IMG/VR virus record: IMGVR_UViG_3300044922_000175
Coordinates: 1 to 64,000 of that record
Direction: 5' to 3' (one strand)
Length of the DNA stretch: 64,000 bases
DNA from: a virus
Below are positions 1 through 64,000 of the stretch, one piece after another. The notes beneath the pieces were generated by a model. The model saw only the letters and a program-made list of their open reading frames with translations, was not told the origin of the DNA and made no database searches. The position numbers and the translations under genes were made by a program. Each line of letters begins with the position of its first letter. Position 1 is the stretch's first letter.

Positions 1-1
1 T

Positions 2-97
2 GAAACTGATGAGCTTGATAGTGAAGGTACTGTTAGAATGAGGTGGGAAATCTTTATGAAGCAGAAAATATTCGGAGGTAACAATGAGCAACAATAA
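2..97 (+). CDS. Partial (5'-truncated) small early protein ending ...KIFGGNNEQQ*
   Basis: Frame is open from the window start to TAA 95-97 and ends inside junction repeat J1. Confidence 0.7.
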   Translation, partial: ETDELDSEGTVRMRWEIFMKQKIFGGNNEQQ

Positions 98-284
98 ACA
101 AAGTATGAAAACACATAGAACAACAACTGCGATTTTAATACTAATACTATTGCTTGGTTGGGCAATCGCTAAAATTGACGCAGTATTTTATTCGGTACTT
201 ATCTTATCAGTATTGGGTATTATGTATGCTTTTATTTATCTGGGTATTGTTCGTAACACAGGAGGCAACAATGAGCAACAATAA
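84..284 (+). CDS. Small membrane protein (2 predicted TM), MSNNKQ start
   Basis: Two hydrophobic stretches; begins and ends in junction repeats. Confidence 0.75.
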   Translation: MSNNKQSMKTHRTTTAILILILLLGWAIAKIDAVFYSVLILSVLGIMYAFIYLGIVRNTGGNNEQQ

Positions 285-510
285 ACAAAGTAGCGTAGAA
301 AAAATGTTTCAAGAAATGCTTGGGATTCAACAAGAAGGAATTAAACTAACTTTTGATGAAAATTTGGATTTACTTCACAAATACAAAGCAATGCACAAGG
401 AGGAAACTCTGAAATTGTATTATGCTTACGAAGATTATGTATTGCGTGAAGAAGGCATCATAAAGACATTTGGGCAATTTTACAACGAAACATTTGGAGG
501 TAACAAATGA
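271..510 (+). CDS. Hypothetical early protein (MSNNKQSSVE...YNETFGGNK)
   Basis: Start moved from 154 to ATG 271 in repeat J2, which has GGAGG 5 nt upstream. Confidence 0.8.
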   Translation: MSNNKQSSVEKMFQEMLGIQQEGIKLTFDENLDLLHKYKAMHKEETLKLYYAYEDYVLREEGIIKTFGQFYNETFGGNK

Positions 511-767
511 GCAACAATAAACAAATCATGAAACTATACACAGAAGAAGAAATTTTAAGTTTGTTAAAAATACATTTAGCAGACGAAGATCAAGCCGATT
601 CATTTGTATCACTTTTAACCCCTATTGAACTACTAAGTGATGAGGAGATAGAAAAATGGGCTGAAATGCAATCTTTGTGTGAACCAACAGGTGCAGAAAA
701 ATTTGGTAGAATTTATGGCGCAAAATGGATGCGTGATAAAATACAAGAAGACAATGACAAACAATAA
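507..767 (+). CDS. Hypothetical early protein, C-terminal module shared with 3195..3470
   Basis: ORF track; IELLSDEEIEK...GAKWMRDKIQ versus IELPSDKDIDK...GAKWMRNKIQ. Confidence 0.8.
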   Translation: MSNNKQIMKLYTEEEILSLLKIHLADEDQADSFVSLLTPIELLSDEEIEKWAEMQSLCEPTGAEKFGRIYGAKWMRDKIQEDNDKQ

Positions 768-829
768 AAAAATAATATGAACAAGAAATTTTCAGAATGG
801 TACGGACAATTAAAAACAAAATCTAAGCA

Positions 830-1096
830 ATGACAAACAATAAACAACAAACGGCAGTGAAAAAACTATTATTAGCAACATTACTTATCGGAATGATAAG
901 CAGTTGCGAGGAACCAACAGTATCATCAAGAACTACCAACTACACAATACCCAGTGAAGGTAATTTAGCATCAGACCCGCTTAAAGTATGTGTAATTGAA
1001 GGATGTGAATACTTCATTTGTAAGAATTACAAGGGTAATATTCTATGTCACAAAGGAAACTGCAAAAACATAATACACAAGGGAGGTGAGCAATGA
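830..1096 (+). CDS. Putative small Cys-rich lipoprotein
   Basis: Hydrophobic stretch plus lipobox-like ISSC; CVIEGCEY...CHKGNC. Confidence 0.7.
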   Translation: MTNNKQQTAVKKLLLATLLIGMISSCEEPTVSSRTTNYTIPSEGNLASDPLKVCVIEGCEYFICKNYKGNILCHKGNCKNIIHKGGEQ

Positions 1097-1326
1097 CAAA
1101 CAATAAACAACAGACCCTGCCACCAAAAGAAAAGGCAAAAGAACTGGTATCAAAAATGGAAAAAGATTTCCAATATTTTGCAAGTAGACAAATAGCAATA
1201 CAACACGCATTAATTGCAGTTGAAGAAATTTTAAGTATCAACTCCGTTGACAAGGATGAGGATTTATCAAACTATTGGGAAGAAGTAAAAAAAGAAATAG
1301 AAACCTACGGAGGAGGTGAAGAATGA
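1093..1326 (+). CDS. Hypothetical early protein (KEKAKEL...ALIAVEEIL...YWEEVKKEI type), paralog of 3870..4208
   Basis: ORF track; starts in J6 and ends in J7. Confidence 0.8.
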   Translation: MTNNKQQTLPPKEKAKELVSKMEKDFQYFASRQIAIQHALIAVEEILSINSVDKDEDLSNYWEEVKKEIETYGGGEE

Positions 1327-1383
1327 CAAACAATAAATGCACCCAGATGTAGCAAAAGAATATGGCTTTAGTAAAACAAGAAT

Positions 1384-1575
1384 ATGAAAACAGAAGCAGA
1401 ACATTTAGAAGATAAATTAAAGATGGCCAATATTATTGGTTATTGTATTGGTGAGTTAAAAGGACATCATGCACATTATGCAGGACCACAAGCAATAGAA
1501 AAAAGCTATTTAGAAGCAGAGAAACAGTATAAAGAATTTTTAGATAACCTAATTAAAAAACCAGATGACATTTGA
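1384..1575 (+). CDS. Hypothetical protein
   Basis: ORF track; coupled to neighbours. Confidence 0.65.
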   Translation: MKTEAEHLEDKLKMANIIGYCIGELKGHHAHYAGPQAIEKSYLEAEKQYKEFLDNLIKKPDDI

Positions 1576-1822
1576 AGATTTAGAATTTAAACCTATGACT
1601 AACCATGATAATGGGATACATGTAAGAGTAGAGTTTCCTAATGGTTATGGTGCTAGTGTTATACAATCCCCATATAGTTATGGTGGATCTAATGGTCTAT
1701 ATGAGTTAGCAGTATTGTATGGTGGTCATATATGCTATGATACAGAGATAACTAATGATGTGTTAGGCTATCTTAACCAGGCGGATGTAACAGAGTTACT
1801 CCAAAGGATAGAAGCACTATGA
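1565..1822 (+). CDS. Hypothetical phage protein (FPNGYGASV...GLYELAVL motif)
   Basis: ORF track; recognisable small phage protein type; ATGA overlap with the next gene. Confidence 0.75.
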   Translation: MTFEDLEFKPMTNHDNGIHVRVEFPNGYGASVIQSPYSYGGSNGLYELAVLYGGHICYDTEITNDVLGYLNQADVTELLQRIEAL

Positions 1823-2151
1823 AAAATTTACCCACAGCAAAAGAATTTCTTAACAGAGATGAGAGTGGAGTCTTCAATGAAGTAGACATCACTCAGGCTA
1901 TGGATGAATACGCTAAACTACATGTACAGAGGATTAAAGACTTCTTAAATTCTGAGATATGTGAGCGTAGAGAGTATACAGCATCTCGTATGTGTGAGGA
2001 AGTACTTAAGTTCATACAAGACAGTGAAAAACTAGATAAGTTTTTAGGAGGTGCATATGGAGAAATCTATCAGTCTGATGCACTTGCAAAACTTAAAGAA
2101 AGAGTTGAACAACGTAAAGAATTTAAAAAAAAGAAAAGAAAACATGGGTAA
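1819..2151 (+). CDS. Hypothetical protein
   Basis: ORF track; ATGA coupling. Confidence 0.7.
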   Translation: MKNLPTAKEFLNRDESGVFNEVDITQAMDEYAKLHVQRIKDFLNSEICERREYTASRMCEEVLKFIQDSEKLDKFLGGAYGEIYQSDALAKLKERVEQRKEFKKKKRKHG

Positions 2152-2824
2152 AATAGACAAAAACAGTAAATTCTATAAGGCTCCTACTCTACAAGAGCGC
2201 TTACAAGACATTAAGTATTTCTTTCTCTTCTGGAGAGGGAGGAAGAGGGGTATGATATTCACCCGTAACATTGAATTAGATGATTTCCGTTATATCTTTT
2301 TTCCTAAAGGATTTGAGAAATATGGTTACTTAGGAACACATCTATGGAATGAAGATGGTGACTGCTTTAATGCTTTATACCCTTTAGTACTTGCTATGGA
2401 TCATGACGCTAAGCCTAAATTCTGCCCCAGGTGGTTTTTACGCTTTCTTCACGTATTTGGTAGTGATAGATCTATTGTAAGAGTCCGTAACTGGACTTTG
2501 CATGACTTACTTAGAAAACTAACTCAAGGTATTGCCTTTGTAGATTGGAAGACTAAGTGGCACAGTTATGACCTACGTATCTCTATTCATGCTCCTAAGC
2601 ACTTACAAGACTTAGCAGATGATATAGAACATGGGTTTTACTCTAGAGGTGCACAAGAAGAGTTAGTAGCTAAGATTAAGAAACTAGACCCTAATGCAGG
2701 TATTATTTGGGGTAGTGTAGATAAATTAGTAAAACAACTAGAAAAACTAGAAGCTGAAAAAGAGAATCGAGATAAGCAATTAGATTCTCTTATTAAACAA
2801 GCTAATAATAAACTTAGAGATTAA
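2144..2824 (+). CDS. Hypothetical protein with C-terminal coiled coil
   Basis: Start moved to ATG 2144 (MGKIDK), which overlaps the end of the previous gene. Confidence 0.75.
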   Translation: MGKIDKNSKFYKAPTLQERLQDIKYFFLFWRGRKRGMIFTRNIELDDFRYIFFPKGFEKYGYLGTHLWNEDGDCFNALYPLVLAMDHDAKPKFCPRWFLRFLHVFGSDRSIVRVRNWTLHDLLRKLTQGIAFVDWKTKWHSYDLRISIHAPKHLQDLADDIEHGFYSRGAQEELVAKIKKLDPNAGIIWGSVDKLVKQLEKLEAEKENRDKQLDSLIKQANNKLRD

Positions 2825-2841
2825 TAAACAACTATAAGAAC

Positions 2842-3060
2842 ATGAAACAAACTAGCAAAGATTGGTTACAAGAGATATTAGAAGCTAAAATCGCAAGCTT
2901 TCCAAAACCAAAAAAGGTAGTAGGATGGTATTGCTTATCAACTAAGATTATGGTAAATACTATTGCATTTGCTACACATAGTAAGCCTAACTTTATTAAG
3001 AGATTCTTTATGAGAACTTTATTAGATTTTTACTGGGTTAAAGACACAAACAATGACTGA
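2842..3060 (+). CDS. Hypothetical protein
   Basis: ORF track; A-rich start context. Confidence 0.7.
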   Translation: MKQTSKDWLQEILEAKIASFPKPKKVVGWYCLSTKIMVNTIAFATHSKPNFIKRFFMRTLLDFYWVKDTNND

Positions 3061-3208
3061 AAAAGAAGCTATCATAACCCTTGCCTACTATAATGATTGG
3101 AGGCAAGGGAAAGATGTAGATGCACCTATGGTAAAACCAGAACATGTAACCGAAGCAATTAAGGTTGTAATTCAAAAATGGAAAGAAAGAAACAATGAGC
3201 AACAATAA
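3053..3208 (+). CDS. Small hypothetical protein (51 aa, MTEKEAIITL...RNNEQQ*), below track cutoff
   Basis: Translated by hand; fills the gap and ends in junction repeat J8. Confidence 0.7.
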   Translation: MTEKEAIITLAYYNDWRQGKDVDAPMVKPEHVTEAIKVVIQKWKERNNEQQ

Positions 3209-3470
3209 ACAAACAGATATTAAAGAATTGGCTATTACAGAATACCCATTTGGCAATAGTGAAAGAAATGCTTTTATCAATGGTTATAATAAGGCTAAAG
3301 AATTGCATAAAAATCAGACAATAGAATTACCAAGTGATAAGGATATAGACAAAGAGGCCACGGATTTATTTAGTAAAACTACCAAAATTTATATTTCCAT
3401 TATACAATGCAAAGCATTCAAGCAAGGTGCAAAATGGATGCGTAATAAAATACAAGGAGGTGAGCAATGA
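3195..3470 (+). CDS. Hypothetical early protein, MSNNKQ start
   Basis: ORF track; flanked by J8 and J9. Confidence 0.8.
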   Translation: MSNNKQTDIKELAITEYPFGNSERNAFINGYNKAKELHKNQTIELPSDKDIDKEATDLFSKTTKIYISIIQCKAFKQGAKWMRNKIQGGEQ

Positions 3471-3877
3471 CAAACAATAAACAACAGACGGCAGTGGACT
3501 TTGTACCCTATGAACTTGCTTTAGAGTTAAAACAACTTGGATTTGATGAACCTTGTTTAGGTTACTATCTAGCAAGTAGTTTATTTATATCTAATGATAA
3601 TGTTTATAATTCAACAGACATTCCTGTAATAAAGGCTCCTCTGTATTCACAAGCATTTAGATTCTTTAGAGAGAAGCATAATCTTAGATGTCAAATCAAT
3701 TATATTGGTGGACTAATCAACAAAACTACATGGTGGGATATTTCTGTTATTGGTCATTACAATACAGACCCTAAAGAATGGGAGATGAAGTATCAACCGT
3801 ACGAAGAAGCAGAACTTGATTGCCTTAAAAAATTAATTGAGATAGTAAAAACACACGAAGGAGGTAACAATGGCTAA
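3467..3877 (+). CDS. Hypothetical early protein (FVPYELALELKQLGFDEPC...APLYSQAFRFFREKH type)
   Basis: ORF track; flanked by J9 and J10. Confidence 0.8.
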   Translation: MTNNKQQTAVDFVPYELALELKQLGFDEPCLGYYLASSLFISNDNVYNSTDIPVIKAPLYSQAFRFFREKHNLRCQINYIGGLINKTTWWDISVIGHYNTDPKEWEMKYQPYEEAELDCLKKLIEIVKTHEGGNNG

Positions 3878-4208
3878 AGAATCTATATCTTCCTTTATTG
3901 AAAAGCTACTTAGTGAAGCATCTCCTGAACAAATGGAAGCTACAAGCAAACAAATGGAGCCTCTAGGTCCAAAAGCAGAAGCTCATGACTTAGTTCTATC
4001 TTTTTATTACAGCCTTCCTAATAACGGAAGTTTAAATCATGGTATTAATAGCTGTGAGTCTCGTTATAAGGAAGGTGTTGTATGTGCTATGGTTGCTGTT
4101 AATAAAATCATAAGCATTGCTCCTTGGGGAGGTGATATTGACGGTGAAATTGAGCAAGGGTCTAAAGAATACTATCAACAAGTAAAAACAGAACTAGAAA
4201 AGCTATGA
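3870..4208 (+). CDS. Hypothetical early protein, paralog of 1093..1326
   Basis: AMVAVNKII...YYQQVKTELEKL resembles ALIAVEEIL...YWEEVKKEIETY. Confidence 0.75.
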   Translation: MAKESISSFIEKLLSEASPEQMEATSKQMEPLGPKAEAHDLVLSFYYSLPNNGSLNHGINSCESRYKEGVVCAMVAVNKIISIAPWGGDIDGEIEQGSKEYYQQVKTELEKL

Positions 4209-4531
4209 GCAAGATTAAACAAGACAAAATACCAATGACATTAACGGAAGATAATGTCTTACAGGTTTCTGGCTTTAAATATAAGCTAGTTAGAGAAAGA
4301 GATGGACTACTTAATTCCGGTTATCAGGTTGGATGGATTGAATGGGGTGAGGATGGTAAATACAAACAACTACATGATGAGCCTGCAGTAGGTAGATCTC
4401 TCATTATAGATCCCGCCTCTACACCTTTTTTCACTTGGATGACTACTACTGTTACAGAAATCTTGGAACAAAGAGAAGACTATGTTAAATTTAAAACCAC
4501 AAATAGCATCTACGAATTATTTAAGTTATGA
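4205..4531 (+). CDS. Hypothetical protein
   Basis: ORF track; ATGA coupling. Confidence 0.75.
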   Translation: MSKIKQDKIPMTLTEDNVLQVSGFKYKLVRERDGLLNSGYQVGWIEWGEDGKYKQLHDEPAVGRSLIIDPASTPFFTWMTTTVTEILEQREDYVKFKTTNSIYELFKL

Positions 4532-4950
4532 TTGAAGAATATAATGAGTGGTACTGGAGACTCTATAGATGGTTTAGATGGGAGTTTAAATACCAACACA
4601 AATACATTAAGTACGGAGTTAAGAACTTATATAAATGGTTCTGGATAATCTGGAAAGATAGAGACTGGGACCACTATTATATCTTTCAGGTACTAAAATT
4701 TAAATTAGAGAAACAAGCTAAACATTTAGCCGAAAATGGTTTTCATAATAATGCTCAACGAGATGCAGAGTTAATGATGACTTGTGTTAGATTAATTGAT
4801 AAGCTCCAAAATGAGTATTACTATGATGAGCTATGTAAATCCGGTGTAAGGTCATCTGAAGCAGTTAAAAATGTAATAGCTAAACACAAAAAAGCAAAAC
4901 GTTTATTATTTAAAATAATGAATGATAGGATTGAGGAATGGTGGGATTAA
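4528..4950 (+). CDS. Hypothetical Trp-rich phage protein
   Basis: ORF track; IWKDRDWDHYY motif. Confidence 0.75.
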   Translation: MIEEYNEWYWRLYRWFRWEFKYQHKYIKYGVKNLYKWFWIIWKDRDWDHYYIFQVLKFKLEKQAKHLAENGFHNNAQRDAELMMTCVRLIDKLQNEYYYDELCKSGVRSSEAVKNVIAKHKKAKRLLFKIMNDRIEEWWD

Positions 4951-4962
4951 AATAAAAAAATT

Positions 4963-5247
4963 ATGGCAAGAACAACAAGAGAACAAAAAAGAGAACAAGC
5001 AGTAATTGACATCATCAATCAGATGTTTGTTATTGCAGGTCATGAAGTCACTTTTGAGGACATTAAAGGCCGCAAAGATGATTGGTTTACTCAATGGACT
5101 ATGACAGTTGCTCAATCAGAAGAATGGAAAGCATGGGGTATAGCTTACCTGCGTAAGAATCTTAAGATGAATAAGAAACTAGCAGAGAAAGAAATGGCTT
5201 GGTTTAATGTACAGTGGGGACTTAAATACGAAGATTATAATATATGA
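4963..5247 (+). CDS. Hypothetical protein
   Basis: ORF track. Confidence 0.75.
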   Translation: MARTTREQKREQAVIDIINQMFVIAGHEVTFEDIKGRKDDWFTQWTMTVAQSEEWKAWGIAYLRKNLKMNKKLAEKEMAWFNVQWGLKYEDYNI

Positions 5248-5256
5248 GCAATAAAG

Positions 5257-5487
5257 ATGAGAACTCACCCTAAAAAAAGCAGTCTAGAACTACTAGTCAT
5301 TGCCTTATATGAGAAGGGATTCTTACAGGGAAATGGTAATGATATAGATAATCTACTTGAAGAGCATAAAATATTACATAAAAATGAAATAATGGATGCC
5401 AGAACTAACGGTAGATGGTCTTGTACTGAAAAGTATGGAGAGATAAGAACAAACAAACAATATTACGATGAGAATTTTTCTAATTAA
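5257..5487 (+). CDS. Hypothetical protein, distant paralog of 271..510
   Basis: LLEEHKILHKNE...QYYDENF versus LLHKYKAMHKEE...QFYNETF. Confidence 0.65.
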   Translation: MRTHPKKSSLELLVIALYEKGFLQGNGNDIDNLLEEHKILHKNEIMDARTNGRWSCTEKYGEIRTNKQYYDENFSN

Positions 5488-5635
5488 ATTAGCTTTATTA
5501 GCTGTATTATTTTTCTTTGGTGGTCTTAACTTATTATTATTTATTATAATCAGTTTTGTAGAGATGATTGAAGAAAAAGTAAGTAAACTATGTGATTTTA
5601 TAGAATGTAAAATTGAAAAGTATGAAAGAACTTAA
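5468..5635 (+). CDS. Small membrane protein (55 aa), below track cutoff
   Basis: Translated by hand: MRIFLIKLALLAVLFFFGGLNLLLFIIISFVEM...; fills the gap. Confidence 0.6.
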   Translation: MRIFLIKLALLAVLFFFGGLNLLLFIIISFVEMIEEKVSKLCDFIECKIEKYERT

Positions 5636-5801
5636 ACTAGACTTAAATGGTTTTACTGCTAAGCAGTATGCTGCCCTTATTATTAAAGAAGAGTTAGAAT
5701 TTAGCCACGGGCGTGGTGGTATAAAAATGGGTACTAACAGAGAAACTTTTGCTAGACTTTATAGAAGAGCTAAACTTAAAGAAAATGCCAAATCAATGTA
5801 A
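5622..5801 (+). CDS. Hypothetical protein
   Basis: ORF track; ATG 5622 preferred as start. Confidence 0.6.
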   Translation: MKELKLDLNGFTAKQYAALIIKEELEFSHGRGGIKMGTNRETFARLYRRAKLKENAKSM

Positions 5802-5955
5802 CTACTGCTGTGTAGAAATACCTGAACAAGATGTACTTTGTGAAGAGTGCTACAACAGCCGGTATATGCTAGAAAAATATATTACTAAAGATGAAATACT
5901 TAACGGCACTGATGAAAACAATCCATCATTCTATCAAATGGACGATGACGCATAG
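5785..5955 (+). CDS. Small Zn-finger-like protein (CNYC...CEEC)
   Basis: Two CxxC pairs; ATG 5785 preferred as start. Confidence 0.6.
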   Translation: MPNQCNYCCVEIPEQDVLCEECYNSRYMLEKYITKDEILNGTDENNPSFYQMDDDA

Positions 5956-5976
5956 TGTTTTCCAAAAATTTTAATT

Positions 5977-6351
5977 ATGAAGACAAAACTAACTTTAATT
6001 ATCCTGGCACCTTTAATGTTGCTGGGCTTTAATCAATTGTACTCTGTTATATACAAATTTAACAGAATGCGTAAACTGTATGTAGATAGATTCCAGTACT
6101 ACAAAAGAAGAAATCTTATCAAAGACTCTTACTGTGAATACTATATCCAAGCTTTTGGTGAATTTAGGTTGTGGATGTTTAAAGAGTTTGTCTTTAACAA
6201 GCATTACACAGTTAAACATTTCTTTAATAGCACTTATGTTTACAAGAACATGAATGCACATTACATTAAAGAATCCGGGGATGTACCATTCATGCCGGAG
6301 TTTAATAATATAATGGAACACTGGAAGTTACACAGTCTTAAAAGGGGGTAG
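5977..6351 (+). CDS. Hypothetical protein with N-terminal TM/signal anchor
   Basis: ORF track; last gene before a terminator. Confidence 0.65.
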   Translation: MKTKLTLIILAPLMLLGFNQLYSVIYKFNRMRKLYVDRFQYYKRRNLIKDSYCEYYIQAFGEFRLWMFKEFVFNKHYTVKHFFNSTYVYKNMNAHYIKESGDVPFMPEFNNIMEHWKLHSLKRG

Positions 6352-6371
6352 AAATATCCCCTTTATTTTTT
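6341..6371 (+). terminator. Rho-independent terminator closing the early array
   Basis: GGGGGTA-GAAA-TATCCCC stem-loop followed by TTTATTTTTT. Confidence 0.8.
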
Positions 6372-6378
6372 ATATTTG
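6371..6378 (+). promoter_or_regulatory. Bacteroidota-type -7 box (TATATTTG), 6 nt before ATG 6385
   Basis: Matches TAnnTTTG directly after the terminator. Confidence 0.6.
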
Positions 6379-6384
6379 AAGGTT

Positions 6385-6651
6385 ATGACCCATACCCAAA
6401 CATTAATTGCTGAGACCTGTGATGAGATTAAAGAGTTACTTCTAGATAAGAATAGAAAGTATGGTGACTCTGCAGTAAATCCTATCAGAATACTATCTAA
6501 AAGTAGTAATACTGAACAGATATTAGTAAGAATAGATGACAAATTAAATAGGATTAAAAATGCTCAATCTGATGAGGATGAGGATGTTATCACTGATTTA
6601 ATTGGTTACCTGGTTTTATATAAAGTAGCTAAAAAGTTTAATAACCCCTAA
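6385..6651 (+). CDS. DUF1599-like (nucleotide-modification-associated) small protein
   Basis: KNRKYGDSA...VRIDDKLNRI...DLIGYLVL motif. Confidence 0.6.
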   Translation: MTHTQTLIAETCDEIKELLLDKNRKYGDSAVNPIRILSKSSNTEQILVRIDDKLNRIKNAQSDEDEDVITDLIGYLVLYKVAKKFNNP

Positions 6652-6691
6652 AGATTTTAATCTTATTATATATCAATAACTTACAACATTT

Positions 6692-6790
6692 ATGAAGAAC
6701 ACAAAAATTAAATTAATCTGGTTACTACTATTTTTAGTACTTACCGGTGGTTCTATTTTAACAGCATTTGTAACATATCTATTAACATGA
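6692..6790 (+). CDS. Very small single-TM protein (32 aa)
   Basis: Translated by hand: MKNTKIKLIWLLLFLVLTGGSILTAFVTYLLT*; ATGA overlap with 6787. Confidence 0.5.
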   Translation: MKNTKIKLIWLLLFLVLTGGSILTAFVTYLLT

Positions 6791-7449
6791 GAATAGTTTG
6801 TATATCTGACACGCACACAATGCATGAAGAAGTGAATCTTCCTGATGGTGATATATTAATACATGCTGGTGACTTTAGTAATAGAGGTGGTAAGAGTGAT
6901 GTAGAAGATTTCTTTGGTTGGTTAATGCGCATTAAACCTAAGTATAGACATATAGTGTTTATTGCCGGTAATCATGATAAATCATTTGATAGTAAATATG
7001 GAGAGATGCCGGACTGGTTATCAGAGGGTATAGCAGAACTAGAACAGAATAATATCTGGTATCTAAAAGATGCTCTAATAGAACTAGAGGATATTAAATT
7101 TTATGGTATGCCCTGGACTCCTTGGTTTTATGGAGATACATGGGCATTTAATAAAAGATTGGGCCCGGATATGCAAGAAGTTATAGATATGATTGAGCCT
7201 TGTGATGTATTAATTACACATGGTCCACCAATGTATACCGGTGATTTAACATCAAATAATGGACAACATGTAGGTTGTCCTCAGTTAAGAGAGAAAATAG
7301 AGGAGATCCAACCTAGATTACATGTTTTTGGACATATTCATGAAGGTAGCGGTATCCAAGCAGTAGATAGATGTATTCATGTTAATGCATCTCAGCTTAA
7401 TGAGCACTATGAATTAATAAATATACCTTATTCAATTGAACTACCATGA
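6787..7449 (+). CDS. Calcineurin-like metallophosphoesterase
   Basis: SDTH, AGD, GNHD, THGPP and GHIHE motifs in the canonical order. Confidence 0.92.
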   Translation: MRIVCISDTHTMHEEVNLPDGDILIHAGDFSNRGGKSDVEDFFGWLMRIKPKYRHIVFIAGNHDKSFDSKYGEMPDWLSEGIAELEQNNIWYLKDALIELEDIKFYGMPWTPWFYGDTWAFNKRLGPDMQEVIDMIEPCDVLITHGPPMYTGDLTSNNGQHVGCPQLREKIEEIQPRLHVFGHIHEGSGIQAVDRCIHVNASQLNEHYELINIPYSIELP

Positions 7450-7625
7450 TAAAAACAGAATGCACTTACTACAACTTCTTTAGAAAGAAAGTTGGACAAA
7501 GGGACTACCCTTACATTTTTTTCTATCCATTACCATTTATTGCAATATCTAAAACTGGGATTACCCATAAGTTTAGTATTACATTAGGATGGTTGTTCTG
7601 GACAATTTATCTAAAATTTAAATGA
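7446..7625 (+). CDS. Small hypothetical protein (59 aa), below track cutoff
   Basis: Translated by hand; ATGA overlaps at both ends. Confidence 0.65.
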   Translation: MIKTECTYYNFFRKKVGQRDYPYIFFYPLPFIAISKTGITHKFSITLGWLFWTIYLKFK

Positions 7626-8725
7626 CTAAAAGAGATCAAATACAACAAAATGCATTAATAGAAGTAATTAAATACAAAAGAAGTAGCGCTGTAATGAGTA
7701 TGGGATCCGGTAAAACTAAACTGGGCCTAATGCACATGCAGTATTATCTACATGATCAAAGCAGATACCTAGTAGTAGCACCCAAAAGATCTATCTTCCA
7801 ATCTTGGATTGATGATTGTAAAAAGTTTGAGTGTGAAGAGTTACTAGAGCATATCACCTTTACAACATATTTATCTTTAAGTAAGAATAAAACAGATTAT
7901 GACTGTGTGTATCTTGATGAGATGCATAGTCTATTAGATAGTCACCTAGAGTGGCTTGAAAGTTACCGGGGAAGAATACTAGGTCTAACAGGTACACCTC
8001 CTAAGAGAGGCTCTAAAGCAGATATAGTATTTAAATATTGTCCGGTTAAATTTACATACACTGTAGATACCGCAATTGATGATAAAATTCTTAATGACTA
8101 TGAGATCCATGTGCATACTATGCCATTGGATACTAGGAATAACATTAAGAAAGAATCTAAGAAGACCGGTACATGGTATACATCTGAGTATAAGCAATAC
8201 AGTTTCTGGAATAGCAAGCTACAGAATGCCAGCAGTGATAAAGAAGTAAGATTCTTAAGAATCATGCGCATGAAAACACTGATGAGCTTACCAAGCAAAG
8301 AGAAATATGCCACACATCTTATGAATAGCACCACTAATAAATGTATAGTGTTTGCCAATACTAAAGAACAAGCAGATAAACTTTGTAGGTATAGCTATTA
8401 TTCCGGGAATAAAAAATCTGAGGATAATCTTCAGAAATTTAAAGATGGTACTATTGATAGACTAAGCTGTGTACTACAACTTAATGAAGGTATTAATATC
8501 CCTAACCTTAAAGAGGGTATTATCCTACATAGTTACAGTAATGAGCGCAAGTCTAATCAACGTATAGGTAGATTGCTAAGACTAAATCCGGATGAGAAGT
8601 CTATAATCCATATATTATGCTATAGTAATACTATAGATGAGACATGGGTAAAGGAAGCCTTATCAGATTTAGACCAAACTAAAATTGCCTGGAAACAGAT
8701 TAACCAATTACAATTAGAGTTATGA
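7622..8725 (+). CDS. Superfamily 2 DNA helicase (DExH, UvsW/ResIII-like)
   Basis: MGSGKT Walker A, DEMH, LTGTP, LNEGINIP, QRIGRLLR. Confidence 0.9.
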   Translation: MTKRDQIQQNALIEVIKYKRSSAVMSMGSGKTKLGLMHMQYYLHDQSRYLVVAPKRSIFQSWIDDCKKFECEELLEHITFTTYLSLSKNKTDYDCVYLDEMHSLLDSHLEWLESYRGRILGLTGTPPKRGSKADIVFKYCPVKFTYTVDTAIDDKILNDYEIHVHTMPLDTRNNIKKESKKTGTWYTSEYKQYSFWNSKLQNASSDKEVRFLRIMRMKTLMSLPSKEKYATHLMNSTTNKCIVFANTKEQADKLCRYSYYSGNKKSEDNLQKFKDGTIDRLSCVLQLNEGINIPNLKEGIILHSYSNERKSNQRIGRLLRLNPDEKSIIHILCYSNTIDETWVKEALSDLDQTKIAWKQINQLQLEL

Positions 8726-9111
8726 AAGTATTCACAACAACATTACTTAAGAAAGATGGTAAGTTAGATTTTAATAATGATGCCGTCAAGAAAGTATATA
8801 ACCAATTTGTTGGAGTAGTACCGGATGGTTTTACTGTTAATGTAATCTTTGAATTAAATGGTCCTAAAGCTACACTAGCCCAAATATCTAAAGCACATGC
8901 TGCTTGTAGAGAGATAGCTGTGTTTACGGGACATAACTTTGAGGATGTAAAATTATTAGTAAAAGAGAAGGCAGGATTGATTATAAAAAATAATAGTGAT
9001 GGGGAAACCACCACTATTATTAAATCCTTTGCTGACTGCTCTAAGGAAGAGATGAGTCAGGTAATACAAGTTACCGAAGAAATGTGCGCTAGTATGGGAA
9101 TAGGATGTTAA
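8722..9111 (+). CDS. NinB/Orf-like recombination accessory protein
   Basis: TLAQISKAHAACREIA...TGHNFEDVK...SFADCSKEEMSQVI pattern. Confidence 0.55.
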   Translation: MKVFTTTLLKKDGKLDFNNDAVKKVYNQFVGVVPDGFTVNVIFELNGPKATLAQISKAHAACREIAVFTGHNFEDVKLLVKEKAGLIIKNNSDGETTTIIKSFADCSKEEMSQVIQVTEEMCASMGIGC

Positions 9112-9407
9112 TTACCTAGGTTTTTAGCATCCTCTTCAATTTCTTCAATAGTCTTGTATTCTGTAAGTCCTGATTCTGAACCTGCTTTTTCTATATCATT
9201 AATAAGAATAGCTAAAGTTTCATAATGAAACTCCCAAGGTTCACTGTGTGTTTGATTCTTAATTTTTTCACCAGCAGTAGTTAACTCATCTTGAGTTTTA
9301 TCTTTAAGTACATAAAATAATAAAGACTTTACTCTAGTTAAAAAAGCACCATTTACCTCAATCTTAACAATCGCAGAGAAAGGTAACATTCCAATTTTTT
9401 CAGACAT
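9108..9407 (-). CDS. Hypothetical protein on a minus-strand island (MSEKIG...)
   Basis: ORF track; start moved to ATG 9407, which follows a TAnnTTTG box. Confidence 0.7.
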   Translation of the reverse strand: MSEKIGMLPFSAIVKIEVNGAFLTRVKSLLFYVLKDKTQDELTTAGEKIKNQTHSEPWEFHYETLAILINDIEKAGSESGLTEYKTIEEIEEDAKNLGN

Positions 9408-9412
9408 AATAA

Positions 9413-9420
9413 CAAATTTA
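9413..9420 (-). promoter_or_regulatory. Bacteroidota-type promoter (TTTG-N21-TAAATTTG), 5 nt before ATG 9407
   Basis: CAAATTTA at 9413-9420 and CAAA at 9442-9445 on the + strand. Confidence 0.65.
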
Positions 9421-9426
9421 TACAAT

Positions 9427-10149
9427 ATGAGCACTATTCAACAAATAAATGTAGAAGAAATACAAAAAAAATTAGCAAATACTCTTAGTAAAACAGCTTG
9501 GTATAATGTATTAAACCATTTTATTACTAAAAGCGAGTTCCAAGAAATTGTAGAAAAACTTATATATGAGGTTGAGCAAGGAAAAAGATTTGTACCTAAA
9601 ATTAAGAATACTCTGAATGCATTTAAAGAATGTGATCTTAGTGATTTAAAAGTAGTTATAATTGGTCAAGATCCTTATCCCTGGTTATATAAGAACCATC
9701 CTGATGGTACTGTAGCAGATGGTTTAGCTTTTAGTTGTGGTCATAGTATGAAGATACAACCATCTTTAGACTATATCTATAATGCTATGGGTAAAGAACC
9801 TGATGATAGAAACCCGGATTTAAGATATCTGGCAAATCAAGGTGTATTATTATTAAACAGTGCGTTTACTGTAGAAGTAAATAAGCCAGGTACTCACTAT
9901 GATATCTGGAAACCTTTTATGAATATAGTAATTGATACAATTAATTATAATAAATCAGATATTGTTTTTATATTGCTTGGGAAAGTAGCACAACAGTTTG
10001 AAGATATGATATCTGATAAACACCTAGTACTAAAAGCATCTCATCCTGCAAGTGCTGGATACAATAAAGGTGTTTGGAACTGTGATGATGTCTTCAATAG
10101 AGCAAATAACTATTTAAAAGAAAAAGATAAAACTACAATACAATGGTAA
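9427..10149 (+). CDS. ung: Uracil-DNA glycosylase, family 1
   Basis: GQDPY, GLAFS, GVLLLNS and SHPAS motifs. Confidence 0.95.
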   Translation: MSTIQQINVEEIQKKLANTLSKTAWYNVLNHFITKSEFQEIVEKLIYEVEQGKRFVPKIKNTLNAFKECDLSDLKVVIIGQDPYPWLYKNHPDGTVADGLAFSCGHSMKIQPSLDYIYNAMGKEPDDRNPDLRYLANQGVLLLNSAFTVEVNKPGTHYDIWKPFMNIVIDTINYNKSDIVFILLGKVAQQFEDMISDKHLVLKASHPASAGYNKGVWNCDDVFNRANNYLKEKDKTTIQW

Positions 10150-10337
10150 GAGATTTTATTGACACGGTAATCTGTACTTATATACATAAGAAGTACAAAG
10201 AAAAAAACCCAGCTGTTGTAGCCAGGTTTCTTAAATTAAAGTATGGAGTATCTTGCTCTATTGATGTAATCAACAAAAGATACAATTTAGAAAAATGCTC
10301 TCTTGAGTCTGAAGCCAATGTAAAGAGCAATAGCTAA
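10143..10337 (+). CDS. Small hypothetical protein
   Basis: ORF track; coupled to the ung stop. Confidence 0.5.
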   Translation: MVRDFIDTVICTYIHKKYKEKNPAVVARFLKLKYGVSCSIDVINKRYNLEKCSLESEANVKSNS

Positions 10338-10814
10338 TAGAAGACCATAGAGCTCTGCTTTTAACTTTTTAATATCGGAGCTCTTATCTTTTATAATAAA
10401 CTCTTGTTCTTTAATGGTACTATCTTTAAGCCGGATATCATTTTCTAATACAGACTCATAAGACTTATCTCTTAGCTTCTGTGTGATTGTATTATTCTTT
10501 ACAATGGTCTGAGTTTTCTCAGGACAAAATGCCGAAACAGCGCCATTCTGAATAGTAATTCTTACATCACCTACAGTGGTATCCAAACTAACACCCTTTA
10601 AACCATCATGAATAACTGTAGTTTGCTTTACGGTATCAATAGTTGTAAGAGTATCAATACTAGTAACGGTGTCAATAATGGTATCAACAACGCAAAGCTT
10701 TCTCCTAAAGAATTCTTCTTTGGTGTTACTGATATGTTTTTCTTTGAAAGCAAGTTTAACAGGGTTACATGCTAATAGTGTGATAGTTAATAAGATTGAT
10801 AATCGGTATTTCAT
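10287..10814 (-). CDS. Lipoprotein with C-terminal TM, unimolecular-spanin-like
   Basis: Lipobox LLAC at residue 16, beta-rich middle, C-terminal LYGLLLAIALYIGF followed by RLKR. Confidence 0.6.
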   Translation of the reverse strand: MKYRLSILLTITLLACNPVKLAFKEKHISNTKEEFFRRKLCVVDTIIDTVTSIDTLTTIDTVKQTTVIHDGLKGVSLDTTVGDVRITIQNGAVSAFCPEKTQTIVKNNTITQKLRDKSYESVLENDIRLKDSTIKEQEFIIKDKSSDIKKLKAELYGLLLAIALYIGFRLKRAFF

Positions 10815-10819
10815 ATAGT

Positions 10820-11131
10820 TTAAATTTTGGTTTTACTTAATTCCTGATCTAAATCACAAATCTCTTCGTGTTTAGCAACAGGAACAAAAAAAGGTAACTT
10901 TTTTTCAGGTAGCTCACCTTTATTAGATGCTCTCCTAAAATAGTTACCCTTGATTAGAGCTAAGTCTTTTTCTAAAGACTCAATTCTAGCTTGCTGTGAG
11001 CTTGATACCTCTAAAAGACGTTTTACATCTTGCTTCATCTCACGGAGATCAGTCCAAATCATCATCCCAAGTATTGAGATAATTGCGGGACTAGCCCAAA
11101 TTTTAATTTTGTCAATAACGTTTGTTGCCAT
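10820..11131 (-). CDS. Single-TM coiled-coil protein, holin-like
   Basis: TM IWASPAIISILGMMIW followed by a heptad-like segment; directly upstream of the u-spanin-like gene. Confidence 0.5.
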   Translation of the reverse strand: MATNVIDKIKIWASPAIISILGMMIWTDLREMKQDVKRLLEVSSSQQARIESLEKDLALIKGNYFRRASNKGELPEKKLPFFVPVAKHEEICDLDQELSKTKI

Positions 11132-11288
11132 AACTAAAAAGGGTTAGCCTTCCTCTGAGATAACCCATCTTTGGAAACCTGCAGATAGAGGAAGGCATCC
11201 CCACCTAAATTAAAACTATGAATGATAGAAGTTGTCAAAAGATATACAGATTTCTAGATAGGTTCTTGTGGATACGATGTTAGTGAGT

Positions 11289-11296
11289 TATATTTG
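11289..11296 (+). promoter_or_regulatory. Bacteroidota-type promoter (TTG-N20-TATATTTG) upstream of 11326
   Basis: TTG ends at 11268; TAnnTTTG at 11289-11296. Confidence 0.65.
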
Positions 11297-11325
11297 TACT
11301 CCCACTATTAATATACAAACCAACT

Positions 11326-11781
11326 ATGAAAGAAACAATAAAAAGTGAAGAAGTAGAGGAAGAAATTGCAAAATTTAAAAAGCAATTTCAGGAAAAACAC
11401 GGCATTAAACTAATTGTATTATCTCCTGCAGATAATATAAATAGGCTTACAATACCGGAAGCAGCTGAAATTATTAATAGACACCTGGTTAAGTATAGTG
11501 CACTGCATTATAAAAAACCGGCTAAAAAGAAATCTAGAAGAGAGGATACAGTTATTCACTCACAGGCATTCTGTAAGATTTGTAAAGATCTTAATTATGG
11601 ACCTAGTGAAATAGCAAGATTTCTTGATAAGGATCATAGTACCGTTATATACTCTATAAGAAAAGCAAGTGACTTATTATCTATAAATGATAACCGCTTC
11701 TTAACTGTATATAATTCTGTTAAACGAGAGATAATAAATAAAATGTATGGAAGAGATATTCAATATTCTGATTCAGAATAA
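11326..11781 (+). CDS. DnaA domain IV (Bac_DnaA_C)-like HTH protein
   Basis: SRREDTVIHSQAF...SEIARFLDKDHSTVIYSIRK resembles the DnaA signature RDHTTVxHA. Confidence 0.75.
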   Translation: MKETIKSEEVEEEIAKFKKQFQEKHGIKLIVLSPADNINRLTIPEAAEIINRHLVKYSALHYKKPAKKKSRREDTVIHSQAFCKICKDLNYGPSEIARFLDKDHSTVIYSIRKASDLLSINDNRFLTVYNSVKREIINKMYGRDIQYSDSE

Positions 11782-12334
11782 GATAACTCCTAACCAGCAT
11801 TACATGCTACATTGTCTCCGGAATAAAATACAACCTACTGCTATTAATCCATATGCAGAGGGAAGAGAACTCAAGTTTAAAGGTTTAGTAAATGATAAGT
11901 GGGAACTACTCCCAATTGCCACTGAACTCCTTGATAAGATAGATGAGTTCTTCCATGTAAAGAAAGAAGAGACAACTAAAGTAATTGCCGGTGATGATTT
12001 TAAAGAGAACATAGTCAAGTATCTGGACCTATTCCCTAAACGTAAACTACCAAGCGGTAAACTAGCTAGATCAGACAAGAAGAATATTGAGAGTAACTTC
12101 AGATGGTTCTTTAAAACCTTTGAGTATTCTTGGGACACTGTTCTTAAAGCAACAGCTCACTATGTAGACGAGTATGAGAAGAAGAATTATCTATACATGC
12201 AGACATCACAATACTTTATCAGTAAGACACAACCGGATAAATCCAAAATGTCAGAACTGGCAAACTATTGTGCAATGCTAATAGATGGTGTAGATATGGA
12301 TGATGATGATCATTTTAAAGAAAAAGTAGTATGA
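11747..12334 (+). CDS. Conserved replication-region protein (possible initiator or helicase loader)
   Basis: Position directly upstream of the DnaB-like gene with ATGA coupling; function inferred from position only. Confidence 0.45.
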   Translation: MEEIFNILIQNKITPNQHYMLHCLRNKIQPTAINPYAEGRELKFKGLVNDKWELLPIATELLDKIDEFFHVKKEETTKVIAGDDFKENIVKYLDLFPKRKLPSGKLARSDKKNIESNFRWFFKTFEYSWDTVLKATAHYVDEYEKKNYLYMQTSQYFISKTQPDKSKMSELANYCAMLIDGVDMDDDDHFKEKVV

Positions 12335-13293
12335 CAAAAGAGTTATGGATTCCTAGAAAAGATGGCTTTAAGAAAGCTTTAGAGTACATGAAGGGTAGAT
12401 CTGATGGAGTTATTAAATCCATACAGACACCCTGGGCTAAATTTAATGATGCTACTACTAATGGTATTGAGTGGAACACACTTAATGTAATTGGTGGTAG
12501 ACCAGGTGCTGGTAAAACTCTGATTAAAGACCAGATTATCCGGGAAGCATTTGCTCTTAACCCAGATACACAGTTTAGAGTACTAGAATTCAGCTTTGAG
12601 ATGATTATGCAGACATCATGCCTGCGTGATTTTAGTGCAAGTTTAGGTAAGACTTATAAGTATCTGTGTAGTGCAGAGAACAATAAACTTACCAATGAAG
12701 AGTTAGCTCAATGTTATGAGTTAGCAAAACAGAAGGTGCACTATCCTATTGACACAGTTGAACAACCCTGTACTGTAAATGAGATGCGTGATATAGTAGA
12801 TAAATACATCAATGAATATCAGACAAAGACAATTATTACATTGGACCACAGTATCCTATTAAAGAAAGCCCCATACCATAGAGACAAATACGAGATGTTA
12901 TATGAGTTTGGTGAGATGCTTACTGAGATAAAAAGAGTGTACCCAATTACTATGATTGTTCTTAGTCAGTTAAATAGAAGTGTAGAATCACCGGAAAGAA
13001 ATGAAGATGGTAAGTATGGTAACTACATACTTGACTCTGATATCTTTGGTGGTGATGCTCTATTACAGCACGCTGACTTAGTAGTAGGTCTTAACAGGCC
13101 AGCAAAACAAAAAATTAAATACTATGGACCTGATAGATATATCATTGAAGATGATAAGACTTTGGTTATGCACTTTCTTAAAGCAAGAAATGGTGATAAC
13201 CGGATGTCATTCTTTAAGGCCCAATTTGAAAAGATGAGTGTAACAGAAATGGAGACACCAGCAACACAAGAAAGAAGAATTAAAACCGTATGA
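12331..13293 (+). CDS. dnaB: Replicative DnaB-like (SF4) helicase
   Basis: GGRPGAGKT, FSFEM, LDH, LSQLNR, ALLQHADLVV, KARNG. Confidence 0.9.
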   Translation: MTKELWIPRKDGFKKALEYMKGRSDGVIKSIQTPWAKFNDATTNGIEWNTLNVIGGRPGAGKTLIKDQIIREAFALNPDTQFRVLEFSFEMIMQTSCLRDFSASLGKTYKYLCSAENNKLTNEELAQCYELAKQKVHYPIDTVEQPCTVNEMRDIVDKYINEYQTKTIITLDHSILLKKAPYHRDKYEMLYEFGEMLTEIKRVYPITMIVLSQLNRSVESPERNEDGKYGNYILDSDIFGGDALLQHADLVVGLNRPAKQKIKYYGPDRYIIEDDKTLVMHFLKARNGDNRMSFFKAQFEKMSVTEMETPATQERRIKTV

Positions 13294-13838
13294 TAAGCAC
13301 AAAATCAACACAGAAACTTAGTACGGAAGAAAGAAAGAAGAGGATACAAGACTTGTATGAACACCAAATGGAAAAATTCATGCAGGAAAATGTATCTGAA
13401 CCTTTATTTATTCCAAAGATGGCCTACAAACCGGCCACAAAAGATGAGAAGCACATTACATTCTTTGCCTCTGAGTTAGAGAGAGCAGAGTATTATGAGG
13501 TGCCTAAGAATGTATACACTGAATTTATTAGCAGTGAGTACATTCCTGAAGATCCCAAACGTACATTGTACAAGTGGGTATTTAATCCACACTGGAGAAC
13601 AGAGTATGATATCATTGAAGCTACAGAAAGCATTCAAGAGAGATACATGATTCCTGTTGCGGAACTTAGAATTGTGCAGCAACCTGTTGCACAAAAAGAA
13701 ATTAAATTGCCACAATTGGATCTAGGTCCTACAGATGAGCCTTTTAATATGCTTACAATTAGAGATCTTGCTGCTATCATGCTGAAGAAGCCAGTTAGTA
13801 ACAAGCAATGGTTAAATGAAATTATAAAATCAAAGTAA
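13290..13838 (+). CDS. Hypothetical protein, MISTK N-terminus
   Basis: ORF track; coupled within the replication operon. Confidence 0.8.
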   Translation: MISTKSTQKLSTEERKKRIQDLYEHQMEKFMQENVSEPLFIPKMAYKPATKDEKHITFFASELERAEYYEVPKNVYTEFISSEYIPEDPKRTLYKWVFNPHWRTEYDIIEATESIQERYMIPVAELRIVQQPVAQKEIKLPQLDLGPTDEPFNMLTIRDLAAIMLKKPVSNKQWLNEIIKSK

Positions 13839-13839
13839 T

Positions 13840-14523
13840 ATGGCATCAAGCATCTTAGTTATCGCAGAGAGTGGTGCAGGTAAAAGCACAAGTATTGCAA
13901 ACCTGGACCCACAAGAAACATTTATTATTAACGTTGCAAACAAACCACTTCCTTTTAAAGGATGGAAGTCTAAGTACAAAATCTGGAGTAGGGAAGACCA
14001 AACCGGTAACATGTATACAAGAGCAGCTTCTAAAGAAATTGAGGCCTGTCTTAAATATGTTAGTGAGAAGAGACCTGAGATTAAGAATATTGTAATTGAT
14101 GACTTTCAGTACATGTCAGCATTTGAGTATTTTGATAGAGCAGAAGAGAAAGGTTTTGACAAGTTTACTAGTATTGCTAAGAGTATTGCAACTATTGCAA
14201 AGCTCCCAACTACATTACGTGAAGATTTGTACATTTTCTTCTTAACCCATGCAGAAGAGTCTCAAGACTTAGAAGGTAGAAGAAAGTTTAAGGCCAAGAC
14301 TATTGGAAAATTAGTAGATAACAGTTTAACTTTGGAGGGACTATACTCTATAGTTTTATTTGGTAAAGTAAAGAAAGATAAGGATGGTGGTATGCGCTAC
14401 ATATTTGAGACCCAGAATAATGGTGAGAATACATGCAAGTCACCAGCCGGTATGTTTGAGTCCTTTGAGATTCCCAATGATTTAGAATTTGTAAAACAAG
14501 CAATAATTAACTACGAAAATTAA
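13840..14523 (+). CDS. AAA ATPase, Sak4/AAA_24-like single-strand annealing protein
   Basis: ESGAGKST, IVIDDFQY, LTH, KTIGKL..., TCKSPAGMF; followed by an SSB-like gene. Confidence 0.8.
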   Translation: MASSILVIAESGAGKSTSIANLDPQETFIINVANKPLPFKGWKSKYKIWSREDQTGNMYTRAASKEIEACLKYVSEKRPEIKNIVIDDFQYMSAFEYFDRAEEKGFDKFTSIAKSIATIAKLPTTLREDLYIFFLTHAEESQDLEGRRKFKAKTIGKLVDNSLTLEGLYSIVLFGKVKKDKDGGMRYIFETQNNGENTCKSPAGMFESFEIPNDLEFVKQAIINYEN

Positions 14524-14528
14524 TAACC

Positions 14529-15209
14529 ATGATTAGCACTAAAGACGTGCAAGCTACAAGTAGCTCGCCAAAGAAAACCCTGAGCCCCGGTGAACACACC
14601 GTGAAAATTAACTCTATTGCATTAGAGAGTGTAAGTTACAAAGCAGGTGCATACCACCTGATTCTTAACGTAGAAGGTCCTGACATGGGATCAGAATTTG
14701 AAGGATTCTTAGTAGACAAAGACAAGCCTAATGGTGCCCGTTACAAGGGTCAGATTGGTAAGGTTAAGTTTGGCTTTTATCCTTTCTCTGATGGTGAAAC
14801 CAAAACTGGTATCAAGATCAGTAGAGATTTGAGTATTTTACGTGCAGTACAGCAGTTATGTATTGCCGGAAATAAACTTGAGTGGTTTGAAGAAGCAGAT
14901 GGTAAGTTTGCAACTATTGAAGATTTTGTTAAAGCAGCCGGTACAATCATTTCTGATGATACCTTATTTAACATGTGTATCAATGGTAAAGAGTATGAGA
15001 AGAATGGTTATATCAACTATGATTTATTCTTACCAAAGTCTAGCAAAGAGGCCTATGCTGTAGAGTCTGCAGCTGCAAGCCCAAGTAAATTAATCTCTTA
15101 CAATCCTGAGTTACATATCAAGAAAGCTAAGGTAGAAACAGTAGCATCATTTGGTGATACTAATCCTTTTACCTCTGATTCTGGTACATCTACAGGATTT
15201 GAGTTTTAA
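14529..15209 (+). CDS. Putative single-stranded DNA-binding protein
   Basis: PGEHTVKI start, beta-rich core, flexible acidic tail ending GFEF; located after the Sak4-like gene. Confidence 0.65.
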   Translation: MISTKDVQATSSSPKKTLSPGEHTVKINSIALESVSYKAGAYHLILNVEGPDMGSEFEGFLVDKDKPNGARYKGQIGKVKFGFYPFSDGETKTGIKISRDLSILRAVQQLCIAGNKLEWFEEADGKFATIEDFVKAAGTIISDDTLFNMCINGKEYEKNGYINYDLFLPKSSKEAYAVESAAASPSKLISYNPELHIKKAKVETVASFGDTNPFTSDSGTSTGFEF

Positions 15210-15228
15210 GTTTTAAAGTTTATTATAT

Positions 15229-15258
15229 AAAAGGGGGATTATATGGTCCCCCTTTTTT
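15229..15258 (+). terminator. Rho-independent terminator
   Basis: AAGGGGGAT-TATATG-GTCCCCCTT followed by a T-tract. Confidence 0.85.
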
Positions 15259-15270
15259 ATTATTGCAGTT

Positions 15271-16260
15271 ATGATTAGCACAAAGATTCTAATTCCGGAT
15301 ATAAAGTCAGTACCTATTACATGGGTATTTGAGCATTATTGTAGATTAGATCAGAAGTTAACTGGTCAAGATATTAAGATAAAGTCCGTCTTTAATCCTA
15401 GTGAAAGAACTCCTAGTATGTGTATTTACTTTAAACAAGATAAAGAAAAATATTACTACAAAGATTTCTCAACGGATAATGGCGGTGATTGTATTGACTT
15501 AGTACAGAAGATGCTTGGTATAGATACCCGGTTAAATACTATGCACAAGCTTGTAAGAGATTACAATGAGTTTGTATTGCATAATAACGGTGGTTATGAC
15601 TTACAAGTGTTTAAACAGTACAATAAATACAAGATTGATAGATATGAAGTTAGGCAATGGAATACACTAGATAAAGGTTATTGGGGTAAATATGGTATAG
15701 GTTCTAAAATGCTAGAACACTACAACATAAAACCTCTAAGTAGTTACAGCATGTTCAAAGAAGAGGATGGTATATATAAAGTCTTAAATATTGAAGGCTC
15801 TAATATATATGGTTACTTTAAGAAAGATGGTACACTAGTTAAAATCTATCAGCCTAAAGTTCAGAAGAAGAAATTCTTAAAAGTAAAAGATTATGTACAA
15901 GGTAGTGAGCAACTATTCGGTAATGATTTATTAGTGATTGTATCCTCTCTCAAAGATGGTATGTGTTTAAAGAAGATGTATCCCCATATAGATTTTCTGG
16001 CACCAGATTCTGAGAATACAATGATTAAGAAAGAATATCTAAATGTCATTAGTGGTAACTATAAAAGTTGCTATATACTATTTGATAATGATGATGCCGG
16101 TAATAGAGCTACAATAAAGTATTGTAATCAATTTCTTTATTTAAAACCTTTATATTTGCCTTTCTCTAAAGACATCTCTGATTCTGTAAAGGATCATGGA
16201 TATCAAAAGATAAAGGAATATTTAGATAATTACTATGACAACATTTATCATACCGGGTAA
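15271..16260 (+). CDS. DnaG-like primase (degenerate CHC2-like N-terminus plus TOPRIM)
   Basis: SVFNPSERTPSM...YKDFSTDNGGDCIDLV; SSLKD; ILFDNDDAG. Confidence 0.8.
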   Translation: MISTKILIPDIKSVPITWVFEHYCRLDQKLTGQDIKIKSVFNPSERTPSMCIYFKQDKEKYYYKDFSTDNGGDCIDLVQKMLGIDTRLNTMHKLVRDYNEFVLHNNGGYDLQVFKQYNKYKIDRYEVRQWNTLDKGYWGKYGIGSKMLEHYNIKPLSSYSMFKEEDGIYKVLNIEGSNIYGYFKKDGTLVKIYQPKVQKKKFLKVKDYVQGSEQLFGNDLLVIVSSLKDGMCLKKMYPHIDFLAPDSENTMIKKEYLNVISGNYKSCYILFDNDDAGNRATIKYCNQFLYLKPLYLPFSKDISDSVKDHGYQKIKEYLDNYYDNIYHTG

Positions 16261-16612
16261 CACACCATCTAGTAAGAATGGTAGAGTATGGACAGGCAGA
16301 TACAGTATTGCAAGTGCAGCAACAAGAAAGTGGAAACTTGCTACTGATGAGCACTGGAAAGCACAAGCCAAGCAGTTTAGAAAAGAATCTAAAGATCTTG
16401 GTAAACCATTGTATATAGAGTTTAAGTTCTATAGAAAGAGCAGACATAAGTTTGACTTGATTAACATAGCACAAGCTGTACAAGATGCAATGGTAAACTA
16501 TGATTGGATAGATGATGATAACGCTGATGAACTAGTGCCGGTATTTGCTACTTATGAGTATGATAATAAAAACCCAAGAGTTGAAATTAAAATCCTAAAG
16601 AAATGGAAGTAA
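16235..16612 (+). CDS. rusA: RusA-like Holliday junction resolvase
   Basis: GNTPSSKN start; DLINIAQAVQDAM...IDDDN; NPRVEI end. Confidence 0.7.
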   Translation: MTTFIIPGNTPSSKNGRVWTGRYSIASAATRKWKLATDEHWKAQAKQFRKESKDLGKPLYIEFKFYRKSRHKFDLINIAQAVQDAMVNYDWIDDDNADELVPVFATYEYDNKNPRVEIKILKKWK

Positions 16613-16830
16613 AAAAGAAGATTAAGGTAATGTACGCTTTTAGTCAAGCTGCAGCTCTTTATGTAGACATTCATGGTTGGGATGCATTGTTTAGTAATAA
16701 ACATGAATCAATGCAGGAAGACTATGATTATGGTATTAAAGAATTTGATACCAAGAAAGAAGCAGAAGCCTATGTTAGTGGTGTAAATGATGCAAATGGT
16801 TGGACAGACCCTGTAGCAGAGATTGTGTGA
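16603..16830 (+). CDS. Hypothetical protein
   Basis: ORF track. Confidence 0.7.
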   Translation: MEVKKKIKVMYAFSQAAALYVDIHGWDALFSNKHESMQEDYDYGIKEFDTKKEAEAYVSGVNDANGWTDPVAEIV

Positions 16831-17087
16831 AGGAATCAGATTTAAAAGAAATTAGAAAGGCTTATATATTAGCTAAAGCACTTAATGTGCAGTATCAGTT
16901 TATTAGAGAACTTGTAAATCCAGAACTTAAAAAATCTGTAAACGAGGCAAAAGCTAAGAACTCTCATGTGATCAAGATTGTAAATGATTATTTCTCTAAG
17001 AGAAATGTTACAGGCTCATTTATAGATCAGGAAGAAGAATTAGCATTTCAGTTTTTAGAGGAACTGGATAAGATTACAAAACTTTAA
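16827..17087 (+). CDS. Hypothetical protein
   Basis: GTG 16827 overlapping the previous stop (GTGA) preferred as start. Confidence 0.65.
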   Translation: MKESDLKEIRKAYILAKALNVQYQFIRELVNPELKKSVNEAKAKNSHVIKIVNDYFSKRNVTGSFIDQEEELAFQFLEELDKITKL

Positions 17088-17100
17088 ACCCAAACTTACT

Positions 17101-18240
17101 ATGAGAAAAGACGAAGAACTGGCATTAGCCGGGAAAGAACTTATGCTTGAACAACCCTTCTATGGTATGTTCTTGATAGGTCTTAACAAAGAATGGAATA
17201 ACAGAATTCCAACTGCTGGTGTAAGCAAACACAACATTAATTATAAGCTTGTGATTAACTCAGATTTCTGGGCTAGTCTACCACATGACCACAAGAAAGG
17301 TCTATTGTGGCATGAGCTTTTACATATTGTGTTTGATCACCTTAACTTACGAGATGAGTTTGCAGACAAGAAGTTATTTAACATAGCTGCTGACTGTGAG
17401 CTTAATCAGTATATTACTCCAAGCTGTCTTCCAGACGGTGCTATTGTACCTAGTTCATTTCCTAACTTGAGACTTGATTATAAAGCAGGTACTAAATACT
17501 ATTATGATATGCTACAAAAGAATCAAGATGATGAAGATGTACAAAACATGATGGGTAATGGTGATGATATGCATCCTACATGGGAAGAGTTTGATAACCT
17601 AAGTGATTCCGAAAAGAAATTACTTAAGTCTCAAGCTGAGTATCAACTTAGAGAGGCAGCAGAAGAGTGTCTAAAAGCTAGAGGTCATTTACCTGGAGAA
17701 ATTAGTGAGATTTATAAAAGAATCACTGCAGTTACTCCAAGTAAATTTAACTGGAAAGCTTATCTGAGAAGATTTGCTGGTAACTCTTATATTGTTGAGA
17801 CTAAGTTATCTAGAAAGAAGATTAACAAAAGATATCCGGATGCTCCCGGAATGAAATTTAAACCCAAGAAACATATCTTGGTTGCAATAGATACATCTGG
17901 TAGTGTGAGCAATGATGAACTTGTAGAGTTCTTCAATGAAATTAAACACATGCATAAAACCGGAACAGAGATTACAGTATTACAGTGTGATACAGAGATT
18001 ACTAGTGTTGAGAGTTATAACCCTAAGAAGGATGTAGAAGTCAAAGGCCGTGGAGGTACTGAGTTTGATCCCGTACTAGAATATTATAACAAGAATACTA
18101 AAAGATACACATGTCTTATTTATTTAACAGATGGTGAATGTTATACAACAGTTACACCAAGAGGTAGAATGCTTTGGGTTATTTCTTCAAAAGCCCAAAT
18201 CAATGAGCAACTACCCGGTCCCCAAATCCAATTAAATTAA
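17101..18240 (+). CDS. HExxH metallopeptidase plus vWA domain protein (DUF2201-like)
   Basis: WHELLH...NIAADCELNQ; MIDAS DTSGS; GRGGTEF; YLTDG. Confidence 0.85.
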   Translation: MRKDEELALAGKELMLEQPFYGMFLIGLNKEWNNRIPTAGVSKHNINYKLVINSDFWASLPHDHKKGLLWHELLHIVFDHLNLRDEFADKKLFNIAADCELNQYITPSCLPDGAIVPSSFPNLRLDYKAGTKYYYDMLQKNQDDEDVQNMMGNGDDMHPTWEEFDNLSDSEKKLLKSQAEYQLREAAEECLKARGHLPGEISEIYKRITAVTPSKFNWKAYLRRFAGNSYIVETKLSRKKINKRYPDAPGMKFKPKKHILVAIDTSGSVSNDELVEFFNEIKHMHKTGTEITVLQCDTEITSVESYNPKKDVEVKGRGGTEFDPVLEYYNKNTKRYTCLIYLTDGECYTTVTPRGRMLWVISSKAQINEQLPGPQIQLN

Positions 18241-18253
18241 AAACCCTAAAAAC

Positions 18254-19435
18254 ATGGCACAAGTAAAATTAAACAGCGCTGAATTAAAAGATTTCATTAA
18301 GCACGTAATTAACAACAACAGATTCATTCAGGGTCAAGGTAAAGTACCAACAGCTTTGAATGTAGTAGGTAATGCAGGTCTTGGTAAAACTACAATTGTC
18401 TCTAACCTTGCAAAAGAAGAGGGTATGCAGTTTGTAAAAATTAACCTTGCAATGATAGAAGAGTTATCAGATCTAGTAGGATTTCCAGTTAAGGAATTTC
18501 AGATTGGTAAAGATACTCCTGATGGTCTTAAGACTAAGTGGGTAACTGAGATGGAAGCTGAGCTAGCAGTTAAGGCCGGGTTTAAACTAACCGGTGCAAG
18601 GCGCACTGCTTATTGTGCACCTGAATGGATTTCTGGTAAAGGTGAGTCTGGTATCTTATTATTAGATGATTACACTCGTGCAGATCCTAGAATGATTCAG
18701 GCTTGTATGGATTTGATTAACACTCAAGAGTATATCTCATGGAAGTTACCTAAAGACTGGACTATCATCCTTACTACTAACCCTGATGGTGGTGATTATC
18801 ACGTAAATAGTATGGACGTAGCACAAACTACTCGCTTTATTTCTTGTGACTTAAAGTTTGATGTAGACTGTTGGGCACAGTGGGCAGAAGAAACAGCTAT
18901 GGATGGTAGATGTATTAACTTTATCTTGAAGCATCCTGAAGTTGTTACTGAGTCTACTAACCCACGTGCAATTACTACATTCTTTAATGCTATCTCTAGC
19001 TTTGAGAAGTTTGAAGATAACCTACCTATGATCCAAATGATTGGTGAAGGTTCTGTTGGTGCAGACATGACTAGCTTGTTTACTTTGTTTATCAATAACA
19101 AACTGGACCAGTTGATGTCTCCTAAAGACATTATCTTACATGACAATGAGGATTATATCGTAGGCACTTTGAAGTCTACAATTGGTAGAGGTGACGATTA
19201 CCGGGCAGACATTGCTAGTATTATGAGTACTAGGATTGTAAACTTTGCCTTGGCACACTTCAAAACAAATCCTATGAAGAGTGAAGTAATCAAACGTTTT
19301 GAGAAATTAGTAGTGGATGAGATATTTGCTATTGACCTTAAGTATATGATTGTAAGAAATCTTATTAATGGTAACAAGCAAAAATTTCAAAAGCTTATGT
19401 TGAACGATAAAGTTATGGAGTACACAATCCGATGA
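18254..19435 (+). CDS. MoxR-type AAA+ ATPase
   Basis: GNAGLGKT, LLLDDYTRA, TTNP, NPRA; adjacent to the vWA gene. Confidence 0.85.
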   Translation: MAQVKLNSAELKDFIKHVINNNRFIQGQGKVPTALNVVGNAGLGKTTIVSNLAKEEGMQFVKINLAMIEELSDLVGFPVKEFQIGKDTPDGLKTKWVTEMEAELAVKAGFKLTGARRTAYCAPEWISGKGESGILLLDDYTRADPRMIQACMDLINTQEYISWKLPKDWTIILTTNPDGGDYHVNSMDVAQTTRFISCDLKFDVDCWAQWAEETAMDGRCINFILKHPEVVTESTNPRAITTFFNAISSFEKFEDNLPMIQMIGEGSVGADMTSLFTLFINNKLDQLMSPKDIILHDNEDYIVGTLKSTIGRGDDYRADIASIMSTRIVNFALAHFKTNPMKSEVIKRFEKLVVDEIFAIDLKYMIVRNLINGNKQKFQKLMLNDKVMEYTIR

Positions 19436-20493
19436 AAAATTTGTATTTAAGAATAGATGGTAATAAGTATCTAAAGAAAGTAGGTGAGACTTATTCTCCT
19501 TATGGTTTTAGTAGTAGTAACTATAAAGACTTGTTAGACTGTCTTAAGTTAGAAAGCCTTAATGTTGTAGATCCAACAATCTTTGATGGATTAAATACAT
19601 CATCACAAAGTCTTGTAGCTGGTGACAAAGTATTTATAATGCCGGGGGTAACCATCCCCCGGTATAAAATACGGGAAACTGGTAAAGAGATTGGTTTTGA
19701 TATAGTAAGAAATCAAACTAAAGCAACCAAAGTAGTCTTTAACAAGAAACAGGTTATAGAGGAAATGATAGACAAAAGAAATGAGATGGGAATACCTATT
19801 AACAGTGTAAAACAAATGTTTGAAACTTATAATGTTAGTGCTCCTGAACTAGATGATCCAGATACAGGTAGTTATATTGTTGTAGACTGGTCATTACTTA
19901 GAGGACTCAATCATGTCTATAATAGTGTTATATCTGGCAATACAGATGGTCTAGAAACTAATCATTTTTATACTTATCGCTTTAAAGAAGATGCTTATGA
20001 GCAACTAATCAATGACTTGCTAGCTAATACTAAAGTTATCATCTCTGATAAAGATGTAATGAAACAGTGTAATGGTTCTCAACCACTTAACTCTGAATCT
20101 TATACAAGATTAGTAAGTATGTTTAGTTCAAATCAGAATCAGGAAATTGCCTTGGAGTTACTATGTAACTGTGACTATGATCAGTCTATGGTATATATCT
20201 TGAAGTTGATATCTAGATTTAATCTACGTAATATGCCCGGTACAAACCATGTAAACTATAAAGCATTTAGACAGTACATGACTATACACTGGGATATTGA
20301 TCCTAACTATTACAGTGGTGATATTATAGATATTGTTCGTAGATTAGCAGATGGTGGTAAACTTAAAAGAGAATACCTGTCTGAGTTTAAAGAGGATATT
20401 CTAAAGCATGTAAAAACATATGGTGAAAATAATATCTTCACTATAAGTGCAATTCAAATGAATGAAACATACAAAGAAAAAATAGTAGAATGA
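19432..20493 (+). CDS. Hypothetical protein coupled to MoxR (possible BRCT-like N-terminal part)
   Basis: ORF track; ATGA overlap; the BRCT-like resemblance is weak. Confidence 0.7.
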   Translation: MKNLYLRIDGNKYLKKVGETYSPYGFSSSNYKDLLDCLKLESLNVVDPTIFDGLNTSSQSLVAGDKVFIMPGVTIPRYKIRETGKEIGFDIVRNQTKATKVVFNKKQVIEEMIDKRNEMGIPINSVKQMFETYNVSAPELDDPDTGSYIVVDWSLLRGLNHVYNSVISGNTDGLETNHFYTYRFKEDAYEQLINDLLANTKVIISDKDVMKQCNGSQPLNSESYTRLVSMFSSNQNQEIALELLCNCDYDQSMVYILKLISRFNLRNMPGTNHVNYKAFRQYMTIHWDIDPNYYSGDIIDIVRRLADGGKLKREYLSEFKEDILKHVKTYGENNIFTISAIQMNETYKEKIVE

Positions 20494-21464
20494 CAGATCA
20501 AGAGTTAATAGAACAGTTTTATAAAACTAAGTATTACATTAGTTACTCAGGACTAAGCAAACTAAGGTTTAGTCCTAGATTGTTCTTCACTCATTACATC
20601 CTCCAACAAAAGGAAGAATCGGTTGGTGCACATTTAGTAGAGGGCAGGTTAATTCACTGCCTTCTACTACAACCGGATGAGTATGATAATCAATTCTATG
20701 TAGCTAAAAGTAAACTTCCTTCAGATAATCTTAAGGATATTGTAGATAAAATATTTAGAGAGCACCCTGAATGTAGTGATTTGTCTAACTTTCAAGATGA
20801 AATCTTAAACATTTTAATAGAAAAGAACCTTTACCAGACACTAAAAACGGATGAGCAAAGACTAGCCAAGGTAATTACACCAATTACTACTGACTATCTT
20901 ACTGATCTTATAAATAGTATTGGTAAATCTGTAATTGATCAGAGCACATATGATAAATGCTTACGGGTAGTAACTAAGTTTAAAGCTAATCCGGAAGTTA
21001 GATATCATTTGGGTCTAGATATTACAGAGTTTGATGATGTTAAGTTTCATAGAGAGTTACCAGCAGCTTGTGATCTAGTTGACTACAAGTTTGGTATCAA
21101 GGGTATTCTTGACAGTGTAATTGTAGATGATGTAAACAAAGTAATTAAGATAGCAGACGTTAAGACTACTAGTAAGACAATCCCTGAATTCAAAGAGAGT
21201 GTAGAGTACTACAACTATTGGATGCAGGCAGCAATGTATGTACTACTAGCTAAATGTCACTTCTTAAAACTTGATTACACTTACGAGTATTCTTTTGTGG
21301 TGGTAGACAAGTATGAGCAGATTTATTGCTTTCCTGTTTCTCAGTTAACACTGGATGACTGGAATGAAAGATTTAGAAAAGCGCTAAATGAAGCACATTA
21401 TCACTATGAAAATAGAGATTATTCTCTACCTTATGAGTATATTGTAAACAAAATAATACTATGA
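20490..21464 (+). CDS. PD-(D/E)xK exonuclease (RecE/DUF3799-like)
   Basis: ISYSGL, GRLIHCLLL, KGILDSV...IADVKTT, YWMQAAMY. Confidence 0.85.
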   Translation: MTDQELIEQFYKTKYYISYSGLSKLRFSPRLFFTHYILQQKEESVGAHLVEGRLIHCLLLQPDEYDNQFYVAKSKLPSDNLKDIVDKIFREHPECSDLSNFQDEILNILIEKNLYQTLKTDEQRLAKVITPITTDYLTDLINSIGKSVIDQSTYDKCLRVVTKFKANPEVRYHLGLDITEFDDVKFHRELPAACDLVDYKFGIKGILDSVIVDDVNKVIKIADVKTTSKTIPEFKESVEYYNYWMQAAMYVLLAKCHFLKLDYTYEYSFVVVDKYEQIYCFPVSQLTLDDWNERFRKALNEAHYHYENRDYSLPYEYIVNKIIL

Positions 21465-22021
21465 AAAAATTACATGACAAGTACACACAGAAATCCCGGA
21501 TATTCTTATACCCGGCACTAAACATTAGAAGAGGCAGTCATATCAAACCCATACAGACTTACATTGCATGGGAAGAGATTGTATCTCCTACTGATAGAAA
21601 ACTTATTTGCGTTTATGATATACAAGATAATGAAGACTATCAAATCTTTGAGAGGGTTAAGTTGTTTGGTAATGATAAGTTCTGTGAGTTTAGACAGACT
21701 ACAGATAACAAGGGTATTTATATTTTTACATTTGATGACCGAGCTTATGACTGGGATAAATTTGTAAAGGGTAAATATTCTCAACTGTCTGATGCTGCAA
21801 AAGATGAGATTGAAAGATTCTATGGTAAAGACTCTAGTACTTATGAGTACGTGATGAGCTATCTATACCCTGAAGACTATTTTGATATCTATGCAGAGCT
21901 GTTAGGAGTCAATGTAAATATCCTAAAAGGCGTTGGAGAATTATGTGCTCCTTATAACGCTGAAAAAGAAACACTTAAAATACCTGTAGAGAATTTGGAA
22001 ATGAAAGATTTAATTATTTGA
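21461..22021 (+). CDS. Conserved hypothetical phage protein
   Basis: ORF track. Confidence 0.8.
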   Translation: MKKLHDKYTQKSRIFLYPALNIRRGSHIKPIQTYIAWEEIVSPTDRKLICVYDIQDNEDYQIFERVKLFGNDKFCEFRQTTDNKGIYIFTFDDRAYDWDKFVKGKYSQLSDAAKDEIERFYGKDSSTYEYVMSYLYPEDYFDIYAELLGVNVNILKGVGELCAPYNAEKETLKIPVENLEMKDLII

Positions 22022-22030
22022 TTTGTGTAT

Positions 22031-22423
22031 ATGAAAGATAGTATGTTATGTATTAGTTCCGTATGGAACGGTCAGGAGAGTTTTAAAGTTATACCTTTAG
22101 TAGAAACTTGTCCTTATGTAGAAATGATTTATGATCCAGAAGCAAGCATGTTGGTTATCATCTCAAAAATTATTAAAGATGCTTACCATATGATTCCTAG
22201 AATGGATGATAAAGGTGATGTAGTATTTACTAAGAATAGAAAGAATCCAGAGAAAAGTTACGCGGAAGAGAGAAGACTGGTTGAGTCTTTCCAAGAGTAT
22301 TATATACATAAGAAAGAAGAGATCTTAGATATCATTGCTAAATTTGCAATGAATCATGATACTTTTAACTTTAGTATCTTGGAAAAAGAATCAGTAGGAA
22401 TCACGGGTCCAACTCAAGTATAG
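22031..22423 (+). CDS. Hypothetical protein
   Basis: ORF track; ATG 22031 preferred as start. Confidence 0.75.
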   Translation: MKDSMLCISSVWNGQESFKVIPLVETCPYVEMIYDPEASMLVIISKIIKDAYHMIPRMDDKGDVVFTKNRKNPEKSYAEERRLVESFQEYYIHKKEEILDIIAKFAMNHDTFNFSILEKESVGITGPTQV

Positions 22424-22455
22424 GGTCTTGAGGATTGCCATATAAACCAACAATT

Positions 22456-22485
22456 AAGGGGGATGTAATAGTCCCCCTTTTTTTT
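22456..22485 (+). terminator. Rho-independent terminator
   Basis: AAGGGGGAT-GTAATA-GTCCCCCTT plus a long T-tract; stem identical to the one at 15231. Confidence 0.85.
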
Positions 22486-22493
22486 CTAAAACT

Positions 22494-24476
22494 ATGAAAA
22501 GACATTGGGTAATGGATATAGAAACTATGTCAGATTTCTTCTGTGCTGTATTTGAGCACTATAAAGAAGAGTCTGTAACAGAATTTGTAATATCCTTTAA
22601 AGAGAATCAGATTAAAAAACTAGTAGATTTTATTAATGAGAACATTAAAAGTGAGGAATGGCATATCAGTTTTAATGGTCTTGACTTTGATGCACAAGTA
22701 ATACAGTACATCATTGATCATGCTCAAGAACTTATTGCACTAGATTCTGCACAAATTACAGATAAACTATATAAAGTAGCGCAAGATATTATCTATAGAA
22801 AGAATAATGGCGAGTTTGCTTTGTATAGTCACAAACAATTAAAGATTAACCAGATAGATTTATTTAAACTTAATCACTGGGACAATCCGGCTAAAAGCTC
22901 TAGCCTTAAATGGTTGGAGTACACATTAGATTGGCACAATGTAGAGGAGATGCCCATACATCATAGTGATAGCATAGATACTATTGAAAAACAAGAGATG
23001 GTACTAAGCTACTGTAGAAATGATGTAAAGTTCACCAAGAAGATAATGGAGTATAGTAAATCTCAGATTGCTTTACGTGGTGTACTTACAAAAGAATATG
23101 GTATTAACCTGTACAGTGCTAGTGAGCCAAGGATATCTAAAGAACTATTTAAGTATTTCTTATCTAAAGCTACCGGGATTAGTAGTTATGAGCTCAACGG
23201 TCTTAGAACTAACAGAACTCTTATCAAAGTAAATGATATCATTCTAGACTATGTGAAGTTTAAAACACCAGAGTTGCAGGCGCTGCTAGATAAGTTTAGA
23301 ACTATTGAGTTAGACCCTAAAGAAACTAAAGGCGGGTTTGCTCATAGTGTAACTTATAAAGGTATGCAAACTGACTTTGGTCTAGGCGGTTTACATGGTG
23401 CACGTTCCGGAATCTTTGAAGCCAAGAATGGTATGATAATAATGTCATCAGATGTTGTAAGTTATTATCCTAACCTAGCTATTAAGAATAAATGGGCCCC
23501 AGCTCATCTTCCTAAAGAAGAATTCTGTGAGCAGTATGAGTGGTTCTTTACAGAGCGTAAGAAGATCCCTAAGAAAGATCCAAAGAACTATGTATACAAG
23601 ATCATCTTGAATAGTACTTATGGCCTTAGCAATGATAAGAATAGCTTTCTGTATGATCCTGAGTTTACCATGCGTATTACTATTAATGGTCAGCTCAGTC
23701 TATGCATGCTTTATGAGATGATAGCAGAGGGTATACCCGGTTCTATTCCCATCATGCAGAATACAGATGGTCTAGAGATGATGATACCTGAAGAACATAA
23801 AGCAAAATATCTTGAGATATGTTCTGAATGGGAAACAATCACTCAGCTAGCACTAGAACATGACCAGTATCAGAAGATGATTATTGGTGATGTAAACAAT
23901 TACATTGGTATAAATACCCACAGGGAAGCAGATCAAGAGACTCTAATTAGTCTTAAAGAAGATGAGCCCTACTATGTTTATACTGATAATGGTTATTCCC
24001 CAGTAAAGTGTAAAGGTAGATTTGAGTTTCATCACTTAGCATTACATAAGAATAAATCTTTCTTAATCATCAGAAAGGCGCTCTATAATTACTTTGTATT
24101 TAATACCCCGGTAGATAAAACTATTCTGGAATCTAAAAGCATAGTTGACTTCTGTGGTGGTATAAAAGCAAAAGGTGATTGGAGATTTACAAGTAACTGC
24201 ATGATTAAGGGTGTGCTCATAACAGAACCATTACAGAAAATAGTGAGATACTATATCTCTAATAAGGGTTGTAAGATACTAAAACAACACAGAGATGGTA
24301 GAATCATACAAGTAGAATCAGGTAGATGGTTGCAGACTACATTGAATAAGTTAGATAAAAAAGATTGGGATGGTTATGATATCAACTATGATTATTATAT
24401 TAACAATGCAATACGTGAAATTATGAATGTATGTCCAGAAAAGATAGCTTACCAACAACTAGAACTAAACTTATGA
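22494..24476 (+). CDS. polB: Family B DNA polymerase with 3'-5' exonuclease
   Basis: ExoI DIE, ExoII FNGLDFD, ExoIII YCRND; motif A DVVSYYP, motif B KIILNSTYG, motif C NTDG. Confidence 0.95.
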   Translation: MKRHWVMDIETMSDFFCAVFEHYKEESVTEFVISFKENQIKKLVDFINENIKSEEWHISFNGLDFDAQVIQYIIDHAQELIALDSAQITDKLYKVAQDIIYRKNNGEFALYSHKQLKINQIDLFKLNHWDNPAKSSSLKWLEYTLDWHNVEEMPIHHSDSIDTIEKQEMVLSYCRNDVKFTKKIMEYSKSQIALRGVLTKEYGINLYSASEPRISKELFKYFLSKATGISSYELNGLRTNRTLIKVNDIILDYVKFKTPELQALLDKFRTIELDPKETKGGFAHSVTYKGMQTDFGLGGLHGARSGIFEAKNGMIIMSSDVVSYYPNLAIKNKWAPAHLPKEEFCEQYEWFFTERKKIPKKDPKNYVYKIILNSTYGLSNDKNSFLYDPEFTMRITINGQLSLCMLYEMIAEGIPGSIPIMQNTDGLEMMIPEEHKAKYLEICSEWETITQLALEHDQYQKMIIGDVNNYIGINTHREADQETLISLKEDEPYYVYTDNGYSPVKCKGRFEFHHLALHKNKSFLIIRKALYNYFVFNTPVDKTILESKSIVDFCGGIKAKGDWRFTSNCMIKGVLITEPLQKIVRYYISNKGCKILKQHRDGRIIQVESGRWLQTTLNKLDKKDWDGYDINYDYYINNAIREIMNVCPEKIAYQQLELNL

Positions 24477-24724
24477 TTAATATAGAAAAACAACCGATTC
24501 ACAAGACTGAGGTCTTTATTCACAATGGTACTTACATAACTAAGGATGCATGGGAAGATGAGATAGATTTAACACCCTATCCTTTCTCATGCACACTTAG
24601 AATAGATCATCTACAACAATCTGTTACTTGTAGTGTAGTTTGGCCGCAAGTAAAACCACCTGGTACAGAAGCTATAGAAGTAGAGATTGAGAAAAAACTA
24701 AGAAAAATCTATGTCAACCCTTAA
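24473..24724 (+). CDS. Hypothetical protein
   Basis: ATG 24473 (ATGA overlap with the pol stop) preferred as start. Confidence 0.65.
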   Translation: MINIEKQPIHKTEVFIHNGTYITKDAWEDEIDLTPYPFSCTLRIDHLQQSVTCSVVWPQVKPPGTEAIEVEIEKKLRKIYVNP

Positions 24725-25205
24725 TGAAAAAGAAACATTAAAGATCCAGGTGCATAATTTAAAATTAGCACTTAGAAGAAAAGAGGAACAACTTATTAAG
24801 ATCAAGGAAGAACACAGTACTGAATTACAAAAGGTAAAGAAAGATTACGGAGTAAAGTTATTACATCTACGTATTACTCTCTCACCTAAAAAGGAATTAA
24901 CAGACAATGTTATACCCCTGCTTTGTAATATACTGCATTCTGTAACAGGTGTATCCGCTAAAGAGATATTAAGTAAGTCCCGCAAAAGAGATTACATTAT
25001 ACCTAGGTATGTGATTATTCATATACTTAGACTAGAAGGTAAAACACTACAATTTATTGGAAAAACAATTGGTAATCAACATCATGCAACTATTATACAT
25101 GCTATTAGAAATGTAGAAGACTGGCATACATATCCAGAGTACTACAAAAAAGAAATAGAAATATATAATAAAACAAAGAAATTGTTTGAAGAAATAAAAA
25201 ACTGA
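24711..25205 (+). CDS. Coiled-coil plus DnaA domain IV-like HTH protein
   Basis: ILSKSRKRDYIIPRYV...LQFIGKTIGNQHHATIIHAIRNVE. Confidence 0.8.
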   Translation: MSTLNEKETLKIQVHNLKLALRRKEEQLIKIKEEHSTELQKVKKDYGVKLLHLRITLSPKKELTDNVIPLLCNILHSVTGVSAKEILSKSRKRDYIIPRYVIIHILRLEGKTLQFIGKTIGNQHHATIIHAIRNVEDWHTYPEYYKKEIEIYNKTKKLFEEIKN

Positions 25206-25206
25206 T

Positions 25207-25214
25207 TATATTTG
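25207..25214 (+). promoter_or_regulatory. Bacteroidota-type promoter (TTTG-N18-TATATTTG) upstream of groES
   Basis: TTTG at 25185-25188; TAnnTTTG at 25207-25214. Confidence 0.6.
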
Positions 25215-25236
25215 TATTGTCTTCTGATTTTCATAG

Positions 25237-25293
25237 TAATCACTCACTAATGTGTACTAGGTTATGCCTGTTTCCTAGTACACAGAGTGATTA
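25237..25293. other. Long hairpin in the groES leader (9 bp + 5-nt bulge + 11 bp)
   Basis: TAATCACTC/GAGTGATTA and TGTGTACTAGG/CCTAGTACACA are perfect inverted pairs. Confidence 0.8.
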
Positions 25294-25313
25294 GAAAACT
25301 AAAAACCAAAACA

Positions 25314-25601
25314 ATGAGCACATTTAAACTAAGAGGTAAAAGAATTTTACTAAATAAACCACACAAAGAAACCTTTGGAATTGAATTAACTGAAACTGCT
25401 AAAGCAGAAATGGATGCTGAACTTATGAAAAAATGGACAGCATTAGAAATATATGCTATCGGTACTGATGTAACTGAAGTTAATGTAGGAAACAAAGTAT
25501 ATATCCCCAGCTATACCTTACAATCTGCAGAAATTGTGGACATGCATGATCAAGGTATAAAGATTATGGTTGGGGAACAAGACATTGCCATTATTTGGTA
25601 A
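25314..25601 (+). CDS. groES: Co-chaperonin GroES/Cpn10-like
   Basis: LRGKRILL, mobile-loop-like FGIEL, AIGTDV...VGNKV, EQDIAII; ATG 25314. Confidence 0.8.
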   Translation: MSTFKLRGKRILLNKPHKETFGIELTETAKAEMDAELMKKWTALEIYAIGTDVTEVNVGNKVYIPSYTLQSAEIVDMHDQGIKIMVGEQDIAIIW

Positions 25602-25680
25602 TACTAGGTAACCACTAACCCTCTGGTAGTAGGCGTTGATCAGGATGGAAAGCTAAGGTCATGTAAGTCCTGCCTAGTTT

Positions 25681-26157
25681 TTAATCCCAGTGTTTATTAT
25701 ATCTTTCCCAATAGAATTCAGGAATAGTATCTGTATAAGCCTGTACGTAATCACATTTAAATATACTAGTATTCATCTCAGTAAGAGCTATGGTGATAAT
25801 ATCATCATTCTCATAACCCCTATCTAACAATCTCTCTTTTATCCAAGTATAGTTATTACCAGAAAGTACCGCTGCTTCTACTAAGATAATCTTATTATAT
25901 AACACAGGTAATGCAGTGCTCTCTTTCTTAAACTTTAATTCATAGTAATCTCTCTCCTCACCAGGATAAGGAACATCTACTCCAATCATATCCAACATAG
26001 TACCTCCTTCAGAAAGATGGTGTGCGATTTCCATTGCTACCTTAGAAGAATAATCTGGGGACACATTAAGTACCACTGTATCATGGGGATCTACCCTAGG
26101 TAACCTCTTGAGCAAGCCTTGTATGAGCTCATACTCTTTTAAAAAATCTATATACAT
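25681..26157 (-). CDS. Phosphoribosyltransferase-fold protein with atypical PRPP loop
   Basis: KIILVEAAVLSGNNY occupies the place of the VxIVDDxxxTGxT motif. Confidence 0.55.
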   Translation of the reverse strand: MYIDFLKEYELIQGLLKRLPRVDPHDTVVLNVSPDYSSKVAMEIAHHLSEGGTMLDMIGVDVPYPGEERDYYELKFKKESTALPVLYNKIILVEAAVLSGNNYTWIKERLLDRGYENDDIITIALTEMNTSIFKCDYVQAYTDTIPEFYWERYNKHWD

Positions 26158-26158
26158 A

Positions 26159-26845
26159 TTAATCACTAAAGGTCTTATATACTTCTAGTATAGGAGAAAC
26201 TATACTGTGTCTGTGATTCTGTAATAAAGCAAAGACCTTAAATCCCTGAACATGTTCTTCTATACGTGCTAAGAAACTAAAACCGGATGTCTTCTTATCT
26301 TTAAGATCTATCTGGGCAATATCACCACAGATTACCATCTTACTTTCTTTACCCAATCTACCTAGAATAGCCTCCATCTGAGAGTGTGTAACGTTCTGGG
26401 CCTCATCTACAATGATGAAACTATTTACAAACGTCCTACCTCTTACAAATGCAAAGGGCACAATCTCAATATTACCAAATTCTATTTCTTTATCTATTTT
26501 CTCTTTGTTATAAAGAGCATATAAATTATGATAAATAGGCGCTAACCATGGGTCCATTTTTTCTTTAATGTCTCCGGGTAAGAATCCTATATCTTCTTTA
26601 GATACAGTGGGTCTAGTAATAATAATCTTGTCAACCTCTTTGTTAAATAACATATCTAAGGCAACTTGACAGGCTACAAGTGTTTTACCTGAGCCTGCCA
26701 TACCTTTTAATACAGTTATTGGATTGTCTAGAATCAGAGACTTAGCTCTTTTCTGCTCCTCATTTAAAGTTATTTGAAACTTGATGGGATTCTTGGGCCT
26801 TCTTTTTGCTTTGAAGACCTCATCTTCATGTGAATTTGATGTCAT
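26159..26845 (-). CDS. phoH: PhoH-like ATPase
   Basis: GMAGSGKT, IITRP, GFLPG, RGRTF, DEAQN, GDIAQID, NHRH; ATG 26845. Confidence 0.95.
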   Translation of the reverse strand: MTSNSHEDEVFKAKRRPKNPIKFQITLNEEQKRAKSLILDNPITVLKGMAGSGKTLVACQVALDMLFNKEVDKIIITRPTVSKEDIGFLPGDIKEKMDPWLAPIYHNLYALYNKEKIDKEIEFGNIEIVPFAFVRGRTFVNSFIIVDEAQNVTHSQMEAILGRLGKESKMVICGDIAQIDLKDKKTSGFSFLARIEEHVQGFKVFALLQNHRHSIVSPILEVYKTFSD

Positions 26846-27027
26846 GCTTGTTCTCCGTTGCAGCAAGGTATAGCATTTTGTTTACATACCGGGCACTGAT
26901 AGTGACCATGTACAAAAATATATTCTACCCTACTATTACAAAATACACAATAATCAGAAGTTTTTATGCATGAGAGACTCTTGCACTCCTGATTGTCCGT
27001 GGTATTTGCTTCCTGGTTTTTTATCAT
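26842..27027 (-). CDS. Small Zn-finger protein (CVFC...HGHYQCPVC...CC)
   Basis: ORF track; the start is uncertain and overlaps dcd. Confidence 0.6.
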   Translation of the reverse strand: MIKNQEANTTDNQECKSLSCIKTSDYCVFCNSRVEYIFVHGHYQCPVCKQNAIPCCNGEQA

Positions 27028-27487
27028 AAGTCTGGAGAATTTTACCAGCTACACGTTCAAATTTGATCTGACAGATCTTCATATTTGGATAAATACGTAA
27101 TGGTTTTACCACACGCATCTCTAATACTAGAGATCCCACAAATCCTGAATCAATAAATCCGGCACAAATGTGAATATCTAAACCTAATCTACCTAGACTA
27201 GATTTACCCATAACTGTAGCACAGATATCTTCCTTTACTCCAATAGTTTCATTACATGAGTAAAGATATAATTCACCTGGCTGTAACACATAACCCTCTT
27301 CAGGAATCTCAAATTCCTCTACAGGATTAGGTTGTCTGCAGTCTAAAGTATTACCCGTATATATTTTACATTTAGGGTTTAAAGTTAAATCTACAGAGTT
27401 TGGATTTAAATACTCTTGTTTAAAAGGAGAGATAATAATCATACCTCTCTCCTGCTCCAATAAAATTTCAGAATCTGCTAATACCAT
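26954..27487 (-). CDS. dcd: dCTP deaminase
   Basis: PNSVDLTL, GKSSLGRLG, AGFIDSGF, LEM, ICQI, KYHGQ. Confidence 0.93.
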   Translation of the reverse strand: MVLADSEILLEQERGMIIISPFKQEYLNPNSVDLTLNPKCKIYTGNTLDCRQPNPVEEFEIPEEGYVLQPGELYLYSCNETIGVKEDICATVMGKSSLGRLGLDIHICAGFIDSGFVGSLVLEMRVVKPLRIYPNMKICQIKFERVAGKILQTYDKKPGSKYHGQSGVQESLMHKNF

Positions 27488-27492
27488 ACTGA

Positions 27493-27500
27493 CAAAGATA
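27493..27500 (-). promoter_or_regulatory. -7 box TATCTTTG, 5 nt before the dcd ATG
   Basis: CAAAGATA on the + strand. Confidence 0.55.
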
Positions 27501-27507
27501 GTAATTA

Positions 27508-27654
27508 TTATCTACCTTGACCACGATATTTTGATTCAGGTGTAGCTTTTGGTCCAACGGATTTATGAGCCTTACCTTTTTTCTTATTTACATTTTTAGG
27601 TGCAAGGCTTTTAGCTAAACTAGTTCCGCCTTTTTTAGTTTTTGTTGCTGCCAT
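27508..27654 (-). CDS. Small Lys-rich basic protein (48 aa, ...SKYRGQGR*), below track cutoff
   Basis: Translated by hand; fills the gap exactly. Confidence 0.75.
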   Translation of the reverse strand: MAATKTKKGGTSLAKSLAPKNVNKKKGKAHKSVGPKATPESKYRGQGR

Positions 27655-28096
27655 ATATATAATATACAGCATTTTTTAAGGATTGCTGCATAGTCTTGTA
27701 AAAAACCTTTTTGTTATGTGGTATACCAGATACCTCAACAAACATGGCATTCACAAACATTGTTTTAGTAGCAGTACCCATATAGGTTTTGCCATCAATA
27801 ATAACTTTAGTTGTAATAATATATTGTCTCTTTAAAAACTGCAATCCTACAATATTTAGTAATTGTTCCGGCATTGCAATTGATACAATCTCTCCAGATA
27901 CAATACTTCCGGAATCACATAGACTATATTTATCAGAGATTAACTCTTCTAGTGTTGCCTTAGCACCAAACTCTACAGGCCTGTCTAGTAAATACTTTAC
28001 AGTAGCAGTGTTAGAAACAGTGTCAACTTTGTAGCATTGAGCACTCAGAGAAGTCATCATAGTGACTAGGGCAGAAAGTATAAATAGTTTTTTCAT
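27635..28096 (-). CDS. Secreted protein (signal peptide), possibly a CsgG/LptE-like alpha/beta fold
   Basis: MKKLFILSALVTMMTSLSA-Q signal; the fold guess is weak. Confidence 0.7.
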   Translation of the reverse strand: MKKLFILSALVTMMTSLSAQCYKVDTVSNTATVKYLLDRPVEFGAKATLEELISDKYSLCDSGSIVSGEIVSIAMPEQLLNIVGLQFLKRQYIITTKVIIDGKTYMGTATKTMFVNAMFVEVSGIPHNKKVFYKTMQQSLKNAVYYIYGSNKN

Positions 28097-28097
28097 G

Positions 28098-29249
28098 TTA
28101 GTAAGTTACTGCTCCAGAGTATCCAGGAGCTATTAGATATAGATTTAAAGTTCCTCCACTAGTTAAAGTAGAAGTTGAGAAGGTAGTTATTCCTGGATAT
28201 GTAGTACGCACATTACCAGTAGAAGAAGAGATTGTATTGTACTCAGTAGCTGTAAATATTCTTACATCAGAGGCTAACCTCCATCTAGTAAATCTTCCTG
28301 ACTTCCTAGCAGCTACATAGTATTTGTCTGCAATGTTTAATCTTCCGTCATCATTAACATCAAATCTGTGATAAGATAATCCATTGACTGTAGACTTACC
28401 TAAGATAATATTAGATACTGTTTGAATATCTGTGCTAGTGTAAGCCTGAATTCTTGTAGGTACATCTACTTGTATATACCATTGCGTACTTGCAGTAGTG
28501 GTTCTAGAGAAAGCATAGTATCCTGAAGAGTTAGTATAGGCTGTAGCATCTAAAGTCCAAGAAGAAGTTGTAGTAGTTATTGTCCCTACTTCAGAAGATT
28601 GATAAGAATGTGCAGACTGAGAAGGTCTTCTCCAGATAAGATATAATCCATCTCCGCCAGAGTATTCTTGCATGCGTGCAATAAACGTATAAGAAGTACC
28701 TGCGGTTAAACTCACACTGCCGTATTTGTAAGTACCTACTCCTTTACCTCCATAGTATTCAATAATACTTCCTGTGTTTACTAGCCAAAGATCTGATCCA
28801 TCATCAGAAGTCATACCAAAAGAATAGGTGCCAGTTTCTGCAGGGGTAAAAGTAAAACTTACTTCTGTAGCATAGTAATCTCCACTACTAGGAACACTAG
28901 CACCTGCAGAAGTTAATGTACTATAAGTTCCAAAATTTAAAGAAGAGTTACCCGACATTGTGGTTGTTGACCACAAACTAGTATGAGAGTAACTTGTGTT
29001 AAAACACCTATCCATTTCTGATCTCGTAGAAGGATAAGTAGAGTACTGTGTGGTAGCACCAGTTCCATTATGAGTTCTATAAACCTTTACTGTAGTAGAG
29101 TTATTTCCTGTAGTAGTTGTTGTTCTTTTATAAAGCTTCACAGGAACGTTTATAGCAGCACCTCCATTAGCACTGTACATATATCCTGAGTAAGTGAATT
29201 GTGCACTCAGTGGGTTCACAAAGAAGAGTAAAACAATGATCCACCTCAT
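28098..29249 (-). CDS. Secreted PA14-domain plus dockerin-like protein
   Basis: Signal ...PLSA-Q; PA14 signature GTYSFGMTSDDGSDLWL and MQEYSGGDGLYLIW; Ca-loop DVNDDGRLNIAD. Confidence 0.8.
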   Translation of the reverse strand: MRWIIVLLFFVNPLSAQFTYSGYMYSANGGAAINVPVKLYKRTTTTTGNNSTTVKVYRTHNGTGATTQYSTYPSTRSEMDRCFNTSYSHTSLWSTTTMSGNSSLNFGTYSTLTSAGASVPSSGDYYATEVSFTFTPAETGTYSFGMTSDDGSDLWLVNTGSIIEYYGGKGVGTYKYGSVSLTAGTSYTFIARMQEYSGGDGLYLIWRRPSQSAHSYQSSEVGTITTTTSSWTLDATAYTNSSGYYAFSRTTTASTQWYIQVDVPTRIQAYTSTDIQTVSNIILGKSTVNGLSYHRFDVNDDGRLNIADKYYVAARKSGRFTRWRLASDVRIFTATEYNTISSSTGNVRTTYPGITTFSTSTLTSGGTLNLYLIAPGYSGAVTY

Positions 29250-30724
29250 ATCAATAGCTTAGCTCCCATTAAGATTTGAAAGTTTAAGATATCTTGTCCT
29301 GCTACGTAAGTTCCTCCCCCTGTAATACCTAAGCCAAAAGTCTTGGTCATCTTGTAGGTAAAGTTAAAGAAAGGAATTACAATAGGCTTAGCTTCAAATA
29401 AAGACTCTGTATAATATTTAGAGTAGGGAGAATAGATACCAGCCATAATGATTGTAGCATCTATACTTTTAGTAAGTTTTCCCTTGTACATAAATCCACC
29501 TATAGCAATTGTAGAAATCATCTCTTCTCCAAATAATTTACCATAGGTTCCAGCTGCTCCGTAAAGTGCTGTAAAGTTCTTAACTGAGTTTACTCTTACA
29601 AACAAGAGTGTATTTGATATTGATTTAGGCATCAGACTTAGACCATCTGAAACAACACTAATGTGTTTGTTGCCTTTTTTGTTTGCTCCTATCCAAGAAC
29701 GGACACAGGAGATATTACCGATCCTAGCATTAAGCATGTAATCGGCTGAAAACCCAAGAGAAGAAGTACCATCTCCTTTTACTCTTGTAAAGGAGGCAGT
29801 ACCTCTTGCATCTTGTGCTCCATCAGACTTAGTCTGAATACCAACTAAATCACCAGTTACTAATATTGCGGGCTTAGCAACTTCGGCTTTAGCTTTATTG
29901 GCTGCTTTCGCAGTACCACTAGACTGAGTCTTTTGTTGCTCAGTTTTAGTTTCTTCTACTTGTTGGTCTGTGGGTTTTTCTTCTTGTACTTGCGTTTTTT
30001 CTTCGGTTTTACCTCCGCTTCCTGAGCCGCCACCATTTCCGCTACTGTTGGAACTTCCACTACTACTTCCACTGGAACTTCCACTGGAGCCGGAGCCACT
30101 GCTTCCTCCATTACCTTCTCCGCTGCCACCACCACTTCCGGGATTGGGGTTGGATCCGGAGTTATCGGTAGTCCCGCTTTGATTTTCTGGTGGATTTCCT
30201 CCACTGCTGTTGCTTCCAGTTTCTCCTGACGAGCCGCTAGAAGAATTAGAATTACTAGAGCTGTTACTAGTACGATTCCGAGAATTAGTTCTGCTGTCAT
30301 TATTATTTGTTTTATTGGTTGTTCCTACGTTAGTTCCTGAAGAGGTGCTAGATCCTACATCTATATTTACACTACCAACATTTGAAATAGCCCCTAAGTT
30401 CATTACATTACTTACAATGTTTAGAGTCGTATTTGTTGTGGTAGTTGTAGTAGTAGTTACTCCAACTCCTTGACAGGGTGATGTATTTTTATACTTCAAA
30501 TATACACTATTTATCCAATTGTCAAATGTTCCGTCTTGTAATTCTGTATAAGAGAATGTTTTAACCTGTCCATAGTAAGCAATTACTATAGGACTAGACA
30601 TGTCAGCATTAATAAATTTAAGCTCTTGTGTACAGGGATCTGTATAAGAATAGATAAAGCCCTGCCCATTTACGGACAGAGCTATTATCATAAATAGGAT
30701 TAGTATCTTAGTTTTTAAATACAC
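29246..30724 (-). CDS. Secreted protein: Cys-pair N-domain, S/G/N-rich linker, putative C-terminal beta-barrel
   Basis: Signal ...SVNG-Q; alternating hydrophobic strands over the last ~200 aa. Confidence 0.7.
   Translation of the reverse strand: MYLKTKILILFMIIALSVNGQGFIYSYTDPCTQELKFINADMSSPIVIAYYGQVKTFSYTELQDGTFDNWINSVYLKYKNTSPCQGVGVTTTTTTTTNTTLNIVSNVMNLGAISNVGSVNIDVGSSTSSGTNVGTTNKTNNNDSRTNSRNRTSNSSSNSNSSSGSSGETGSNSSGGNPPENQSGTTDNSGSNPNPGSGGGSGEGNGGSSGSGSSGSSSGSSSGSSNSSGNGGGSGSGGKTEEKTQVQEEKPTDQQVEETKTEQQKTQSSGTAKAANKAKAEVAKPAILVTGDLVGIQTKSDGAQDARGTASFTRVKGDGTSSLGFSADYMLNARIGNISCVRSWIGANKKGNKHISVVSDGLSLMPKSISNTLLFVRVNSVKNFTALYGAAGTYGKLFGEEMISTIAIGGFMYKGKLTKSIDATIIMAGIYSPYSKYYTESLFEAKPIVIPFFNFTYKMTKTFGLGITGGGTYVAGQDILNFQILMGAKLLI
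29956..30300 (-). CDS. Nested +1-frame ORF: TM anchor, P/E/V/A-rich stalk, Lys-rich tail (candidate overprinted gene)
   Basis: MTAELILGIVLVTALVILILLAAR...KPKKKRKYKKK; A-rich context with A at -3. Confidence 0.5.
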   Translation of the reverse strand: MTAELILGIVLVTALVILILLAARQEKLEATAVEEIHQKIKAGLPITPDPTPIPEVVVAAEKVMEEAVAPAPVEVPVEVVVEVPTVAEMVAAQEAEVKPKKKRKYKKKNPQTNK

Positions 30725-31406
30725 CTGACTTAATGAGATTTTGAATCACATTAGTGCAAGCAGTTTCAAGAGACTTACGGGTAGCTTTACCCACAGTACT
30801 TTGAGAGAATTTCATGTCATCTAAAGATTTTAAGAATGATTCACCAGTTTTTGTAGATTCACCTTCACCAGATCCAATATAGATCTGACCTGTTTTAGCA
30901 TCCACAAAACGGACCTGTAAACGTATGAAGGTAGTAACCACAACCTTTGACTTAAGGCCATCAACTTGCTCGTCTTCATCAACAGCAAAATCAGCCACAG
31001 TAACGTAAACAAAGTAGTGAGCAGGTTTAATCTTACCTTTTCCATCAATTGGCTCATCAAATACACCTTTTTTAGAGGCTTTAAATTGAGTAACCATTCT
31101 TTCTTTAATCTCTGATTTTTCTTCAGTGAATATAAATCTGTTAGTTTCATCTAAATAATCTAGTACTGACTCAGCAAAACCAAGTCCTACATTCTTTTCC
31201 TGTAAAGCAGGATACAATGAAAGAACTTTTGTCATGTCTACACTAACTACTTGTACTGTTTTCTTAATAGAATCAGTATAGGAAGAAACTGTAGAGATAT
31301 CTTTGCTCTCTACAACTTCCCCATCAGTTGTTGTTTTCATAGAACCGCAACCGGCTAATGTTATAACCACCAAGGCCATAAACTTATTGAACCATTTTTT
31401 TACCAT
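30708..31406 (-). CDS. CsgG/HfaB-family outer-membrane lipoprotein
   Basis: Lipobox LAGC; NRFIFTEE...; IRLQVRFVDAKTGQIYIGSGEG; terminal helix. Confidence 0.75.
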   Translation of the reverse strand: MVKKWFNKFMALVVITLAGCGSMKTTTDGEVVESKDISTVSSYTDSIKKTVQVVSVDMTKVLSLYPALQEKNVGLGFAESVLDYLDETNRFIFTEEKSEIKERMVTQFKASKKGVFDEPIDGKGKIKPAHYFVYVTVADFAVDEDEQVDGLKSKVVVTTFIRLQVRFVDAKTGQIYIGSGEGESTKTGESFLKSLDDMKFSQSTVGKATRKSLETACTNVIQNLIKSGVFKN

Positions 31407-31729
31407 GGATCTTCTTCTTTAGGTTCAGGTTTAGCAGCAGGAGCAGCTGGTGCAGGTGCTTGTTTTTCAATCACACGTTCTTTAATAACTGTGTTTGTAC
31501 CACCACCACTAGATTGCTTCTGTTGGTTTGTGTTGTTGTTCTGTAAGTTAATCACAACAGGTGCACCGGGTGCAGCTTGTTCTGTCTTAGCTTCTTCTTT
31601 AGACTCTTCACCACCGCCTAAGTGGGTTGCAAACCAGGCACCCCCGGCTGTAACAGCTGTAGTAACAGCACCAATAATTGCTTTCTTAGTTGCTGACATT
31701 ACGCTTTCTTCTTGTTGTTCCTCAGACAT
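31400..31729 (-). CDS. Single-TM protein with a disordered Q/N/P/A-rich tail
   Basis: AIIGAVTTAVTAGGAWFA hydrophobic stretch. Confidence 0.75.
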   Translation of the reverse strand: MSEEQQEESVMSATKKAIIGAVTTAVTAGGAWFATHLGGGEESKEEAKTEQAAPGAPVVINLQNNNTNQQKQSSGGGTNTVIKERVIEKQAPAPAAPAAKPEPKEEDPW

Positions 31730-31733
31730 AATA

Positions 31734-31994
31734 TTATTTTTGATTTATAAGTTCTTCTACGTATTTATCTCTTTGCTCCATTAAATGCTCATTACGTTCA
31801 AGCATTCTAGTTCTTTCATCATCAGTAAGTTTAAGGATTAGAGTTTCTTTCTCATCTATCATCTTTTTGTACTCTTCCAACTGACTTTTAAAGTTCATGT
31901 TCTGGTAGTACAAAATGCCCACTAATAATATAATAGTAAAAGACTGTTCTTTCAGCTTCTCAAAAAATGTTTCACCAATAGATCCTTCTTTCAT
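31734..31994 (-). CDS. Single-TM coiled-coil protein
   Basis: FTIILLVGILYY followed by a charged heptad segment. Confidence 0.75.
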   Translation of the reverse strand: MKEGSIGETFFEKLKEQSFTIILLVGILYYQNMNFKSQLEEYKKMIDEKETLILKLTDDERTRMLERNEHLMEQRDKYVEELINQK

Positions 31995-31995
31995 A

Positions 31996-32466
31996 TTATT
32001 TTTCTTGCCCTAATGCTTGTATATAAGAGTCAATGATTCTAGACACGGCTTCAGGTTTTTCATCAGCTTTAAATTTAACTTTAATTTTAGCCATTCCTGA
32101 AGCAGTAGGATTAACTCCTGAGTCTACTTCAATTCCTTTTATATTGTGTTCATATCCCTTCTTCTTAAATAGTCCCAGTAAAGACTTCTTAAGACTAGAT
32201 ACTTCTTTCTCCTCATCCCCAAAAATTAATCTAGCTTCAAACTCTATGTCTAACTCATCTAGTCCAATAGAAGAGTGATCTGCTAGAATATAAAGAGGCA
32301 CTAATAACTCCTTGTCTCCAATCATAAAGTTTGTAACTTTAGGAGTACCATCCTCATTAAAGTAATTTCGTAGAGCATTAATGTGTTGTCTTTCACTAAT
32401 ACTCTGAGAAACCATAGCGGCCTCTAATAGACCGCCAACTAGTTCCTCAATGTTTAATCTTGCCAT
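31996..32466 (-). CDS. DUF2589-family protein (short type)
   Basis: IEELVGGLLEAAMVSQ...VPLYILADHSSIGLDELDIEFE...AKIKVKFK...PEAVSRI. Confidence 0.7.
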   Translation of the reverse strand: MARLNIEELVGGLLEAAMVSQSISERQHINALRNYFNEDGTPKVTNFMIGDKELLVPLYILADHSSIGLDELDIEFEARLIFGDEEKEVSSLKKSLLGLFKKKGYEHNIKGIEVDSGVNPTASGMAKIKVKFKADEKPEAVSRIIDSYIQALGQEK

Positions 32467-32470
32467 ACTA

Positions 32471-32478
32471 CAAAACTA
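32471..32478 (-). promoter_or_regulatory. -7 box TAGTTTTG, 4 nt before ATG 32466
   Basis: CAAAACTA on the + strand in a 26-bp gap. Confidence 0.5.
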
Positions 32479-32492
32479 CTCAAATTTTCTGA

Positions 32493-33083
32493 TTAAGATT
32501 CTTTACTCAATGGAACCAAAGAAGGCTCTAACATTGCTGTAAGGAAGTCAGACAATTTAAGCATACCTTCTGTTGGAGGCAACTGTTCTGCGTGTACTTT
32601 TACTTCGTACTTAGCTGAGTTATCTGTTTGTCTAGTATTCTCACGGTGAGAACTTACGCTACCAGATACTTTAGCATTAAAACTCATACCCCACCATTTG
32701 CCACCTGCAGATACTTCGTAAGCTGTTTGAGAATCATTAGATTCTTTAGACATGTCTGAGGTTTTTACTTCCATAGTAAAGTTAATATCAGCAGAAGTAA
32801 TTGCTAAAGAAGGCAATGGAACTAAAGGAAGCATAGGAACTTTACTGTAAACAGTTTTAAGTTCTTGGATTCCTGTATCTCCATCTGTAAATACACGTTG
32901 CATTTCTACGTCAAGTGAGCGTGCAACATTAGCATCACCTTTTTTCTCAAAAGCTACCTCAGAGATGTATCTCCAAGTTACTTCATTTAATTTAGCTTGT
33001 CCTTTTGCCATTCCGACAATAGGGCTTACAATAAGGTCTTCAATAGGAAGTCCTCTAAATTGATCTGCAATTGAATCTGCCAT
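32493..33083 (-). CDS. DUF2589-family protein
   Basis: IADQFRGLPIEDLI...VPMLPLVPLPSLAITSADINFTMEVK...NSAKYEVKVHAEQLPPTEGMLKL. Confidence 0.8.
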   Translation of the reverse strand: MADSIADQFRGLPIEDLIVSPIVGMAKGQAKLNEVTWRYISEVAFEKKGDANVARSLDVEMQRVFTDGDTGIQELKTVYSKVPMLPLVPLPSLAITSADINFTMEVKTSDMSKESNDSQTAYEVSAGGKWWGMSFNAKVSGSVSSHRENTRQTDNSAKYEVKVHAEQLPPTEGMLKLSDFLTAMLEPSLVPLSKES

Positions 33084-33111
33084 AATTTATATATTAGTTT
33101 GTTTTATTTGG

Positions 33112-33315
33112 TTATTTAAATTTAACTGTACCACTGTACGATTTCTTGACACTTTCTATTTCTTTAATTGCAGAATAAAAGGAAGTTTTTATTTCTTCAT
33201 TTATTGTGAAGTTAAAAATAGTGCTGCAGTGTGGACATCCTGATTTAGGATTCTTTAAGATAAACTTTAGGTCTAAGCCTAAAGGTTCTTTACACATAGG
33301 ACAGGGTATAGCCAT
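33112..33315 (-). CDS. Zinc-ribbon protein
   Basis: CPMC...CPHC. Confidence 0.75.
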   Translation of the reverse strand: MAIPCPMCKEPLGLDLKFILKNPKSGCPHCSTIFNFTINEEIKTSFYSAIKEIESVKKSYSGTVKFK

Positions 33316-33317
33316 AA

Positions 33318-33668
33318 TTAAGAGTTATTTGGGTTAGATAATGATTCTCCGTCTTCTTCATCTACCTTTTGAATTAACATTTTGTCACGGTCTTCTGAGT
33401 TAAACCAATAGTCAACTACCTTGTTTAAGTTACCTACAAAGGCACCAAAAAGAATAAGTAACATTTCTTTCCAGTTCTCTTGGATTTCTATTCCAAAAAA
33501 TACTGCAGAGTTAATACCAAGGATAATAAAGAAGAACAAACCTAATACAATTGCTGTAATCTTCCAACGGTTGGCTTGCATTTGTTGTAGCATGTAATAG
33601 AATCTGTTCTTAGGATCTACTACTACTGGTTCTGCTTGGTTAAGACCAAGTGCTTTTTTAATGTTCAT
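33318..33668 (-). CDS. Two-TM membrane protein (holin-like)
   Basis: Two hydrophobic helices, FGAFVGNLNKVVDYWF. Confidence 0.7.
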   Translation of the reverse strand: MNIKKALGLNQAEPVVVDPKNRFYYMLQQMQANRWKITAIVLGLFFFIILGINSAVFFGIEIQENWKEMLLILFGAFVGNLNKVVDYWFNSEDRDKMLIQKVDEEDGESLSNPNNS

Positions 33669-35557
33669 TTGTTTACGACAATTTTAGAATGTAATACTTC
33701 ATGCTCTGTTACTACAGTAAGTACATATACACCATCAGATAACTGACTTAGATTAGCACTATACTTATACTTACCTGCAGGCATCTTTTCATTTAGAATA
33801 GTCTGTATGCGTCTTCCTACCTCATCAGAGATAGCTACATCTACATCAGCATCTTGTTTGATCTGGAATTGGATCTGTACTGCTCCATCTGTAGGATTAG
33901 GGAATACGATAATAGAGTTAAGATCATTTAAAGAAACAACTCCTTTGTTAATCCTACGTACTTCTATGATACCCATAGCAGGAGTAATGTTCATATCTTT
34001 AGACTTAGCATCACCTACGTATTTAGCACCAGTCCATAAAGCTGCAGTAGCCCAAGAGTCTTGTGGTTTCTTAGCGATAAACTGAAGAGTAAATACTTGC
34101 TCTCCATCATTTAAGAGGTTTTCATTAGTTAAGTCAGCACCTCCCCAAGATACTATACCGTTAGAAGGGTTTAAGTAAGAAGTCCACTTCATCATCTTCT
34201 CGGTGTTCTCTACTTTCTTAAACTCTAAGTAAGCAGTATCATAACGTAAGTCTAATTGAAGTGCACCTAATTGCTTGCCATCTGTAAGAACTTTAACAGG
34301 AACGTTAACTAAGTTACCTTCATCTACAGTTACTTTAGGCATGTTAATCTCAATAGTTTCTGCAGGGAAATCATAAGACACAGTCTCATCAATGATGTAA
34401 CGCTTAGCATTAGCTGGGTTAGTAATCTTGATAGGAGTCAAACGAGCCATCTTAAATCCTGTAGAGTTTGCATCTCCTTTAACAGCTACGTAGTAAGTGA
34501 TAGAATCACGACCATCAATAGTGTAGTTAAAGTTGTTAATCGTAGAGTAAGTAGAAGTTAGGTTAGTAGCTGATCCGTTAATTGAATTGTATTCAGCAAC
34601 TGTGAAGAACATTACATCTTTCTTAGAGTTAGGCCAAGCTGAGAATCTACCTGCTAAACGTCCGTACACAGAGTATACGTCAGCAATAGTAATAGAACCA
34701 TCAGTGTTGTTTACATCCATTGTGTAGTAGTCAAATCCAGAAGGAGTGTATTGAGCTAAGATAGATTGGTTAATCTTTTGTGCATCTGCAGTAGAGAATA
34801 CGTTACCAGGAGTCATTGTATCTCCCTTAACTACCATACGTACATCCCAGTAAGTAGTATCTAAGAATTTACGGAATACTACAACACCACTAGAGTTAGT
34901 TGCTTTAGCTTCTACCTGAGTCCAAGATCCACTAGGAGCTTTCTTCTCTAAAGACACCCACAAGTTCTTAGCGTCAGAACCTGTTACGTTTTTAAACTTA
35001 GCAGCAAATCTTAATACTTTTTGGTTAAAACGACCACCATAAGAGTAAACTACCAAAGTAGTATCGTTACCCCAGTTAGTAGCAGCTTTGTTAGCAAATG
35101 ATTTAACACCTGCAACTTTCAAAGTTTTAATAGAATCTAAAGTATTCCATGTTGAGCTTCCTGCGTGCGTGAAGGTTAAATCAAAGGTAGCTCCGTTAGA
35201 ATAGTTGTAAGTAGAGCTAGATCCAGTGTAAGCCAAAGTTACTGTCAAGAATCCTTGTGAGTTACTATCTACGTACTGAAGATACTGATCTGTAGTAGAA
35301 ATCTTCAAAGAAGGAACTACACCAGTGAATGCAGTGTTATCGTAGAATACACGGAATTGCATACCAGTGATCTTCTCTGAAGTAGAAGTGTTATAGAAAT
35401 GTAAAGGTGCTACTGTCTGTCCTGCAGTAGTAGTAGCAACTTGGTAACCAGAATCAATCACAACCCAGTGACCTGTACCTGGAGATGTGCTAGAACTTTG
35501 CGCAAACATTACTGTTGCAAACAAAGTAGTGACAAGTGAAGAGATAAATTTTTTCAT
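33665..35557 (-). CDS. T9SS substrate: signal peptide, cohesin, beta-sandwich, dockerin, cohesin, type A CTD
   Basis: CTD IIVFPNPT...SDEVGRRI...LSDGVYVLTV...SKIVVNK; cohesin VNVPVKV...GALQLDLRYD...FTLQF; Ca-loop DVNNTDGSITIAD. Confidence 0.85.
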   Translation of the reverse strand: MKKFISSLVTTLFATVMFAQSSSTSPGTGHWVVIDSGYQVATTTAGQTVAPLHFYNTSTSEKITGMQFRVFYDNTAFTGVVPSLKISTTDQYLQYVDSNSQGFLTVTLAYTGSSSTYNYSNGATFDLTFTHAGSSTWNTLDSIKTLKVAGVKSFANKAATNWGNDTTLVVYSYGGRFNQKVLRFAAKFKNVTGSDAKNLWVSLEKKAPSGSWTQVEAKATNSSGVVVFRKFLDTTYWDVRMVVKGDTMTPGNVFSTADAQKINQSILAQYTPSGFDYYTMDVNNTDGSITIADVYSVYGRLAGRFSAWPNSKKDVMFFTVAEYNSINGSATNLTSTYSTINNFNYTIDGRDSITYYVAVKGDANSTGFKMARLTPIKITNPANAKRYIIDETVSYDFPAETIEINMPKVTVDEGNLVNVPVKVLTDGKQLGALQLDLRYDTAYLEFKKVENTEKMMKWTSYLNPSNGIVSWGGADLTNENLLNDGEQVFTLQFIAKKPQDSWATAALWTGAKYVGDAKSKDMNITPAMGIIEVRRINKGVVSLNDLNSIIVFPNPTDGAVQIQFQIKQDADVDVAISDEVGRRIQTILNEKMPAGKYKYSANLSQLSDGVYVLTVVTEHEVLHSKIVVNK

Positions 35558-36003
35558 TTTTTTATGTTATTTACAGCGTGTTCTATGAGCCAAGGCTCAG
35601 GATTTTCTAAGTTTTTTATAAAGCTAAGTTCATACATGTAGCAAAATGTCTCCTCTTTTTCCGGAATCATTTCTATACCTTTCTTTGCTATATAAAGATG
35701 TAAGCTTTCATGTACTAGAACTACAGCAATGTTATTTATAGAGTTTAGTTTAAGATCGGCTACAGCTATGTAGATGTGACCTTTACCATTCTCTAGTTCA
35801 CAAGAAGAGTAGGGACTTATCATAAAAGATACCTGAGAACAATTTGTATCAAGCATCTTGTACTTATCTATGTCTACCTTCTTTATCAGTTGAATTGCTG
35901 AATCAACTTTTAAATCCCAACCGTCCCCAGCTTTGTCAATTTTGATTTGAGCAAAACAAGGGACGGCTAAGAATAAAAAGAGGTTAATTACTAACCCCTT
36001 CAT
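35554..36003 (-). CDS. Secreted HExxH zinc-peptidase-like protein
   Basis: Signal ...PCFA-Q; LVHESLHL...EKEETFC. Confidence 0.65.
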   Translation of the reverse strand: MKGLVINLFLFLAVPCFAQIKIDKAGDGWDLKVDSAIQLIKKVDIDKYKMLDTNCSQVSFMISPYSSCELENGKGHIYIAVADLKLNSINNIAVVLVHESLHLYIAKKGIEMIPEKEETFCYMYELSFIKNLENPEPWLIEHAVNNIKK

Positions 36004-36006
36004 AAA

Positions 36007-36594
36007 TTATTTAATGTCTTTAGACTCAATAAGAGTGTAGGTAAAAGAGTTACCACCCAATGTAGCAGCTTTCTTACAGATTGCCATGAATGCATCAAAG
36101 TCAGCAGACTTCTTGAACACTTGGCATCCTTCAGACCAGTTCTCCACGTAAGTAGAATCTGCACCAGCTTTATGAATGTTAATACCGAAGATGCCTTCTT
36201 GTATCTTAGATTCATCATAAGTCATGTCTTTGTTAGCATCACGGTAAACCTTTACGTTTGCCTTTTGCTTTAACGCTTCATACTTACCTTGGTGTAATCC
36301 TACATGGTGTGAACCACTGTATTGACCAGGCACTAAGCGTGCAACACCAGCAGCATTGTGAAATTCTTTAACACCCTTAGTTCCGGGATCTGTAGTAGCA
36401 GGCCAGATTTTAAATTTCCATTCTCCATTTTCTTTGTAAGAAAGAGTTAAATGATCATCAAATACATTAGTTACTTTGTTACCAGTAGAAGAATTACGTA
36501 CACCAATGATATTTACATTGAAGTCACCATTCTCAAAATACTTGTAACCTTTGGCTTTCATTGCAGCCTCAATTTGTTCTCTAGTATAGCTCAT
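36007..36594 (-). CDS. Putative endolysin, L,D-transpeptidase (YkuD)-like
   Basis: FGINIHKAG...NWSEGCQVF (H...SxGC catalytic pattern); no signal peptide; adjacent to a holin-like gene. Confidence 0.7.
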   Translation of the reverse strand: MSYTREQIEAAMKAKGYKYFENGDFNVNIIGVRNSSTGNKVTNVFDDHLTLSYKENGEWKFKIWPATTDPGTKGVKEFHNAAGVARLVPGQYSGSHHVGLHQGKYEALKQKANVKVYRDANKDMTYDESKIQEGIFGINIHKAGADSTYVENWSEGCQVFKKSADFDAFMAICKKAATLGGNSFTYTLIESKDIK

Positions 36595-36631
36595 AATAGT
36601 TTATAGTTTATAGTTTATAGTAAACAGTGAA

Positions 36632-36880
36632 TTACTCCTCAGTGTTAGCTTCTGGCTTCTTCATGATTTTCTCAACAGAAGTCAAACCTAAACAACCAAA
36701 TGCAAGCAATGCTACAGCGTCCACTAAAGGAACAGAAGGAGCAAAGTGTGCTTCAGTAAAAGAGTTAGCATACAAAGTAGCGCAAAGAGTAATAGTGCAG
36801 ACTAAGCCACACAAGCGCTTCATGGAAACGGAGCCTTTTTCATCTTTGAAAAGACCACCAATAAAGTTTAATAGTTTCAT
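36632..36880 (-). CDS. Putative holin (2 TM)
   Basis: GSVSMKRLCGLVC... followed by two TM segments and a charged tail; directly upstream of the lysin. Confidence 0.6.
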   Translation of the reverse strand: MKLLNFIGGLFKDEKGSVSMKRLCGLVCTITLCATLYANSFTEAHFAPSVPLVDAVALLAFGCLGLTSVEKIMKKPEANTEE

Positions 36881-36966
36881 ACGGTATTGTTTTTACCGCA
36901 GTTGATTCGGGATGCAGCCCTAGATGGTTTTTAGGGTACTACATATATAATATAGTGAAAATTAAT

Positions 36967-36974
36967 TAGATTTG
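36967..36974 (+). promoter_or_regulatory. -7 box TAGATTTG upstream of small ORF 36987
   Basis: Matches TAnnTTTG in the divergent intergenic region. Confidence 0.5.
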
Positions 36975-36986
36975 AATAACATAGAT

Positions 36987-37142
36987 ATGATAGGTATAAG
37001 TTTCCTTCCAAAACAAGATGTACTCTTAGGAGTAAATGTAGATCTCCTCAACTATGAGGAAAACGGTAAAATGATTGAAGCAACAAGATTATCCTTTGGA
37101 ATAATCTTTATCACTTTATGTATTTTATTTAAACACAAGTAA
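36987..37142 (+). CDS. Small 51-aa protein with hydrophobic C-terminus, against the local strand
   Basis: Translated by hand (MIGISFLPKQDVLLG...FGIIFITLCILFKHK*); has its own promoter box and terminator. Confidence 0.6.
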   Translation: MIGISFLPKQDVLLGVNVDLLNYEENGKMIEATRLSFGIIFITLCILFKHK

Positions 37143-37171
37143 AATGTAGGGGGAGAAATCCCCCATTATTT
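37141..37171. terminator. Bidirectional terminator between convergent genes
   Basis: GGGGGA-GAAA-TCCCCC with A/T tracts on both sides. Confidence 0.75.
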
Positions 37172-40100
37172 TACATAGAAGTCTGTTACATTATCATAAG
37201 ACTGCCACCTGTTTATTGTATACAGTACTGGCAATGCATCTGACCATTGTTTGTTAAGTTTTAACTGACCCTTTCTAGAACCTTGTTTGTAATACAAACT
37301 CTCCTCATCAAACGCATAGTTATAAGGAAAAGCAAATGTATCACTAACAGCCTCTCCTAATTCACCTAGTAATTTAGAAGATGCTATAGGACTCTTCATT
37401 AACATGTAAGCATTAGCTGGACTAATGAAACTTGTTAATTCTGAAGTCTGTCTATCTGCTTGATAAGCTAAAGCATTTAATAGTCTCTTAAGCTCTTTGT
37501 CATCATCATCAAAATCCATACCTGCAATTAATGAAGATACAATATGAGCAATAGCAAAAGAAGATAAGATAAATGTAAGTTCTGTTGCTACCCGGTTTAA
37601 GTTTTTAATCTGATCTTCTCTTAAACTTTCTTTAGCATCCCTAATCTTAGTAAAGATATCTCCTCTTGCAGATTTAATATGAGATATAAAGCTAGCAAAT
37701 GTCCGGTATCTTCCCTCAATCCAACCAAGGTTTTCATCATAGTACTCTCTTTTAAATCTTGCTTTGAATGCTGGATATACCCACTTGTGAAACTGGAATA
37801 CTAATCTACCAATACTATAATCTTGTAAAGCAGCTCTATCTTCATTAGAGTAGTTACCGTGGATTTGTTTGTTTACTTCACGAATATTATTTCTAATATC
37901 ATAACGTTCTGTATCTGATAACTCAAAGCCCGGCTTTAAAGAAACATTACCGGTATTAGGATCAAAGTCATAAGCATCATATAAAGAGAGTGTCTCACCT
38001 TTATCATTTGTAATTTGCTTAGACATAAGAATAGCCATGCCTACTTTACTCTGCACGTTTGTTTCCGCAGCATCTTGTAAAACATAACCCCATTCCATTA
38101 ATCCACCTTTCTCCTGTACCTCTCTTTGAGCAACACTATCTACCATTCTGTATAGATAAAGTAAAGCTTCATATTTAGACTGAGGATCTTTTTGACCATA
38201 GTAACCTTTACTACTTGCTAATCCTTTAAATGTTCCAGGTAAATACTCACTGTTATAAATACCTACAGCTCTAAGCATAGCTTTTTTATCATAGAATAAT
38301 CCACCACCGGTTTCTATACCGTTGTTTATTCTACCCATAGCATAGTTATTTATATTACCAAAGATGTTAAATCCTACATATGATAAAGATGTTGCATTAA
38401 GTACTTTACTTATAACATTATCTACAGTAGTCTTATCAAACTCTTGCTCTTCATAGTAAACCATCTTTAACCATTTTTTCAAACGTGTAGCTGTTCTACT
38501 CTCTAAACCAGGTATAGTTTTAGCTTTAGTACCCGTAGCAGTACGTACCAATACATTCTGAGACTGACTATACTCTCTATTCTCAACAACTCTCTTTAAT
38601 GCAAAGATTGTATCTTCAGCATTACTCAAGTGTTGATAGTTAGAAGCCATTGCTCTAAACTTAATTAAGCTATCTACTAGATCAGTATTAAGCTCATCTT
38701 TACTAAGCATAGATTCATTTCTTTTGAGCTGCTGTTCTAACTCTTTTAACTGTTCTCTATACTTAGTTGTAGATACCTTACCATCTCTAAATTCAGTTTG
38801 TAATGCTTCTATCTCAGATTTAATCTTATCTATAGTAAACTGACTTTTAAGCTTACCTGTAAAGAAAATAGGAGGTGTTTCAATAATATTACCCTCTTCA
38901 TCTGTAAGAACCACCTTCTGGTAACCAGCATCTGTAAAGCTTTTAAACCAACTAGAAATAGATTTAGTCAAAAGTGTAGTAACACTAGCCGGATCCTCTT
39001 TTAATTTATTTAAGAAATTCTGCTTTTGCCTTGGTAACTTACCAGTCATATCCTTCTTAACTGAAGGAGGTAACATCTTAAGAGCTCCGTTTTCAAATTC
39101 TTGTAACCAGAAATCATAGAAATCTTTCTGTGCTCTCTCTAGTTCTGTAGTAGGATTCATGATCTTGATATACTTTTCATCAAGCATGTTCTCACCGGTA
39201 CTAGCAATGTCACGTACTTCTTTAAACTCTGGCTTTACAAACCATCCTTTTCTAACTGTAGTAGCTCCAAAATAACTACCATCTTTCTCTCTCTGTGCAG
39301 TTACATACTCAGAGTAGTTATAGTATTTATTCTTATACGCTGCATATTCTGCATCTGATACACCACGTTTTTTTCTCCAGCTATAGTTTCTATACTCTTC
39401 ATACTTATCCCGGATCTTTTTAAAATCATCAGTGTATTTGTGATAGTCACCATCTTCTGGTTTATTGTTAACTATTTTTTCAGATCTAGTAAACTCACTA
39501 TAAGCTTGTCTATTTAAGAAAAGTTCTTGGTTAAACTTAATATCTTCAACTTTAGCATCATCTAAATTTGGTATATTTATGTATTCTAACCAGTTATTAT
39601 TATTGTCTACAAGCTTATTTCTTAACTCGTAGAACTTCTTATAGTATTGATAACCAATCTTTTGTACATATCTACCAGTAAAATTTCCGTCCTTATCATA
39701 AACCAACATGAAATCATAATTGGGTTTACCACTTGATAAAGATGCTAATCTATTACCTAATGCAATTGCTTGATCACTAAATGCTTGTACATCATCCTCT
39801 ATCTTTTGCTTCTCTCTTTTATATACTTTATCAATAAGAGCTAAGATAGTATCCGTACTAGTTGCTAAGTCACCAAGTTGAGCATCAGCTACAGAGATAT
39901 CTGTAGTTTCTTTGATGATGGCTTTTATATCATCCTCTGTAAAATTTCTAGTAGAATTAGTTTTAATAAAATTAATAGTAAAGTTTTCTATAGCCTGATC
40001 AATTGTAGTATCAGCAATATTTAATAAATCTGTTACCGCAATTGCAATCTCTCTCTGACCAGGATTAACAACATTACTTAAACTAAGATTACGGATACCT

Positions 40101-42454
40101 CTATAGGTTTCCATAAACTTACTGAACATAAGTACTACAGAAATATAATCTTCTTTAGATACTGACTTAGGATTAGAGGCATACTTAATAAAGTTCTCTA
40201 ACTCTTCTTTAGAACTATTTAAGAATCTTCCTAATGCTATATCAGCTTTACCGGAGTTTATCTCAGTACTAAGTATAGCAATCAAACTATTAATTTTATC
40301 TATAGTCTGTTTCTTAGGTTTAACTTGTTTAGAGGAATCAATAATACTTTGTAATGCATCATTACGTTTTACTAACTGTGAAACTACATCCTTCATGAAC
40401 AAAGCAACGTTTGTATATTGCTCATCTGTTAAACCTGCTTCGGGTTTCTCATCTTCAGGACTTAAGAAATTAGGATCATTAGTTACATTGTAACCATTCT
40501 TTACTTTTAACTCATCAAGTGTATTCTTAAAAGGATCTGTAGGAATAATTGTATTTACATAAGCTAAGTTTTCTGTCTCATTATGCTGCACCACTCCTTC
40601 TACTCTAAACTTTTTTACCTTTTGATCTTTACCTTTACCTTCTATATCTAGATTATAATGATACGTAGATACACCAGATACTGGGAAACCATTAATGTTA
40701 GCTAACTTAGCATAACCCATTACCTGGATGCTTTGTTGTTGTTTAGTAGTTAATCTCTGACCTTGTAATAAAGTACCCTCATTTGTAGGATACGTAATCT
40801 CATAATATTCTGGATCTTTTATACTTGTTTTAGATACTTTTAAATCTACAATGTACAATGACCCATCTGGTTTAATGATAAGGATATCTAATGAGCCGGC
40901 AATTTTAGATTGATCATCAGCAAGAATAACTTGTGGTAAAATTATAGAACCATCTAATGTAAGTGTAGCTACATATGCACTAAGTGAATCATATGCATCC
41001 TCAGCTAAAGCCGGTTCTAATACAGTAACATTTTCTAGCGCCTCATCAAATGTTTTACCATTTATAATATCCTGAAGAATCTTATCAAAGTCTTTACCAA
41101 ACAATCTATTCATTTCATATAAACCATCTGGATCATTAAGACCACCTTTGATAGCAGAAGTCATAGACTTATATTCTTCTCCGGTTTCTAGATTAGTATA
41201 TGTATGTGTATCTTCATCTAGGAACATTGGAGTATCATATAGAGTATCTACTATATCTCTCTGTAAATTATTTACTGCTCTGTTCTTAGCAGCTTTTTTA
41301 GCCTCTTCTTTTCTGATATACTCAGGATCATTCTTATCAATACTAAGTTTAACTGTAGCCTGTACATCACTTGCAATGGGCCCAGTAGTAAATCTTAACT
41401 CTTTAGTATTTAATAACTTAGCAATATCAGTAAGAGTAACATTCTCTTTTAGATCTTGTACGTTAATGTTTAATTCATTTCCGGTAATTGCTTTGTAGAT
41501 ATCATTAACTAATTCTGCAAACCATTCTATAAACTCTCTAATAGCAGTTTTAAAAGAACCACCTGGTTGATTCTCATACTCTTTTTTAAAGTGTCTAGTT
41601 AATGCTTGAGTTACTAACTCTACATCTCTATACTTCTCAAAGAATCCTTTTTGTCCGGTGTAACTATCTTTAATCTGTTGAGTTAAAACAGGGAATGCTT
41701 GTCTAGCTTCAATAAGTAACTTACCAAAGATATCAGGTCTACCTACAAATAAAGCATCTACTACTGGATGCAGCATTTCTTCAATAGCTGTCTCTGTAGT
41801 AACCCTACTTTTAATTATGTATGCAGTGTTCTGATAATAAAAACTTTTAATCTTATCAAAGTTTAAATTAGGTTTAACCGGTAACTTATCATAGATCTTT
41901 TTAGCTTCTTCTACAGTTACAATCTCATAACTTACATCTGGTAAAACAGCAGATAAGTATTCTAGTACATCAATAGCATTATTAGTATTCTCTGATTCTC
42001 CAATTACATCAACTGGAGTGAACATGTTCTCTTTAAGAATAAACTCTATACTATTTTCTGTAGTTCTAAAATCATATGTCTCAGCCGGTATTCTATTGTA
42101 GTTCAGATAGTTAATAATCCGTTGTTTGTTATTATTAAGAACAGACTGATCTATTTCCCTCATACCTTCTGTAGTACCAGTAACAAAGTATCTAACTTGA
42201 CCATCTATTGTAACACCAGATATCATGCGTCTTTGTCTTAGGTTTCCTATGACAGCACTACCATATTGTTTTTTCTTAAGACTAAATCTTGCTTGATTAG
42301 CTTTTACAATGTCTTCTGCTTCTGCAATACTAGGAAATGTATCTGTATTTTCTTTGACTTGATAATTATCAATAATACTATCTACAACAAGATTATTATT
42401 GTATACACCCATTAGGGCTTTATATTCCGGTAAGTTTCTATTATGACAAGCCAT
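37166..42454 (-). CDS. Giant virion cargo/ejection protein with degenerate zincin and PD-(D/E)xK nuclease domain
   Basis: EEMLH at 41768-41782; IAGSLDILI...IVDLKVSK at ~40830-40900; adjacent to the RNAP gene. Confidence 0.7.
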   Translation of the reverse strand: MACHNRNLPEYKALMGVYNNNLVVDSIIDNYQVKENTDTFPSIAEAEDIVKANQARFSLKKKQYGSAVIGNLRQRRMISGVTIDGQVRYFVTGTTEGMREIDQSVLNNNKQRIINYLNYNRIPAETYDFRTTENSIEFILKENMFTPVDVIGESENTNNAIDVLEYLSAVLPDVSYEIVTVEEAKKIYDKLPVKPNLNFDKIKSFYYQNTAYIIKSRVTTETAIEEMLHPVVDALFVGRPDIFGKLLIEARQAFPVLTQQIKDSYTGQKGFFEKYRDVELVTQALTRHFKKEYENQPGGSFKTAIREFIEWFAELVNDIYKAITGNELNINVQDLKENVTLTDIAKLLNTKELRFTTGPIASDVQATVKLSIDKNDPEYIRKEEAKKAAKNRAVNNLQRDIVDTLYDTPMFLDEDTHTYTNLETGEEYKSMTSAIKGGLNDPDGLYEMNRLFGKDFDKILQDIINGKTFDEALENVTVLEPALAEDAYDSLSAYVATLTLDGSIILPQVILADDQSKIAGSLDILIIKPDGSLYIVDLKVSKTSIKDPEYYEITYPTNEGTLLQGQRLTTKQQQSIQVMGYAKLANINGFPVSGVSTYHYNLDIEGKGKDQKVKKFRVEGVVQHNETENLAYVNTIIPTDPFKNTLDELKVKNGYNVTNDPNFLSPEDEKPEAGLTDEQYTNVALFMKDVVSQLVKRNDALQSIIDSSKQVKPKKQTIDKINSLIAILSTEINSGKADIALGRFLNSSKEELENFIKYASNPKSVSKEDYISVVLMFSKFMETYRGIRNLSLSNVVNPGQREIAIAVTDLLNIADTTIDQAIENFTINFIKTNSTRNFTEDDIKAIIKETTDISVADAQLGDLATSTDTILALIDKVYKREKQKIEDDVQAFSDQAIALGNRLASLSSGKPNYDFMLVYDKDGNFTGRYVQKIGYQYYKKFYELRNKLVDNNNNWLEYINIPNLDDAKVEDIKFNQELFLNRQAYSEFTRSEKIVNNKPEDGDYHKYTDDFKKIRDKYEEYRNYSWRKKRGVSDAEYAAYKNKYYNYSEYVTAQREKDGSYFGATTVRKGWFVKPEFKEVRDIASTGENMLDEKYIKIMNPTTELERAQKDFYDFWLQEFENGALKMLPPSVKKDMTGKLPRQKQNFLNKLKEDPASVTTLLTKSISSWFKSFTDAGYQKVVLTDEEGNIIETPPIFFTGKLKSQFTIDKIKSEIEALQTEFRDGKVSTTKYREQLKELEQQLKRNESMLSKDELNTDLVDSLIKFRAMASNYQHLSNAEDTIFALKRVVENREYSQSQNVLVRTATGTKAKTIPGLESRTATRLKKWLKMVYYEEQEFDKTTVDNVISKVLNATSLSYVGFNIFGNINNYAMGRINNGIETGGGLFYDKKAMLRAVGIYNSEYLPGTFKGLASSKGYYGQKDPQSKYEALLYLYRMVDSVAQREVQEKGGLMEWGYVLQDAAETNVQSKVGMAILMSKQITNDKGETLSLYDAYDFDPNTGNVSLKPGFELSDTERYDIRNNIREVNKQIHGNYSNEDRAALQDYSIGRLVFQFHKWVYPAFKARFKREYYDENLGWIEGRYRTFASFISHIKSARGDIFTKIRDAKESLREDQIKNLNRVATELTFILSSFAIAHIVSSLIAGMDFDDDDKELKRLLNALAYQADRQTSELTSFISPANAYMLMKSPIASSKLLGELGEAVSDTFAFPYNYAFDEESLYYKQGSRKGQLKLNKQWSDALPVLYTINRWQSYDNVTDFYVK

Positions 42455-42457
42455 CTC

Positions 42458-45400
42458 TTATAAATAACATCTTTTTATTTGTTCTACAAAACTATTCTGA
42501 TTACCACCACTAGTATTTACGTAATCTTTGTACTGTTCTACAAAATTAACAAATGAGGTAATATTTAAATCTTGTTTTATTTTTTCTTTTTGTTCATCTG
42601 TAAGTTCATTCATATAGAACTCATTAAGTACTGGGTATTCTGCTTTAGCTTTAAGAACAGCTCCCATAGATACATTAAATGCGGCAGCTGGTGCACTTGC
42701 TAACATAGCATCAATATCTCCAAATTCTTCAGTTTGTTCTTGAGCTTTAGGTGTTAAGGTCTTAGCTAATTCTTCAGGTGATTTTGCAGTTGTATCAAAA
42801 GGTTTACCATCTTTTTCATATGTAATTTTCTTACCTTCAGTTTTAACAGTAATACCATTAGAAGCTAGAGTACTTGATATATTAGCTGGAGCTTTACTAA
42901 AATCTATATTGGCTAATTGTTTATCTATACTTTGATCAAAATCTATATTATTTAAATCAGAAAATGCACCAGGATTATTAGCTACATTCTTATTTCTTCT
43001 ATTAGCAAAAATACCTGTAAATGTTGGTAAACTACCAGGAATTACAAAGCCTGCAGCAAATTGTTTTCTAGAACCAATAGGATCAAATTTCTCATACTCA
43101 GCAGATACACCAAACGCATACATGTCACCAGGTTGAATAAGATCAGCTAAGTTTTCCTCTTGTTTAACTCTATCTCTCTTTATAGTTTTTAATCTATAGA
43201 AAGTTTTTTTATTAAATGTATAGTCTATTGTTTTAAGTACTATAGGAAAACCTATTTGTGTTTTACCATCTTTACTCTCTTGTACTAAGCCTGCAATTCT
43301 TAAATAGTTTAAGTTATACCTATAGAACTTTTTACCTTCATCAGATAATCTGGATTCTCCAGGTAAAGCTACCATAGGTTGTACAATCTGATAATTACCA
43401 TTCTGATCAACTATCATCTCATCACCTTTATAGTTAGATACGTCACCCAAAGGAATTAACTCTCTTTCAAATGTGGTATTTTTAAATACATTAATCTGAA
43501 TACCAGTATCAGTTGTAGTAATTGGTGATTGTATTTTAGTATTTTCTGGAATATCTAATTTTTTCTTAAGTTCTTTAACCTCATTATTCTTAGCTAAATT
43601 TGTTTTTAGTGTTTTTGTAAAGAACGTTGTATTAGAACTTTGTAAGAATCCTCTAACAAACTCATTGTATAATTGATTAATACTTGCACCAAATGTCTTT
43701 TTAACAAAAGCATTATCAGCGCTTCCTTTTAATGCATTAACTGCAGCACCAGAGGAGTTAAGAATCATCTCAAACATAAAGTTTGGCATTACTCTAATAA
43801 AAGATCCAGACTTAAACTGACCGCCATCTTTAACAAGTAAGTAATGGAATAGATCAATTGCATAAGGTCTAGTTAACTCATTAGTATATAACTCCATAAA
43901 GCTATACTGAATCTTGTTAAGCTGTAATTTACTTAACTTGGTCCAGTTATTAAAGTCTACTTTATTAATACCATCTTTGTTAGATTTATTAGCACCAGTA
44001 ATTGCAAATAAGAATTTGTTTGCAAAATAGTTATTAGGACTTAACTCTCTTAACTTCTTAACTACATCAGTTACATTATCCATATTTTCAGGTAACGTGC
44101 TTGCTGCCTGGTCATAAATCATTCCATTATTCAAAGAAGCTAATGCTCTTTTATAACCACCTTTATTTAGAATGTTTAGATAAGCTTTGATTGCAAAAAA
44201 AGAAATTAAGTTTTGATCTAGTGACTTCTTAAAGTTTTTACGGTCCCTAAAGTTAACTTCTGTATTTGCTAATACTATATCGCGCATTCTATTAACTACA
44301 GGTGTACGGTTTAACATTACACTACCAGTTAAAGATCTAATTTCTCTATATACAGTAAAGTTAAATCCAAATGTAGTATTCTGATTACGTAGTAAAGAGC
44401 GAATATCAAATGGTATTGAACTAGTTTCAAACTCTTTGTCAGTCATCTCTAAACCTAAATCTACAGCTTTATCATAAATCTCATCAAACTCTGTAAGATC
44501 TTTAGGTAGTCCCTTATTTACTTTTAATACTGCAGATACATTCATAAAAGTATCTGATTGAAGATTTAAAGTTTTAAAGCTATTAAGTACATATACCTGA
44601 ATTTCAGGAGTATTTCTTTTAATACCTGCAATAAGATCTGCTGTTGTAATATTAGTAGGAATTTCTTTTACATCATACTTTTCTATTAGATTCTTAATAA
44701 TAGTATTCTTACTTACTTTTCTTTCAGCATCTGTAGCATATGAAGATTTATTTGTTCTTAAAGTTTTATAGAACTTACGTATTGCCGGTTGATTGATGAA
44801 TAGTAAGCTATCCTCTAATGATACACCCTGTGCTACCATATTAGCTACAACACCTAATGAATCAATATTAAGATTTAACTTAGCAGCAAGACGTTCTTTA
44901 GCATTATCCGTCATTGCTGATACTAAAGCAGACAAAATATCAGCTATCCTTTTACCATCATATTCTCCAGTTTTTGGATTATAAGCTTTAGTTTCACCAT
45001 ATGTATCAAACTCTTTACCATTAAGTTTAAATCTTAATGTTTTAAGTTCTATTGTCTCACCTGTTTCATCTGTATAAGAACTTGCTTTTCTAATATTAAT
45101 ATTATTAGTATTTAATAATGAATAAACAAGTAGAGAGTTAACTGCCGGTCCAATGTTTCTAGCACCTTCTTTGTTATTTCTAAATGCATAGTACTTACCA
45201 AGTAAAGTATCAATATTATATTTACCTTCTTCCAACTGATCTTTAAGTTCAGGAAACTGCTCGGTAAAGCTTTTAACAATATTAATAAGAGGATCTACAG
45301 TGGCTACCTGGAATGCTTTAGGAATCTCCCCTTCTTTTGCAGTAACCATATCTGTATTATTTAATAAAGCAATACGAGCATTTACAATGATATTGTTAAG

Positions 45401-48400
45401 TGCTCCTTGATAAGGTTCATACCCTAACTTTTCTATTTTAGTATTATACTCATCTGCAGTAGATGGTAAATTTAAATATTGTAAAGCTGCTTTAGTAACT
45501 TCTTCTTGATTTATATAATCATCAAAATAATCAGAGTCTGAAATATCTATATCTAATTCCTGTAAAGCTTCTAGCTCATCAGCTTTTTCTTTTTTAAGAG
45601 CACTATAAAACTCAAAATATGCTTTCTTAAATTCTTTATTCTTACTAAACTGATATTTTACAAACTGATTGAACTTTTCTGTTTTAGTAGTTCCACTACC
45701 ATAAGCTATAAATTTGCCATTCTCTACTAACCATTCTTGAATGGCTATGTAAAGTTTATCAATATCAAAGTCAGCTCCAGATATCTCAATAAGTTCTTGT
45801 GGAAATACTGCAGATGATCCATAGTATACCGGCATAAAGTCTACAAGTTTAAGAGCTACTGCAGAGTGTTTATCCTGTGAAGGAATACGTACTCCAAACA
45901 TTTTAGCTACAGCATCTGGTATTTTATCACCTGGTTTAATAAAGCTTAATAACTCTTTAAAGTGAGCTGGCATAATAAACTCAGTAAAGTATCCGGTAAT
46001 CTTACCGTTCTCATCATACTCAGGTACGTTATGTCTTAAATCATCTACATAATAATCACCTACTTGTAAATCATTAAAGGTTCTATTTTCTAGATCAGAC
46101 TGAGTTTTAGGTGTACCATATTTAGAAGGATTAAGTTTAAATTCTTCAACTCTTATAAGCTCCCATCTTTTTGGTTGACCATTCTCATCTAACTCTAATA
46201 CTTTTTTAAGTTGTTTTACACCATAGTCAGATACCAATGCTACAGCATGTCCTGGAACTTTTTCAGATAAAACACCTTTAGAGAAATATGATAAGAACAA
46301 CTCAACAAACTTGTCAATAGTAATGGGTGAGTTAAGATCATATTTAGGTTCTCCTTGCTCATCTAGTTCAAAGAACTCAATCATTTGAGCATCACCTGCT
46401 GAAGATTTTAATGTTTCAATAGCATATTTTTGGAATGCTGCAAGTTTAGGAGTTACTGTCCCAGCTGCAATAGATTTTTTAACCTCTTCTAATCCTGAAT
46501 CTAAAGTAAAGATTGCATTTCTTTTTTCAAGATAATTGACTTTAACTCTATTAAGAGATGAATTTTGATAAATCTTTTTAAGGTCTCCAACAGAAATGTC
46601 GGTACCCATAAAGTTAACTATTGTTTCATCATTTTGTTCAGCTGTAAGAATTGTTTTAATCTGAGTAGTATCTGTAATTTTAACTTTATTAGAAGGGTTC
46701 TCTAATTGTAATCTCCAATACTTAGTACTAGTCTCAATAAAGTTTCTATCAGTAATACTATTTACATCACTAGCTACATTTGTCTTTTTACCTTTAGATC
46801 CAGATACAGGAATTGCTAAACTTACAGTTTCTCTATCTTTTTCATATGCTTCAAGTGTATTACGCAAACTATGTAATTCTTCTTTACCAGGTAATGCATA
46901 TTGAAACTTATTACCATAAGAAGTAAATTCTTTAGTTAATACAAAACCAGAGGTCTTAATATATGTTTGACCGTCAAAGTATACTAACTTAATTGAGTTA
47001 GTAGCAGCATCAAATGATACAGCACCTTTTTGAGTACTATCACCAAAGAAGAAATCACCAGTTACTGTTTCACCATTTTCAATTTTGTTTAATAACTCAG
47101 CTTGAATAGGAGATAATTTACCTAAACCAAATAATGTATAACGTAAAGCTTTTACAGTCATCCACATCTGAGCATTTGCTTTTTCTCCTTTACCACCCGC
47201 ATATTTAGCTTGAAATAAAGGATCAGAAAGAGTAACTATATGTGCAGTTTTAAATGCATGTTTAATACCTAATCTTTCATCTGTTATAATAGCTTCAATG
47301 TTAGCACCAGTAGCATTAGATCCCTTAGCTCTTTTAACTTCATCTACGGCATCTTTAAATGATATAGCATGGTCACCATGCATTAATTGGTTAATAGCTG
47401 TAGTATTGATAAAATCATTTACATATATCTGTAAAAGATTATATCTGTAATCATTATTTTTTAAATTAAAAAAACTATTTTTAGTTATATCTTCTTTAGC
47501 TTTCTTCTTATCTTTTTCTTTTATAGTAAAACCTTTAGTTACAAAAGATGCTAATGCAGATTTAGTTACTTTTCCATCCTCTACTTGTAAAATGTTATCC
47601 TCATCTAATAAATCTATTAGATAGTTTACATCATTAAGCATAGATTGAGTCATCTCTTTTTTAATCTGTGCTTTTTGTTTTTCTGTTAAAGGTAAATTTT
47701 CTTGAGCTTGTGCTTCTAATTCATTCTTTAAATCTTCACTTATTAGTTTACCAGTCTTAAATAAAGTAAGACCACGCATTTTACCAGTATTAAAGTCATA
47801 GATCTCATCTATAAACTCACCATTAGCTACTCTTTGAATACGAGTATACTCCTGTTCTACAAAACCAAGCATTGCGTTTTCTGCTTGTTTTGTTAAAGTA
47901 TTTTTACCGGATGCTTTAGCAGCGGCTTTAATTATAGGTAAGTTAACTACATTACCAGTACTAGATGCTTCAAGGACACGAATAAGATGGGTGGATGTAC
48001 CAAACTTAACTTTATTTCTTTCTTGTACATCTCCGGTAGAATATAGATCAAGTAAACTAACAATAAATTCTTCAGGGGTAAAACTACCATATGTAGTTCC
48101 TTCACGTCTGTTAACCTCAAGTTGTTTATTTTCAATTACATCACCATCTTCTGTTTCATTAAGACTACTTACTTTTTGTCCATCAATTCTTTTAACTGTA
48201 ACTAAATCAAGAGATGCTAAGAAGTTTGGATCATTTAATAAATAGTTATTTGCTAAGAATGGATCCTTTAATAACTCTTCAATACCACCGGCTTTCTTAA
48301 TCTCATTTATCTTAACTAAGTGATATGATGGTAATTGGTGTACATATACTAATTGCCCTTCTGCATTTTTCCAGCTAGTAGCATATACAGACTCATCAAA

Positions 48401-51400
48401 TATGGCATTTGCTTTTGCAAGATTATATAAACGTGTAGTAGCACCACCTTCTAGTACTTCTGTTTCTGGAGTAACTTCTCCTGTTTCAGCATCTACAGTT
48501 ATTTCATACTGAACATTAATAAAAGGATTTTCTTCAGTATCTACTAAATCAGATAACGCATCTATATCTTCTATAGTAATTGGTGTTACGTTAGAATATA
48601 TCTTAAATAATTTAATTTGCTGATCTGTAAGAGTAGTTATATTATTTGCAATAGAATAAGACAAATACATACCACTTAAAGAAATACCTAAAGTCTCCAT
48701 TAATTCTACAGATAACTTATTAGTTACCTGGATTAACTCATCATCAGTATATTTCTTAGTTGGTGCCATTGCTGTTTTAATCTTAGTTAAAACAAGTTTA
48801 GCTTTAGCTTTTGATTCAGGAGTTAACTTACTTTCATAAATATTACTATATGCTTGTGACCACTGATCAAATTGCACTTTACCAGAATCTTTTCTATTTG
48901 CAGAAATAATATTTGCAATCTCTTTTTTAAGATCCTTATTGATAAACAAATAGTCAATGGCATACTGACCAAAACCTTTTGTAAAAGATTGGAACAAATA
49001 ACTATTTTTAACATTAGAGAGATCAGGATTACCTTCTTCATCAAATGTTACTCCGGTCTGAATAAAGAATTCATCAATGACTTTACCAGACTCAAAGTTT
49101 CTATCTTTATATAGATTAAGTTTTAAAAGAACTTCATCAATAGTTTCAGTTCCAGCAATTGCTTTAAGAATACCATTGTATACAGTAGAACCATCTACTG
49201 ATTGAATATAAGGCGTACCATCTAAAAATTGTACATTACCAAATTCATCAGCTGCTTGATATGTAATAGTAGATATCCAAGATCTTAAAAACTTAGATAA
49301 ACTACCAAAACCACCTACACTAGCAGCACCCTCGGTATAATTCTGCTTACCTCTTTCTCCTAACTCATCTATAATATCGTCTGAAGCATCTTGCTCATTA
49401 GTTTCTTTAATACTTAAAATAGCTAAATGCTCACGTACTGCCTCCTTAAGAATTTCTCTATTTTCAATTAAGCTAAATATACTTCTATACTCTTTTAATT
49501 TAGCAATTTCTTTACTTTTAAGATCTATATATTGTTCTAATTTTGGATTATAAAGTTCTTTATAGTCATTTAATATTCCATCTAATAAATCTTCTGTATT
49601 AGTTTGCTTATCTGCATCTTTAAGTTTGTTATTATATATAGCAGCTACACTTGCAGATAATCTAGTACCCTCTTGTTCTGGTAAATACTTATCTACTCTA
49701 ATAAGATTAACTTCACCTTCAGCAGCAAATGTAGAATCTTCAATGACATCTGTACCAATTTTAATAGCTTTAAGTACTGGTTCACTGATATCAAATGGAG
49801 AGTCTGTATATCTATTAGTAACTACCTTACTATTTCTATACTTACCGGCATCAATATTGTCAAATAAAGAGTTTAATTCATTCTTACCAAATCTGCTAAA
49901 TACTTTCTTAATAAGCTCAACAATTTTAGCAAACAAACTTTTGTTTACATGACTAGTCTCTGTTTTTTTATTAATCTTCCAAGCTTCAAACTTATCAGCA
50001 AGGTACTCTTCATACATTCTCTCTTCTAACTGAGACTCACTCATTGCTGCATAAAGAGGATTTAATAAGCGCATCTCTTCTTTAGCCAAAGAGAATGACT
50101 TACCTTCTTTACGCAACTGATCCCTTAACTCTTTTTTAGCAATTGTTAAGTATCTAGATATCTGAGCATCACTTAGTAATAAACGAAATACTGCGTGGAA
50201 AGCTTCATGATATTTAAAAGGAGAACTAGCAGATGTATATATAGTACCGTTAACTTCTACATTACCAGCTACATTAGACAATGAAGATACAAATGCACCT
50301 ACAGTCTTACTACCATTATATAAGTTATTCTTAAGAGTATTTAGATCTTCTACAGTTATAAAGTCTGGAAGATTGTTTTGTACCCAGGTTAAGAACTCAG
50401 TTAAGTTAGTTATATCAGATTCAGTATAACCAGCATCTACTACTTTTAATCCTATAGAATTAGATAATACTTCAATCTGACCTTTAATAGCTAATACCTC
50501 TGGAGAGTTTTCAGCTTGTGTTCTAATCTCTCTTTTTTCAGCTACAGTTAATTCTTCACCTTTTTCAGCAAATCTTTTATCTCTTAATTCATCATCAACC
50601 TCATCCATTTTATCATACAGTTCAGCTTGTAACTGTTTAATTTGTTGTGGAATAGATTGTTGAGCAGCTAATACTTTATTTAAAACATCTGCAGAACTTA
50701 CTTGAATAGGTTCTTTAGGTTTTTCAGTAGGTTCAGTAACGGGAACAACTGGAGGATTAACCGGTGCAACACCTCTTAATAAATCCGGATTAGATGTAGG
50801 ACTAGTAGGAGCTGAACTAAAGTCAATATTACCAAGGGCACTATCTAATACCGAATCATCTACTTTTGGTAATATAGGATTAGCTTGAACATCAGAAGCT
50901 GGCTCAAGCATATCTAGATACACAGATACATCTTTAACCACATTAGTTCCTACACTGGCTTCCATATCTAAAACCTGCAGCGTATCAATAGTCATTGGCA
51001 ATGCTGCTTTAAATGATCTACCAGTAAGGATAATATCCATTTTATTGGCTGGTAATTTTACATCAGCATCATGCTCTTTAATTGCAGTATTTAATAAAGA
51101 AAGTAATTCTGAAAAAGTATTAAACTCAGGATCATTAATAATCCTCTTACGAGTTATTTTATCAGTTCTAGAATTTTTATTTACAAAGTCTAAAACTATT
51201 GATCCATTAGGACTAACATAAACATCTAAGAACTTACCTTTATCTTTTAATGGTAAAGAAATAAATACCTTATTGCCAATATTATCTTCATTCCATACAT
51301 CATTGTATTCCTGAGCTAATGGTTTAGCTTCTTCATCTAGATTCTCTTTCTTAGTTAACTCAATTCTTTCTTTAATACTAGCAGCTAAAGTATTTAGCTC

Positions 51401-54400
51401 TTCAGAAGAAAGCTCTGGTGTAGTTAACTCAACAAATCTAACTTTACCATTAGGTAGTTTAACAACAGCTACATATCTACCATAGTTAAGTAAAGTATCA
51501 TAACCACTTTTGTATCTGGCATCATCAACTTCTTTAATGGTTGACTCTAATAAATCAGGATCAATATCTGTAATAGGAGAACCTTCTACAGTTATAATAG
51601 AACCATTCTTATATTTATTCTTTCTATCAATTACATAGATACCATTATTAATAGTGTTATATGCTAATTCAGAAAGTTTTGGTCTTTCCTCATCACGAGA
51701 TAGGAACTCATAAGATCCTAAACCAATATTAACATTTGCAACCTTCTTAAGATCTGAATAAGAAATCTCAACAGAATCGCTGCTACCTAATTTAGATTTT
51801 AAATAATTTAATAAAGCAACTTTGTTTTTGTAACTAGCTTTTATATTAGCAACAGCTTGATTATATCTACCATTCTTTAAATAGAAAGCTTGCTTAACTC
51901 TATCTGCATTTATTCTATCATAAGAGATAGGATTACCATTTACATCTAAGAATTGGAAAGATGTAGGGTTAGGTAAGTAACCAATCTCTTCACCATTAAA
52001 TACTAATGCAATTGCATATGAATCAGTAAATAAACCAAGTGATTGATTTTCTTTCTGATCTTCTAATTTAAGGTAGGCATATCTCTGAGGTGATTTATTT
52101 AGATTAGTAAATCTAATACTTAATCCCTTTTGTAATTGTTCTATGGGAGTATCTCTTAATAAATTACTTAGACGTGCTGTTGCATCTTTCTGAGATTCAC
52201 CCTCCATTCTTTTACCCCAAGCTTTATCTAATACACTAATAGAATCAAACCTTGATGCGTATTCTTTTTTGTCAATAGGAGCTCTCTCTAATTTAAATCC
52301 AGTAAAAGATTTAGTAGTAAGAACGGCACCAGTTTTAACATTCTTAAGTTTAAGATTAGAACCAGCAGCAATTTCTGCAGGATAAGAGAGCACTATATAC
52401 TCATTGTTTTTTGTATCTGATATAATCTGTCCATTAACTAATGGAACATTATCAAATACAAACTCCTTTTTATTTTTAGCTAAATAGTTACCAATTCCTT
52501 TTTGTGCTTTCTGAGCTTCTTCTAAACTTGTATAAGCATCTACCTCAAAAGGTATTAACTCATCTGGTTTATTTGTTGCATTAATAGCATTAGTACCATC
52601 ATTTAATTTTACAAAATAAATATCTCCAATTTCTGCACCTTCAATAGATCCGCTAAGCTTAGTTATAAATACACCATTATATCCAGGTGAAACAACGCTT
52701 TCACCCTCTTCTAATGCTGTAGTAACGTATTGATTCTCATCTCTTTGTTGAATAAAGATATCAGAGAATGTTACATTATTTTTATTTAATACATCAAAGA
52801 TTAAAGGTGTTCTAGCATTAGTTCTTAGCCACTCTGTAAACTCAGGTTTAGTTTCTGTAATGGCATCATACGTTCCTTCTAACTCTGTAATAGCATTAAT
52901 AATACTAATCGCTTTTTTACTTGTTACAAACTCTTCAAATGATACAGGAATATCAGCTTCTCTTAAAGTCTTTAAGTAATCATCATAAGCTCTACGTACA
53001 ATTGTCTGAGTAAACTCACTTACATCTTCAATATCTTCTGAACCAAATTCTTCCTCTTCTTCTGTAGTATCTGTAGAAAATTGAGATGGCTCTTTGGGTT
53101 TAGTATTAGATGGAGTTTGTTTTACTTCAACTTTTGTTTTTACTTCAAACTCTGATACAAAAGCTTTAATATTCTGAAATCTAGCATCTTCTACACCAAA
53201 TAATTTATTGCTATTTAAATCTCTAAACTTTATATCTGGATCAGTTAGAATGAGTTCTTTAAGCTCATCAAAACTATTTGTTTCTAAATTCTTTAAATAT
53301 TTAAGATCAATAACAAATCCACCAGCAGCTAATGATTTTAAGAATATACCAATCTTAGATGTTTCAGCATATTTCTTAAATGCTTTCTTAAAGAACTCCG
53401 CCCTTCTTTTATCTCTAGCAACAATTAAAGTGCGCTCTCTTTGAGCAAGCTTAATAAAATTATTAGGATCATATAAATCAGACAGAACTTTGTTAAAATT
53501 AGTCTTATCATAATTAAGCGCATAGTAATCAGTAAAGATTCTATAGGCTTCATTTAGATCTGCAGGATTAAGTGTAGTACCTTTCTCATCTAAAAGAACC
53601 TTCATGTAATCAGTAAAGGCTTTCTTTAAATAAGAGGTCTTTCTTACTTCTACAGGATCATTAATATTCTCAATACGGGCAAGATTAGTTTTTAAAGATT
53701 CTAAAGCTTTTAACTTCTTCTTCTTATTATTAGTAATCTCAATAAGAGCTGGATCAGTTATATCTTTACTTGAATCAATTTCTGCAGTTAATAAGTTTAT
53801 TTCTGTATCAATACTTGGAATACTCAAAGTAGCTGTAACATCAGAGTAACTTAAATTACCAACTCCTGCAATAGATGACATCTGTTTTGTCAAATCAGCC
53901 ATGCGAGTTTTAGCTTGCTCTAAACCATGCAAACTAAATACTGCAGTTTTACGGGCCTCTTCAAAAGCTTTATGGTTTTGTAACTCATTAATAAATCCAG
54001 TAATAGCTTCGGGAGTATCAGCAAATTTATATGTATTAGGATTATAAGGATTCTTAAATGCAGAAAACTGCTCATACTGATCTTTAATTTGACCAGCTCT
54101 ATCAATAGTAATATCTAATACTTGCTTTGCTTCTTCATCAGTAACATCATCCTTTAAATCAAATGCCTCTTTTAATTCTTCACCAGTCATTTGTTTCATA
54201 TCCTCTAGTTTCTGAATTAAGAAATCAAACTTATTAGTTTGTAGTGCTGTATAAACACTATTAAATCGAGCTATATCCTTAAGATCGTGGAATGCTTTTT
54301 CATCAAATGATTTTCTAGCATTAACCATATCAGTACCTGCTTTAATTTGTACTAATAAGTTATCTATATCAAGAGCTAAAACTTTATTACCATTATTAAT

Positions 54401-56158
54401 AGCATCATTTAATTCAACAGCTATCTTATCAAATCTGGCACTTTCTTCTGCATAAGCTTTTCTATACTCTTCTGGGTTTTTAGCTTGTGCTATCTTACCA
54501 ATAATATTTTTAGTGCTACCATAAGCTCTGTTAGCTACAGCAGTAGAAATACCAGTAAGACCACCCATTAAGAAACCTGAAGCAAATACTTCAATACCTT
54601 GTGCTGATGCTTGATCTTTAAGATTGTCATAGGCATCTGCTAAATAAGCTACTACACCTCCAGCTTCTGGAGTATCATATAATCTTTCATAGTAATCTGT
54701 AGATGCCCCAGAAATAATCTCTTGAGAAATTTCTTGAAGACCTTCAGATAAGTTTTTGGAGAAATAACTACTAGCAAAATTTAAATATGTCTTTGGAGTC
54801 TTAAGACCTCTTACGCTTTCAGCAAAAGATTGTCTTATACCCATAGTCTCAAACTGACCAGTCTTCTCTGAAAATCTTAATGTACGTCCACTTAATTTAC
54901 TTTCTTCTACAATACCTGAAGCTGTCTTACCTAAAGTTCTCTTACGACCTTTGTATAAGTTATCAAAAGTAATATTGTTTGTAAGAAGAATGAGGGGAGC
55001 ATTTATTAGACCCGTTGTAAAACCAGCATCTGATGCTTTCTCATAAATTCTATTTAATCTATCTTGATCTGGATATACTCCATTCTCAGTAATGTATTCA
55101 TTAATATGCTTATCAATAAAATCATTCTTAACTCCTCCGCCTTCCATAGAAGCTTCAGCAGTAGCATAACTAATCTGCTTCATATCTCTTACAAAGTCGG
55201 CAACCCCTCTTACTGAATTAGCTAATCCTAATACAGGACTTTCTGCAGTAATAAAACTCTTAACATTCTTAAATGTATTAGGAACGATGTTCTTAGCAGT
55301 TGCTTCAGCTACATTTAATGCGCCTCTACCAATAGCTGCTACATCCATAGCCTTAATTGTATTGTAAGCTTGTCTAGCAGCGTTAGCATCAAACAACGCA
55401 GAGATAGATTTGATTGTACCGGCTGTCTTTGCAGCACTAGCAGCAAGAGCAGCAGGAAGAGCCATACCATCAGATAAAGCCACCGCACCAGTAAGTAATG
55501 CTTCAGTAGCTAAATAGTCTGCAGCAATACCTGCAACAAATCCTGATTGTAAAGCTAAGTTAGAAACAAAACCAGCAGCACCACCTCTTGTACTACCACG
55601 TTCTGCCATAATCTGGGAGAACTCTCTAGCACCGGTTTCATCAGTCATAGAGAAATCACCAGTTGCCATATCAGCAAGACTTCTATATCCTGATTGAACA
55701 ACAGATAATCCTAATGCAGGAATACCACCAGCTGCTCTAAATAGATCTTGATACCAACTTCTATTCTGATTATATAAAGCTTCATTATTACTTACAGGAT
55801 TAAAACCTAACTTATAAAAGTTATCACTATCGTTATAGTATCTATCAAAGTTTGTTTGTTGGTATCCAGGCTGAAAGTATTTTTCTTTTGAGTTCTGAAA
55901 TGCAATATCAGATTCAGTAATAGGTTTTGCCATTGCTTGTTTAGCAACATCAAAAGGATTACTAGGATCATAATCTACAGCAACACTACCAAATGCTGAA
56001 GGCACTGGAACCCCAGGAACAGCATAAGTATCAGTTACGGATATTAGCGGCTCATTAGTTGGCGCAATACTTGCTTGAAAAGCATCTGATCCTTCAAAGT
56101 TAGAAGGCAAACCGGGTTCAACACCTAGTGGTGGAATTGCATTGTCAAATTCTTCCAT
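42458..56158 (-). CDS. Giant crAss-like virion RNA polymerase polyprotein (hydrophobic N-terminal region, zincin, two-barrel RNAP)
   Basis: GADFDIDKLY (DFDID 45758-45772) preceded by GVRIPSQ; HEAFH at 50195-50209 with downstream EEYLA. Confidence 0.88.
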   Translation of the reverse strand: MEEFDNAIPPLGVEPGLPSNFEGSDAFQASIAPTNEPLISVTDTYAVPGVPVPSAFGSVAVDYDPSNPFDVAKQAMAKPITESDIAFQNSKEKYFQPGYQQTNFDRYYNDSDNFYKLGFNPVSNNEALYNQNRSWYQDLFRAAGGIPALGLSVVQSGYRSLADMATGDFSMTDETGAREFSQIMAERGSTRGGAAGFVSNLALQSGFVAGIAADYLATEALLTGAVALSDGMALPAALAASAAKTAGTIKSISALFDANAARQAYNTIKAMDVAAIGRGALNVAEATAKNIVPNTFKNVKSFITAESPVLGLANSVRGVADFVRDMKQISYATAEASMEGGGVKNDFIDKHINEYITENGVYPDQDRLNRIYEKASDAGFTTGLINAPLILLTNNITFDNLYKGRKRTLGKTASGIVEESKLSGRTLRFSEKTGQFETMGIRQSFAESVRGLKTPKTYLNFASSYFSKNLSEGLQEISQEIISGASTDYYERLYDTPEAGGVVAYLADAYDNLKDQASAQGIEVFASGFLMGGLTGISTAVANRAYGSTKNIIGKIAQAKNPEEYRKAYAEESARFDKIAVELNDAINNGNKVLALDIDNLLVQIKAGTDMVNARKSFDEKAFHDLKDIARFNSVYTALQTNKFDFLIQKLEDMKQMTGEELKEAFDLKDDVTDEEAKQVLDITIDRAGQIKDQYEQFSAFKNPYNPNTYKFADTPEAITGFINELQNHKAFEEARKTAVFSLHGLEQAKTRMADLTKQMSSIAGVGNLSYSDVTATLSIPSIDTEINLLTAEIDSSKDITDPALIEITNNKKKKLKALESLKTNLARIENINDPVEVRKTSYLKKAFTDYMKVLLDEKGTTLNPADLNEAYRIFTDYYALNYDKTNFNKVLSDLYDPNNFIKLAQRERTLIVARDKRRAEFFKKAFKKYAETSKIGIFLKSLAAGGFVIDLKYLKNLETNSFDELKELILTDPDIKFRDLNSNKLFGVEDARFQNIKAFVSEFEVKTKVEVKQTPSNTKPKEPSQFSTDTTEEEEEFGSEDIEDVSEFTQTIVRRAYDDYLKTLREADIPVSFEEFVTSKKAISIINAITELEGTYDAITETKPEFTEWLRTNARTPLIFDVLNKNNVTFSDIFIQQRDENQYVTTALEEGESVVSPGYNGVFITKLSGSIEGAEIGDIYFVKLNDGTNAINATNKPDELIPFEVDAYTSLEEAQKAQKGIGNYLAKNKKEFVFDNVPLVNGQIISDTKNNEYIVLSYPAEIAAGSNLKLKNVKTGAVLTTKSFTGFKLERAPIDKKEYASRFDSISVLDKAWGKRMEGESQKDATARLSNLLRDTPIEQLQKGLSIRFTNLNKSPQRYAYLKLEDQKENQSLGLFTDSYAIALVFNGEEIGYLPNPTSFQFLDVNGNPISYDRINADRVKQAFYLKNGRYNQAVANIKASYKNKVALLNYLKSKLGSSDSVEISYSDLKKVANVNIGLGSYEFLSRDEERPKLSELAYNTINNGIYVIDRKNKYKNGSIITVEGSPITDIDPDLLESTIKEVDDARYKSGYDTLLNYGRYVAVVKLPNGKVRFVELTTPELSSEELNTLAASIKERIELTKKENLDEEAKPLAQEYNDVWNEDNIGNKVFISLPLKDKGKFLDVYVSPNGSIVLDFVNKNSRTDKITRKRIINDPEFNTFSELLSLLNTAIKEHDADVKLPANKMDIILTGRSFKAALPMTIDTLQVLDMEASVGTNVVKDVSVYLDMLEPASDVQANPILPKVDDSVLDSALGNIDFSSAPTSPTSNPDLLRGVAPVNPPVVPVTEPTEKPKEPIQVSSADVLNKVLAAQQSIPQQIKQLQAELYDKMDEVDDELRDKRFAEKGEELTVAEKREIRTQAENSPEVLAIKGQIEVLSNSIGLKVVDAGYTESDITNLTEFLTWVQNNLPDFITVEDLNTLKNNLYNGSKTVGAFVSSLSNVAGNVEVNGTIYTSASSPFKYHEAFHAVFRLLLSDAQISRYLTIAKKELRDQLRKEGKSFSLAKEEMRLLNPLYAAMSESQLEERMYEEYLADKFEAWKINKKTETSHVNKSLFAKIVELIKKVFSRFGKNELNSLFDNIDAGKYRNSKVVTNRYTDSPFDISEPVLKAIKIGTDVIEDSTFAAEGEVNLIRVDKYLPEQEGTRLSASVAAIYNNKLKDADKQTNTEDLLDGILNDYKELYNPKLEQYIDLKSKEIAKLKEYRSIFSLIENREILKEAVREHLAILSIKETNEQDASDDIIDELGERGKQNYTEGAASVGGFGSLSKFLRSWISTITYQAADEFGNVQFLDGTPYIQSVDGSTVYNGILKAIAGTETIDEVLLKLNLYKDRNFESGKVIDEFFIQTGVTFDEEGNPDLSNVKNSYLFQSFTKGFGQYAIDYLFINKDLKKEIANIISANRKDSGKVQFDQWSQAYSNIYESKLTPESKAKAKLVLTKIKTAMAPTKKYTDDELIQVTNKLSVELMETLGISLSGMYLSYSIANNITTLTDQQIKLFKIYSNVTPITIEDIDALSDLVDTEENPFINVQYEITVDAETGEVTPETEVLEGGATTRLYNLAKANAIFDESVYATSWKNAEGQLVYVHQLPSYHLVKINEIKKAGGIEELLKDPFLANNYLLNDPNFLASLDLVTVKRIDGQKVSSLNETEDGDVIENKQLEVNRREGTTYGSFTPEEFIVSLLDLYSTGDVQERNKVKFGTSTHLIRVLEASSTGNVVNLPIIKAAAKASGKNTLTKQAENAMLGFVEQEYTRIQRVANGEFIDEIYDFNTGKMRGLTLFKTGKLISEDLKNELEAQAQENLPLTEKQKAQIKKEMTQSMLNDVNYLIDLLDEDNILQVEDGKVTKSALASFVTKGFTIKEKDKKKAKEDITKNSFFNLKNNDYRYNLLQIYVNDFINTTAINQLMHGDHAISFKDAVDEVKRAKGSNATGANIEAIITDERLGIKHAFKTAHIVTLSDPLFQAKYAGGKGEKANAQMWMTVKALRYTLFGLGKLSPIQAELLNKIENGETVTGDFFFGDSTQKGAVSFDAATNSIKLVYFDGQTYIKTSGFVLTKEFTSYGNKFQYALPGKEELHSLRNTLEAYEKDRETVSLAIPVSGSKGKKTNVASDVNSITDRNFIETSTKYWRLQLENPSNKVKITDTTQIKTILTAEQNDETIVNFMGTDISVGDLKKIYQNSSLNRVKVNYLEKRNAIFTLDSGLEEVKKSIAAGTVTPKLAAFQKYAIETLKSSAGDAQMIEFFELDEQGEPKYDLNSPITIDKFVELFLSYFSKGVLSEKVPGHAVALVSDYGVKQLKKVLELDENGQPKRWELIRVEEFKLNPSKYGTPKTQSDLENRTFNDLQVGDYYVDDLRHNVPEYDENGKITGYFTEFIMPAHFKELLSFIKPGDKIPDAVAKMFGVRIPSQDKHSAVALKLVDFMPVYYGSSAVFPQELIEISGADFDIDKLYIAIQEWLVENGKFIAYGSGTTKTEKFNQFVKYQFSKNKEFKKAYFEFYSALKKEKADELEALQELDIDISDSDYFDDYINQEEVTKAALQYLNLPSTADEYNTKIEKLGYEPYQGALNNIIVNARIALLNNTDMVTAKEGEIPKAFQVATVDPLINIVKSFTEQFPELKDQLEEGKYNIDTLLGKYYAFRNNKEGARNIGPAVNSLLVYSLLNTNNINIRKASSYTDETGETIELKTLRFKLNGKEFDTYGETKAYNPKTGEYDGKRIADILSALVSAMTDNAKERLAAKLNLNIDSLGVVANMVAQGVSLEDSLLFINQPAIRKFYKTLRTNKSSYATDAERKVSKNTIIKNLIEKYDVKEIPTNITTADLIAGIKRNTPEIQVYVLNSFKTLNLQSDTFMNVSAVLKVNKGLPKDLTEFDEIYDKAVDLGLEMTDKEFETSSIPFDIRSLLRNQNTTFGFNFTVYREIRSLTGSVMLNRTPVVNRMRDIVLANTEVNFRDRKNFKKSLDQNLISFFAIKAYLNILNKGGYKRALASLNNGMIYDQAASTLPENMDNVTDVVKKLRELSPNNYFANKFLFAITGANKSNKDGINKVDFNNWTKLSKLQLNKIQYSFMELYTNELTRPYAIDLFHYLLVKDGGQFKSGSFIRVMPNFMFEMILNSSGAAVNALKGSADNAFVKKTFGASINQLYNEFVRGFLQSSNTTFFTKTLKTNLAKNNEVKELKKKLDIPENTKIQSPITTTDTGIQINVFKNTTFERELIPLGDVSNYKGDEMIVDQNGNYQIVQPMVALPGESRLSDEGKKFYRYNLNYLRIAGLVQESKDGKTQIGFPIVLKTIDYTFNKKTFYRLKTIKRDRVKQEENLADLIQPGDMYAFGVSAEYEKFDPIGSRKQFAAGFVIPGSLPTFTGIFANRRNKNVANNPGAFSDLNNIDFDQSIDKQLANIDFSKAPANISSTLASNGITVKTEGKKITYEKDGKPFDTTAKSPEELAKTLTPKAQEQTEEFGDIDAMLASAPAAAFNVSMGAVLKAKAEYPVLNEFYMNELTDEQKEKIKQDLNITSFVNFVEQYKDYVNTSGGNQNSFVEQIKRCYL

Positions 56159-56164
56159 TTAGAA

Positions 56165-56195
56165 CAAATTTAATTTATTATCTAATTGCGTCAAA
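56165..56195 (-). promoter_or_regulatory. Consensus Bacteroidota promoter TTTG-N19-TAAATTTG, 6 nt before the RNAP ATG
   Basis: CAAATTTA at 56165-56172 and CAAA at 56192-56195 on the + strand. Confidence 0.7.
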
Positions 56196-58739
56196 ACTAT
56201 TGAGGAGATTACTGAAACTAATATTATTCAGATTGTTCTGAGTAAATATATCAGTCATTCCTTTTCTACTATCATACATAGTACCTGTAGCAGTAATACT
56301 GCCATTTGGATTTTTTGTAAAGGTCATATCAATATTTCCATTAGGATTGATATACCTATATGTACCGGCATTATCTAAAATTACTTGTCTCTCATCCTTC
56401 TGTAATCTAGAAGAAATAAGATTGGTTGTTTGAGCTGCGGGAATAACTGCAGTTATACCAGTACTAATAATTTTAGCATACTCAGCATCTGTAATACTAC
56501 CAGCTTCTTTAAGAGCTTTTAATGTAGGATCTGATGCGTTAGGTCTAACTGTTAAAGATTGATAATCTGAATTACCTAATGCACGTGATTGATAAGAATA
56601 GCTAACACTTTGTTTGTTAGCTCTGGCATCAGATACCAGTATATTTAAATAACTTCTAAGTACTTGATTATCTTCAATATCTGCAAATACACGATCACTG
56701 GCAGCAGCTACATCAGCTGGTGTACCAATTGCAATTCTAGAATCTGAATTTAAAACATCACCTAGTGCAGATCTTAATCCTAAAGTTAATTTAGAAGAAG
56801 GCTTTGTAAAATCAGCAACACCCTGAATGTTATTACTAATATAACTACCAGGACCAGCTGTACCTACAACTTTATAACCAGCTTGGTTTTTAGAGAGGTT
56901 AATATATTTTTCTTGATAATCCTCTACAAAATCTTCATAATCATCAGCAAAGTCATCAGCATCAATATTAGGATTCTTTTTTAATGCTTCTTCATATGCA
57001 TCCTTTACACTTCTTAAAAAGCCATCTTTAGCAAATACATAATCAACAAATGTTGGAACATAATCACCAGATGCTTTCATATTAGCAGCAATTTTTTGGT
57101 TATTACTATTTAATGCACTAATATTACTATAAGCTAATTGACGTTTATCATTGGCCGTAGTTAAAGCAGAAGCTAAATTCTTAGCTAAAGAAGGATCGGC
57201 TTTAACCATATCTTGAATACCGTTAAAGATCTTATTAAGAGAGGTTAATGATACATTACCCTCTCTTAAACTATTCATGTTAGTTCCGGAAGCTTTTAAA
57301 ACATTACCAACAGCACTATTTAACTTAGCATCATTAATACTGGAAATAGAATTAGTTAATTCATATACACTATTACCAAAGCTTTTCCAACTATTATCAA
57401 ACTCAGTCCTATCTGAAACAAATGCATCTTCTACAGCAGCTTCAGTTTTAACAGCACCAGTAGTAAAATCATCAAATCCACCAGTTTCTAACATCTTCAT
57501 CTCACGCTGAAAGTCTTGCTGAATCTTTTCTTTCTTAGTCCAATAAGAAAAATCTAAAGCTTTTTCATAATCAATCTTTGCAAACTCATTAGCTTTTTTC
57601 TCTACCTGATAATTTCTATAGGCTTCTACTTCAGTTGCTTTACCAATGTCATTAGAGATATAAGAACTAGCTTCAGAAGATCTAATAGCTCTAGATAATA
57701 AATCTATATCCTCATCATTAATAGCAGTAACAATCTGAGATATTCTATCACTTAAATTAGTTTTAGCTTTCTCATAACCATCTCTTTTTGCAACAACCAT
57801 TTGATATTCCTGTTGTTCTTTTGGAGTTAATTTACCACCGCGATTTAATCTAGACTCATATACATCTGTCTTAGCTTGATACTGTGAATAACCTTCTTCA
57901 ATATCCTCTAATCTATTTCTATCATTCTTAAGAAATGCATCAGCATTTGTAACATAATATTCCGTAGTAGCTTGATCTATATCACCATTAAATTTTGATT
58001 CAGCCAATTGTGTAATCGCACTCATAGAATTTACATATGCTAATTCATTATAATATGCTTTTACAGAAGGATCATCTCCTAACGCCATACTAAGATATTG
58101 AGCAATAACTGGTTTAGCAGCTTCACCACCAGTAGTTGTTACATCATAACCACCTATAGTTTTTTCTATCTTTATGTCTTTAAAATCATCACCAATAAGC
58201 TCTCTAGCTTTATCCATGATATTTACATAAGGAACATATTTAGGCATTGCCATTCTATAGGCTTTGTCTTGTGATGCATTTTTAAATTCTATCTGTCTAT
58301 ATTGTAGACCTCTTACTCCAACATCTGAATATTTGGAACTAGTTTCTGGATCAAGAGAATTTTTAAATATTTCAGCTTGTTGTTGACCTTGTTTAACACC
58401 TTTAGTAAACATGATGTCATACTGCATCTTTTTATCATCTACAAAAGGTTGAAATACCTGCTGTGCTAATTGCACATTAGCAGGATCAGAAAGATCTAAA
58501 GATGTAATTTGCTGAATAGCTTTCTCAGAGTTCTTCAAAAAGTTATCTCTTGCTTCTCTATTATCATCTCTTGTAAGATCAGCATATACAATACTACCGT
58601 ATGCACCACTTAATTGATTAAGTGAGCTATCATACCTAGCCTGTCTTGTTGCTAAAACCGTATTAAGAAAATCAAAATTAGGTTTATAAGGTTCAGCCTT
58701 TGGTATGTAATCGGTAAGACCTTGAATGTAAGTAGCCAT
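56178..58739 (-). CDS. Virion cargo/ejection protein (first of the trio)
   Basis: Helical 853-aa protein directly upstream of the RNAP gene, as in crAss-like cargo gene trios; function inferred from position. Confidence 0.6.
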   Translation of the reverse strand: MATYIQGLTDYIPKAEPYKPNFDFLNTVLATRQARYDSSLNQLSGAYGSIVYADLTRDDNREARDNFLKNSEKAIQQITSLDLSDPANVQLAQQVFQPFVDDKKMQYDIMFTKGVKQGQQQAEIFKNSLDPETSSKYSDVGVRGLQYRQIEFKNASQDKAYRMAMPKYVPYVNIMDKARELIGDDFKDIKIEKTIGGYDVTTTGGEAAKPVIAQYLSMALGDDPSVKAYYNELAYVNSMSAITQLAESKFNGDIDQATTEYYVTNADAFLKNDRNRLEDIEEGYSQYQAKTDVYESRLNRGGKLTPKEQQEYQMVVAKRDGYEKAKTNLSDRISQIVTAINDEDIDLLSRAIRSSEASSYISNDIGKATEVEAYRNYQVEKKANEFAKIDYEKALDFSYWTKKEKIQQDFQREMKMLETGGFDDFTTGAVKTEAAVEDAFVSDRTEFDNSWKSFGNSVYELTNSISSINDAKLNSAVGNVLKASGTNMNSLREGNVSLTSLNKIFNGIQDMVKADPSLAKNLASALTTANDKRQLAYSNISALNSNNQKIAANMKASGDYVPTFVDYVFAKDGFLRSVKDAYEEALKKNPNIDADDFADDYEDFVEDYQEKYINLSKNQAGYKVVGTAGPGSYISNNIQGVADFTKPSSKLTLGLRSALGDVLNSDSRIAIGTPADVAAASDRVFADIEDNQVLRSYLNILVSDARANKQSVSYSYQSRALGNSDYQSLTVRPNASDPTLKALKEAGSITDAEYAKIISTGITAVIPAAQTTNLISSRLQKDERQVILDNAGTYRYINPNGNIDMTFTKNPNGSITATGTMYDSRKGMTDIFTQNNLNNISFSNLLNSFDAIR

Positions 58740-58759
58740 TATCTATATTATAAATATAA

Positions 58760-58767
58760 CAAATATA
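58760..58767 (-). promoter_or_regulatory. -7 box TATATTTG upstream of 58739
   Basis: CAAATATA on the + strand in the intergenic gap. Confidence 0.5.
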
Positions 58768-58793
58768 AAGTTAAACTATTAAACCTCTAATAT

Positions 58794-61700
58794 TTAAGAG
58801 CCCTTAGTTTTCCTTCTGTTAGACATTGCAGATTGTGCTCCTAAAATATTACCACGCTCATCTATATCAATATCACCCATAATACCTCTAACCATAGCAG
58901 CCTGAACTGTAGGATTAGTAGTATCAATACCCATCTCAAGAAAATATTGTTTTAGATCTTTAGCTTGTTGTCCAGGTGTAATTTTTCTACCTGGATTATA
59001 ATAAGTTTTAAGAGCAGCAGGATCAACAAAGAAATTAGGATATAAACTGTTCATTTGATCTGTCATGAATCTATTTTCTAATGCAGCATTTACATAATCT
59101 ACAGCCTCTCTTCTAGCAGCTCTCTTAGAATTATCAAATTGCTGATTAGCAATAACAGTTTTATCATAGAAGTCATTAGCCATTAAAGCATTTCTAAAGT
59201 TTGCTTCATTGTTTATTTGCTTATTAGCTTGTTCAAACTGATTAGCTACACCAACATTTAAGTTATTATATCTACCTAACACATTAGCAGCATTAGCTAA
59301 ACTCTTACCTTGTACATCAGAGAATCTTGTATTGAAAGCTTGTGGTCCTGTAAACTGCGCCAAATTTGCAGAAGCAATATTAGCTAGTTCAGCATTATTA
59401 GCTAACTCCCTATTAGGATCATAGAATGTAGGCTCCATAGGTTCTGGTACAAATTGTGCCATTCTAGGATTATATTTATTAATACTAGCTAAGTCACCAA
59501 CAGCAGCTGCAGTATTTAATACATCTTGAGGATAGAAACCAATAGGTCTTCTTGGAGTTCTAGAAACTTCTAACTCATTTGTTTCAAGTTGTTCTCTATT
59601 AGTTTCTGTATTTGGCTTTTTTGGTTTTTTAGGAATAGCATCATAATATTCAAATCCAAATTTATTATTATCATTACCTAAATCTTTTCTAAATTGTGAT
59701 TCAGGTAAATATCTTTGAAATGCTCTAGAAAATTCTCCAAAGAATTTAGGATCATTATAGATATCTGCATTTGAAATATCAACATTAGGTTTAAAGCCTA
59801 TAATATCATAAGCAGCTTTACGTAATGCTACTTCATTTAATTTATCTGCTTCTTCTTTGCCTAAATTTCTTTCTACAATTTTATATTCATAATCTTGTGG
59901 ATTAAGACCAGCATAAAAATTATTATACTTATTTCCAGTTTTTGCAGAACCACTCTGAACTATATTCTTATAACCATATTCATTTAATATCGGAGTTAAA
60001 CTTTCTAATATATTAAATCTATCATTATAATTTTGTTTATTATCAAGAGCAACTCTATATGTTCCTCTTCCAGCATCCCAAGTAATAATACCTTTATCAA
60101 TATATGGTTTTAATGCTTCGTTTTGAGATTTTAAAACTTTACCTGAAGCATCTACAATACTTATTGTATTACCTTTAGTAATTCTCTTACCTTTACTACC
60201 ATTAGGTAATATAATTTCTTCTACATACTCTTTTTCACCTGTCACTTGACCAGCAGTTTGATATTCTTCTAACTCTCCACCATATTCTTTCTTATTAAGT
60301 ATATCTTGACGTCTATCGTTAATCATACTATCAAGATAGGCATCTGTAATTTGTGAAGATTGTGGTTCTGATTTAGCTTTAGGTTTAGCTTTAATAGTTA
60401 CGGGTTCTATTCTAGCAACATCAATATTAGGATTTTCTCTAGCTGCCTCTAATAATAAAGCAGTATCTTGAGAACCTGCAGGATCAGACATTGTATCTTC
60501 AACTATCTGATTAGCTTGTTCAGGACTAGCATTTTTAAGATATTCTACTTTTTGTTCTGGAGACAAAACTCTATATGCTGCAGCACTGAGAATTCCAACT
60601 GCAGGAGCAGCCTCTAGTCCTGCTGTAACAGCACTAGATATATCTAAATTCTTATAAAAATTTTTGACTGGGTTTACTACTCTTGAAATACCCTGTGAAA
60701 TACCTTCTTGAATAGGTTGTAATCTTTTTGCTAATGGTTTTAAAAGATATTCAGGTTGCATAGGTTTAATAAGTCGACCAAAAGCTAAATAATTAAGAGG
60801 ATCCGTTGCAAAATTATATGAAGGATCCCCAGTAAACATGTAATTTAAATTACCAGACCAGTTAAAAGGATTGAAAGGATTAGATTGTTTAGCATATGCA
60901 GCTCTTTGTTCTGGAGTAGTATTAGCAAAACTTCCGGTTTTCCAAAATCCTTTTCCATCAGGAAGTGTTTGATTTGAACTATTAGAATTAACACTCTGTC
61001 CAATCTGAGCTTTAGGAATACCACCATATCTAGCCATCATCATACCTTCTTCAGGTGATGGTGGTAAGAACTGGGCTGGATCTAATCCTACTTTATTCAT
61101 GTAAGGCATAGCAATCTGTGGAACACCTTGTGGAAATCCTTTCTGTGATTCTTGTACAAGAGCTAACTTACCTAAATTAGAGATGTAGTTATCAGCCATC
61201 ATAACAGCTGTCTTTTTACGTAAGGGGTCACTATCAGAATATAAACCTTCGCGCAACTCTTTACTATTAAGATCAAACTTCTTAGAAATTTTAGCTGGAG
61301 TGTAACCACCTTTCTTAGCAGCAAAACCAAAAGATTCTAATATAGCGGGATCTTTAATCTTCATAGCTTTTGTATCCGAGTAAATAAAACTATCTGGTGT
61401 AGCTTTTTCTCCAGACAATGGTGTACCACCTTCTGAGTGACGCTTGCCACCAATTTTAAAGAACTCAGGAATTGCACTATTAGTACCTTTACGTATTAAA
61501 GTCTCTCCTTTCTCTGCTTCTAATACAGACATAGATCTAGGATCCGGTTGTAATGTCTGGTTATATGCAGGTTCTTGTTCTTCTTGTTCTGCACCAGAAA
61601 ACTTATTAACCATATAAGCTGAGTTACCATATAACTGGTTAACAGCATTTTGATTCTGACTACCACCATATCCAGCTTGGGGTAAACTTGTAATTTTTAC

Positions 61701-62378
61701 TTTTCTTTTCATTTCTCCACCCATTTGGGCCTCTTTATTGTAATCACCTTTTATATAATCATCTGGTCTGAAACCAGGACCAAAAGCAAATTCATTAAAA
61801 TTATAGTCACCTCTGTTACCAGACTGACCCTCTTCTCTGGCATATGCTAAATTATCTGATAAAAACTGATCTCTAAGATCACGCTTTGCAAATCTATTAT
61901 CTATTTGATTTGCTAAACCACGGAATATATCTGTGCCAGCTAAGATTGCTTGACCAACATAAGGATTACCTTTTTGATTTTGACTATTTGCATCTGTAAA
62001 ATTCTTAAGATAATTACTTTTATCCTGTGCAGCTAATATACTTGGAGGAGTAGTAGATGCCACTTCTCCCTCTCTTAAAGTTTGCTCTTGATTACGTATG
62101 TCTTGAGACATTCTAGAACCAGGAATACTAGGATCGTATGTAGGAATACCAAAATCTTTTTTTCTTTTAAAAAAATCACCGGTCATACTTAATTTTCCAT
62201 TCTGTTTCTCCCATTGCTGTTGCGTAGGAACATTTAATCCCATCATATCAGGAGTAATAGCTTTAGGCATACTTCCTAATGGAGGATAAATATCATAAGG
62301 TTTAATGCCTTGTGATGGAATATTATTAAAACCCATTTGAGCTTTTGGTAAGCTCTTAACTCTTACTTTCTTTTTCAT
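58794..62378 (-). CDS. Large putative virion protein with xxGG-delimited segments
   Basis: AQMGG, AGYGG, ARYGG, KEYGG; EAEKGE...GGKRHSEGG...FIYSD domain. Confidence 0.75.
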   Translation of the reverse strand: MKKKVRVKSLPKAQMGFNNIPSQGIKPYDIYPPLGSMPKAITPDMMGLNVPTQQQWEKQNGKLSMTGDFFKRKKDFGIPTYDPSIPGSRMSQDIRNQEQTLREGEVASTTPPSILAAQDKSNYLKNFTDANSQNQKGNPYVGQAILAGTDIFRGLANQIDNRFAKRDLRDQFLSDNLAYAREEGQSGNRGDYNFNEFAFGPGFRPDDYIKGDYNKEAQMGGEMKRKVKITSLPQAGYGGSQNQNAVNQLYGNSAYMVNKFSGAEQEEQEPAYNQTLQPDPRSMSVLEAEKGETLIRKGTNSAIPEFFKIGGKRHSEGGTPLSGEKATPDSFIYSDTKAMKIKDPAILESFGFAAKKGGYTPAKISKKFDLNSKELREGLYSDSDPLRKKTAVMMADNYISNLGKLALVQESQKGFPQGVPQIAMPYMNKVGLDPAQFLPPSPEEGMMMARYGGIPKAQIGQSVNSNSSNQTLPDGKGFWKTGSFANTTPEQRAAYAKQSNPFNPFNWSGNLNYMFTGDPSYNFATDPLNYLAFGRLIKPMQPEYLLKPLAKRLQPIQEGISQGISRVVNPVKNFYKNLDISSAVTAGLEAAPAVGILSAAAYRVLSPEQKVEYLKNASPEQANQIVEDTMSDPAGSQDTALLLEAARENPNIDVARIEPVTIKAKPKAKSEPQSSQITDAYLDSMINDRRQDILNKKEYGGELEEYQTAGQVTGEKEYVEEIILPNGSKGKRITKGNTISIVDASGKVLKSQNEALKPYIDKGIITWDAGRGTYRVALDNKQNYNDRFNILESLTPILNEYGYKNIVQSGSAKTGNKYNNFYAGLNPQDYEYKIVERNLGKEEADKLNEVALRKAAYDIIGFKPNVDISNADIYNDPKFFGEFSRAFQRYLPESQFRKDLGNDNNKFGFEYYDAIPKKPKKPNTETNREQLETNELEVSRTPRRPIGFYPQDVLNTAAAVGDLASINKYNPRMAQFVPEPMEPTFYDPNRELANNAELANIASANLAQFTGPQAFNTRFSDVQGKSLANAANVLGRYNNLNVGVANQFEQANKQINNEANFRNALMANDFYDKTVIANQQFDNSKRAARREAVDYVNAALENRFMTDQMNSLYPNFFVDPAALKTYYNPGRKITPGQQAKDLKQYFLEMGIDTTNPTVQAAMVRGIMGDIDIDERGNILGAQSAMSNRRKTKGS

Positions 62379-62382
62379 TGTA

Positions 62383-64000
62383 TTAGTCTAAATACTCAAT
62401 ACCATAACCCTGATCAATCAATGCTTGAATCTCATCAGGATGTAATTCTAATTCAGAACCTTGAGTCATACCACCAAATTGTTTCTTCCAACCTGCGGCA
62501 TTTCTAGCAAAGTTAGCTCTTTTAACTTGTGTTGCACTATAGTCCTCTTTATTTGCAAGTACCTTTCTAGCAAATTCTTGCACACCCATACCGGCTCTAT
62601 TAGCTGACTCAGTAAATTTACCTTTGTTAGCAGGATTAATATAGATACCACCATTCTTCATCTGACCAGTTTGTCCTTGTTGAATAGCTTGCATAATTTT
62701 TTGAATAGCTTCTTGTTGCTCTAAAGGAGGTAACTGTTGTAACATCATCATAAGTTGTTCAGGATCTGTTTGAGTCATCTGTGCATACATTTGAATAGCT
62801 TGCATCATTTCATCTTGTTGACCACCTTGTTGATATACATTACCACCACACTCGTAACAAGGTTGTCCACCTTTACCATACCATGCATTTCCACTAAATG
62901 TAGAACCACCCTTCATCATATTATACATAGCATCCATATCCATTTGACCACCATACATATCAATATCACCACCATACATTCTTCTACCCATTTTACGGAG
63001 TTCTTTATTTGATGGAGTTTGATCAGTGCCTAGTCTTGGATCATTAGAATTCATAAACTCCTGATAACCTCTTTGCTTACGAGCAGCTCTAATTTCAGAG
63101 GCAATAACACCAGCAGCAGTTCCAATACCTAAACCAATACCAGTTATTGTATCATTACGTTTCTTTTTCTTAGCAGCAGCTTCTGCAGCGGCAGCTTTTT
63201 GTTCTTCTGTTAAAGCAGGACCACCTTCTTGAAATCTACGGGCTTGTTGATCAAACGCAGACTTCTGTAAATTAGTACCTTGATTATATACTTTACCGGT
63301 ATTAGGATCCACACCTTGACTAAATGTAGTTGAACTAGAAATACTTCCTGGTGCAGAACTAAATATCCTATCTCCTTTCTGATCTACAAGTGATTGAGGA
63401 TTAGAGGACTGATAATAAGAATAAATATCATTACGTGATGGTACTTCTTTTACACCAGCTTTATTAAATTGCTGAAGCTGTTGATTATAATACTGTTCAA
63501 ATCTAGGATCAGCACCAACACCAGGAGACATAAATGTATTAATAGGAGCAGAACCATAGGTTCCTCCTTCTGCCATATTAGATAATATCTTAGCTTGTAC
63601 GTAAGAAGGTAATGCTTGGAATCCTGCATTACTCGGCTCACCACCATTAGCCCAAGTACCAAAACGTTTATGCCAGTATAAAGGAGAGAAAGGATCTGTA
63701 GCTTTAGATGAGTTTTTACCACCCATTCTATTCCAGAAATTATCTTTACGTTTCTTAGAACCATGTTGGCTAAAGTCTTTCATACCAACATAACCACCAT
63801 GTACAATTTTATACTTATCACCTTTCTTAGCTAGTACCATCCATTTCTTACCAGCTCTATCAGATTTTCTTTTAGCACCTACTTTAGTAAACCCTCTATT
63901 TTTATAACGCTGAGGAATACCACCCATCTTCATCTCTTCCATCTCACCCATGTTCATATCAATATCTTCTTCCTCTTCCGGTCCTTCTTCAGAACCTTCA
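62383..64000 (-). CDS. 5'-truncated modular M/Q/G-rich protein with at least 12 xxGG motifs (putative virion polyprotein)
   Basis: Frame stays open from 63957 to the window end (…EGSEEGPEEEEDID MNMG…), so the true start lies outside the window. Confidence 0.8.
   Translation of the reverse strand, partial: EGSEEGPEEEEDIDMNMGEMEEMKMGGIPQRYKNRGFTKVGAKRKSDRAGKKWMVLAKKGDKYKIVHGGYVGMKDFSQHGSKKRKDNFWNRMGGKNSSKATDPFSPLYWHKRFGTWANGGEPSNAGFQALPSYVQAKILSNMAEGGTYGSAPINTFMSPGVGADPRFEQYYNQQLQQFNKAGVKEVPSRNDIYSYYQSSNPQSLVDQKGDRIFSSAPGSISSSTTFSQGVDPNTGKVYNQGTNLQKSAFDQQARRFQEGGPALTEEQKAAAAEAAAKKKKRNDTITGIGLGIGTAAGVIASEIRAARKQRGYQEFMNSNDPRLGTDQTPSNKELRKMGRRMYGGDIDMYGGQMDMDAMYNMMKGGSTFSGNAWYGKGGQPCYECGGNVYQQGGQQDEMMQAIQMYAQMTQTDPEQLMMMLQQLPPLEQQEAIQKIMQAIQQGQTGQMKNGGIYINPANKGKFTESANRAGMGVQEFARKVLANKEDYSATQVKRANFARNAAGWKKQFGGMTQGSELELHPDEIQALIDQGYGIEYLD

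Follow-up and report, generated by a model that had tools for sequence, protein, structure and literature searches.

A repeated dual-coding junction in the small-gene array of a lake crAss-like phage, probably a connector for cassette exchange

The window analysed here is the first 64,000 nt of a 125,939-bp record (G000) from a freshwater (lake) crAss-like phage, the host of which belongs to the Bacteroidota. It opens within an array of small accessory genes joined by a repeat of 25–45 nt that closes one small gene and opens the next, and that is present in 11 copies in the phage and in hundreds in its uncultured relatives. A repeated dual-coding junction had been described at this locus in an earlier note, and that observation was confirmed. 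The features, in window coordinates, are the following.

1–73, +: contig head, duplicating the tail of the 71-aa gene X (G000 125028-125100)
74–104, +: junction 1, type A, GGAGGT, AACA and the ATG leader (MSNNKQS); upstream ORF stops at TAA 95-97; equals G000 125890-125926 in the circularised genome
84–284, +: cassette E, 66 aa, two predicted TM helices, leader start and GGNNEQQ-stop end; missing in L154/L090/L034, where D joins G directly
261–291, +: junction 2, type A (GGAGGC variant)
271–510, +: cassette F, 79 aa, of the MSNNKQSSVE...FYNETFGG small-protein family
496–526, +: junction 3, type A, one base inserted; upstream ORF stops at the TGA of ATGA
507–767, +: cassette G, 86 aa, leader MSNNKQI ahead of a second Met (MKLYTEEE); 98% identity in L090/L034/L154
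744–780, +: junction 4, a solo leader without GGAGG, then an 8-codon ORF (MTNNKKII, stop)
824–862, +: junction 5, type B leader (MTNNKQQTAV) without GGAGG; the upstream 18-codon ORF (778-833) terminates at ATGA
830–1096, +: cassette H, 88-aa lipoprotein, leader fused before the signal peptide; family members have leader A, leader B or no leader
1082–1115, +: junction 6, type B, GGAGGTGAGCA plus ATGACAAACAATAAACAACAG; upstream stop at ATGA
1093–1326, +: cassette I, 77 aa, phrog_21441; placed before H, not after, in runs X9 and X11
1309–1386, +: junction 7, leader truncated after ATGACAAACAATAAA and fused to an HNH gene 3' remnant (MHPDVAKEYGFSKTRI, then stop)
1384–3208, +: motif-free block of six genes (63, 85, 110, 226, 72 and 51 aa), among them the conserved backbone gene M_226 (2144-2824)
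3185–3216, +: junction 8, type A leader, GGAGG lacking; upstream ORF stops at TAA 3206-3208
3195–3470, +: cassette P, 91 aa, a weak paralogue of G
3456–3498, +: junction 9, type B, long leader (to ...ACGGCAGTGGA)
3467–3877, +: cassette Q, 136 aa; two other cassettes take its place in G001/L192
3850–3877, +: junction 10, with just the GGAGGTAACAATG half; gene R downstream (3870-4208) is leaderless
6341–6374, +: first terminator-like hairpin downstream of the array
13840–14523, +: Sak4-like ssDNA-annealing protein, candidate recombinase (phrog_2872, E 1.5e-64)
20490–21464, +: exonuclease VIII-like protein, candidate partner (phrog_412, E 1.1e-22)

Nine true copies of ATGASMAACAATAAA (at most two mismatches) lie in the window, at 84, 271, 507, 754, 830, 1093, 1323, 3195 and 3467, all on the plus strand; shuffled sequence gave a mean of 0.83 matches and a maximum of 3. 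Of the ten copies counted earlier at gene boundaries, the tenth (3850-3877) has the GGAGGTAACAATG half only. The GGAGG half is absent from the copies at 754, 830, 3195 and 124549, and those at 754 and 1323, where the leader is solo or truncated, lead into ORFs of only 8–9 codons. The full record holds 12 exact copies, with those beyond the window's nine at 124549, 125111 and 125900; its reverse strand has 0, and it has none outside the array. The array spans the contig ends (the window start and the far end of the record), and since the contig closes as a circle in which position 84 is 125900, there are 11 copies in one array.

The ends of the contig themselves probably hold a repeat-induced misjoin. 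Window 1-125 matches G000 125028-125148 at 94%, with the first ~100 nt identical, and among the k=31 contigs of the probable source run X1 none connects the X tail to window 74 onward. In those contigs the X tail leads into a 122-aa gene and the tail of the 67-aa gene D precedes position 74, so that window 1-73 is probably an assembly overlap. It could be supposed that the array orders as a whole are chimeric, produced when assemblers jump from one short repeat to another; both contig ends do fall within the array, the head duplicates the flank of another junction and many related contigs terminate at the motif. This is nevertheless scarcely credible, as the same arrangements are found in independent samples (L034/L090/L154, L148/L149, L155-L157 and L136/L139/L140), the source-run k=31 contigs recover all of the phage's own junctions and the repeat exists whatever the order.

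The connector has two separable halves, a coding leader (MSNNKQ or MTNNKQQ) and an upstream GGAGGT. The leader, 18–33 nt long, forms the core of the connector; it reads ATG-AGC/ACA-AAC-AAT-AAA-CAA... and begins the downstream gene. Both alternative frames meet a stop codon in it, TGA (within ATGA) in one and TAA at +12 (11 nt after ATG) in the other, so an upstream gene entering in either frame ends 0–11 nt from the next start. The ORFs behave as had been claimed: upstream ones end in GGNNEQQ, GGNK, GGEQ, GGGEE or GGNNG with the stop at ATGA's TGA or the internal TAA, and downstream ones open with MSNNKQ or MTNNKQQ. Across 172 distinct copies the upstream stop was ATGA in 62 and the internal TAA in 61, the upstream gene had no stop of its own and depended on that of the leader in 71%, and ORFs of less than 20 aa followed the leader in only 7. 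The proteins that share these N-termini, which include a 2-TM protein, lipoproteins and soluble helical proteins, are indeed unrelated: with the first 8 residues removed they show no meaningful mutual similarity, apart from the weak pair G_86/P_91 (E 2e-4) and C-terminal tails in common.

The leader is conserved as nucleotides, with 185 of 205 M[ST]NNKQ starts sharing one codon string against the 1.6–4.7% expected if the peptide alone were kept. This bears on the idea that MSNNKQ/MTNNKQQTAV is an N-terminal targeting, packaging or stability peptide, comparable to the capsid-targeting sequence of T4 internal proteins, which would account for identical N-termini on unrelated proteins and would recall the T-even internal-protein loci, which are likewise variable. 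A protein tag is very improbable, however, since synonymous codons are almost never used, the leader precedes lipoprotein signal peptides, membrane proteins and soluble proteins alike, the depth of the fusion varies and family members work without the leader.

The upstream half is less constant. GGAGGT stands 5–6 nt upstream in ~30% of copies, and 72% of 202 distinct leader copies have no GGAGG upstream, so the package of stop, ribosome-binding site and start proposed in the earlier note describes a local rather than a general form; what the clade as a whole conserves is the coding leader. Where present, GGAGGT(GA) might be a true Shine-Dalgarno (SD) sequence, even though the host's ribosomes normally keep their anti-SD hidden, with the cassettes translated only by ribosomes that lack bS21 or have a platform pocket opened by the phage. 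GGAGG was found ≤20 nt from the start at 8/17 array genes vs 0/113 other genes, its spacing to ATG is 5–6 nt in 69/87 cases, and it is found in every phase of the upstream ORF as well as in non-coding spacers. Type B (GGAGGTGA) has 8-nt complementarity to the anti-SD region at the 16S rRNA 3' end. The host is a member of the Bacteroidota, and Bacteroidia ribosomes ignore SD sequences unless bS21 is missing (PMC7797042, PMC9976891, PMC13000457). The phage encodes no bS21, however, most leaders have no GGAGG, and phase 0 (Gly-Gly codons) predominates by 131 to 37, as is expected if most copies descend from a YGGGEQ tail, all of which makes SD-gated translation improbable. It may be added that GGAGG is confined to the array though the phage's Bacteroidota host has SD-ignoring ribosomes.

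In T4, RegB cleaves at GGAG in the ribosome-binding sites of early genes and RegA binds start regions, and the start-codon sequence could similarly be a site bound or cleaved by an RNA-binding factor of phage or host, with recombination being secondary. Nucleotide-level conservation over the start codons of many genes that share a transcription block but no common function would suit such an operator, as would a sequence that is always on the sense strand; in relatives fetched via a backbone protein, 109/109 leader copies lie on the gene strand. Homologues of RegA (PF01818) and RegB (PF10715) were not found, a weak negative because the searches had no positive control. No Rfam family matched either, leader length varies beyond an 18-nt core and 72% of copies have no GGAG, and we give an operator little credence.

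The leader is widespread in uncultured lake phages (202 distinct contexts) and no cultured phage carries it. Those more distant relatives that have few or no cassettes in their slots lack the leader, and in some lineages it has decayed, as in D_67 with MSNYEN; it is therefore young, clade-specific and not indispensable. The junction consists for the most part of the two ends, head and tail, of an abundant small-protein family that is itself mosaic (MTNNKQQTAVEW...YYNETYGGGEQ), and other genes have acquired these ends. The leader has spread to unrelated genes with differing fusion points, and members of the lipoprotein, D_67 and KLYTEE families are found variously with leader A, with leader B, with leader plus native Met, or with none.

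Such an origin invites a passive account, in which the junction is the N- and C-termini of a rapidly duplicating family (MTNNKQQTAVEW...EQAKEMEKE...YYNETYGGGEQ), with no role of its own in translation or exchange, its pieces being acquired by occasional illegitimate recombination and ordinary phage mosaicism filtered by selection at boundaries. Family 0 predominates among the leader-bearing genes, two of its members in tandem reproduce the type B junction exactly, and the losses and decay of the leader fit as well. Against this stand the near-invariant codon choice across unrelated genes, the reliance of upstream genes on the leader's stop in 71% of copies, and recombinant leader subtypes: all four combinations of codon 2 and tail type were found (81/45/11/2), as were all four of upstream half and codon 2 (20/18/7/1), and these point to crossovers inside the connector.

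Comparison with relatives supported the claim that cassettes are swapped at the repeat, as the relatives' gene order differs and break points between near-identical contigs concentrate in the repeat. Relative G001 is 99.5% identical to the phage, and over 29 kb the sole difference is a replacement starting at the leader's 3' edge: 2536-3498 is 100% identical, 3499-4428 is replaced and 4429-31400 aligns without gaps at 99.48%, with junction 9 as the left crossover. In L090/L034/L154 the cassettes are 96–99% identical and the backbone genes 77–79%, and the order there is D-J-G vs D-J-E-J-F-J-G in the phage. L134 has the same cassettes permuted, L154 has them in a different slot, the slot is empty in L132 and L148, and segment 748-852 recurs at 99% identity in L033, L316 and L337 with different neighbours. 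Among contigs from lake metagenomes, the motif is the site of alternative joints such as 1298->830, 3849->835, 3847->496, 1303->271 and 510->3876. All evidence on gene order derives from metagenome assemblies and k=31 contigs, in which co-occurring relatives and within-population variants are indistinguishable.

Break points were strongly enriched inside the repeat between near-identical contigs. Among contigs at least 98% identical, 20/93 divergence points fell within -25..+45 of a leader, that is, 20/494 leaders vs 16/4894 other gene starts (OR 12.9, p 2e-12); in a motif-unbiased subset the figures were 5/30 vs 14/572 (OR 8, p 0.0016), representing about three independent events. Per junction, this 8–13-fold excess at leaders argues against a passive by-product, as do the seamless exchanges, with identity extending up to the leader edge. 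The motif-free boundaries 2144, 2842, 3053 and 4429 of the same region are also break points, however, and the right-hand crossover of the G001 replacement lies inside an ordinary conserved gene, so the repeat is a hot spot and not a requirement; the connector is not necessary for mosaicism. The truncated leader at 1323, joined to an HNH remnant, also favours the passive account, which on balance we regard as unlikely, though deserving of attention. Leader-bearing genes are accessory, and break points adjacent to them would be tolerated under any mechanism.

At that right edge of the array (1323-1352) the leader is cut short and joined to foreign sequence, which looks like an illegitimate and not a homologous event. 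Junction 7 is the right-hand scar of the array insertion: in L132 its sequence is the end of an intact HNH gene, with no array present, and in L148 a GIY-YIG gene directly precedes the HNH-end sequence. The first copy is directly preceded by a GIY-YIG/NUMOD gene (G000 123647-124528) and an HNH gene, and relative to L132 the array and the GIY-YIG gene lie inside the 3' end of the HNH gene, so the connector could be imagined as the target of one of these homing endonucleases, double-strand breaks driving local gene conversion. With 11 target copies, however, the phage would cut itself; among backbone-ascertained relatives the GIY-YIG cluster is present only in the phage and L148/L149, in L148 it has no leader beside it, and contigs that lack it commonly have arrays. 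A homing target is thus barely plausible.

Overall, the interpretation in the earlier note was partly supported. We consider it probable, with real room for doubt, that the junction repeat serves as a standardised connector between the small accessory genes of the array and that recombination within it swaps cassettes. With the same 25–45 nt at many boundaries, within the genome and in co-infecting relatives, homologous recombination in the connector would insert, delete, replace or reorder whole genes while leaving the reading frames and the tight stop-start overlap intact. The leader may also have a part in translation, with restart or coupling taking place on a start region that is unstructured and rich in A and C; predicted structure over -5..+35 is -0.4 kcal/mol at leader starts vs -2.6 at other starts. 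On the other side, the type B upstream sequence (GGAGGTGAGCA) is G-rich, unlike the A-rich start regions usual in the phage.

The array is putatively expressed early. From G000 ~122.4 kb to window 6341 there was no clear terminator-like hairpin, only one weak 5-pair match inside M_226 at 2422; this run of ~10 kb starts near G000 122,386, and the 6341 hairpin would end it. Because there is no clear terminator-like hairpin within the array, we infer that it is transcribed as a single unit with no internal promoters. The Sak4-like and exonuclease genes named in the earlier note are present in the window, and their products are candidates for performing the exchange.

The connector would be a new form of boundary-sequence modular shuffling. 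Two types of boundary sequence had been cited as associated with modular exchange in other phages; this is documented for PeSLs alone. The SAS paper proposes a role for SAS in translation initiation and not in modular exchange.

The repeat described in the earlier note, which ends one gene in one frame and opens the next in another, was recovered at the gene boundaries by an ORF listing of window 1-4500. Its core, ATGASMAACAATAAA, has nine copies there on the + strand (at 84, 271, 507, 754, 830, 1093, 1323, 3195 and 3467) against a chance expectation of 0.83 from shuffles, and is the top-ranked non-trivial 11-mer of the genome by copy number. Further core copies lie at 124549, 125111 and 125900 of the 125,939-bp IMG/VR record (G000), whose first 64 kb make up the window, with none on its reverse strand or elsewhere in it. 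The coding start repeat is termed the leader here, and a junction (J) is a leader with or without an upstream GGAGGT half. The forms found are as follows.

Type A, + strand: GGAGGTAACA followed by ATGAGCAACAATAAACAA (MSNNKQ); the upstream ORF stops at a TAA 11 nt past the ATG (GGNNEQQ, then stop)
Type B, + strand: GGAGGTGAGCA followed by ATGACAAACAATAAACAACA(A/G)ACGGCAGTG (MTNNKQQTAV); the upstream ORF stops at the TGA of ATGA (GGEQ, then stop)
Copies at 754 and 1323, + strand: solo or truncated leaders
Copies at 754, 830, 3195 and 124549, + strand: without GGAGG
Junction at 3850: the GGAGGT half alone

Stop, ribosome-binding site and start had been proposed to form a single package. The stops and the start do lie in the leader, but GGAGG is absent from 72% of 202 distinct leader copies and is a separable half of the junction. 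The upstream ORF stops at ATGA in 62 of 172 distinct interior copies and at the internal TAA in 61, and in-frame read-through fusions occur as well, such as cassette A1 with an internal MPNNKQQ. The leader is conserved as DNA and not just as a peptide, since one of two codon strings is used by 185 of 205 M[ST]NNKQ starts, where conservation of the peptide alone would give, from codon usage, such a string in just 1.6-4.7% of starts. Without their leaders the array proteins are mutually unrelated in protein comparison. They include one protein with two transmembrane segments, two lipoproteins and several helical proteins; PHROG or Pfam assignments are absent for nearly all of them, and a search for cassette function in PHROG, Pfam and the ESM Atlas returned nearly all as ORFans or viral hypotheticals.

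The contig ends fall within the array: window 1-99 matches 125028-125126 at every base, and the final 50 nt are similar to window 496-546. Among the k=31 contigs of the probable source run, one links the last part of gene D (67 aa; 125,865-125,889) to window 74-289, and the tail of gene X runs only into the 122-aa gene. The genome therefore closes on itself, with 11 leader copies, and window 1-73 probably reflects an assembly overlap. The circular order is GIY-YIG, A1-X-B-C-D-E-F-G-(solo)-H-I-(truncated leader), six motif-free genes, and P-Q-R. The array lies within a + strand block running from ~116.7 kb across the origin to 25.6 kb, and genes of replication and predicted recombination follow it, with helicases, primase and DNA polymerase likewise downstream.

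13840-14523: Sak4-like annealase, downstream of the array
20490-21464: exonuclease VIII-like protein, downstream of the array

A hairpin scan gave no clear terminator-like hairpin from ~122,386 up to window 6341, its sole match being a weak 5-pair hairpin at 2422 inside the conserved backbone gene M_226 (2144-2824), which suggests that the roughly 10 kb around the array would be read as one transcript. Just before this hairpin-poor stretch, at G000 116000-122400 (1-6400 of L009, the 3' region of the record), the + strand has 15 terminator-like hairpins against 4.3 expected, placed between very small genes, as though many short transcription units lay there. Rfam gave no match in the array and one tRNA upstream, at L009 2314-2399.

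The idea that whole genes are swapped at the repeat was supported by close relatives. The 67-kb contig G001 is 100% identical over 2536-3498, replaced over 3499-4428, and 99.48% identical with zero gaps over 4429-31400. The left break is the exact 3' edge of a 32-nt type B leader, and the right break falls within the conserved backbone gene S_108. In three related contigs (L090, L034 and L154) the cassettes A1 (C-terminal part)-X-B-C, D and G are 96-99% identical, and the backbone genes only 77-79%. These contigs read D-J-G where the present genome has D-J-E-J-F-J-G, a difference of 423 nt with junction copies on both flanks. A conserved gene order among relatives, which would have spoken against exchange, was not found: the cassettes are permuted in L134, the block sits downstream instead of upstream of M_226 in L154, L148 has the GIY-YIG gene without an array, and L132 has neither. 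Indels and replacements between close relatives map to the repeats. All four combinations of the leader's sub-parts were found, although these lie just 3-12 nt apart. In other lake runs there are contigs with motif joints that reorder the cassettes, for example I ahead of H, at depths of 85-100; since related phages co-occur in those runs, this speaks for exchange in the community and not within one population.

Genes for HNH and GIY-YIG/NUMOD homing endonucleases lie directly 5' of the first leader copy (G000 123206-124528; L009 7207-8529). At 1323 the truncated leader is joined to a displaced HNH 3' end, the short ORF MHPDVAKEYGFSKTRI with its stop (window 1338-1386), and the HNH gene is intact in L132. 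By this comparison, 1338-1386 marks the point at which the GIY-YIG gene and the array were inserted. Elsewhere in the window, 36979-53172 has no high-identity match in G001, though its flanks are 95-100% identical; the unmatched region spans a 1762-aa protein and most of a 4566-aa protein, and looks like a replaced module.

The clustering of breaks was measured on pairs of contigs that share at least 98% identity over 800 nt or more, which gave 93 distinct internal divergence points. Twenty of the 93 fall within -25 to +45 of a leader ATG, a zone that makes up 1.25% of the sequence. Per site, breaks were found at 20 of 494 leaders versus 16 of 4894 other same-strand gene starts (OR 12.9, p 2e-12). 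The left ends coincide with the leader's 5' edge and the right ends with its 3' edge, the pattern that crossovers inside it would leave. Among loci collected without bias for the motif the figures are 5/30 versus 14/572 (OR 8, p 0.0016), representing only about three independent events. An earlier count of HSP ends at all identities, made on backbone-ascertained relatives, did not discriminate, because alignments fade in diverged sequence and their ends pile up at ordinary gene starts; it was superseded by the test on pairs at least 97-98% identical. Motif-free boundaries break too, so the connector is a hot spot and not a requirement, and the accessory genes tolerate neighbouring breaks irrespective of mechanism. 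Sak4-type annealases support recombination on short or diverged homology, which makes the Sak4-like annealase, to which the earlier note had pointed, a reasonable candidate for the acting enzyme.

The leader can also be followed to a probable source. One family of 70-90-aa proteins, M[ST]NNKQ[QS][TS]AVEW...EQAKEMEKE...YYNETYGGGEQ with a stop, accounts for most of the genes with a leader, and its tail followed in tandem by its head recreates the type B junction. Its members are themselves mosaic, joined at the EQAKEMEKE segment. A 111-nt C-terminal module, ERIETAYNKGTVHGIDYPESTLPITGEQYYNETFGG, at G000 124776-124886 (L009 8777-8887), recurs at 92-98% identity (about half of the cases at 97-98%) in more than 25 contigs with differing N-terminal halves. 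A single-linkage protein cluster (cluster 0) was discarded as a definition of the family, having merged unrelated small proteins through their shared ends. Other families carry the leader at different depths of fusion: the lipoproteins begin MKKLL..., MSNNKQS-MKKLIL... or MTNNKQQTAV-KKLLL..., the KLYTEE protein occurs with MSNNKQS-M, with MTNNKQQTA-M or without a leader, and the gene D product (D_67) has leader A, leader B or a decayed leader. This variety argues that the leader is a portable module that has been attached repeatedly. The start of S_108, ATGAGCAAGATTAAACAA (MSKIKQ, window 4205-4222), differs from the leader by two mismatches and recurs in 20 relatives; the leader could have arisen from it, or the likeness could be a convergence of start contexts.

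The GGAGG half presents a separate question. GGAGG lies no more than 20 nt from the start in 8 of 17 array genes and in 0 of 113 others (p 1.5e-8), and is found ahead of 30% of leaders versus 3.5% of other genes (OR 12). The spacing to the start is 5-6 nt, and copies occur in every phase of the upstream ORF as well as in spacers; most are in the Gly-Gly phase and may be plain descendants of the YGGGEQ tail of the family. Bacteroidia ribosomes sequester the anti-SD, and the SD is read only when bS21 is missing (PMC7797042, PMC9976891, PMC13000453); no bS21 gene was found in the phage. These bacteria need unstructured, A-rich start regions (PMC13000457), and the predicted folding of leader start regions, weaker at -0.4 versus -2.6 kcal/mol elsewhere (nine genes), would fit that need. 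The confinement of GGAGG to array genes, in a host blind to the SD, raises a testable question of specialised translation. GGAGGT(GA) might be a working SD that marks interchangeable accessory genes for special ribosomes, either lacking bS21 or with their anti-SD freed by the phage. If so, the connector would be a recombination site and also a switch for ribosome specialisation, a reading that is held to be improbable. The rpsU gene of Flavobacteriales has a strong, extended GGAGG-type SD where ribosomes otherwise ignore the SD (PMC9976891, PMC13000457). The array start regions resemble it in having a GGAGG-type sequence in an SD-ignoring setting, but rpsU is a single host gene under bS21 autoregulation, and ribosomal reading of the phage GGAGGT is only putative. 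The regulators of T4-type translational control, RegA (PF01818) and RegB (PF10715), had no match in the phage, and the control genomes gave no positive either. The literature searched held nothing relevant on the leader peptide strings or on SD use in crAss-like phages.

A search for the consensus across phage contigs, which the earlier note had called for, found exact matches to the 18-mer at no fewer than 120 IMG/VR loci, many with 2-8 copies, and many of these contigs terminate at the motif. The complete 28-nt type A junction is present at 30 loci, the complete 29-nt type B junction at 80. In 66 loci fetched through M_226, and therefore unselected for the motif, every copy (109/109) lies on the gene strand; where M_226 identity is at least ~79%, relatives have 1-8 copies, and those at 75% or below mostly have none. 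Searches of cultured phages with the junction and with a 6-kb region gave chance-level matches only (E of 2 or more), so that no isolate with the element is available. Bacterial genomes (596 Gb) gave at least 120 matches to the 18-mer, essentially single-copy (with one tandem pair) and from unrelated phyla, which is consistent with chance; these scattered matches point to no host.

The carrier is a distant crAss-like phage with a Bacteroidota host, as assigned from its TerL, a giant ORF, a T9SS domain and its start regions. All listed TerL matches, ranked by coverage times identity, are crAss-like phages at ~26% identity, and Bacteroides and Flavobacterium phages form much of the other 111 TerL records. 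The phage encodes a T9SS type A sorting domain, and its start regions are A-rich, G-poor and without an SD genome-wide.

42458-56158: 4566-aa ORF of the size of a virion RNA polymerase, without a PHROG match

The listed runs that hold this stretch are all lake-water, freshwater or riverine metagenomes or metatranscriptomes. About 39% of sampled words of 1-8000 are present in the RNA runs X19 and X20, which is not evidence of expression.

Among known boundary systems, the closest in behaviour are the PeSLs of T4-type phages, named in the earlier note together with the mycobacteriophage SAS. PeSLs are short conserved repeats found in hyperplastic regions, where they bound small, dispensable ORFan genes (Arbiol et al. 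2010, PMC2839356; Comeau et al. 2014, PMC4122927). Differences between phi1 and RB49 map to them, exchange is integrase-free through recombination between copies, and mini-circles have been shown (PMC2839356, PMC4122927). A PeSL is a non-coding sigma70-like promoter with a terminator hairpin (PMC2839356, PMC4122927), so each PeSL cassette is its own transcription unit. The present repeat is similar in sitting at small-gene boundaries to which the differences between close relatives map. In contrast to a PeSL, it lies within overlapping coding sequence and is translational, made of stop, optional GGAGGT, start and 5-10 codons, without a hairpin; its cassettes are apparently on one shared transcript without internal promoters. 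Promoter-like hits over 1-8000 numbered 20 versus 37 in shuffles and none recurred at junctions, by a sigma70 consensus that may not suit Bacteroidota, and no terminator-like hairpin was found at the junctions, whose windows fold weakly (0 to -4.9 kcal/mol). The lineage (crAss-like) and the host phylum differ as well. Mini-circles between neighbouring copies, as in PeSLs, would here be hypothetical, the data being k=31 contigs of public runs. The behaviour therefore matches PeSL-mediated modular shuffling, but the element, being neither promoter nor hairpin, is not itself a PeSL. Related contigs L130, L146, L147, L159 and L173, which belong to other clades, have repeats of their own, GTTCGTATATT(T/C)AC ~25 nt before AAATAAAGGTTATG, in 4-7 copies per 20 kb, which look like a promoter with a conserved start region; such promoter-like repeats (GTTCGTATATTTAC..., AAATAAAGGTTATG) are absent from this genome.

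The SAS of Cluster K mycobacteriophages is an asymmetric, one-orientation repeat of 11-19 copies with a 13-bp consensus, GGGATAGGAGCCC, 3-7 bp upstream of the starts of non-structural genes of different families; it contains the core of an SD, the upstream stop overlaps it in some cases, and the host genome lacks it (Pope et al. 2011, PMC3203893). The SAS was proposed to act in translation initiation, which is unproven, and no part in gene exchange was proposed for it (PMC3203893). The present element is likewise in one orientation (109/109), at the starts of unrelated proteins, with chance-like bacterial matches. Unlike the SAS, it has another sequence, its conserved part lies mostly past the ATG and encodes shared N-termini, and break points cluster in the leader.

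Integrons hold tandem, promoter-less, same-orientation cassettes behind one upstream promoter, with a recombination sequence at each boundary. The array is similar in being tandem and apparently promoter-less, but its boundary is a direct repeat within coding sequence, usable by general homologous recombination or annealing. No attC-type inverted-repeat hairpins were found at the junctions, which are direct repeats, and neither an IntI-type tyrosine recombinase nor any other integrase was among the PHROG, Pfam and NCBIfam matches of the array and replication-block proteins, which were to helicases, primase, Sak4, exonuclease, DNA polymerase, HNH and GIY-YIG. Short conserved junction sequences of lambdoid phages reportedly served as crossover points between dissimilar modules, in the modular theory of Susskind and Botstein and in later HK620/HK97 comparisons. 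Those linkers are sporadic, pairwise and varied in sequence, whereas here there is one sequence, in 11 copies per genome and hundreds in the clade, with a defined frame logic. The element is accordingly classed as boundary-sequence modular shuffling in a form that is not PeSL, SAS or integron.

It is a long-standing question whether the mosaic joints of phages form at special linkers, or form at random with selection sorting them afterwards. In these abundant uncultured lake phages a single defined sequence marks gene boundaries by the hundred, and because break points can be counted at and away from it in near-identical genomes, the linker question becomes measurable in metagenome time series and in crosses. 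The frame logic, in which one frame starts and the other two stop, shows how a shared transcript can take up a gene in whatever phase and leave the neighbours undisturbed. In practice, the element could be used to locate those accessory genes of crAss-like phages that change fast, likely genes of host takeover or counter-defence.

Two smaller observations concern other arrangements. The 51-aa gene O is flanked by similar 17-nt stretches, AAAGACACAAACAATGA and AAAGAAAGAAACAATGA (window 3040-3057 and 3182-3198), and is missing from contigs of the public sequencing runs X5 and X11, as it is from several IMG/VR contigs; in these the 72-aa gene N_72 is followed directly by a leader. Two very large contigs, L316 (233 kb) and L337 (295 kb), which may be jumbo phages or concatenated assemblies, have arrays of 6-7 leader-linked cassettes that include a segment 99% identical to window 748-852, and in L316 a three-cassette block is duplicated in tandem.

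Follow-up and report, generated by a model that had tools for sequence, protein, structure and literature searches.

The twelve genes described here (A to L) seem to form not one system but two nested accessory cassettes, judging from their distribution among related phages. Module 2 (A, B, C, H, I, J, K and L) may display lectins on the infected cell by way of Sec and the host T9SS, and module 1 (D, E, F and G) appears to have been inserted into it later. To this explanation as a whole we would give an even chance. The genes lie in a window of 64,000 nucleotides from the 125,939-bp IMG/VR virus record IMGVR_UViG_3300044922_000175, which CheckV rates as 100% complete. The phage is of a virulent type, and its Bacteroidota host is probably a freshwater, Flavobacteriia-like one; a Bacteroidota host is indicated by the T9SS CTD on protein B, by Gln at five signal peptidase I (SPI) sites and by the Flavobacterium host of a cultured relative, vB_FspM_immuto.

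Gene block and its transcription unit

Block A–L consists of twelve minus-strand ORFs running from position 36003 down to 27635, whose neighbours either overlap by 4-17 nt or are no more than 28 nt apart, so that the contiguous same-strand arrangement reported in an earlier note on this DNA is borne out. In order, the ORFs encode proteins of 149 (A), 630 (B), 116 (C), 67 (D), 196 (E), 156 (F), 86 (G), 109 (H), 232 (I), 492 (J), 383 (K) and 153 aa (L). The block lies, also as reported, directly downstream of genes for an 82-aa holin-like membrane protein with one hydrophobic segment (36632..36880; this and all features below are on the minus strand) and a 195-aa putative endolysin (36007..36594; phrog_3000, 3.7e-39; endolysin family phrog_33083, 1.4e-12). 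Relatives of the endolysin were found in at least 593 viral stretches, and in relatives too the holin-like gene adjoins it, at 78-99% identity. A strong terminator-like hairpin followed by a T run (37149..37164; six pairs, five of them G-C), directly 3' of a gene for a 1762-aa protein, separates the two lysis genes from that gene and marks the start of a transcription unit of their own, which extends from the holin-like gene through a gene for a 161-aa protein at 25681. Such terminator-like sites are enriched, with 22 found against 6.5 expected.

Inspection of the translations revealed Sec/SPI signal peptides on A, B, J, K and L, and Gln is exposed at all five predicted cleavage sites, as in the Q-rule of Bacteroidetes (PMC5837995). 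A lipobox (LAGC) is present on I, the sole one on the minus strand within 25-37.3 kb, and C, G and H have membrane helices. The earlier count of six proteins with a signal peptide or lipobox and three membrane proteins is thus reproduced, and the soluble members of module 2 all bear Bacteroidota-style Sec signals. None of the twelve proteins matched a PHROG structural family, which agrees with the earlier view that they are targeted to the envelope and are not parts of the virion.

It is hardly credible that the block is host chromosomal DNA joined to a viral contig through mis-assembly, or that its products are virion components. Cohesin, CTD, PA14 and CsgG folds are indeed typical of bacterial proteins, and homologs occur in seven MAG bins. 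However, hundreds of IMG/VR contigs contain homologs of these genes, in the same order in the loci examined in detail, so the chimeric insert feared in the earlier note is ruled out. Moreover, the module is present in a sequenced, cultured phage, GC content is continuous between the block and its flanks, and Sec signal peptides are incompatible with virion assembly in the cytoplasm; PHROG structural families gave no match. The MAG contigs themselves, described below, also speak against a chromosomal origin.

Two nested cassettes

Module 2 is syntenic in at least 528 IMG/VR contigs (loci found through I). In a set of 40 IMG/VR loci anchored on I, each flanked by 7 kb or more on both sides, B, H and L were present in all 40, J in 37, A in 35, C in 33 and K in 27; an endolysin gene was found in 18 and D/E/F in three. 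Identities between relatives range from 22% to 100%, and the position and orientation of the module relative to the endolysin gene differ among them. The cultured Flavobacterium myovirus vB_FspM_immuto carries a K-B-H-I-J-L set (gp013-gp019) amid nucleotide-metabolism genes, about 8 kb away from its endolysin gene. A survey of 185,579 species genomes gave seven loci only, every one on a MAG contig; these contigs, with identities of 43-93%, are assigned to unrelated phyla, and several also hold further genes from this part of the phage. We consider module 2 a phage-restricted envelope module. Most of the twelve genes are found together in many phage genomes, which removes the objection, foreseen in the earlier note, that they might not co-occur. 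The comparison of phage contigs with bacteria which that note had proposed came out differently for the two parts, as module 2 is on the phage side and module 1 occurs in bacterial chromosomes as well.

In module 1, D (33112..33315) is a zinc-ribbon protein with a CPxC...CPxC pattern, collinear with the zinc ribbons of bacterial DUF2589 cassettes. E (32493..33083) is a DUF2589 protein without a signal peptide (PF11655, 2.5e-30), and F (31996..32466) is a second DUF2589 paralog (2.9e-13), which bears out the DUF2589 pair named previously. G (31734..31994), which spans the membrane once and has a tail that forms a coiled coil, travels with D-E-F here. Across 144 viral stretches E is 70-100% identical, and 1003 E-related proteins were found in all; F is always beside E, and D accompanies both in about 80 viral loci. 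D-E-F-G is missing from close relatives which keep module 2 (loci L003-L006, L009 and L010), with G gone along with D-E-F in L003-L006 and adjoining D-E-F in L089, L107, L116 and L158. Conversely, the DUF2589 cassette occurs without module 2 in about 80 other viral contigs, and a DUF2589 and zinc-ribbon cassette is also found in bacterial chromosomes. Phage copies frequently sit inside lysis cassettes. The idea that all twelve genes make up one system is therefore not tenable. D-E-F-G is rather an independent mobile cassette, the phage version of a widespread one, inserted later between C and H, and G arrived together with D-E-F in this lineage; the cassette's site of action is probably the inner membrane. 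Bacterial and archaeal DUF2589 clusters, for example Archaeoglobus fulgidus AF0414-AF0417 (PMC3949148), likewise combine two or three tandem DUF2589 paralogs with a gene for a 66-107-aa CPxC...CPxC zinc ribbon; the D-E-F copy differs in being phage-borne and extremely conserved (70-100%) across diverse viral contigs.

A relative (L002) with holin, endolysin, dCTP deaminase and PhoH genes 96-100% identical to those of the window lacks all twelve genes, and the block is therefore accessory. Compared with the window, L002 reveals the interval from endolysin to dCTP deaminase as a hot spot of replacement. This raises the question whether the genes are simply independent morons at a common permissive insertion site, which do not act together. 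The clearly independent insertion of module 1 fits this idea, as do the variable middle domain of K and the variable position of C. Against it, B, H, I and L stay together in 40/40 loci, and J in 37/40, down to about 25-45% identity, and the set recurs in immuto, an unrelated myovirus. The overlapping genes moreover suggest translational coupling, and B and K have a paralogous interaction-type module in common. We thus regard independent morons as unlikely.

Proteins of module 2

The scaffold B (33665..35557) has a signal peptide, a dockerin-like module with a beta-sandwich (184-340), a cohesin (403-524) and a type A CTD (551-628), and possibly a weak cohesin-like region at its N-terminus. The cohesin and the T9SS type A CTD claimed earlier are both upheld (Pfam Cohesin, 8e-13; Por_Secre_tail, 1.9e-10; TIGR04183, 35.9 bits at a cut-off of 23), and a family scan found Por_Secre_tail in 14/14 members and Cohesin in 12/14. 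K (28098..29249) is an exported lectin with a signal peptide, PA14 (6.1e-6; 26.5 bits, above the cut-off of 24 and in line with the earlier assignment) and a C-terminal dockerin-like module, and it has no CTD. Residues 184-340 of B are paralogous to residues 189-354 of K (33% identity, E 2e-16), and the Ca-loop residues D281, N283 and D293 of B are conserved in an alignment of relatives. A true dockerin could not be confirmed: K scores 17.0 bits with Dockerin_1, below the Pfam cut-off of 22.9, and the module has a single canonical Ca loop, which counts against the display reading. So does the B homolog of immuto, which is split by a frame change that leaves its cohesin-CTD half without a signal peptide. 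The middle domain of K varies across relatives (Lectin_C, Laminin_G_3, Ig_7, GEVED or PA14), and the lectin domain is swapped between close relatives, among PA14, C-type lectin, ConA-like and GEVED types.

Flavobacterium johnsoniae RemA is a lectin-type adhesin, and RemA-like T9SS cargo also bears lectin functions. B resembles T9SS type A cargo (gingipains, RemA) in its N-terminal Sec signal and a type A CTD above curated cut-offs; it differs in being phage-encoded, and the lectin is on the separate, CTD-less K, which would need to be recruited through the cohesin/dockerin-like pair. As in non-cellulosomal cohesin-dockerin pairs and cellulosome scaffoldins, the cohesin of B is above the Pfam threshold, and B and K share a conserved loop of EF-hand type (DxNxDG...D) with a helix after it. 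Unlike these systems, module 2 has no glycoside hydrolases and its dockerin is under the cut-off, with one canonical Ca loop; moreover, the scaffold itself bears a dockerin-like module and anchoring would proceed via T9SS, not SLH domains or sortase.

Three members are small. A (35554..36003) is exported and has a zincin-like HExxH motif, with H98-E99-x-x-H102 and E117-E118 invariant across 11 homologs; its nearest Atlas clusters are all viral, and leads to DUF6647 and eCIS_core are weak. C (33318..33668) is a two-helix membrane protein, whose gene is placed either before or after H (33/40 loci). L (27635..28096) is exported and has two Cys and no known fold; searches of Pfam, PHROG and TIGR-type profiles gave no family match.

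H (31400..31729) is bitopic in the inner membrane; its periplasmic tail is rich in Pro, Ala, Glu and Lys, is probably extended and has DPW as its last residues. The H and I genes overlap by 7 nt. I (30708..31406) is exported, in this phage as a lipoprotein, and would have the CsgG/PelC/LptE lipoprotein fold according to its AF2 model (mean pLDDT 72; about 80-90 across most of residues 45-232). Foldseek matched the model to CsgG, FlgT and PelC (E ~2e-6). CsgG, whose fold relatives include PelC, LptE, FlgT-N, Cj1090c and CT253, superposes on the predicted fold along nearly the whole chain (VIA-align Z 12.7, with an rmsd of 3.1 across 156 aa). Of the CsgG-like pore proposed earlier, the fold is thus borne out, but "pore" claims too much: sequence searches of Pfam and PDB gave no match, the CsgG family included, and unlike the curli channel, I has neither a conserved lipobox nor evident transmembrane hairpins, and curli genes are absent. 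Many relatives have an SPI-type signal in place of the lipobox, and the tip of the long hairpin is acidic, not lipid-facing; both points, like the lack of a CsgG match in sequence, count against the display reading.

The neighbourhood of these genes suggests that module 2 might be lysis machinery, H, I and J forming a spanin-like or other outer-membrane-disrupting complex suited to Bacteroidota envelopes and A being a lysis-associated peptidase. In this phage, holin, endolysin and module 2 follow each other in one transcription unit, and an endolysin gene is beside the module in the 18/40 loci; the H/I overlap resembles that of i-spanin and o-spanin genes, and no canonical small o-spanin lipoprotein was found on the minus strand of 25-37.3 kb. 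Yet L002 has near-identical lysis genes without the entire module, and in immuto the two are some 8 kb apart. I, with its unconserved lipobox and a 190-aa folded domain, is not o-spanin-like, H is Pro/Ala-rich and not coiled-coil, and it is not evident what lectins, a cohesin and a T9SS CTD would do in lysis. A lytic function seems quite unlikely to us.

J (29246..30724; overlapping I by 17 nt) comprises a signal peptide, a small disulfide-containing N-domain (22-78), a helix (87-117), a disordered S/G/N-rich linker of about 165 aa and, at the C-terminus, an outer-membrane barrel of 12 strands (286-490; AF2 pLDDT ~90). The putative beta-barrel of the earlier note is thereby supported by a predicted structure, which is most like autotransporter translocators (VIA-align: EspP Z 18.5, NalP Z 18.0, FapF Z 14.8); Foldseek matched KdgM, NanC and FapF, and Pfam gave no family, Autotransporter included. 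The family is small, with 64 representatives among 1.84 billion, nearly all uncultivated. As in type Va translocators, a helix precedes the barrel and aligns with their luminal helix (the EspP and NalP alignments begin at model residues 83-87), and FapF likewise has a long disordered linker. In true autotransporters, however, helix and barrel are not separated by some 165 disordered residues, which counts against the display reading, and the "passenger" of J is small, a domain of some 60 aa. Within the linker, in another frame, lies a 114-aa ORF (29956..30300) with a membrane helix and a basic tail. It is open in L006 and L011, where the N-terminal helix and the KPKKKRKYK tail are kept, and has a stand-alone homolog in L002 (11317-11628; 41% over 53 aa, E 1.6e-5); we regard it as a candidate overprinted gene, outside module 2 proper.

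Alternatively, J could be a self-sufficient surface protein or pore of autotransporter type, helped by I, with B and K a separate T9SS adhesin pair linked to it only genetically. J might then alter outer-membrane permeability or export a polymer or peptide, I acting as LptE does for LptD or PelC for PelB. The alignment of EspP and NalP with both barrel and helix would suit such autonomy, as would the I/J gene overlap, which recalls a lipoprotein partnered with an outer-membrane barrel in those pairs; the fold family of I (CsgG, PelC, LptE) typically forms or partners outer-membrane channels, and large phages commonly encode outer-membrane proteins (1,603 barrels reported; preprint 10.64898/2026.10.24.761521). 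Domain searches of the module, on the other hand, revealed neither a curlin/Fap-type cargo gene nor a gene for polysaccharide synthesis, and the B/K and H/I/J genes were never apart in the loci examined. An autonomous J is in our opinion improbable.

Proposed working of module 2

In the display reading that we favour, B would be exported by Sec and carried to the cell surface by the host T9SS. There its cohesin(s) would hold the dockerin-like module of K in a Ca-dependent manner, and perhaps also that of further B copies; with K held at the surface, the infected cell would display a lectin chosen by the phage. H as an inner-membrane anchor with its extended tail, I as a ring-type protein of the periplasm or outer membrane, and the J barrel may form an envelope complex, serving either as an outer-membrane passage for the CTD-less K, L and A or as an anchor for the display complex.

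Other phage genes whose products enter the host envelope or attach to it in the course of infection include those for the superinfection-exclusion lipoproteins Llp of T5 and Cor, and those for Lom and Bor of lambda. Module 2 differs from these: it is a syntenic unit of seven to eight genes which would exploit T9SS and combines a cohesin/dockerin-like pair and swappable lectins with a protein of CsgG fold. For huge phages with sortase B display modules, the preprint cited above proposes that phage proteins are displayed at the cell surface; the terms T9SS, cohesin/dockerin, swappable lectin and CsgG are absent from it. As the earlier note supposed, no published description of such a system in a phage was found in a literature search.

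The displayed lectin would bind surface glycans of the host population. If it masks receptors, this may result in superinfection exclusion and protect the progeny from debris; alternatively, it may make infected cells adhere to cells nearby or to particles.

Gene layout and the two nested cassettes

The source record, of which the window is the first 64 kb, is 125,939 bp long and complete according to CheckV. Replication genes occupy the plus strand of the window, including that of a family A DNA polymerase (phrog_1252, 9.5e-137), and a long minus-strand block contains large genes, probably structural, together with those of giant proteins of 4566, 1762, 1194 and 853 aa. As the polymerase is at most 37% identical to those of cultured phages, the whole phage has no close cultured relative, and a megablast comparison of the region with 50,697 phage records gave no match. 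On the minus strand, a terminator-like G/C hairpin with a T run (37149-37164) closes the 1762-aa gene, and a separate gap-free unit starts after it: a holin-like gene (36632-36880), a putative endolysin (36007-36594) and then the twelve genes studied here (36003 down to 27635), named by a letter and their length in aa (A149, B630, C116, D67, E196, F156, G86, H109, I232, J492, K383 and L153). Neighboring genes overlap by 4-17 nt or are separated by no more than 28 nt. ORF calls reproduced the coordinates, strand and tight packing given in the earlier note, and sequence inspection, with hydrophobic-segment and lipobox checks, confirmed its tally: six of the proteins have a signal peptide or lipobox, and three are membrane proteins. 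Downstream, the unit continues with genes for a small basic protein, dCTP deaminase and PhoH, and ends with that of a 161-aa protein. A sigma-70 promoter scan, whose model is ill-suited to Bacteroidota promoters, found no excess of sites (40 versus 43 by chance). We also noticed a very basic 54-aa ORF (net charge +13; 27508-27672, minus strand) overlapping the end of L153; since it is kept as a 46-aa protein in a related virus, L002 (IMGVR_UViG_3300032296_001209), its true start is probably an internal ATG.

The earlier note read all twelve genes as one cell-envelope operon, a view that we had to abandon in favor of two nested cassettes. IMG/VR searches were anchored on the endolysin, E196 and I232, with all genes mapped back by tblastn. 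In a set of 40 loci anchored on I, all flanked by 7 kb or more on both sides, B, H and L were found together in every one, J in 37, A in 35, C in 33 and K in 27 (an under-count, since the middle of K varies), whereas D, E and F occurred in 3 each; the endolysin was present in 18. In close relatives (L003-L006, L009 and L010) D, E, F and G (module 1) are missing and C abuts H. The remaining genes (A, B, C and H to L; module 2) are thus a syntenic unit, which answers the earlier concern that the genes might not co-occur in other genomes. Relative to the endolysin, module 2 lies upstream, downstream or inverted, depending on the locus, and an I homolog is encoded in at least 528 viral stretches. 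That its genes are unrelated morons we consider unlikely. A chimeric insert and a virion role were both rejected, an artefact or virion role being in our estimate extremely improbable.

The relative L002 is near-identical in its holin, endolysin (98%), dCTP deaminase and PhoH (100%) genes (96-100% identity) and lacks all twelve genes, so that the block must be dispensable for the basic cycle of the virus, lysis included. Its replacement (L002:10588-15733) is made up of unrelated genes, four small ones on the plus strand (92, 141, 103 and 295 aa, all but the last with a hydrophobic N-terminus) and three on the opposite strand (613, 183 and 208 aa). The site between the endolysin and dCTP deaminase genes is a replacement hot spot.

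When cultured phages were searched with I, one group was found, that of Flavobacterium phage vB_FspM_immuto, a 160-kb myovirus of Flavobacterium sp. LMO8. Its gp013 corresponds to K (C-type lectin, 3e-15, with the same C-terminal module), gp014 and gp015 to B, and gp016, gp017, gp018 and gp019 to H, I, J and L, respectively. The B homolog is split by a frame change (L162:6868-8692), and the half that carries Cohesin and Por_Secre_tail, gp015, itself lacks a signal peptide; the neighboring I homolog has the same coordinates in all four records. A genuine frameshift, programmed frameshifting or decay might each account for the split. The module is surrounded by ribonucleotide reductase, nuclease and queuosine genes. 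An I-profile scan of 185,579 prokaryote species, one genome per species, gave seven loci, all on MAG contigs, several of which also contain further genes from this part of the phage, and some of which are binned to implausible taxa. Within the reach of this pattern search, module 2 is phage-restricted. Homologs of module 1 or 2 were also seen on viral contigs of 270-334 kb (L099, L123, L234-L236 and others), and jumbo-sized phages thus carry the modules too.

Module 1 is a different matter. The DUF2589 pair recognized previously is well founded, E196 and F156 scoring 106.3 and 50.9 bits against PF11655 (cut-off 23); D67 is a zinc ribbon (CPxC...CPxC). Neither E nor F has a signal peptide, and their placement in an envelope operon had adjacency as its sole basis. 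Module 1 stands alone in about 80 contigs (50-100% identity), in some inside lysis cassettes (holin-endolysin-D-E-F-G in L089; holin-lysozyme-G-D-E-F-x-endolysin in L158), in others beside capsid- or fibre-like genes (L100 and L142); G accompanies D-E-F in this lineage. Of 401 Bacteroidota genomes sampled, 18 encode DUF2589, mostly in tandem arrays of two or three paralogs, and in all five bacterial arrays inspected (L260-L264) a zinc-ribbon gene of 66-107 aa lies inside the array, collinear with D67; phage D-E-F has the same pattern. A gene for a bitopic membrane protein with a coiled coil often follows the bacterial arrays. An archaeal DUF2589 cluster, AF0414-AF0417, is also on record (PMC3949148). 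As a side observation, one bacterial cassette (L261:1-6200, genome G326) adjoins genes that are integrase-like (tyrosine recombinase) and DUF262-like by their N-terminal sequences, read by eye; such neighbors hint at a mobile or defence island. PADLOC was negative for ten of the proteins, which argues that no known defence family is involved. A tblastn search of phage records with E196 returned nothing, sequence searches of the PDB with E and F gave chance-level matches, and the ESM Atlas returned DUF2589 clusters alone for E. In the literature on DUF2589/PF11655 we found no functional study, the family appearing there as an expression-table entry. This orphan family thus gains a defined cassette, in which paralogs and a zinc ribbon are often accompanied by a bitopic membrane protein.

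Export signals, the putative scaffold B630 and its variable candidate partner K383

Signal peptides were judged by sequence inspection. In B630 (33665-35557) a positive n-region and a hydrophobic core precede an ...FAQ↓S site exposing Gln, and all five predicted SPI sites (...AQ↓ or ...G↓Q) expose an N-terminal Gln, the other four being those of A (35554-36003), J (29246-30724), K (28098-29249) and L (27635-28096). An N-terminal Gln after SPI cleavage is what PMC5837995 describes as the Bacteroidetes Q-rule. We read the Gln-exposing sites as a phage adaptation to the export pathway of the host phylum, which we infer to be Bacteroidota because B has a C-terminal T9SS sorting domain (CTD), the cleavage sites follow the Q-rule and immuto infects a Flavobacterium. 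A149, small and predicted to be exported, is zincin-like in its invariant HExxH and EE motifs; the ESM Atlas returned viral hypotheticals and weak zincin leads for it.

The cohesin and the T9SS type A sorting domain attributed to B630 in the earlier note both held. Cohesin (PF00963) scored 49.2 bits at residues 403-524 (gathering score 24.1), PF18962 scored 41.3 bits at the extreme C-terminus (residues 551-628 of 630; cut-off 27) and TIGR04183 35.9 bits (cut-off 23). A second, N-terminal cohesin-like stretch had an E value between 0.001 and 0.1. Among 14 homologs of B, down to 20% identity, the type A CTD was found in all and Cohesin in 12.

On K383, the PA14 domain (PF07691) noticed at the outset exceeded its gathering score (26.5 bits versus 24; 2.5e-10 in the K homolog of L232). 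The proposed cohesin/dockerin pair fared less evenly, as its cohesin stands but its dockerin does not: Dockerin_1 (PF00404) scored 17.0 bits on K383, under the cut-off of 22.9, and had no match in B630. Residues 184-340 of B and 189-354 of K are nevertheless paralogs of each other (33% identity, E 2e-16), each with one canonical DxNxDG...D EF-hand-like loop (281-293 in B, where the key positions are invariant across the family; about 300-312 in K). The two tandem Ca-binding F-hand loops expected of Dockerin type I are absent in both, and the upstream repeat is devoid of the loop consensus. By sequence, the common module is fairly called dockerin-like rather than dockerin.

Three elements are constant in K homologs: the signal peptide, an N-terminal motif some 25 residues long and, at the C-terminus, the dockerin-like module. 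The middle can be PA14, a C-type lectin with an EPN motif, a C-type lectin plus ConA-like Laminin_G_3, Ig_7 plus a C-type lectin, GEVED or an unassigned stretch, and total length varies from 265 to 990 aa. Even relatives whose I is 93-94% identical have a C-type lectin in place of the PA14 seen here. This swapping resembles that of receptor-binding modules under diversifying pressure. K was also considered as a type B T9SS cargo and rejected, since no type B CTD was matched in NCBIfam.

H109, I232 and J492

The CsgG-like pore suggested for I232 was borne out as a fold but not as a pore. I232 had no match in Pfam (E up to 0.1, CsgG PF03783 included), NCBIfam or PDB sequences, and a profile of 19 I homologs run against the PDB gave chance-level matches, with no CsgG chain at E up to 10. 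Close I homologs are labelled CsgG in two JGI records, the label being automatic. The AlphaFold model (pLDDT about 80-90 across most of residues 45-232) superimposed best on CsgG (VIA-align Z 12.7, rmsd 3.1, 156 aa; Foldseek E 2.9e-6), ahead of CT253, Cj1090c, FlgT-N and PelC (Z about 10; PelC 9.8) and LptE (9.0), so that I232, as modelled, has the CsgG fold. The pore of the CsgG family is a nonamer of 36 strands formed by two transmembrane hairpins; the model has a single long hairpin (131-169) with an acidic tip. CsgG works with the curli partners CsgA/B/E/F, and no curli-family match was found among the twelve genes or their neighbors.

On one hand, H and I being adjacent with overlapping genes would fit a spanin-like role, and with it a role of the module in lysis. 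On the other hand, the tail of H109 is Pro/Ala-rich, of low complexity and not a coiled coil, and I, rather than a small o-spanin lipoprotein, is a folded domain of some 190 aa. Its lipobox (LAGC in I232) is not conserved, many relatives (41-50% identity) having an SPI-type signal instead; H and I thus do not match a two-component spanin. Moreover, the immuto module, set among the metabolic and nuclease genes named above, lies about 8 kb from the endolysin, which argues for action in the living infected cell rather than in lysis. A lysis or spanin-like role seems to us quite improbable.

In J492, the beta-barrel presumed from sequence appeared in the model as twelve long C-terminal strands (286-490, pLDDT about 90), preceded by a small domain with two conserved Cys, a helix (87-117) and about 165 disordered S/G/N-rich residues, which separate the helix from strand 1. 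Autotransporter translocators were the best structural matches, EspP at Z 18.5 and NalP at Z 18.0, and their alignments start at the helix (model residues 83-87); 12-14-strand channels gave 18.2 (CymA) and 14.8 (FapF and KdgM). The autotransporter beta-domain PF03797 had no match in J492 or in 44 family members. A PorP/SprF-type T9SS partner barrel was rejected, PF11751 being unmatched in the same proteins. The family has 64 representatives among 1.84 billion clustered proteins and belongs to no Pfam family; its barrel is always C-terminal, after a region of variable length. The 7-nt H/I and 17-nt I/J gene overlaps suggest coupled synthesis. It is possible, if unlikely, that I and J form a channel independent of B and K.

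Another frame of the J492 linker contains a nested 114-aa ORF (29956-30300, minus strand) with a membrane helix and a KPKKKRKYK-type tail. In L006 (14719-15063) and L011 (16281-16610) the frame is still open and the two ends are conserved. A homolog stands alone in L002 (11317-11628; 41% over 53 aa, E 1.6e-5), and L089 has a look-alike (2930-3217), both within lysis cassettes. Its openness is little proof, as the low-complexity linker is open in other frames too.

Proposed surface display and its significance

We propose that A, B, I, J, K and L would be exported by Sec and that B would be carried to the surface by the host T9SS via its CTD. There, K, and possibly other B molecules, may be held through their dockerin-like modules by the cohesin or cohesins of B. 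As K has no CTD, it would have to cross either in the large T9SS translocon, attached to B, or via a phage-made outer-membrane complex of H, I and J. In such a complex, H, with its extended tail of Pro/Ala/Lys/Glu, would be the inner-membrane anchor, I a member of a fold family forming rings or plugs at outer-membrane channels, and J an autotransporter-like barrel. We give surface display by module 2 as a whole about an even chance of being correct. The likeliest role is surface glycan binding that would serve either adhesion or receptor masking and exclusion.

A broader reading, doubtful when all of its parts are taken jointly, may be put forward tentatively. Phages of Bacteroidota, including Flavobacteriia, would carry a dedicated, horizontally exchanged "surface-reprogramming" system. 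It would hijack the host T9SS and plant a cohesin scaffold on the infected cell, and would build its own trans-envelope complex of inner-membrane anchor, CsgG-fold ring and autotransporter-like barrel. The scaffold would be loaded with rapidly swapped lectins that decide what the cell adheres to or which receptors are hidden. Separately, phages, bacteria and archaea would share, in the DUF2589 and zinc-ribbon cassette, a new system for conflict or for lysis control that acts on membranes.

The phage genes known to remodel the host envelope mostly act as single proteins, exclusion lipoproteins or outer-membrane proteins for example. Module 2 consists of seven or eight genes, strongly syntenic and abundant (at least 528 viral contigs, apparently from freshwater). 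In the literature we found no description of a phage-borne T9SS cargo, of a phage-borne cohesin/dockerin-type pair or of module 2, and no functional study of a Flavobacterium phage with a cohesin. Closest in concept is a 2026 preprint on huge phages (10.64898/2026.10.24.761521), which reports a phage sortase B with candidate substrates for display on the surface, as well as 1,603 phage outer-membrane barrels, and makes no mention of CsgG, cohesin, dockerin, lectin or type IX secretion; sortase-based display in huge phages has been proposed only recently. Module 2 belongs with phage-encoded host-envelope modules, and would be categorically new if a display machine were confirmed. As a cultured pair carries it (vB_FspM_immuto on Flavobacterium sp. 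LMO8), the idea is testable now. If true, this would be the first phage exploitation of the Bacteroidota T9SS and the first phage-borne cohesin/dockerin-type pair, with lectins swapped between near-identical phages like receptor-binding proteins; and, should the broader reading hold, a virus-encoded analogue of a cellulosome-style display machine.
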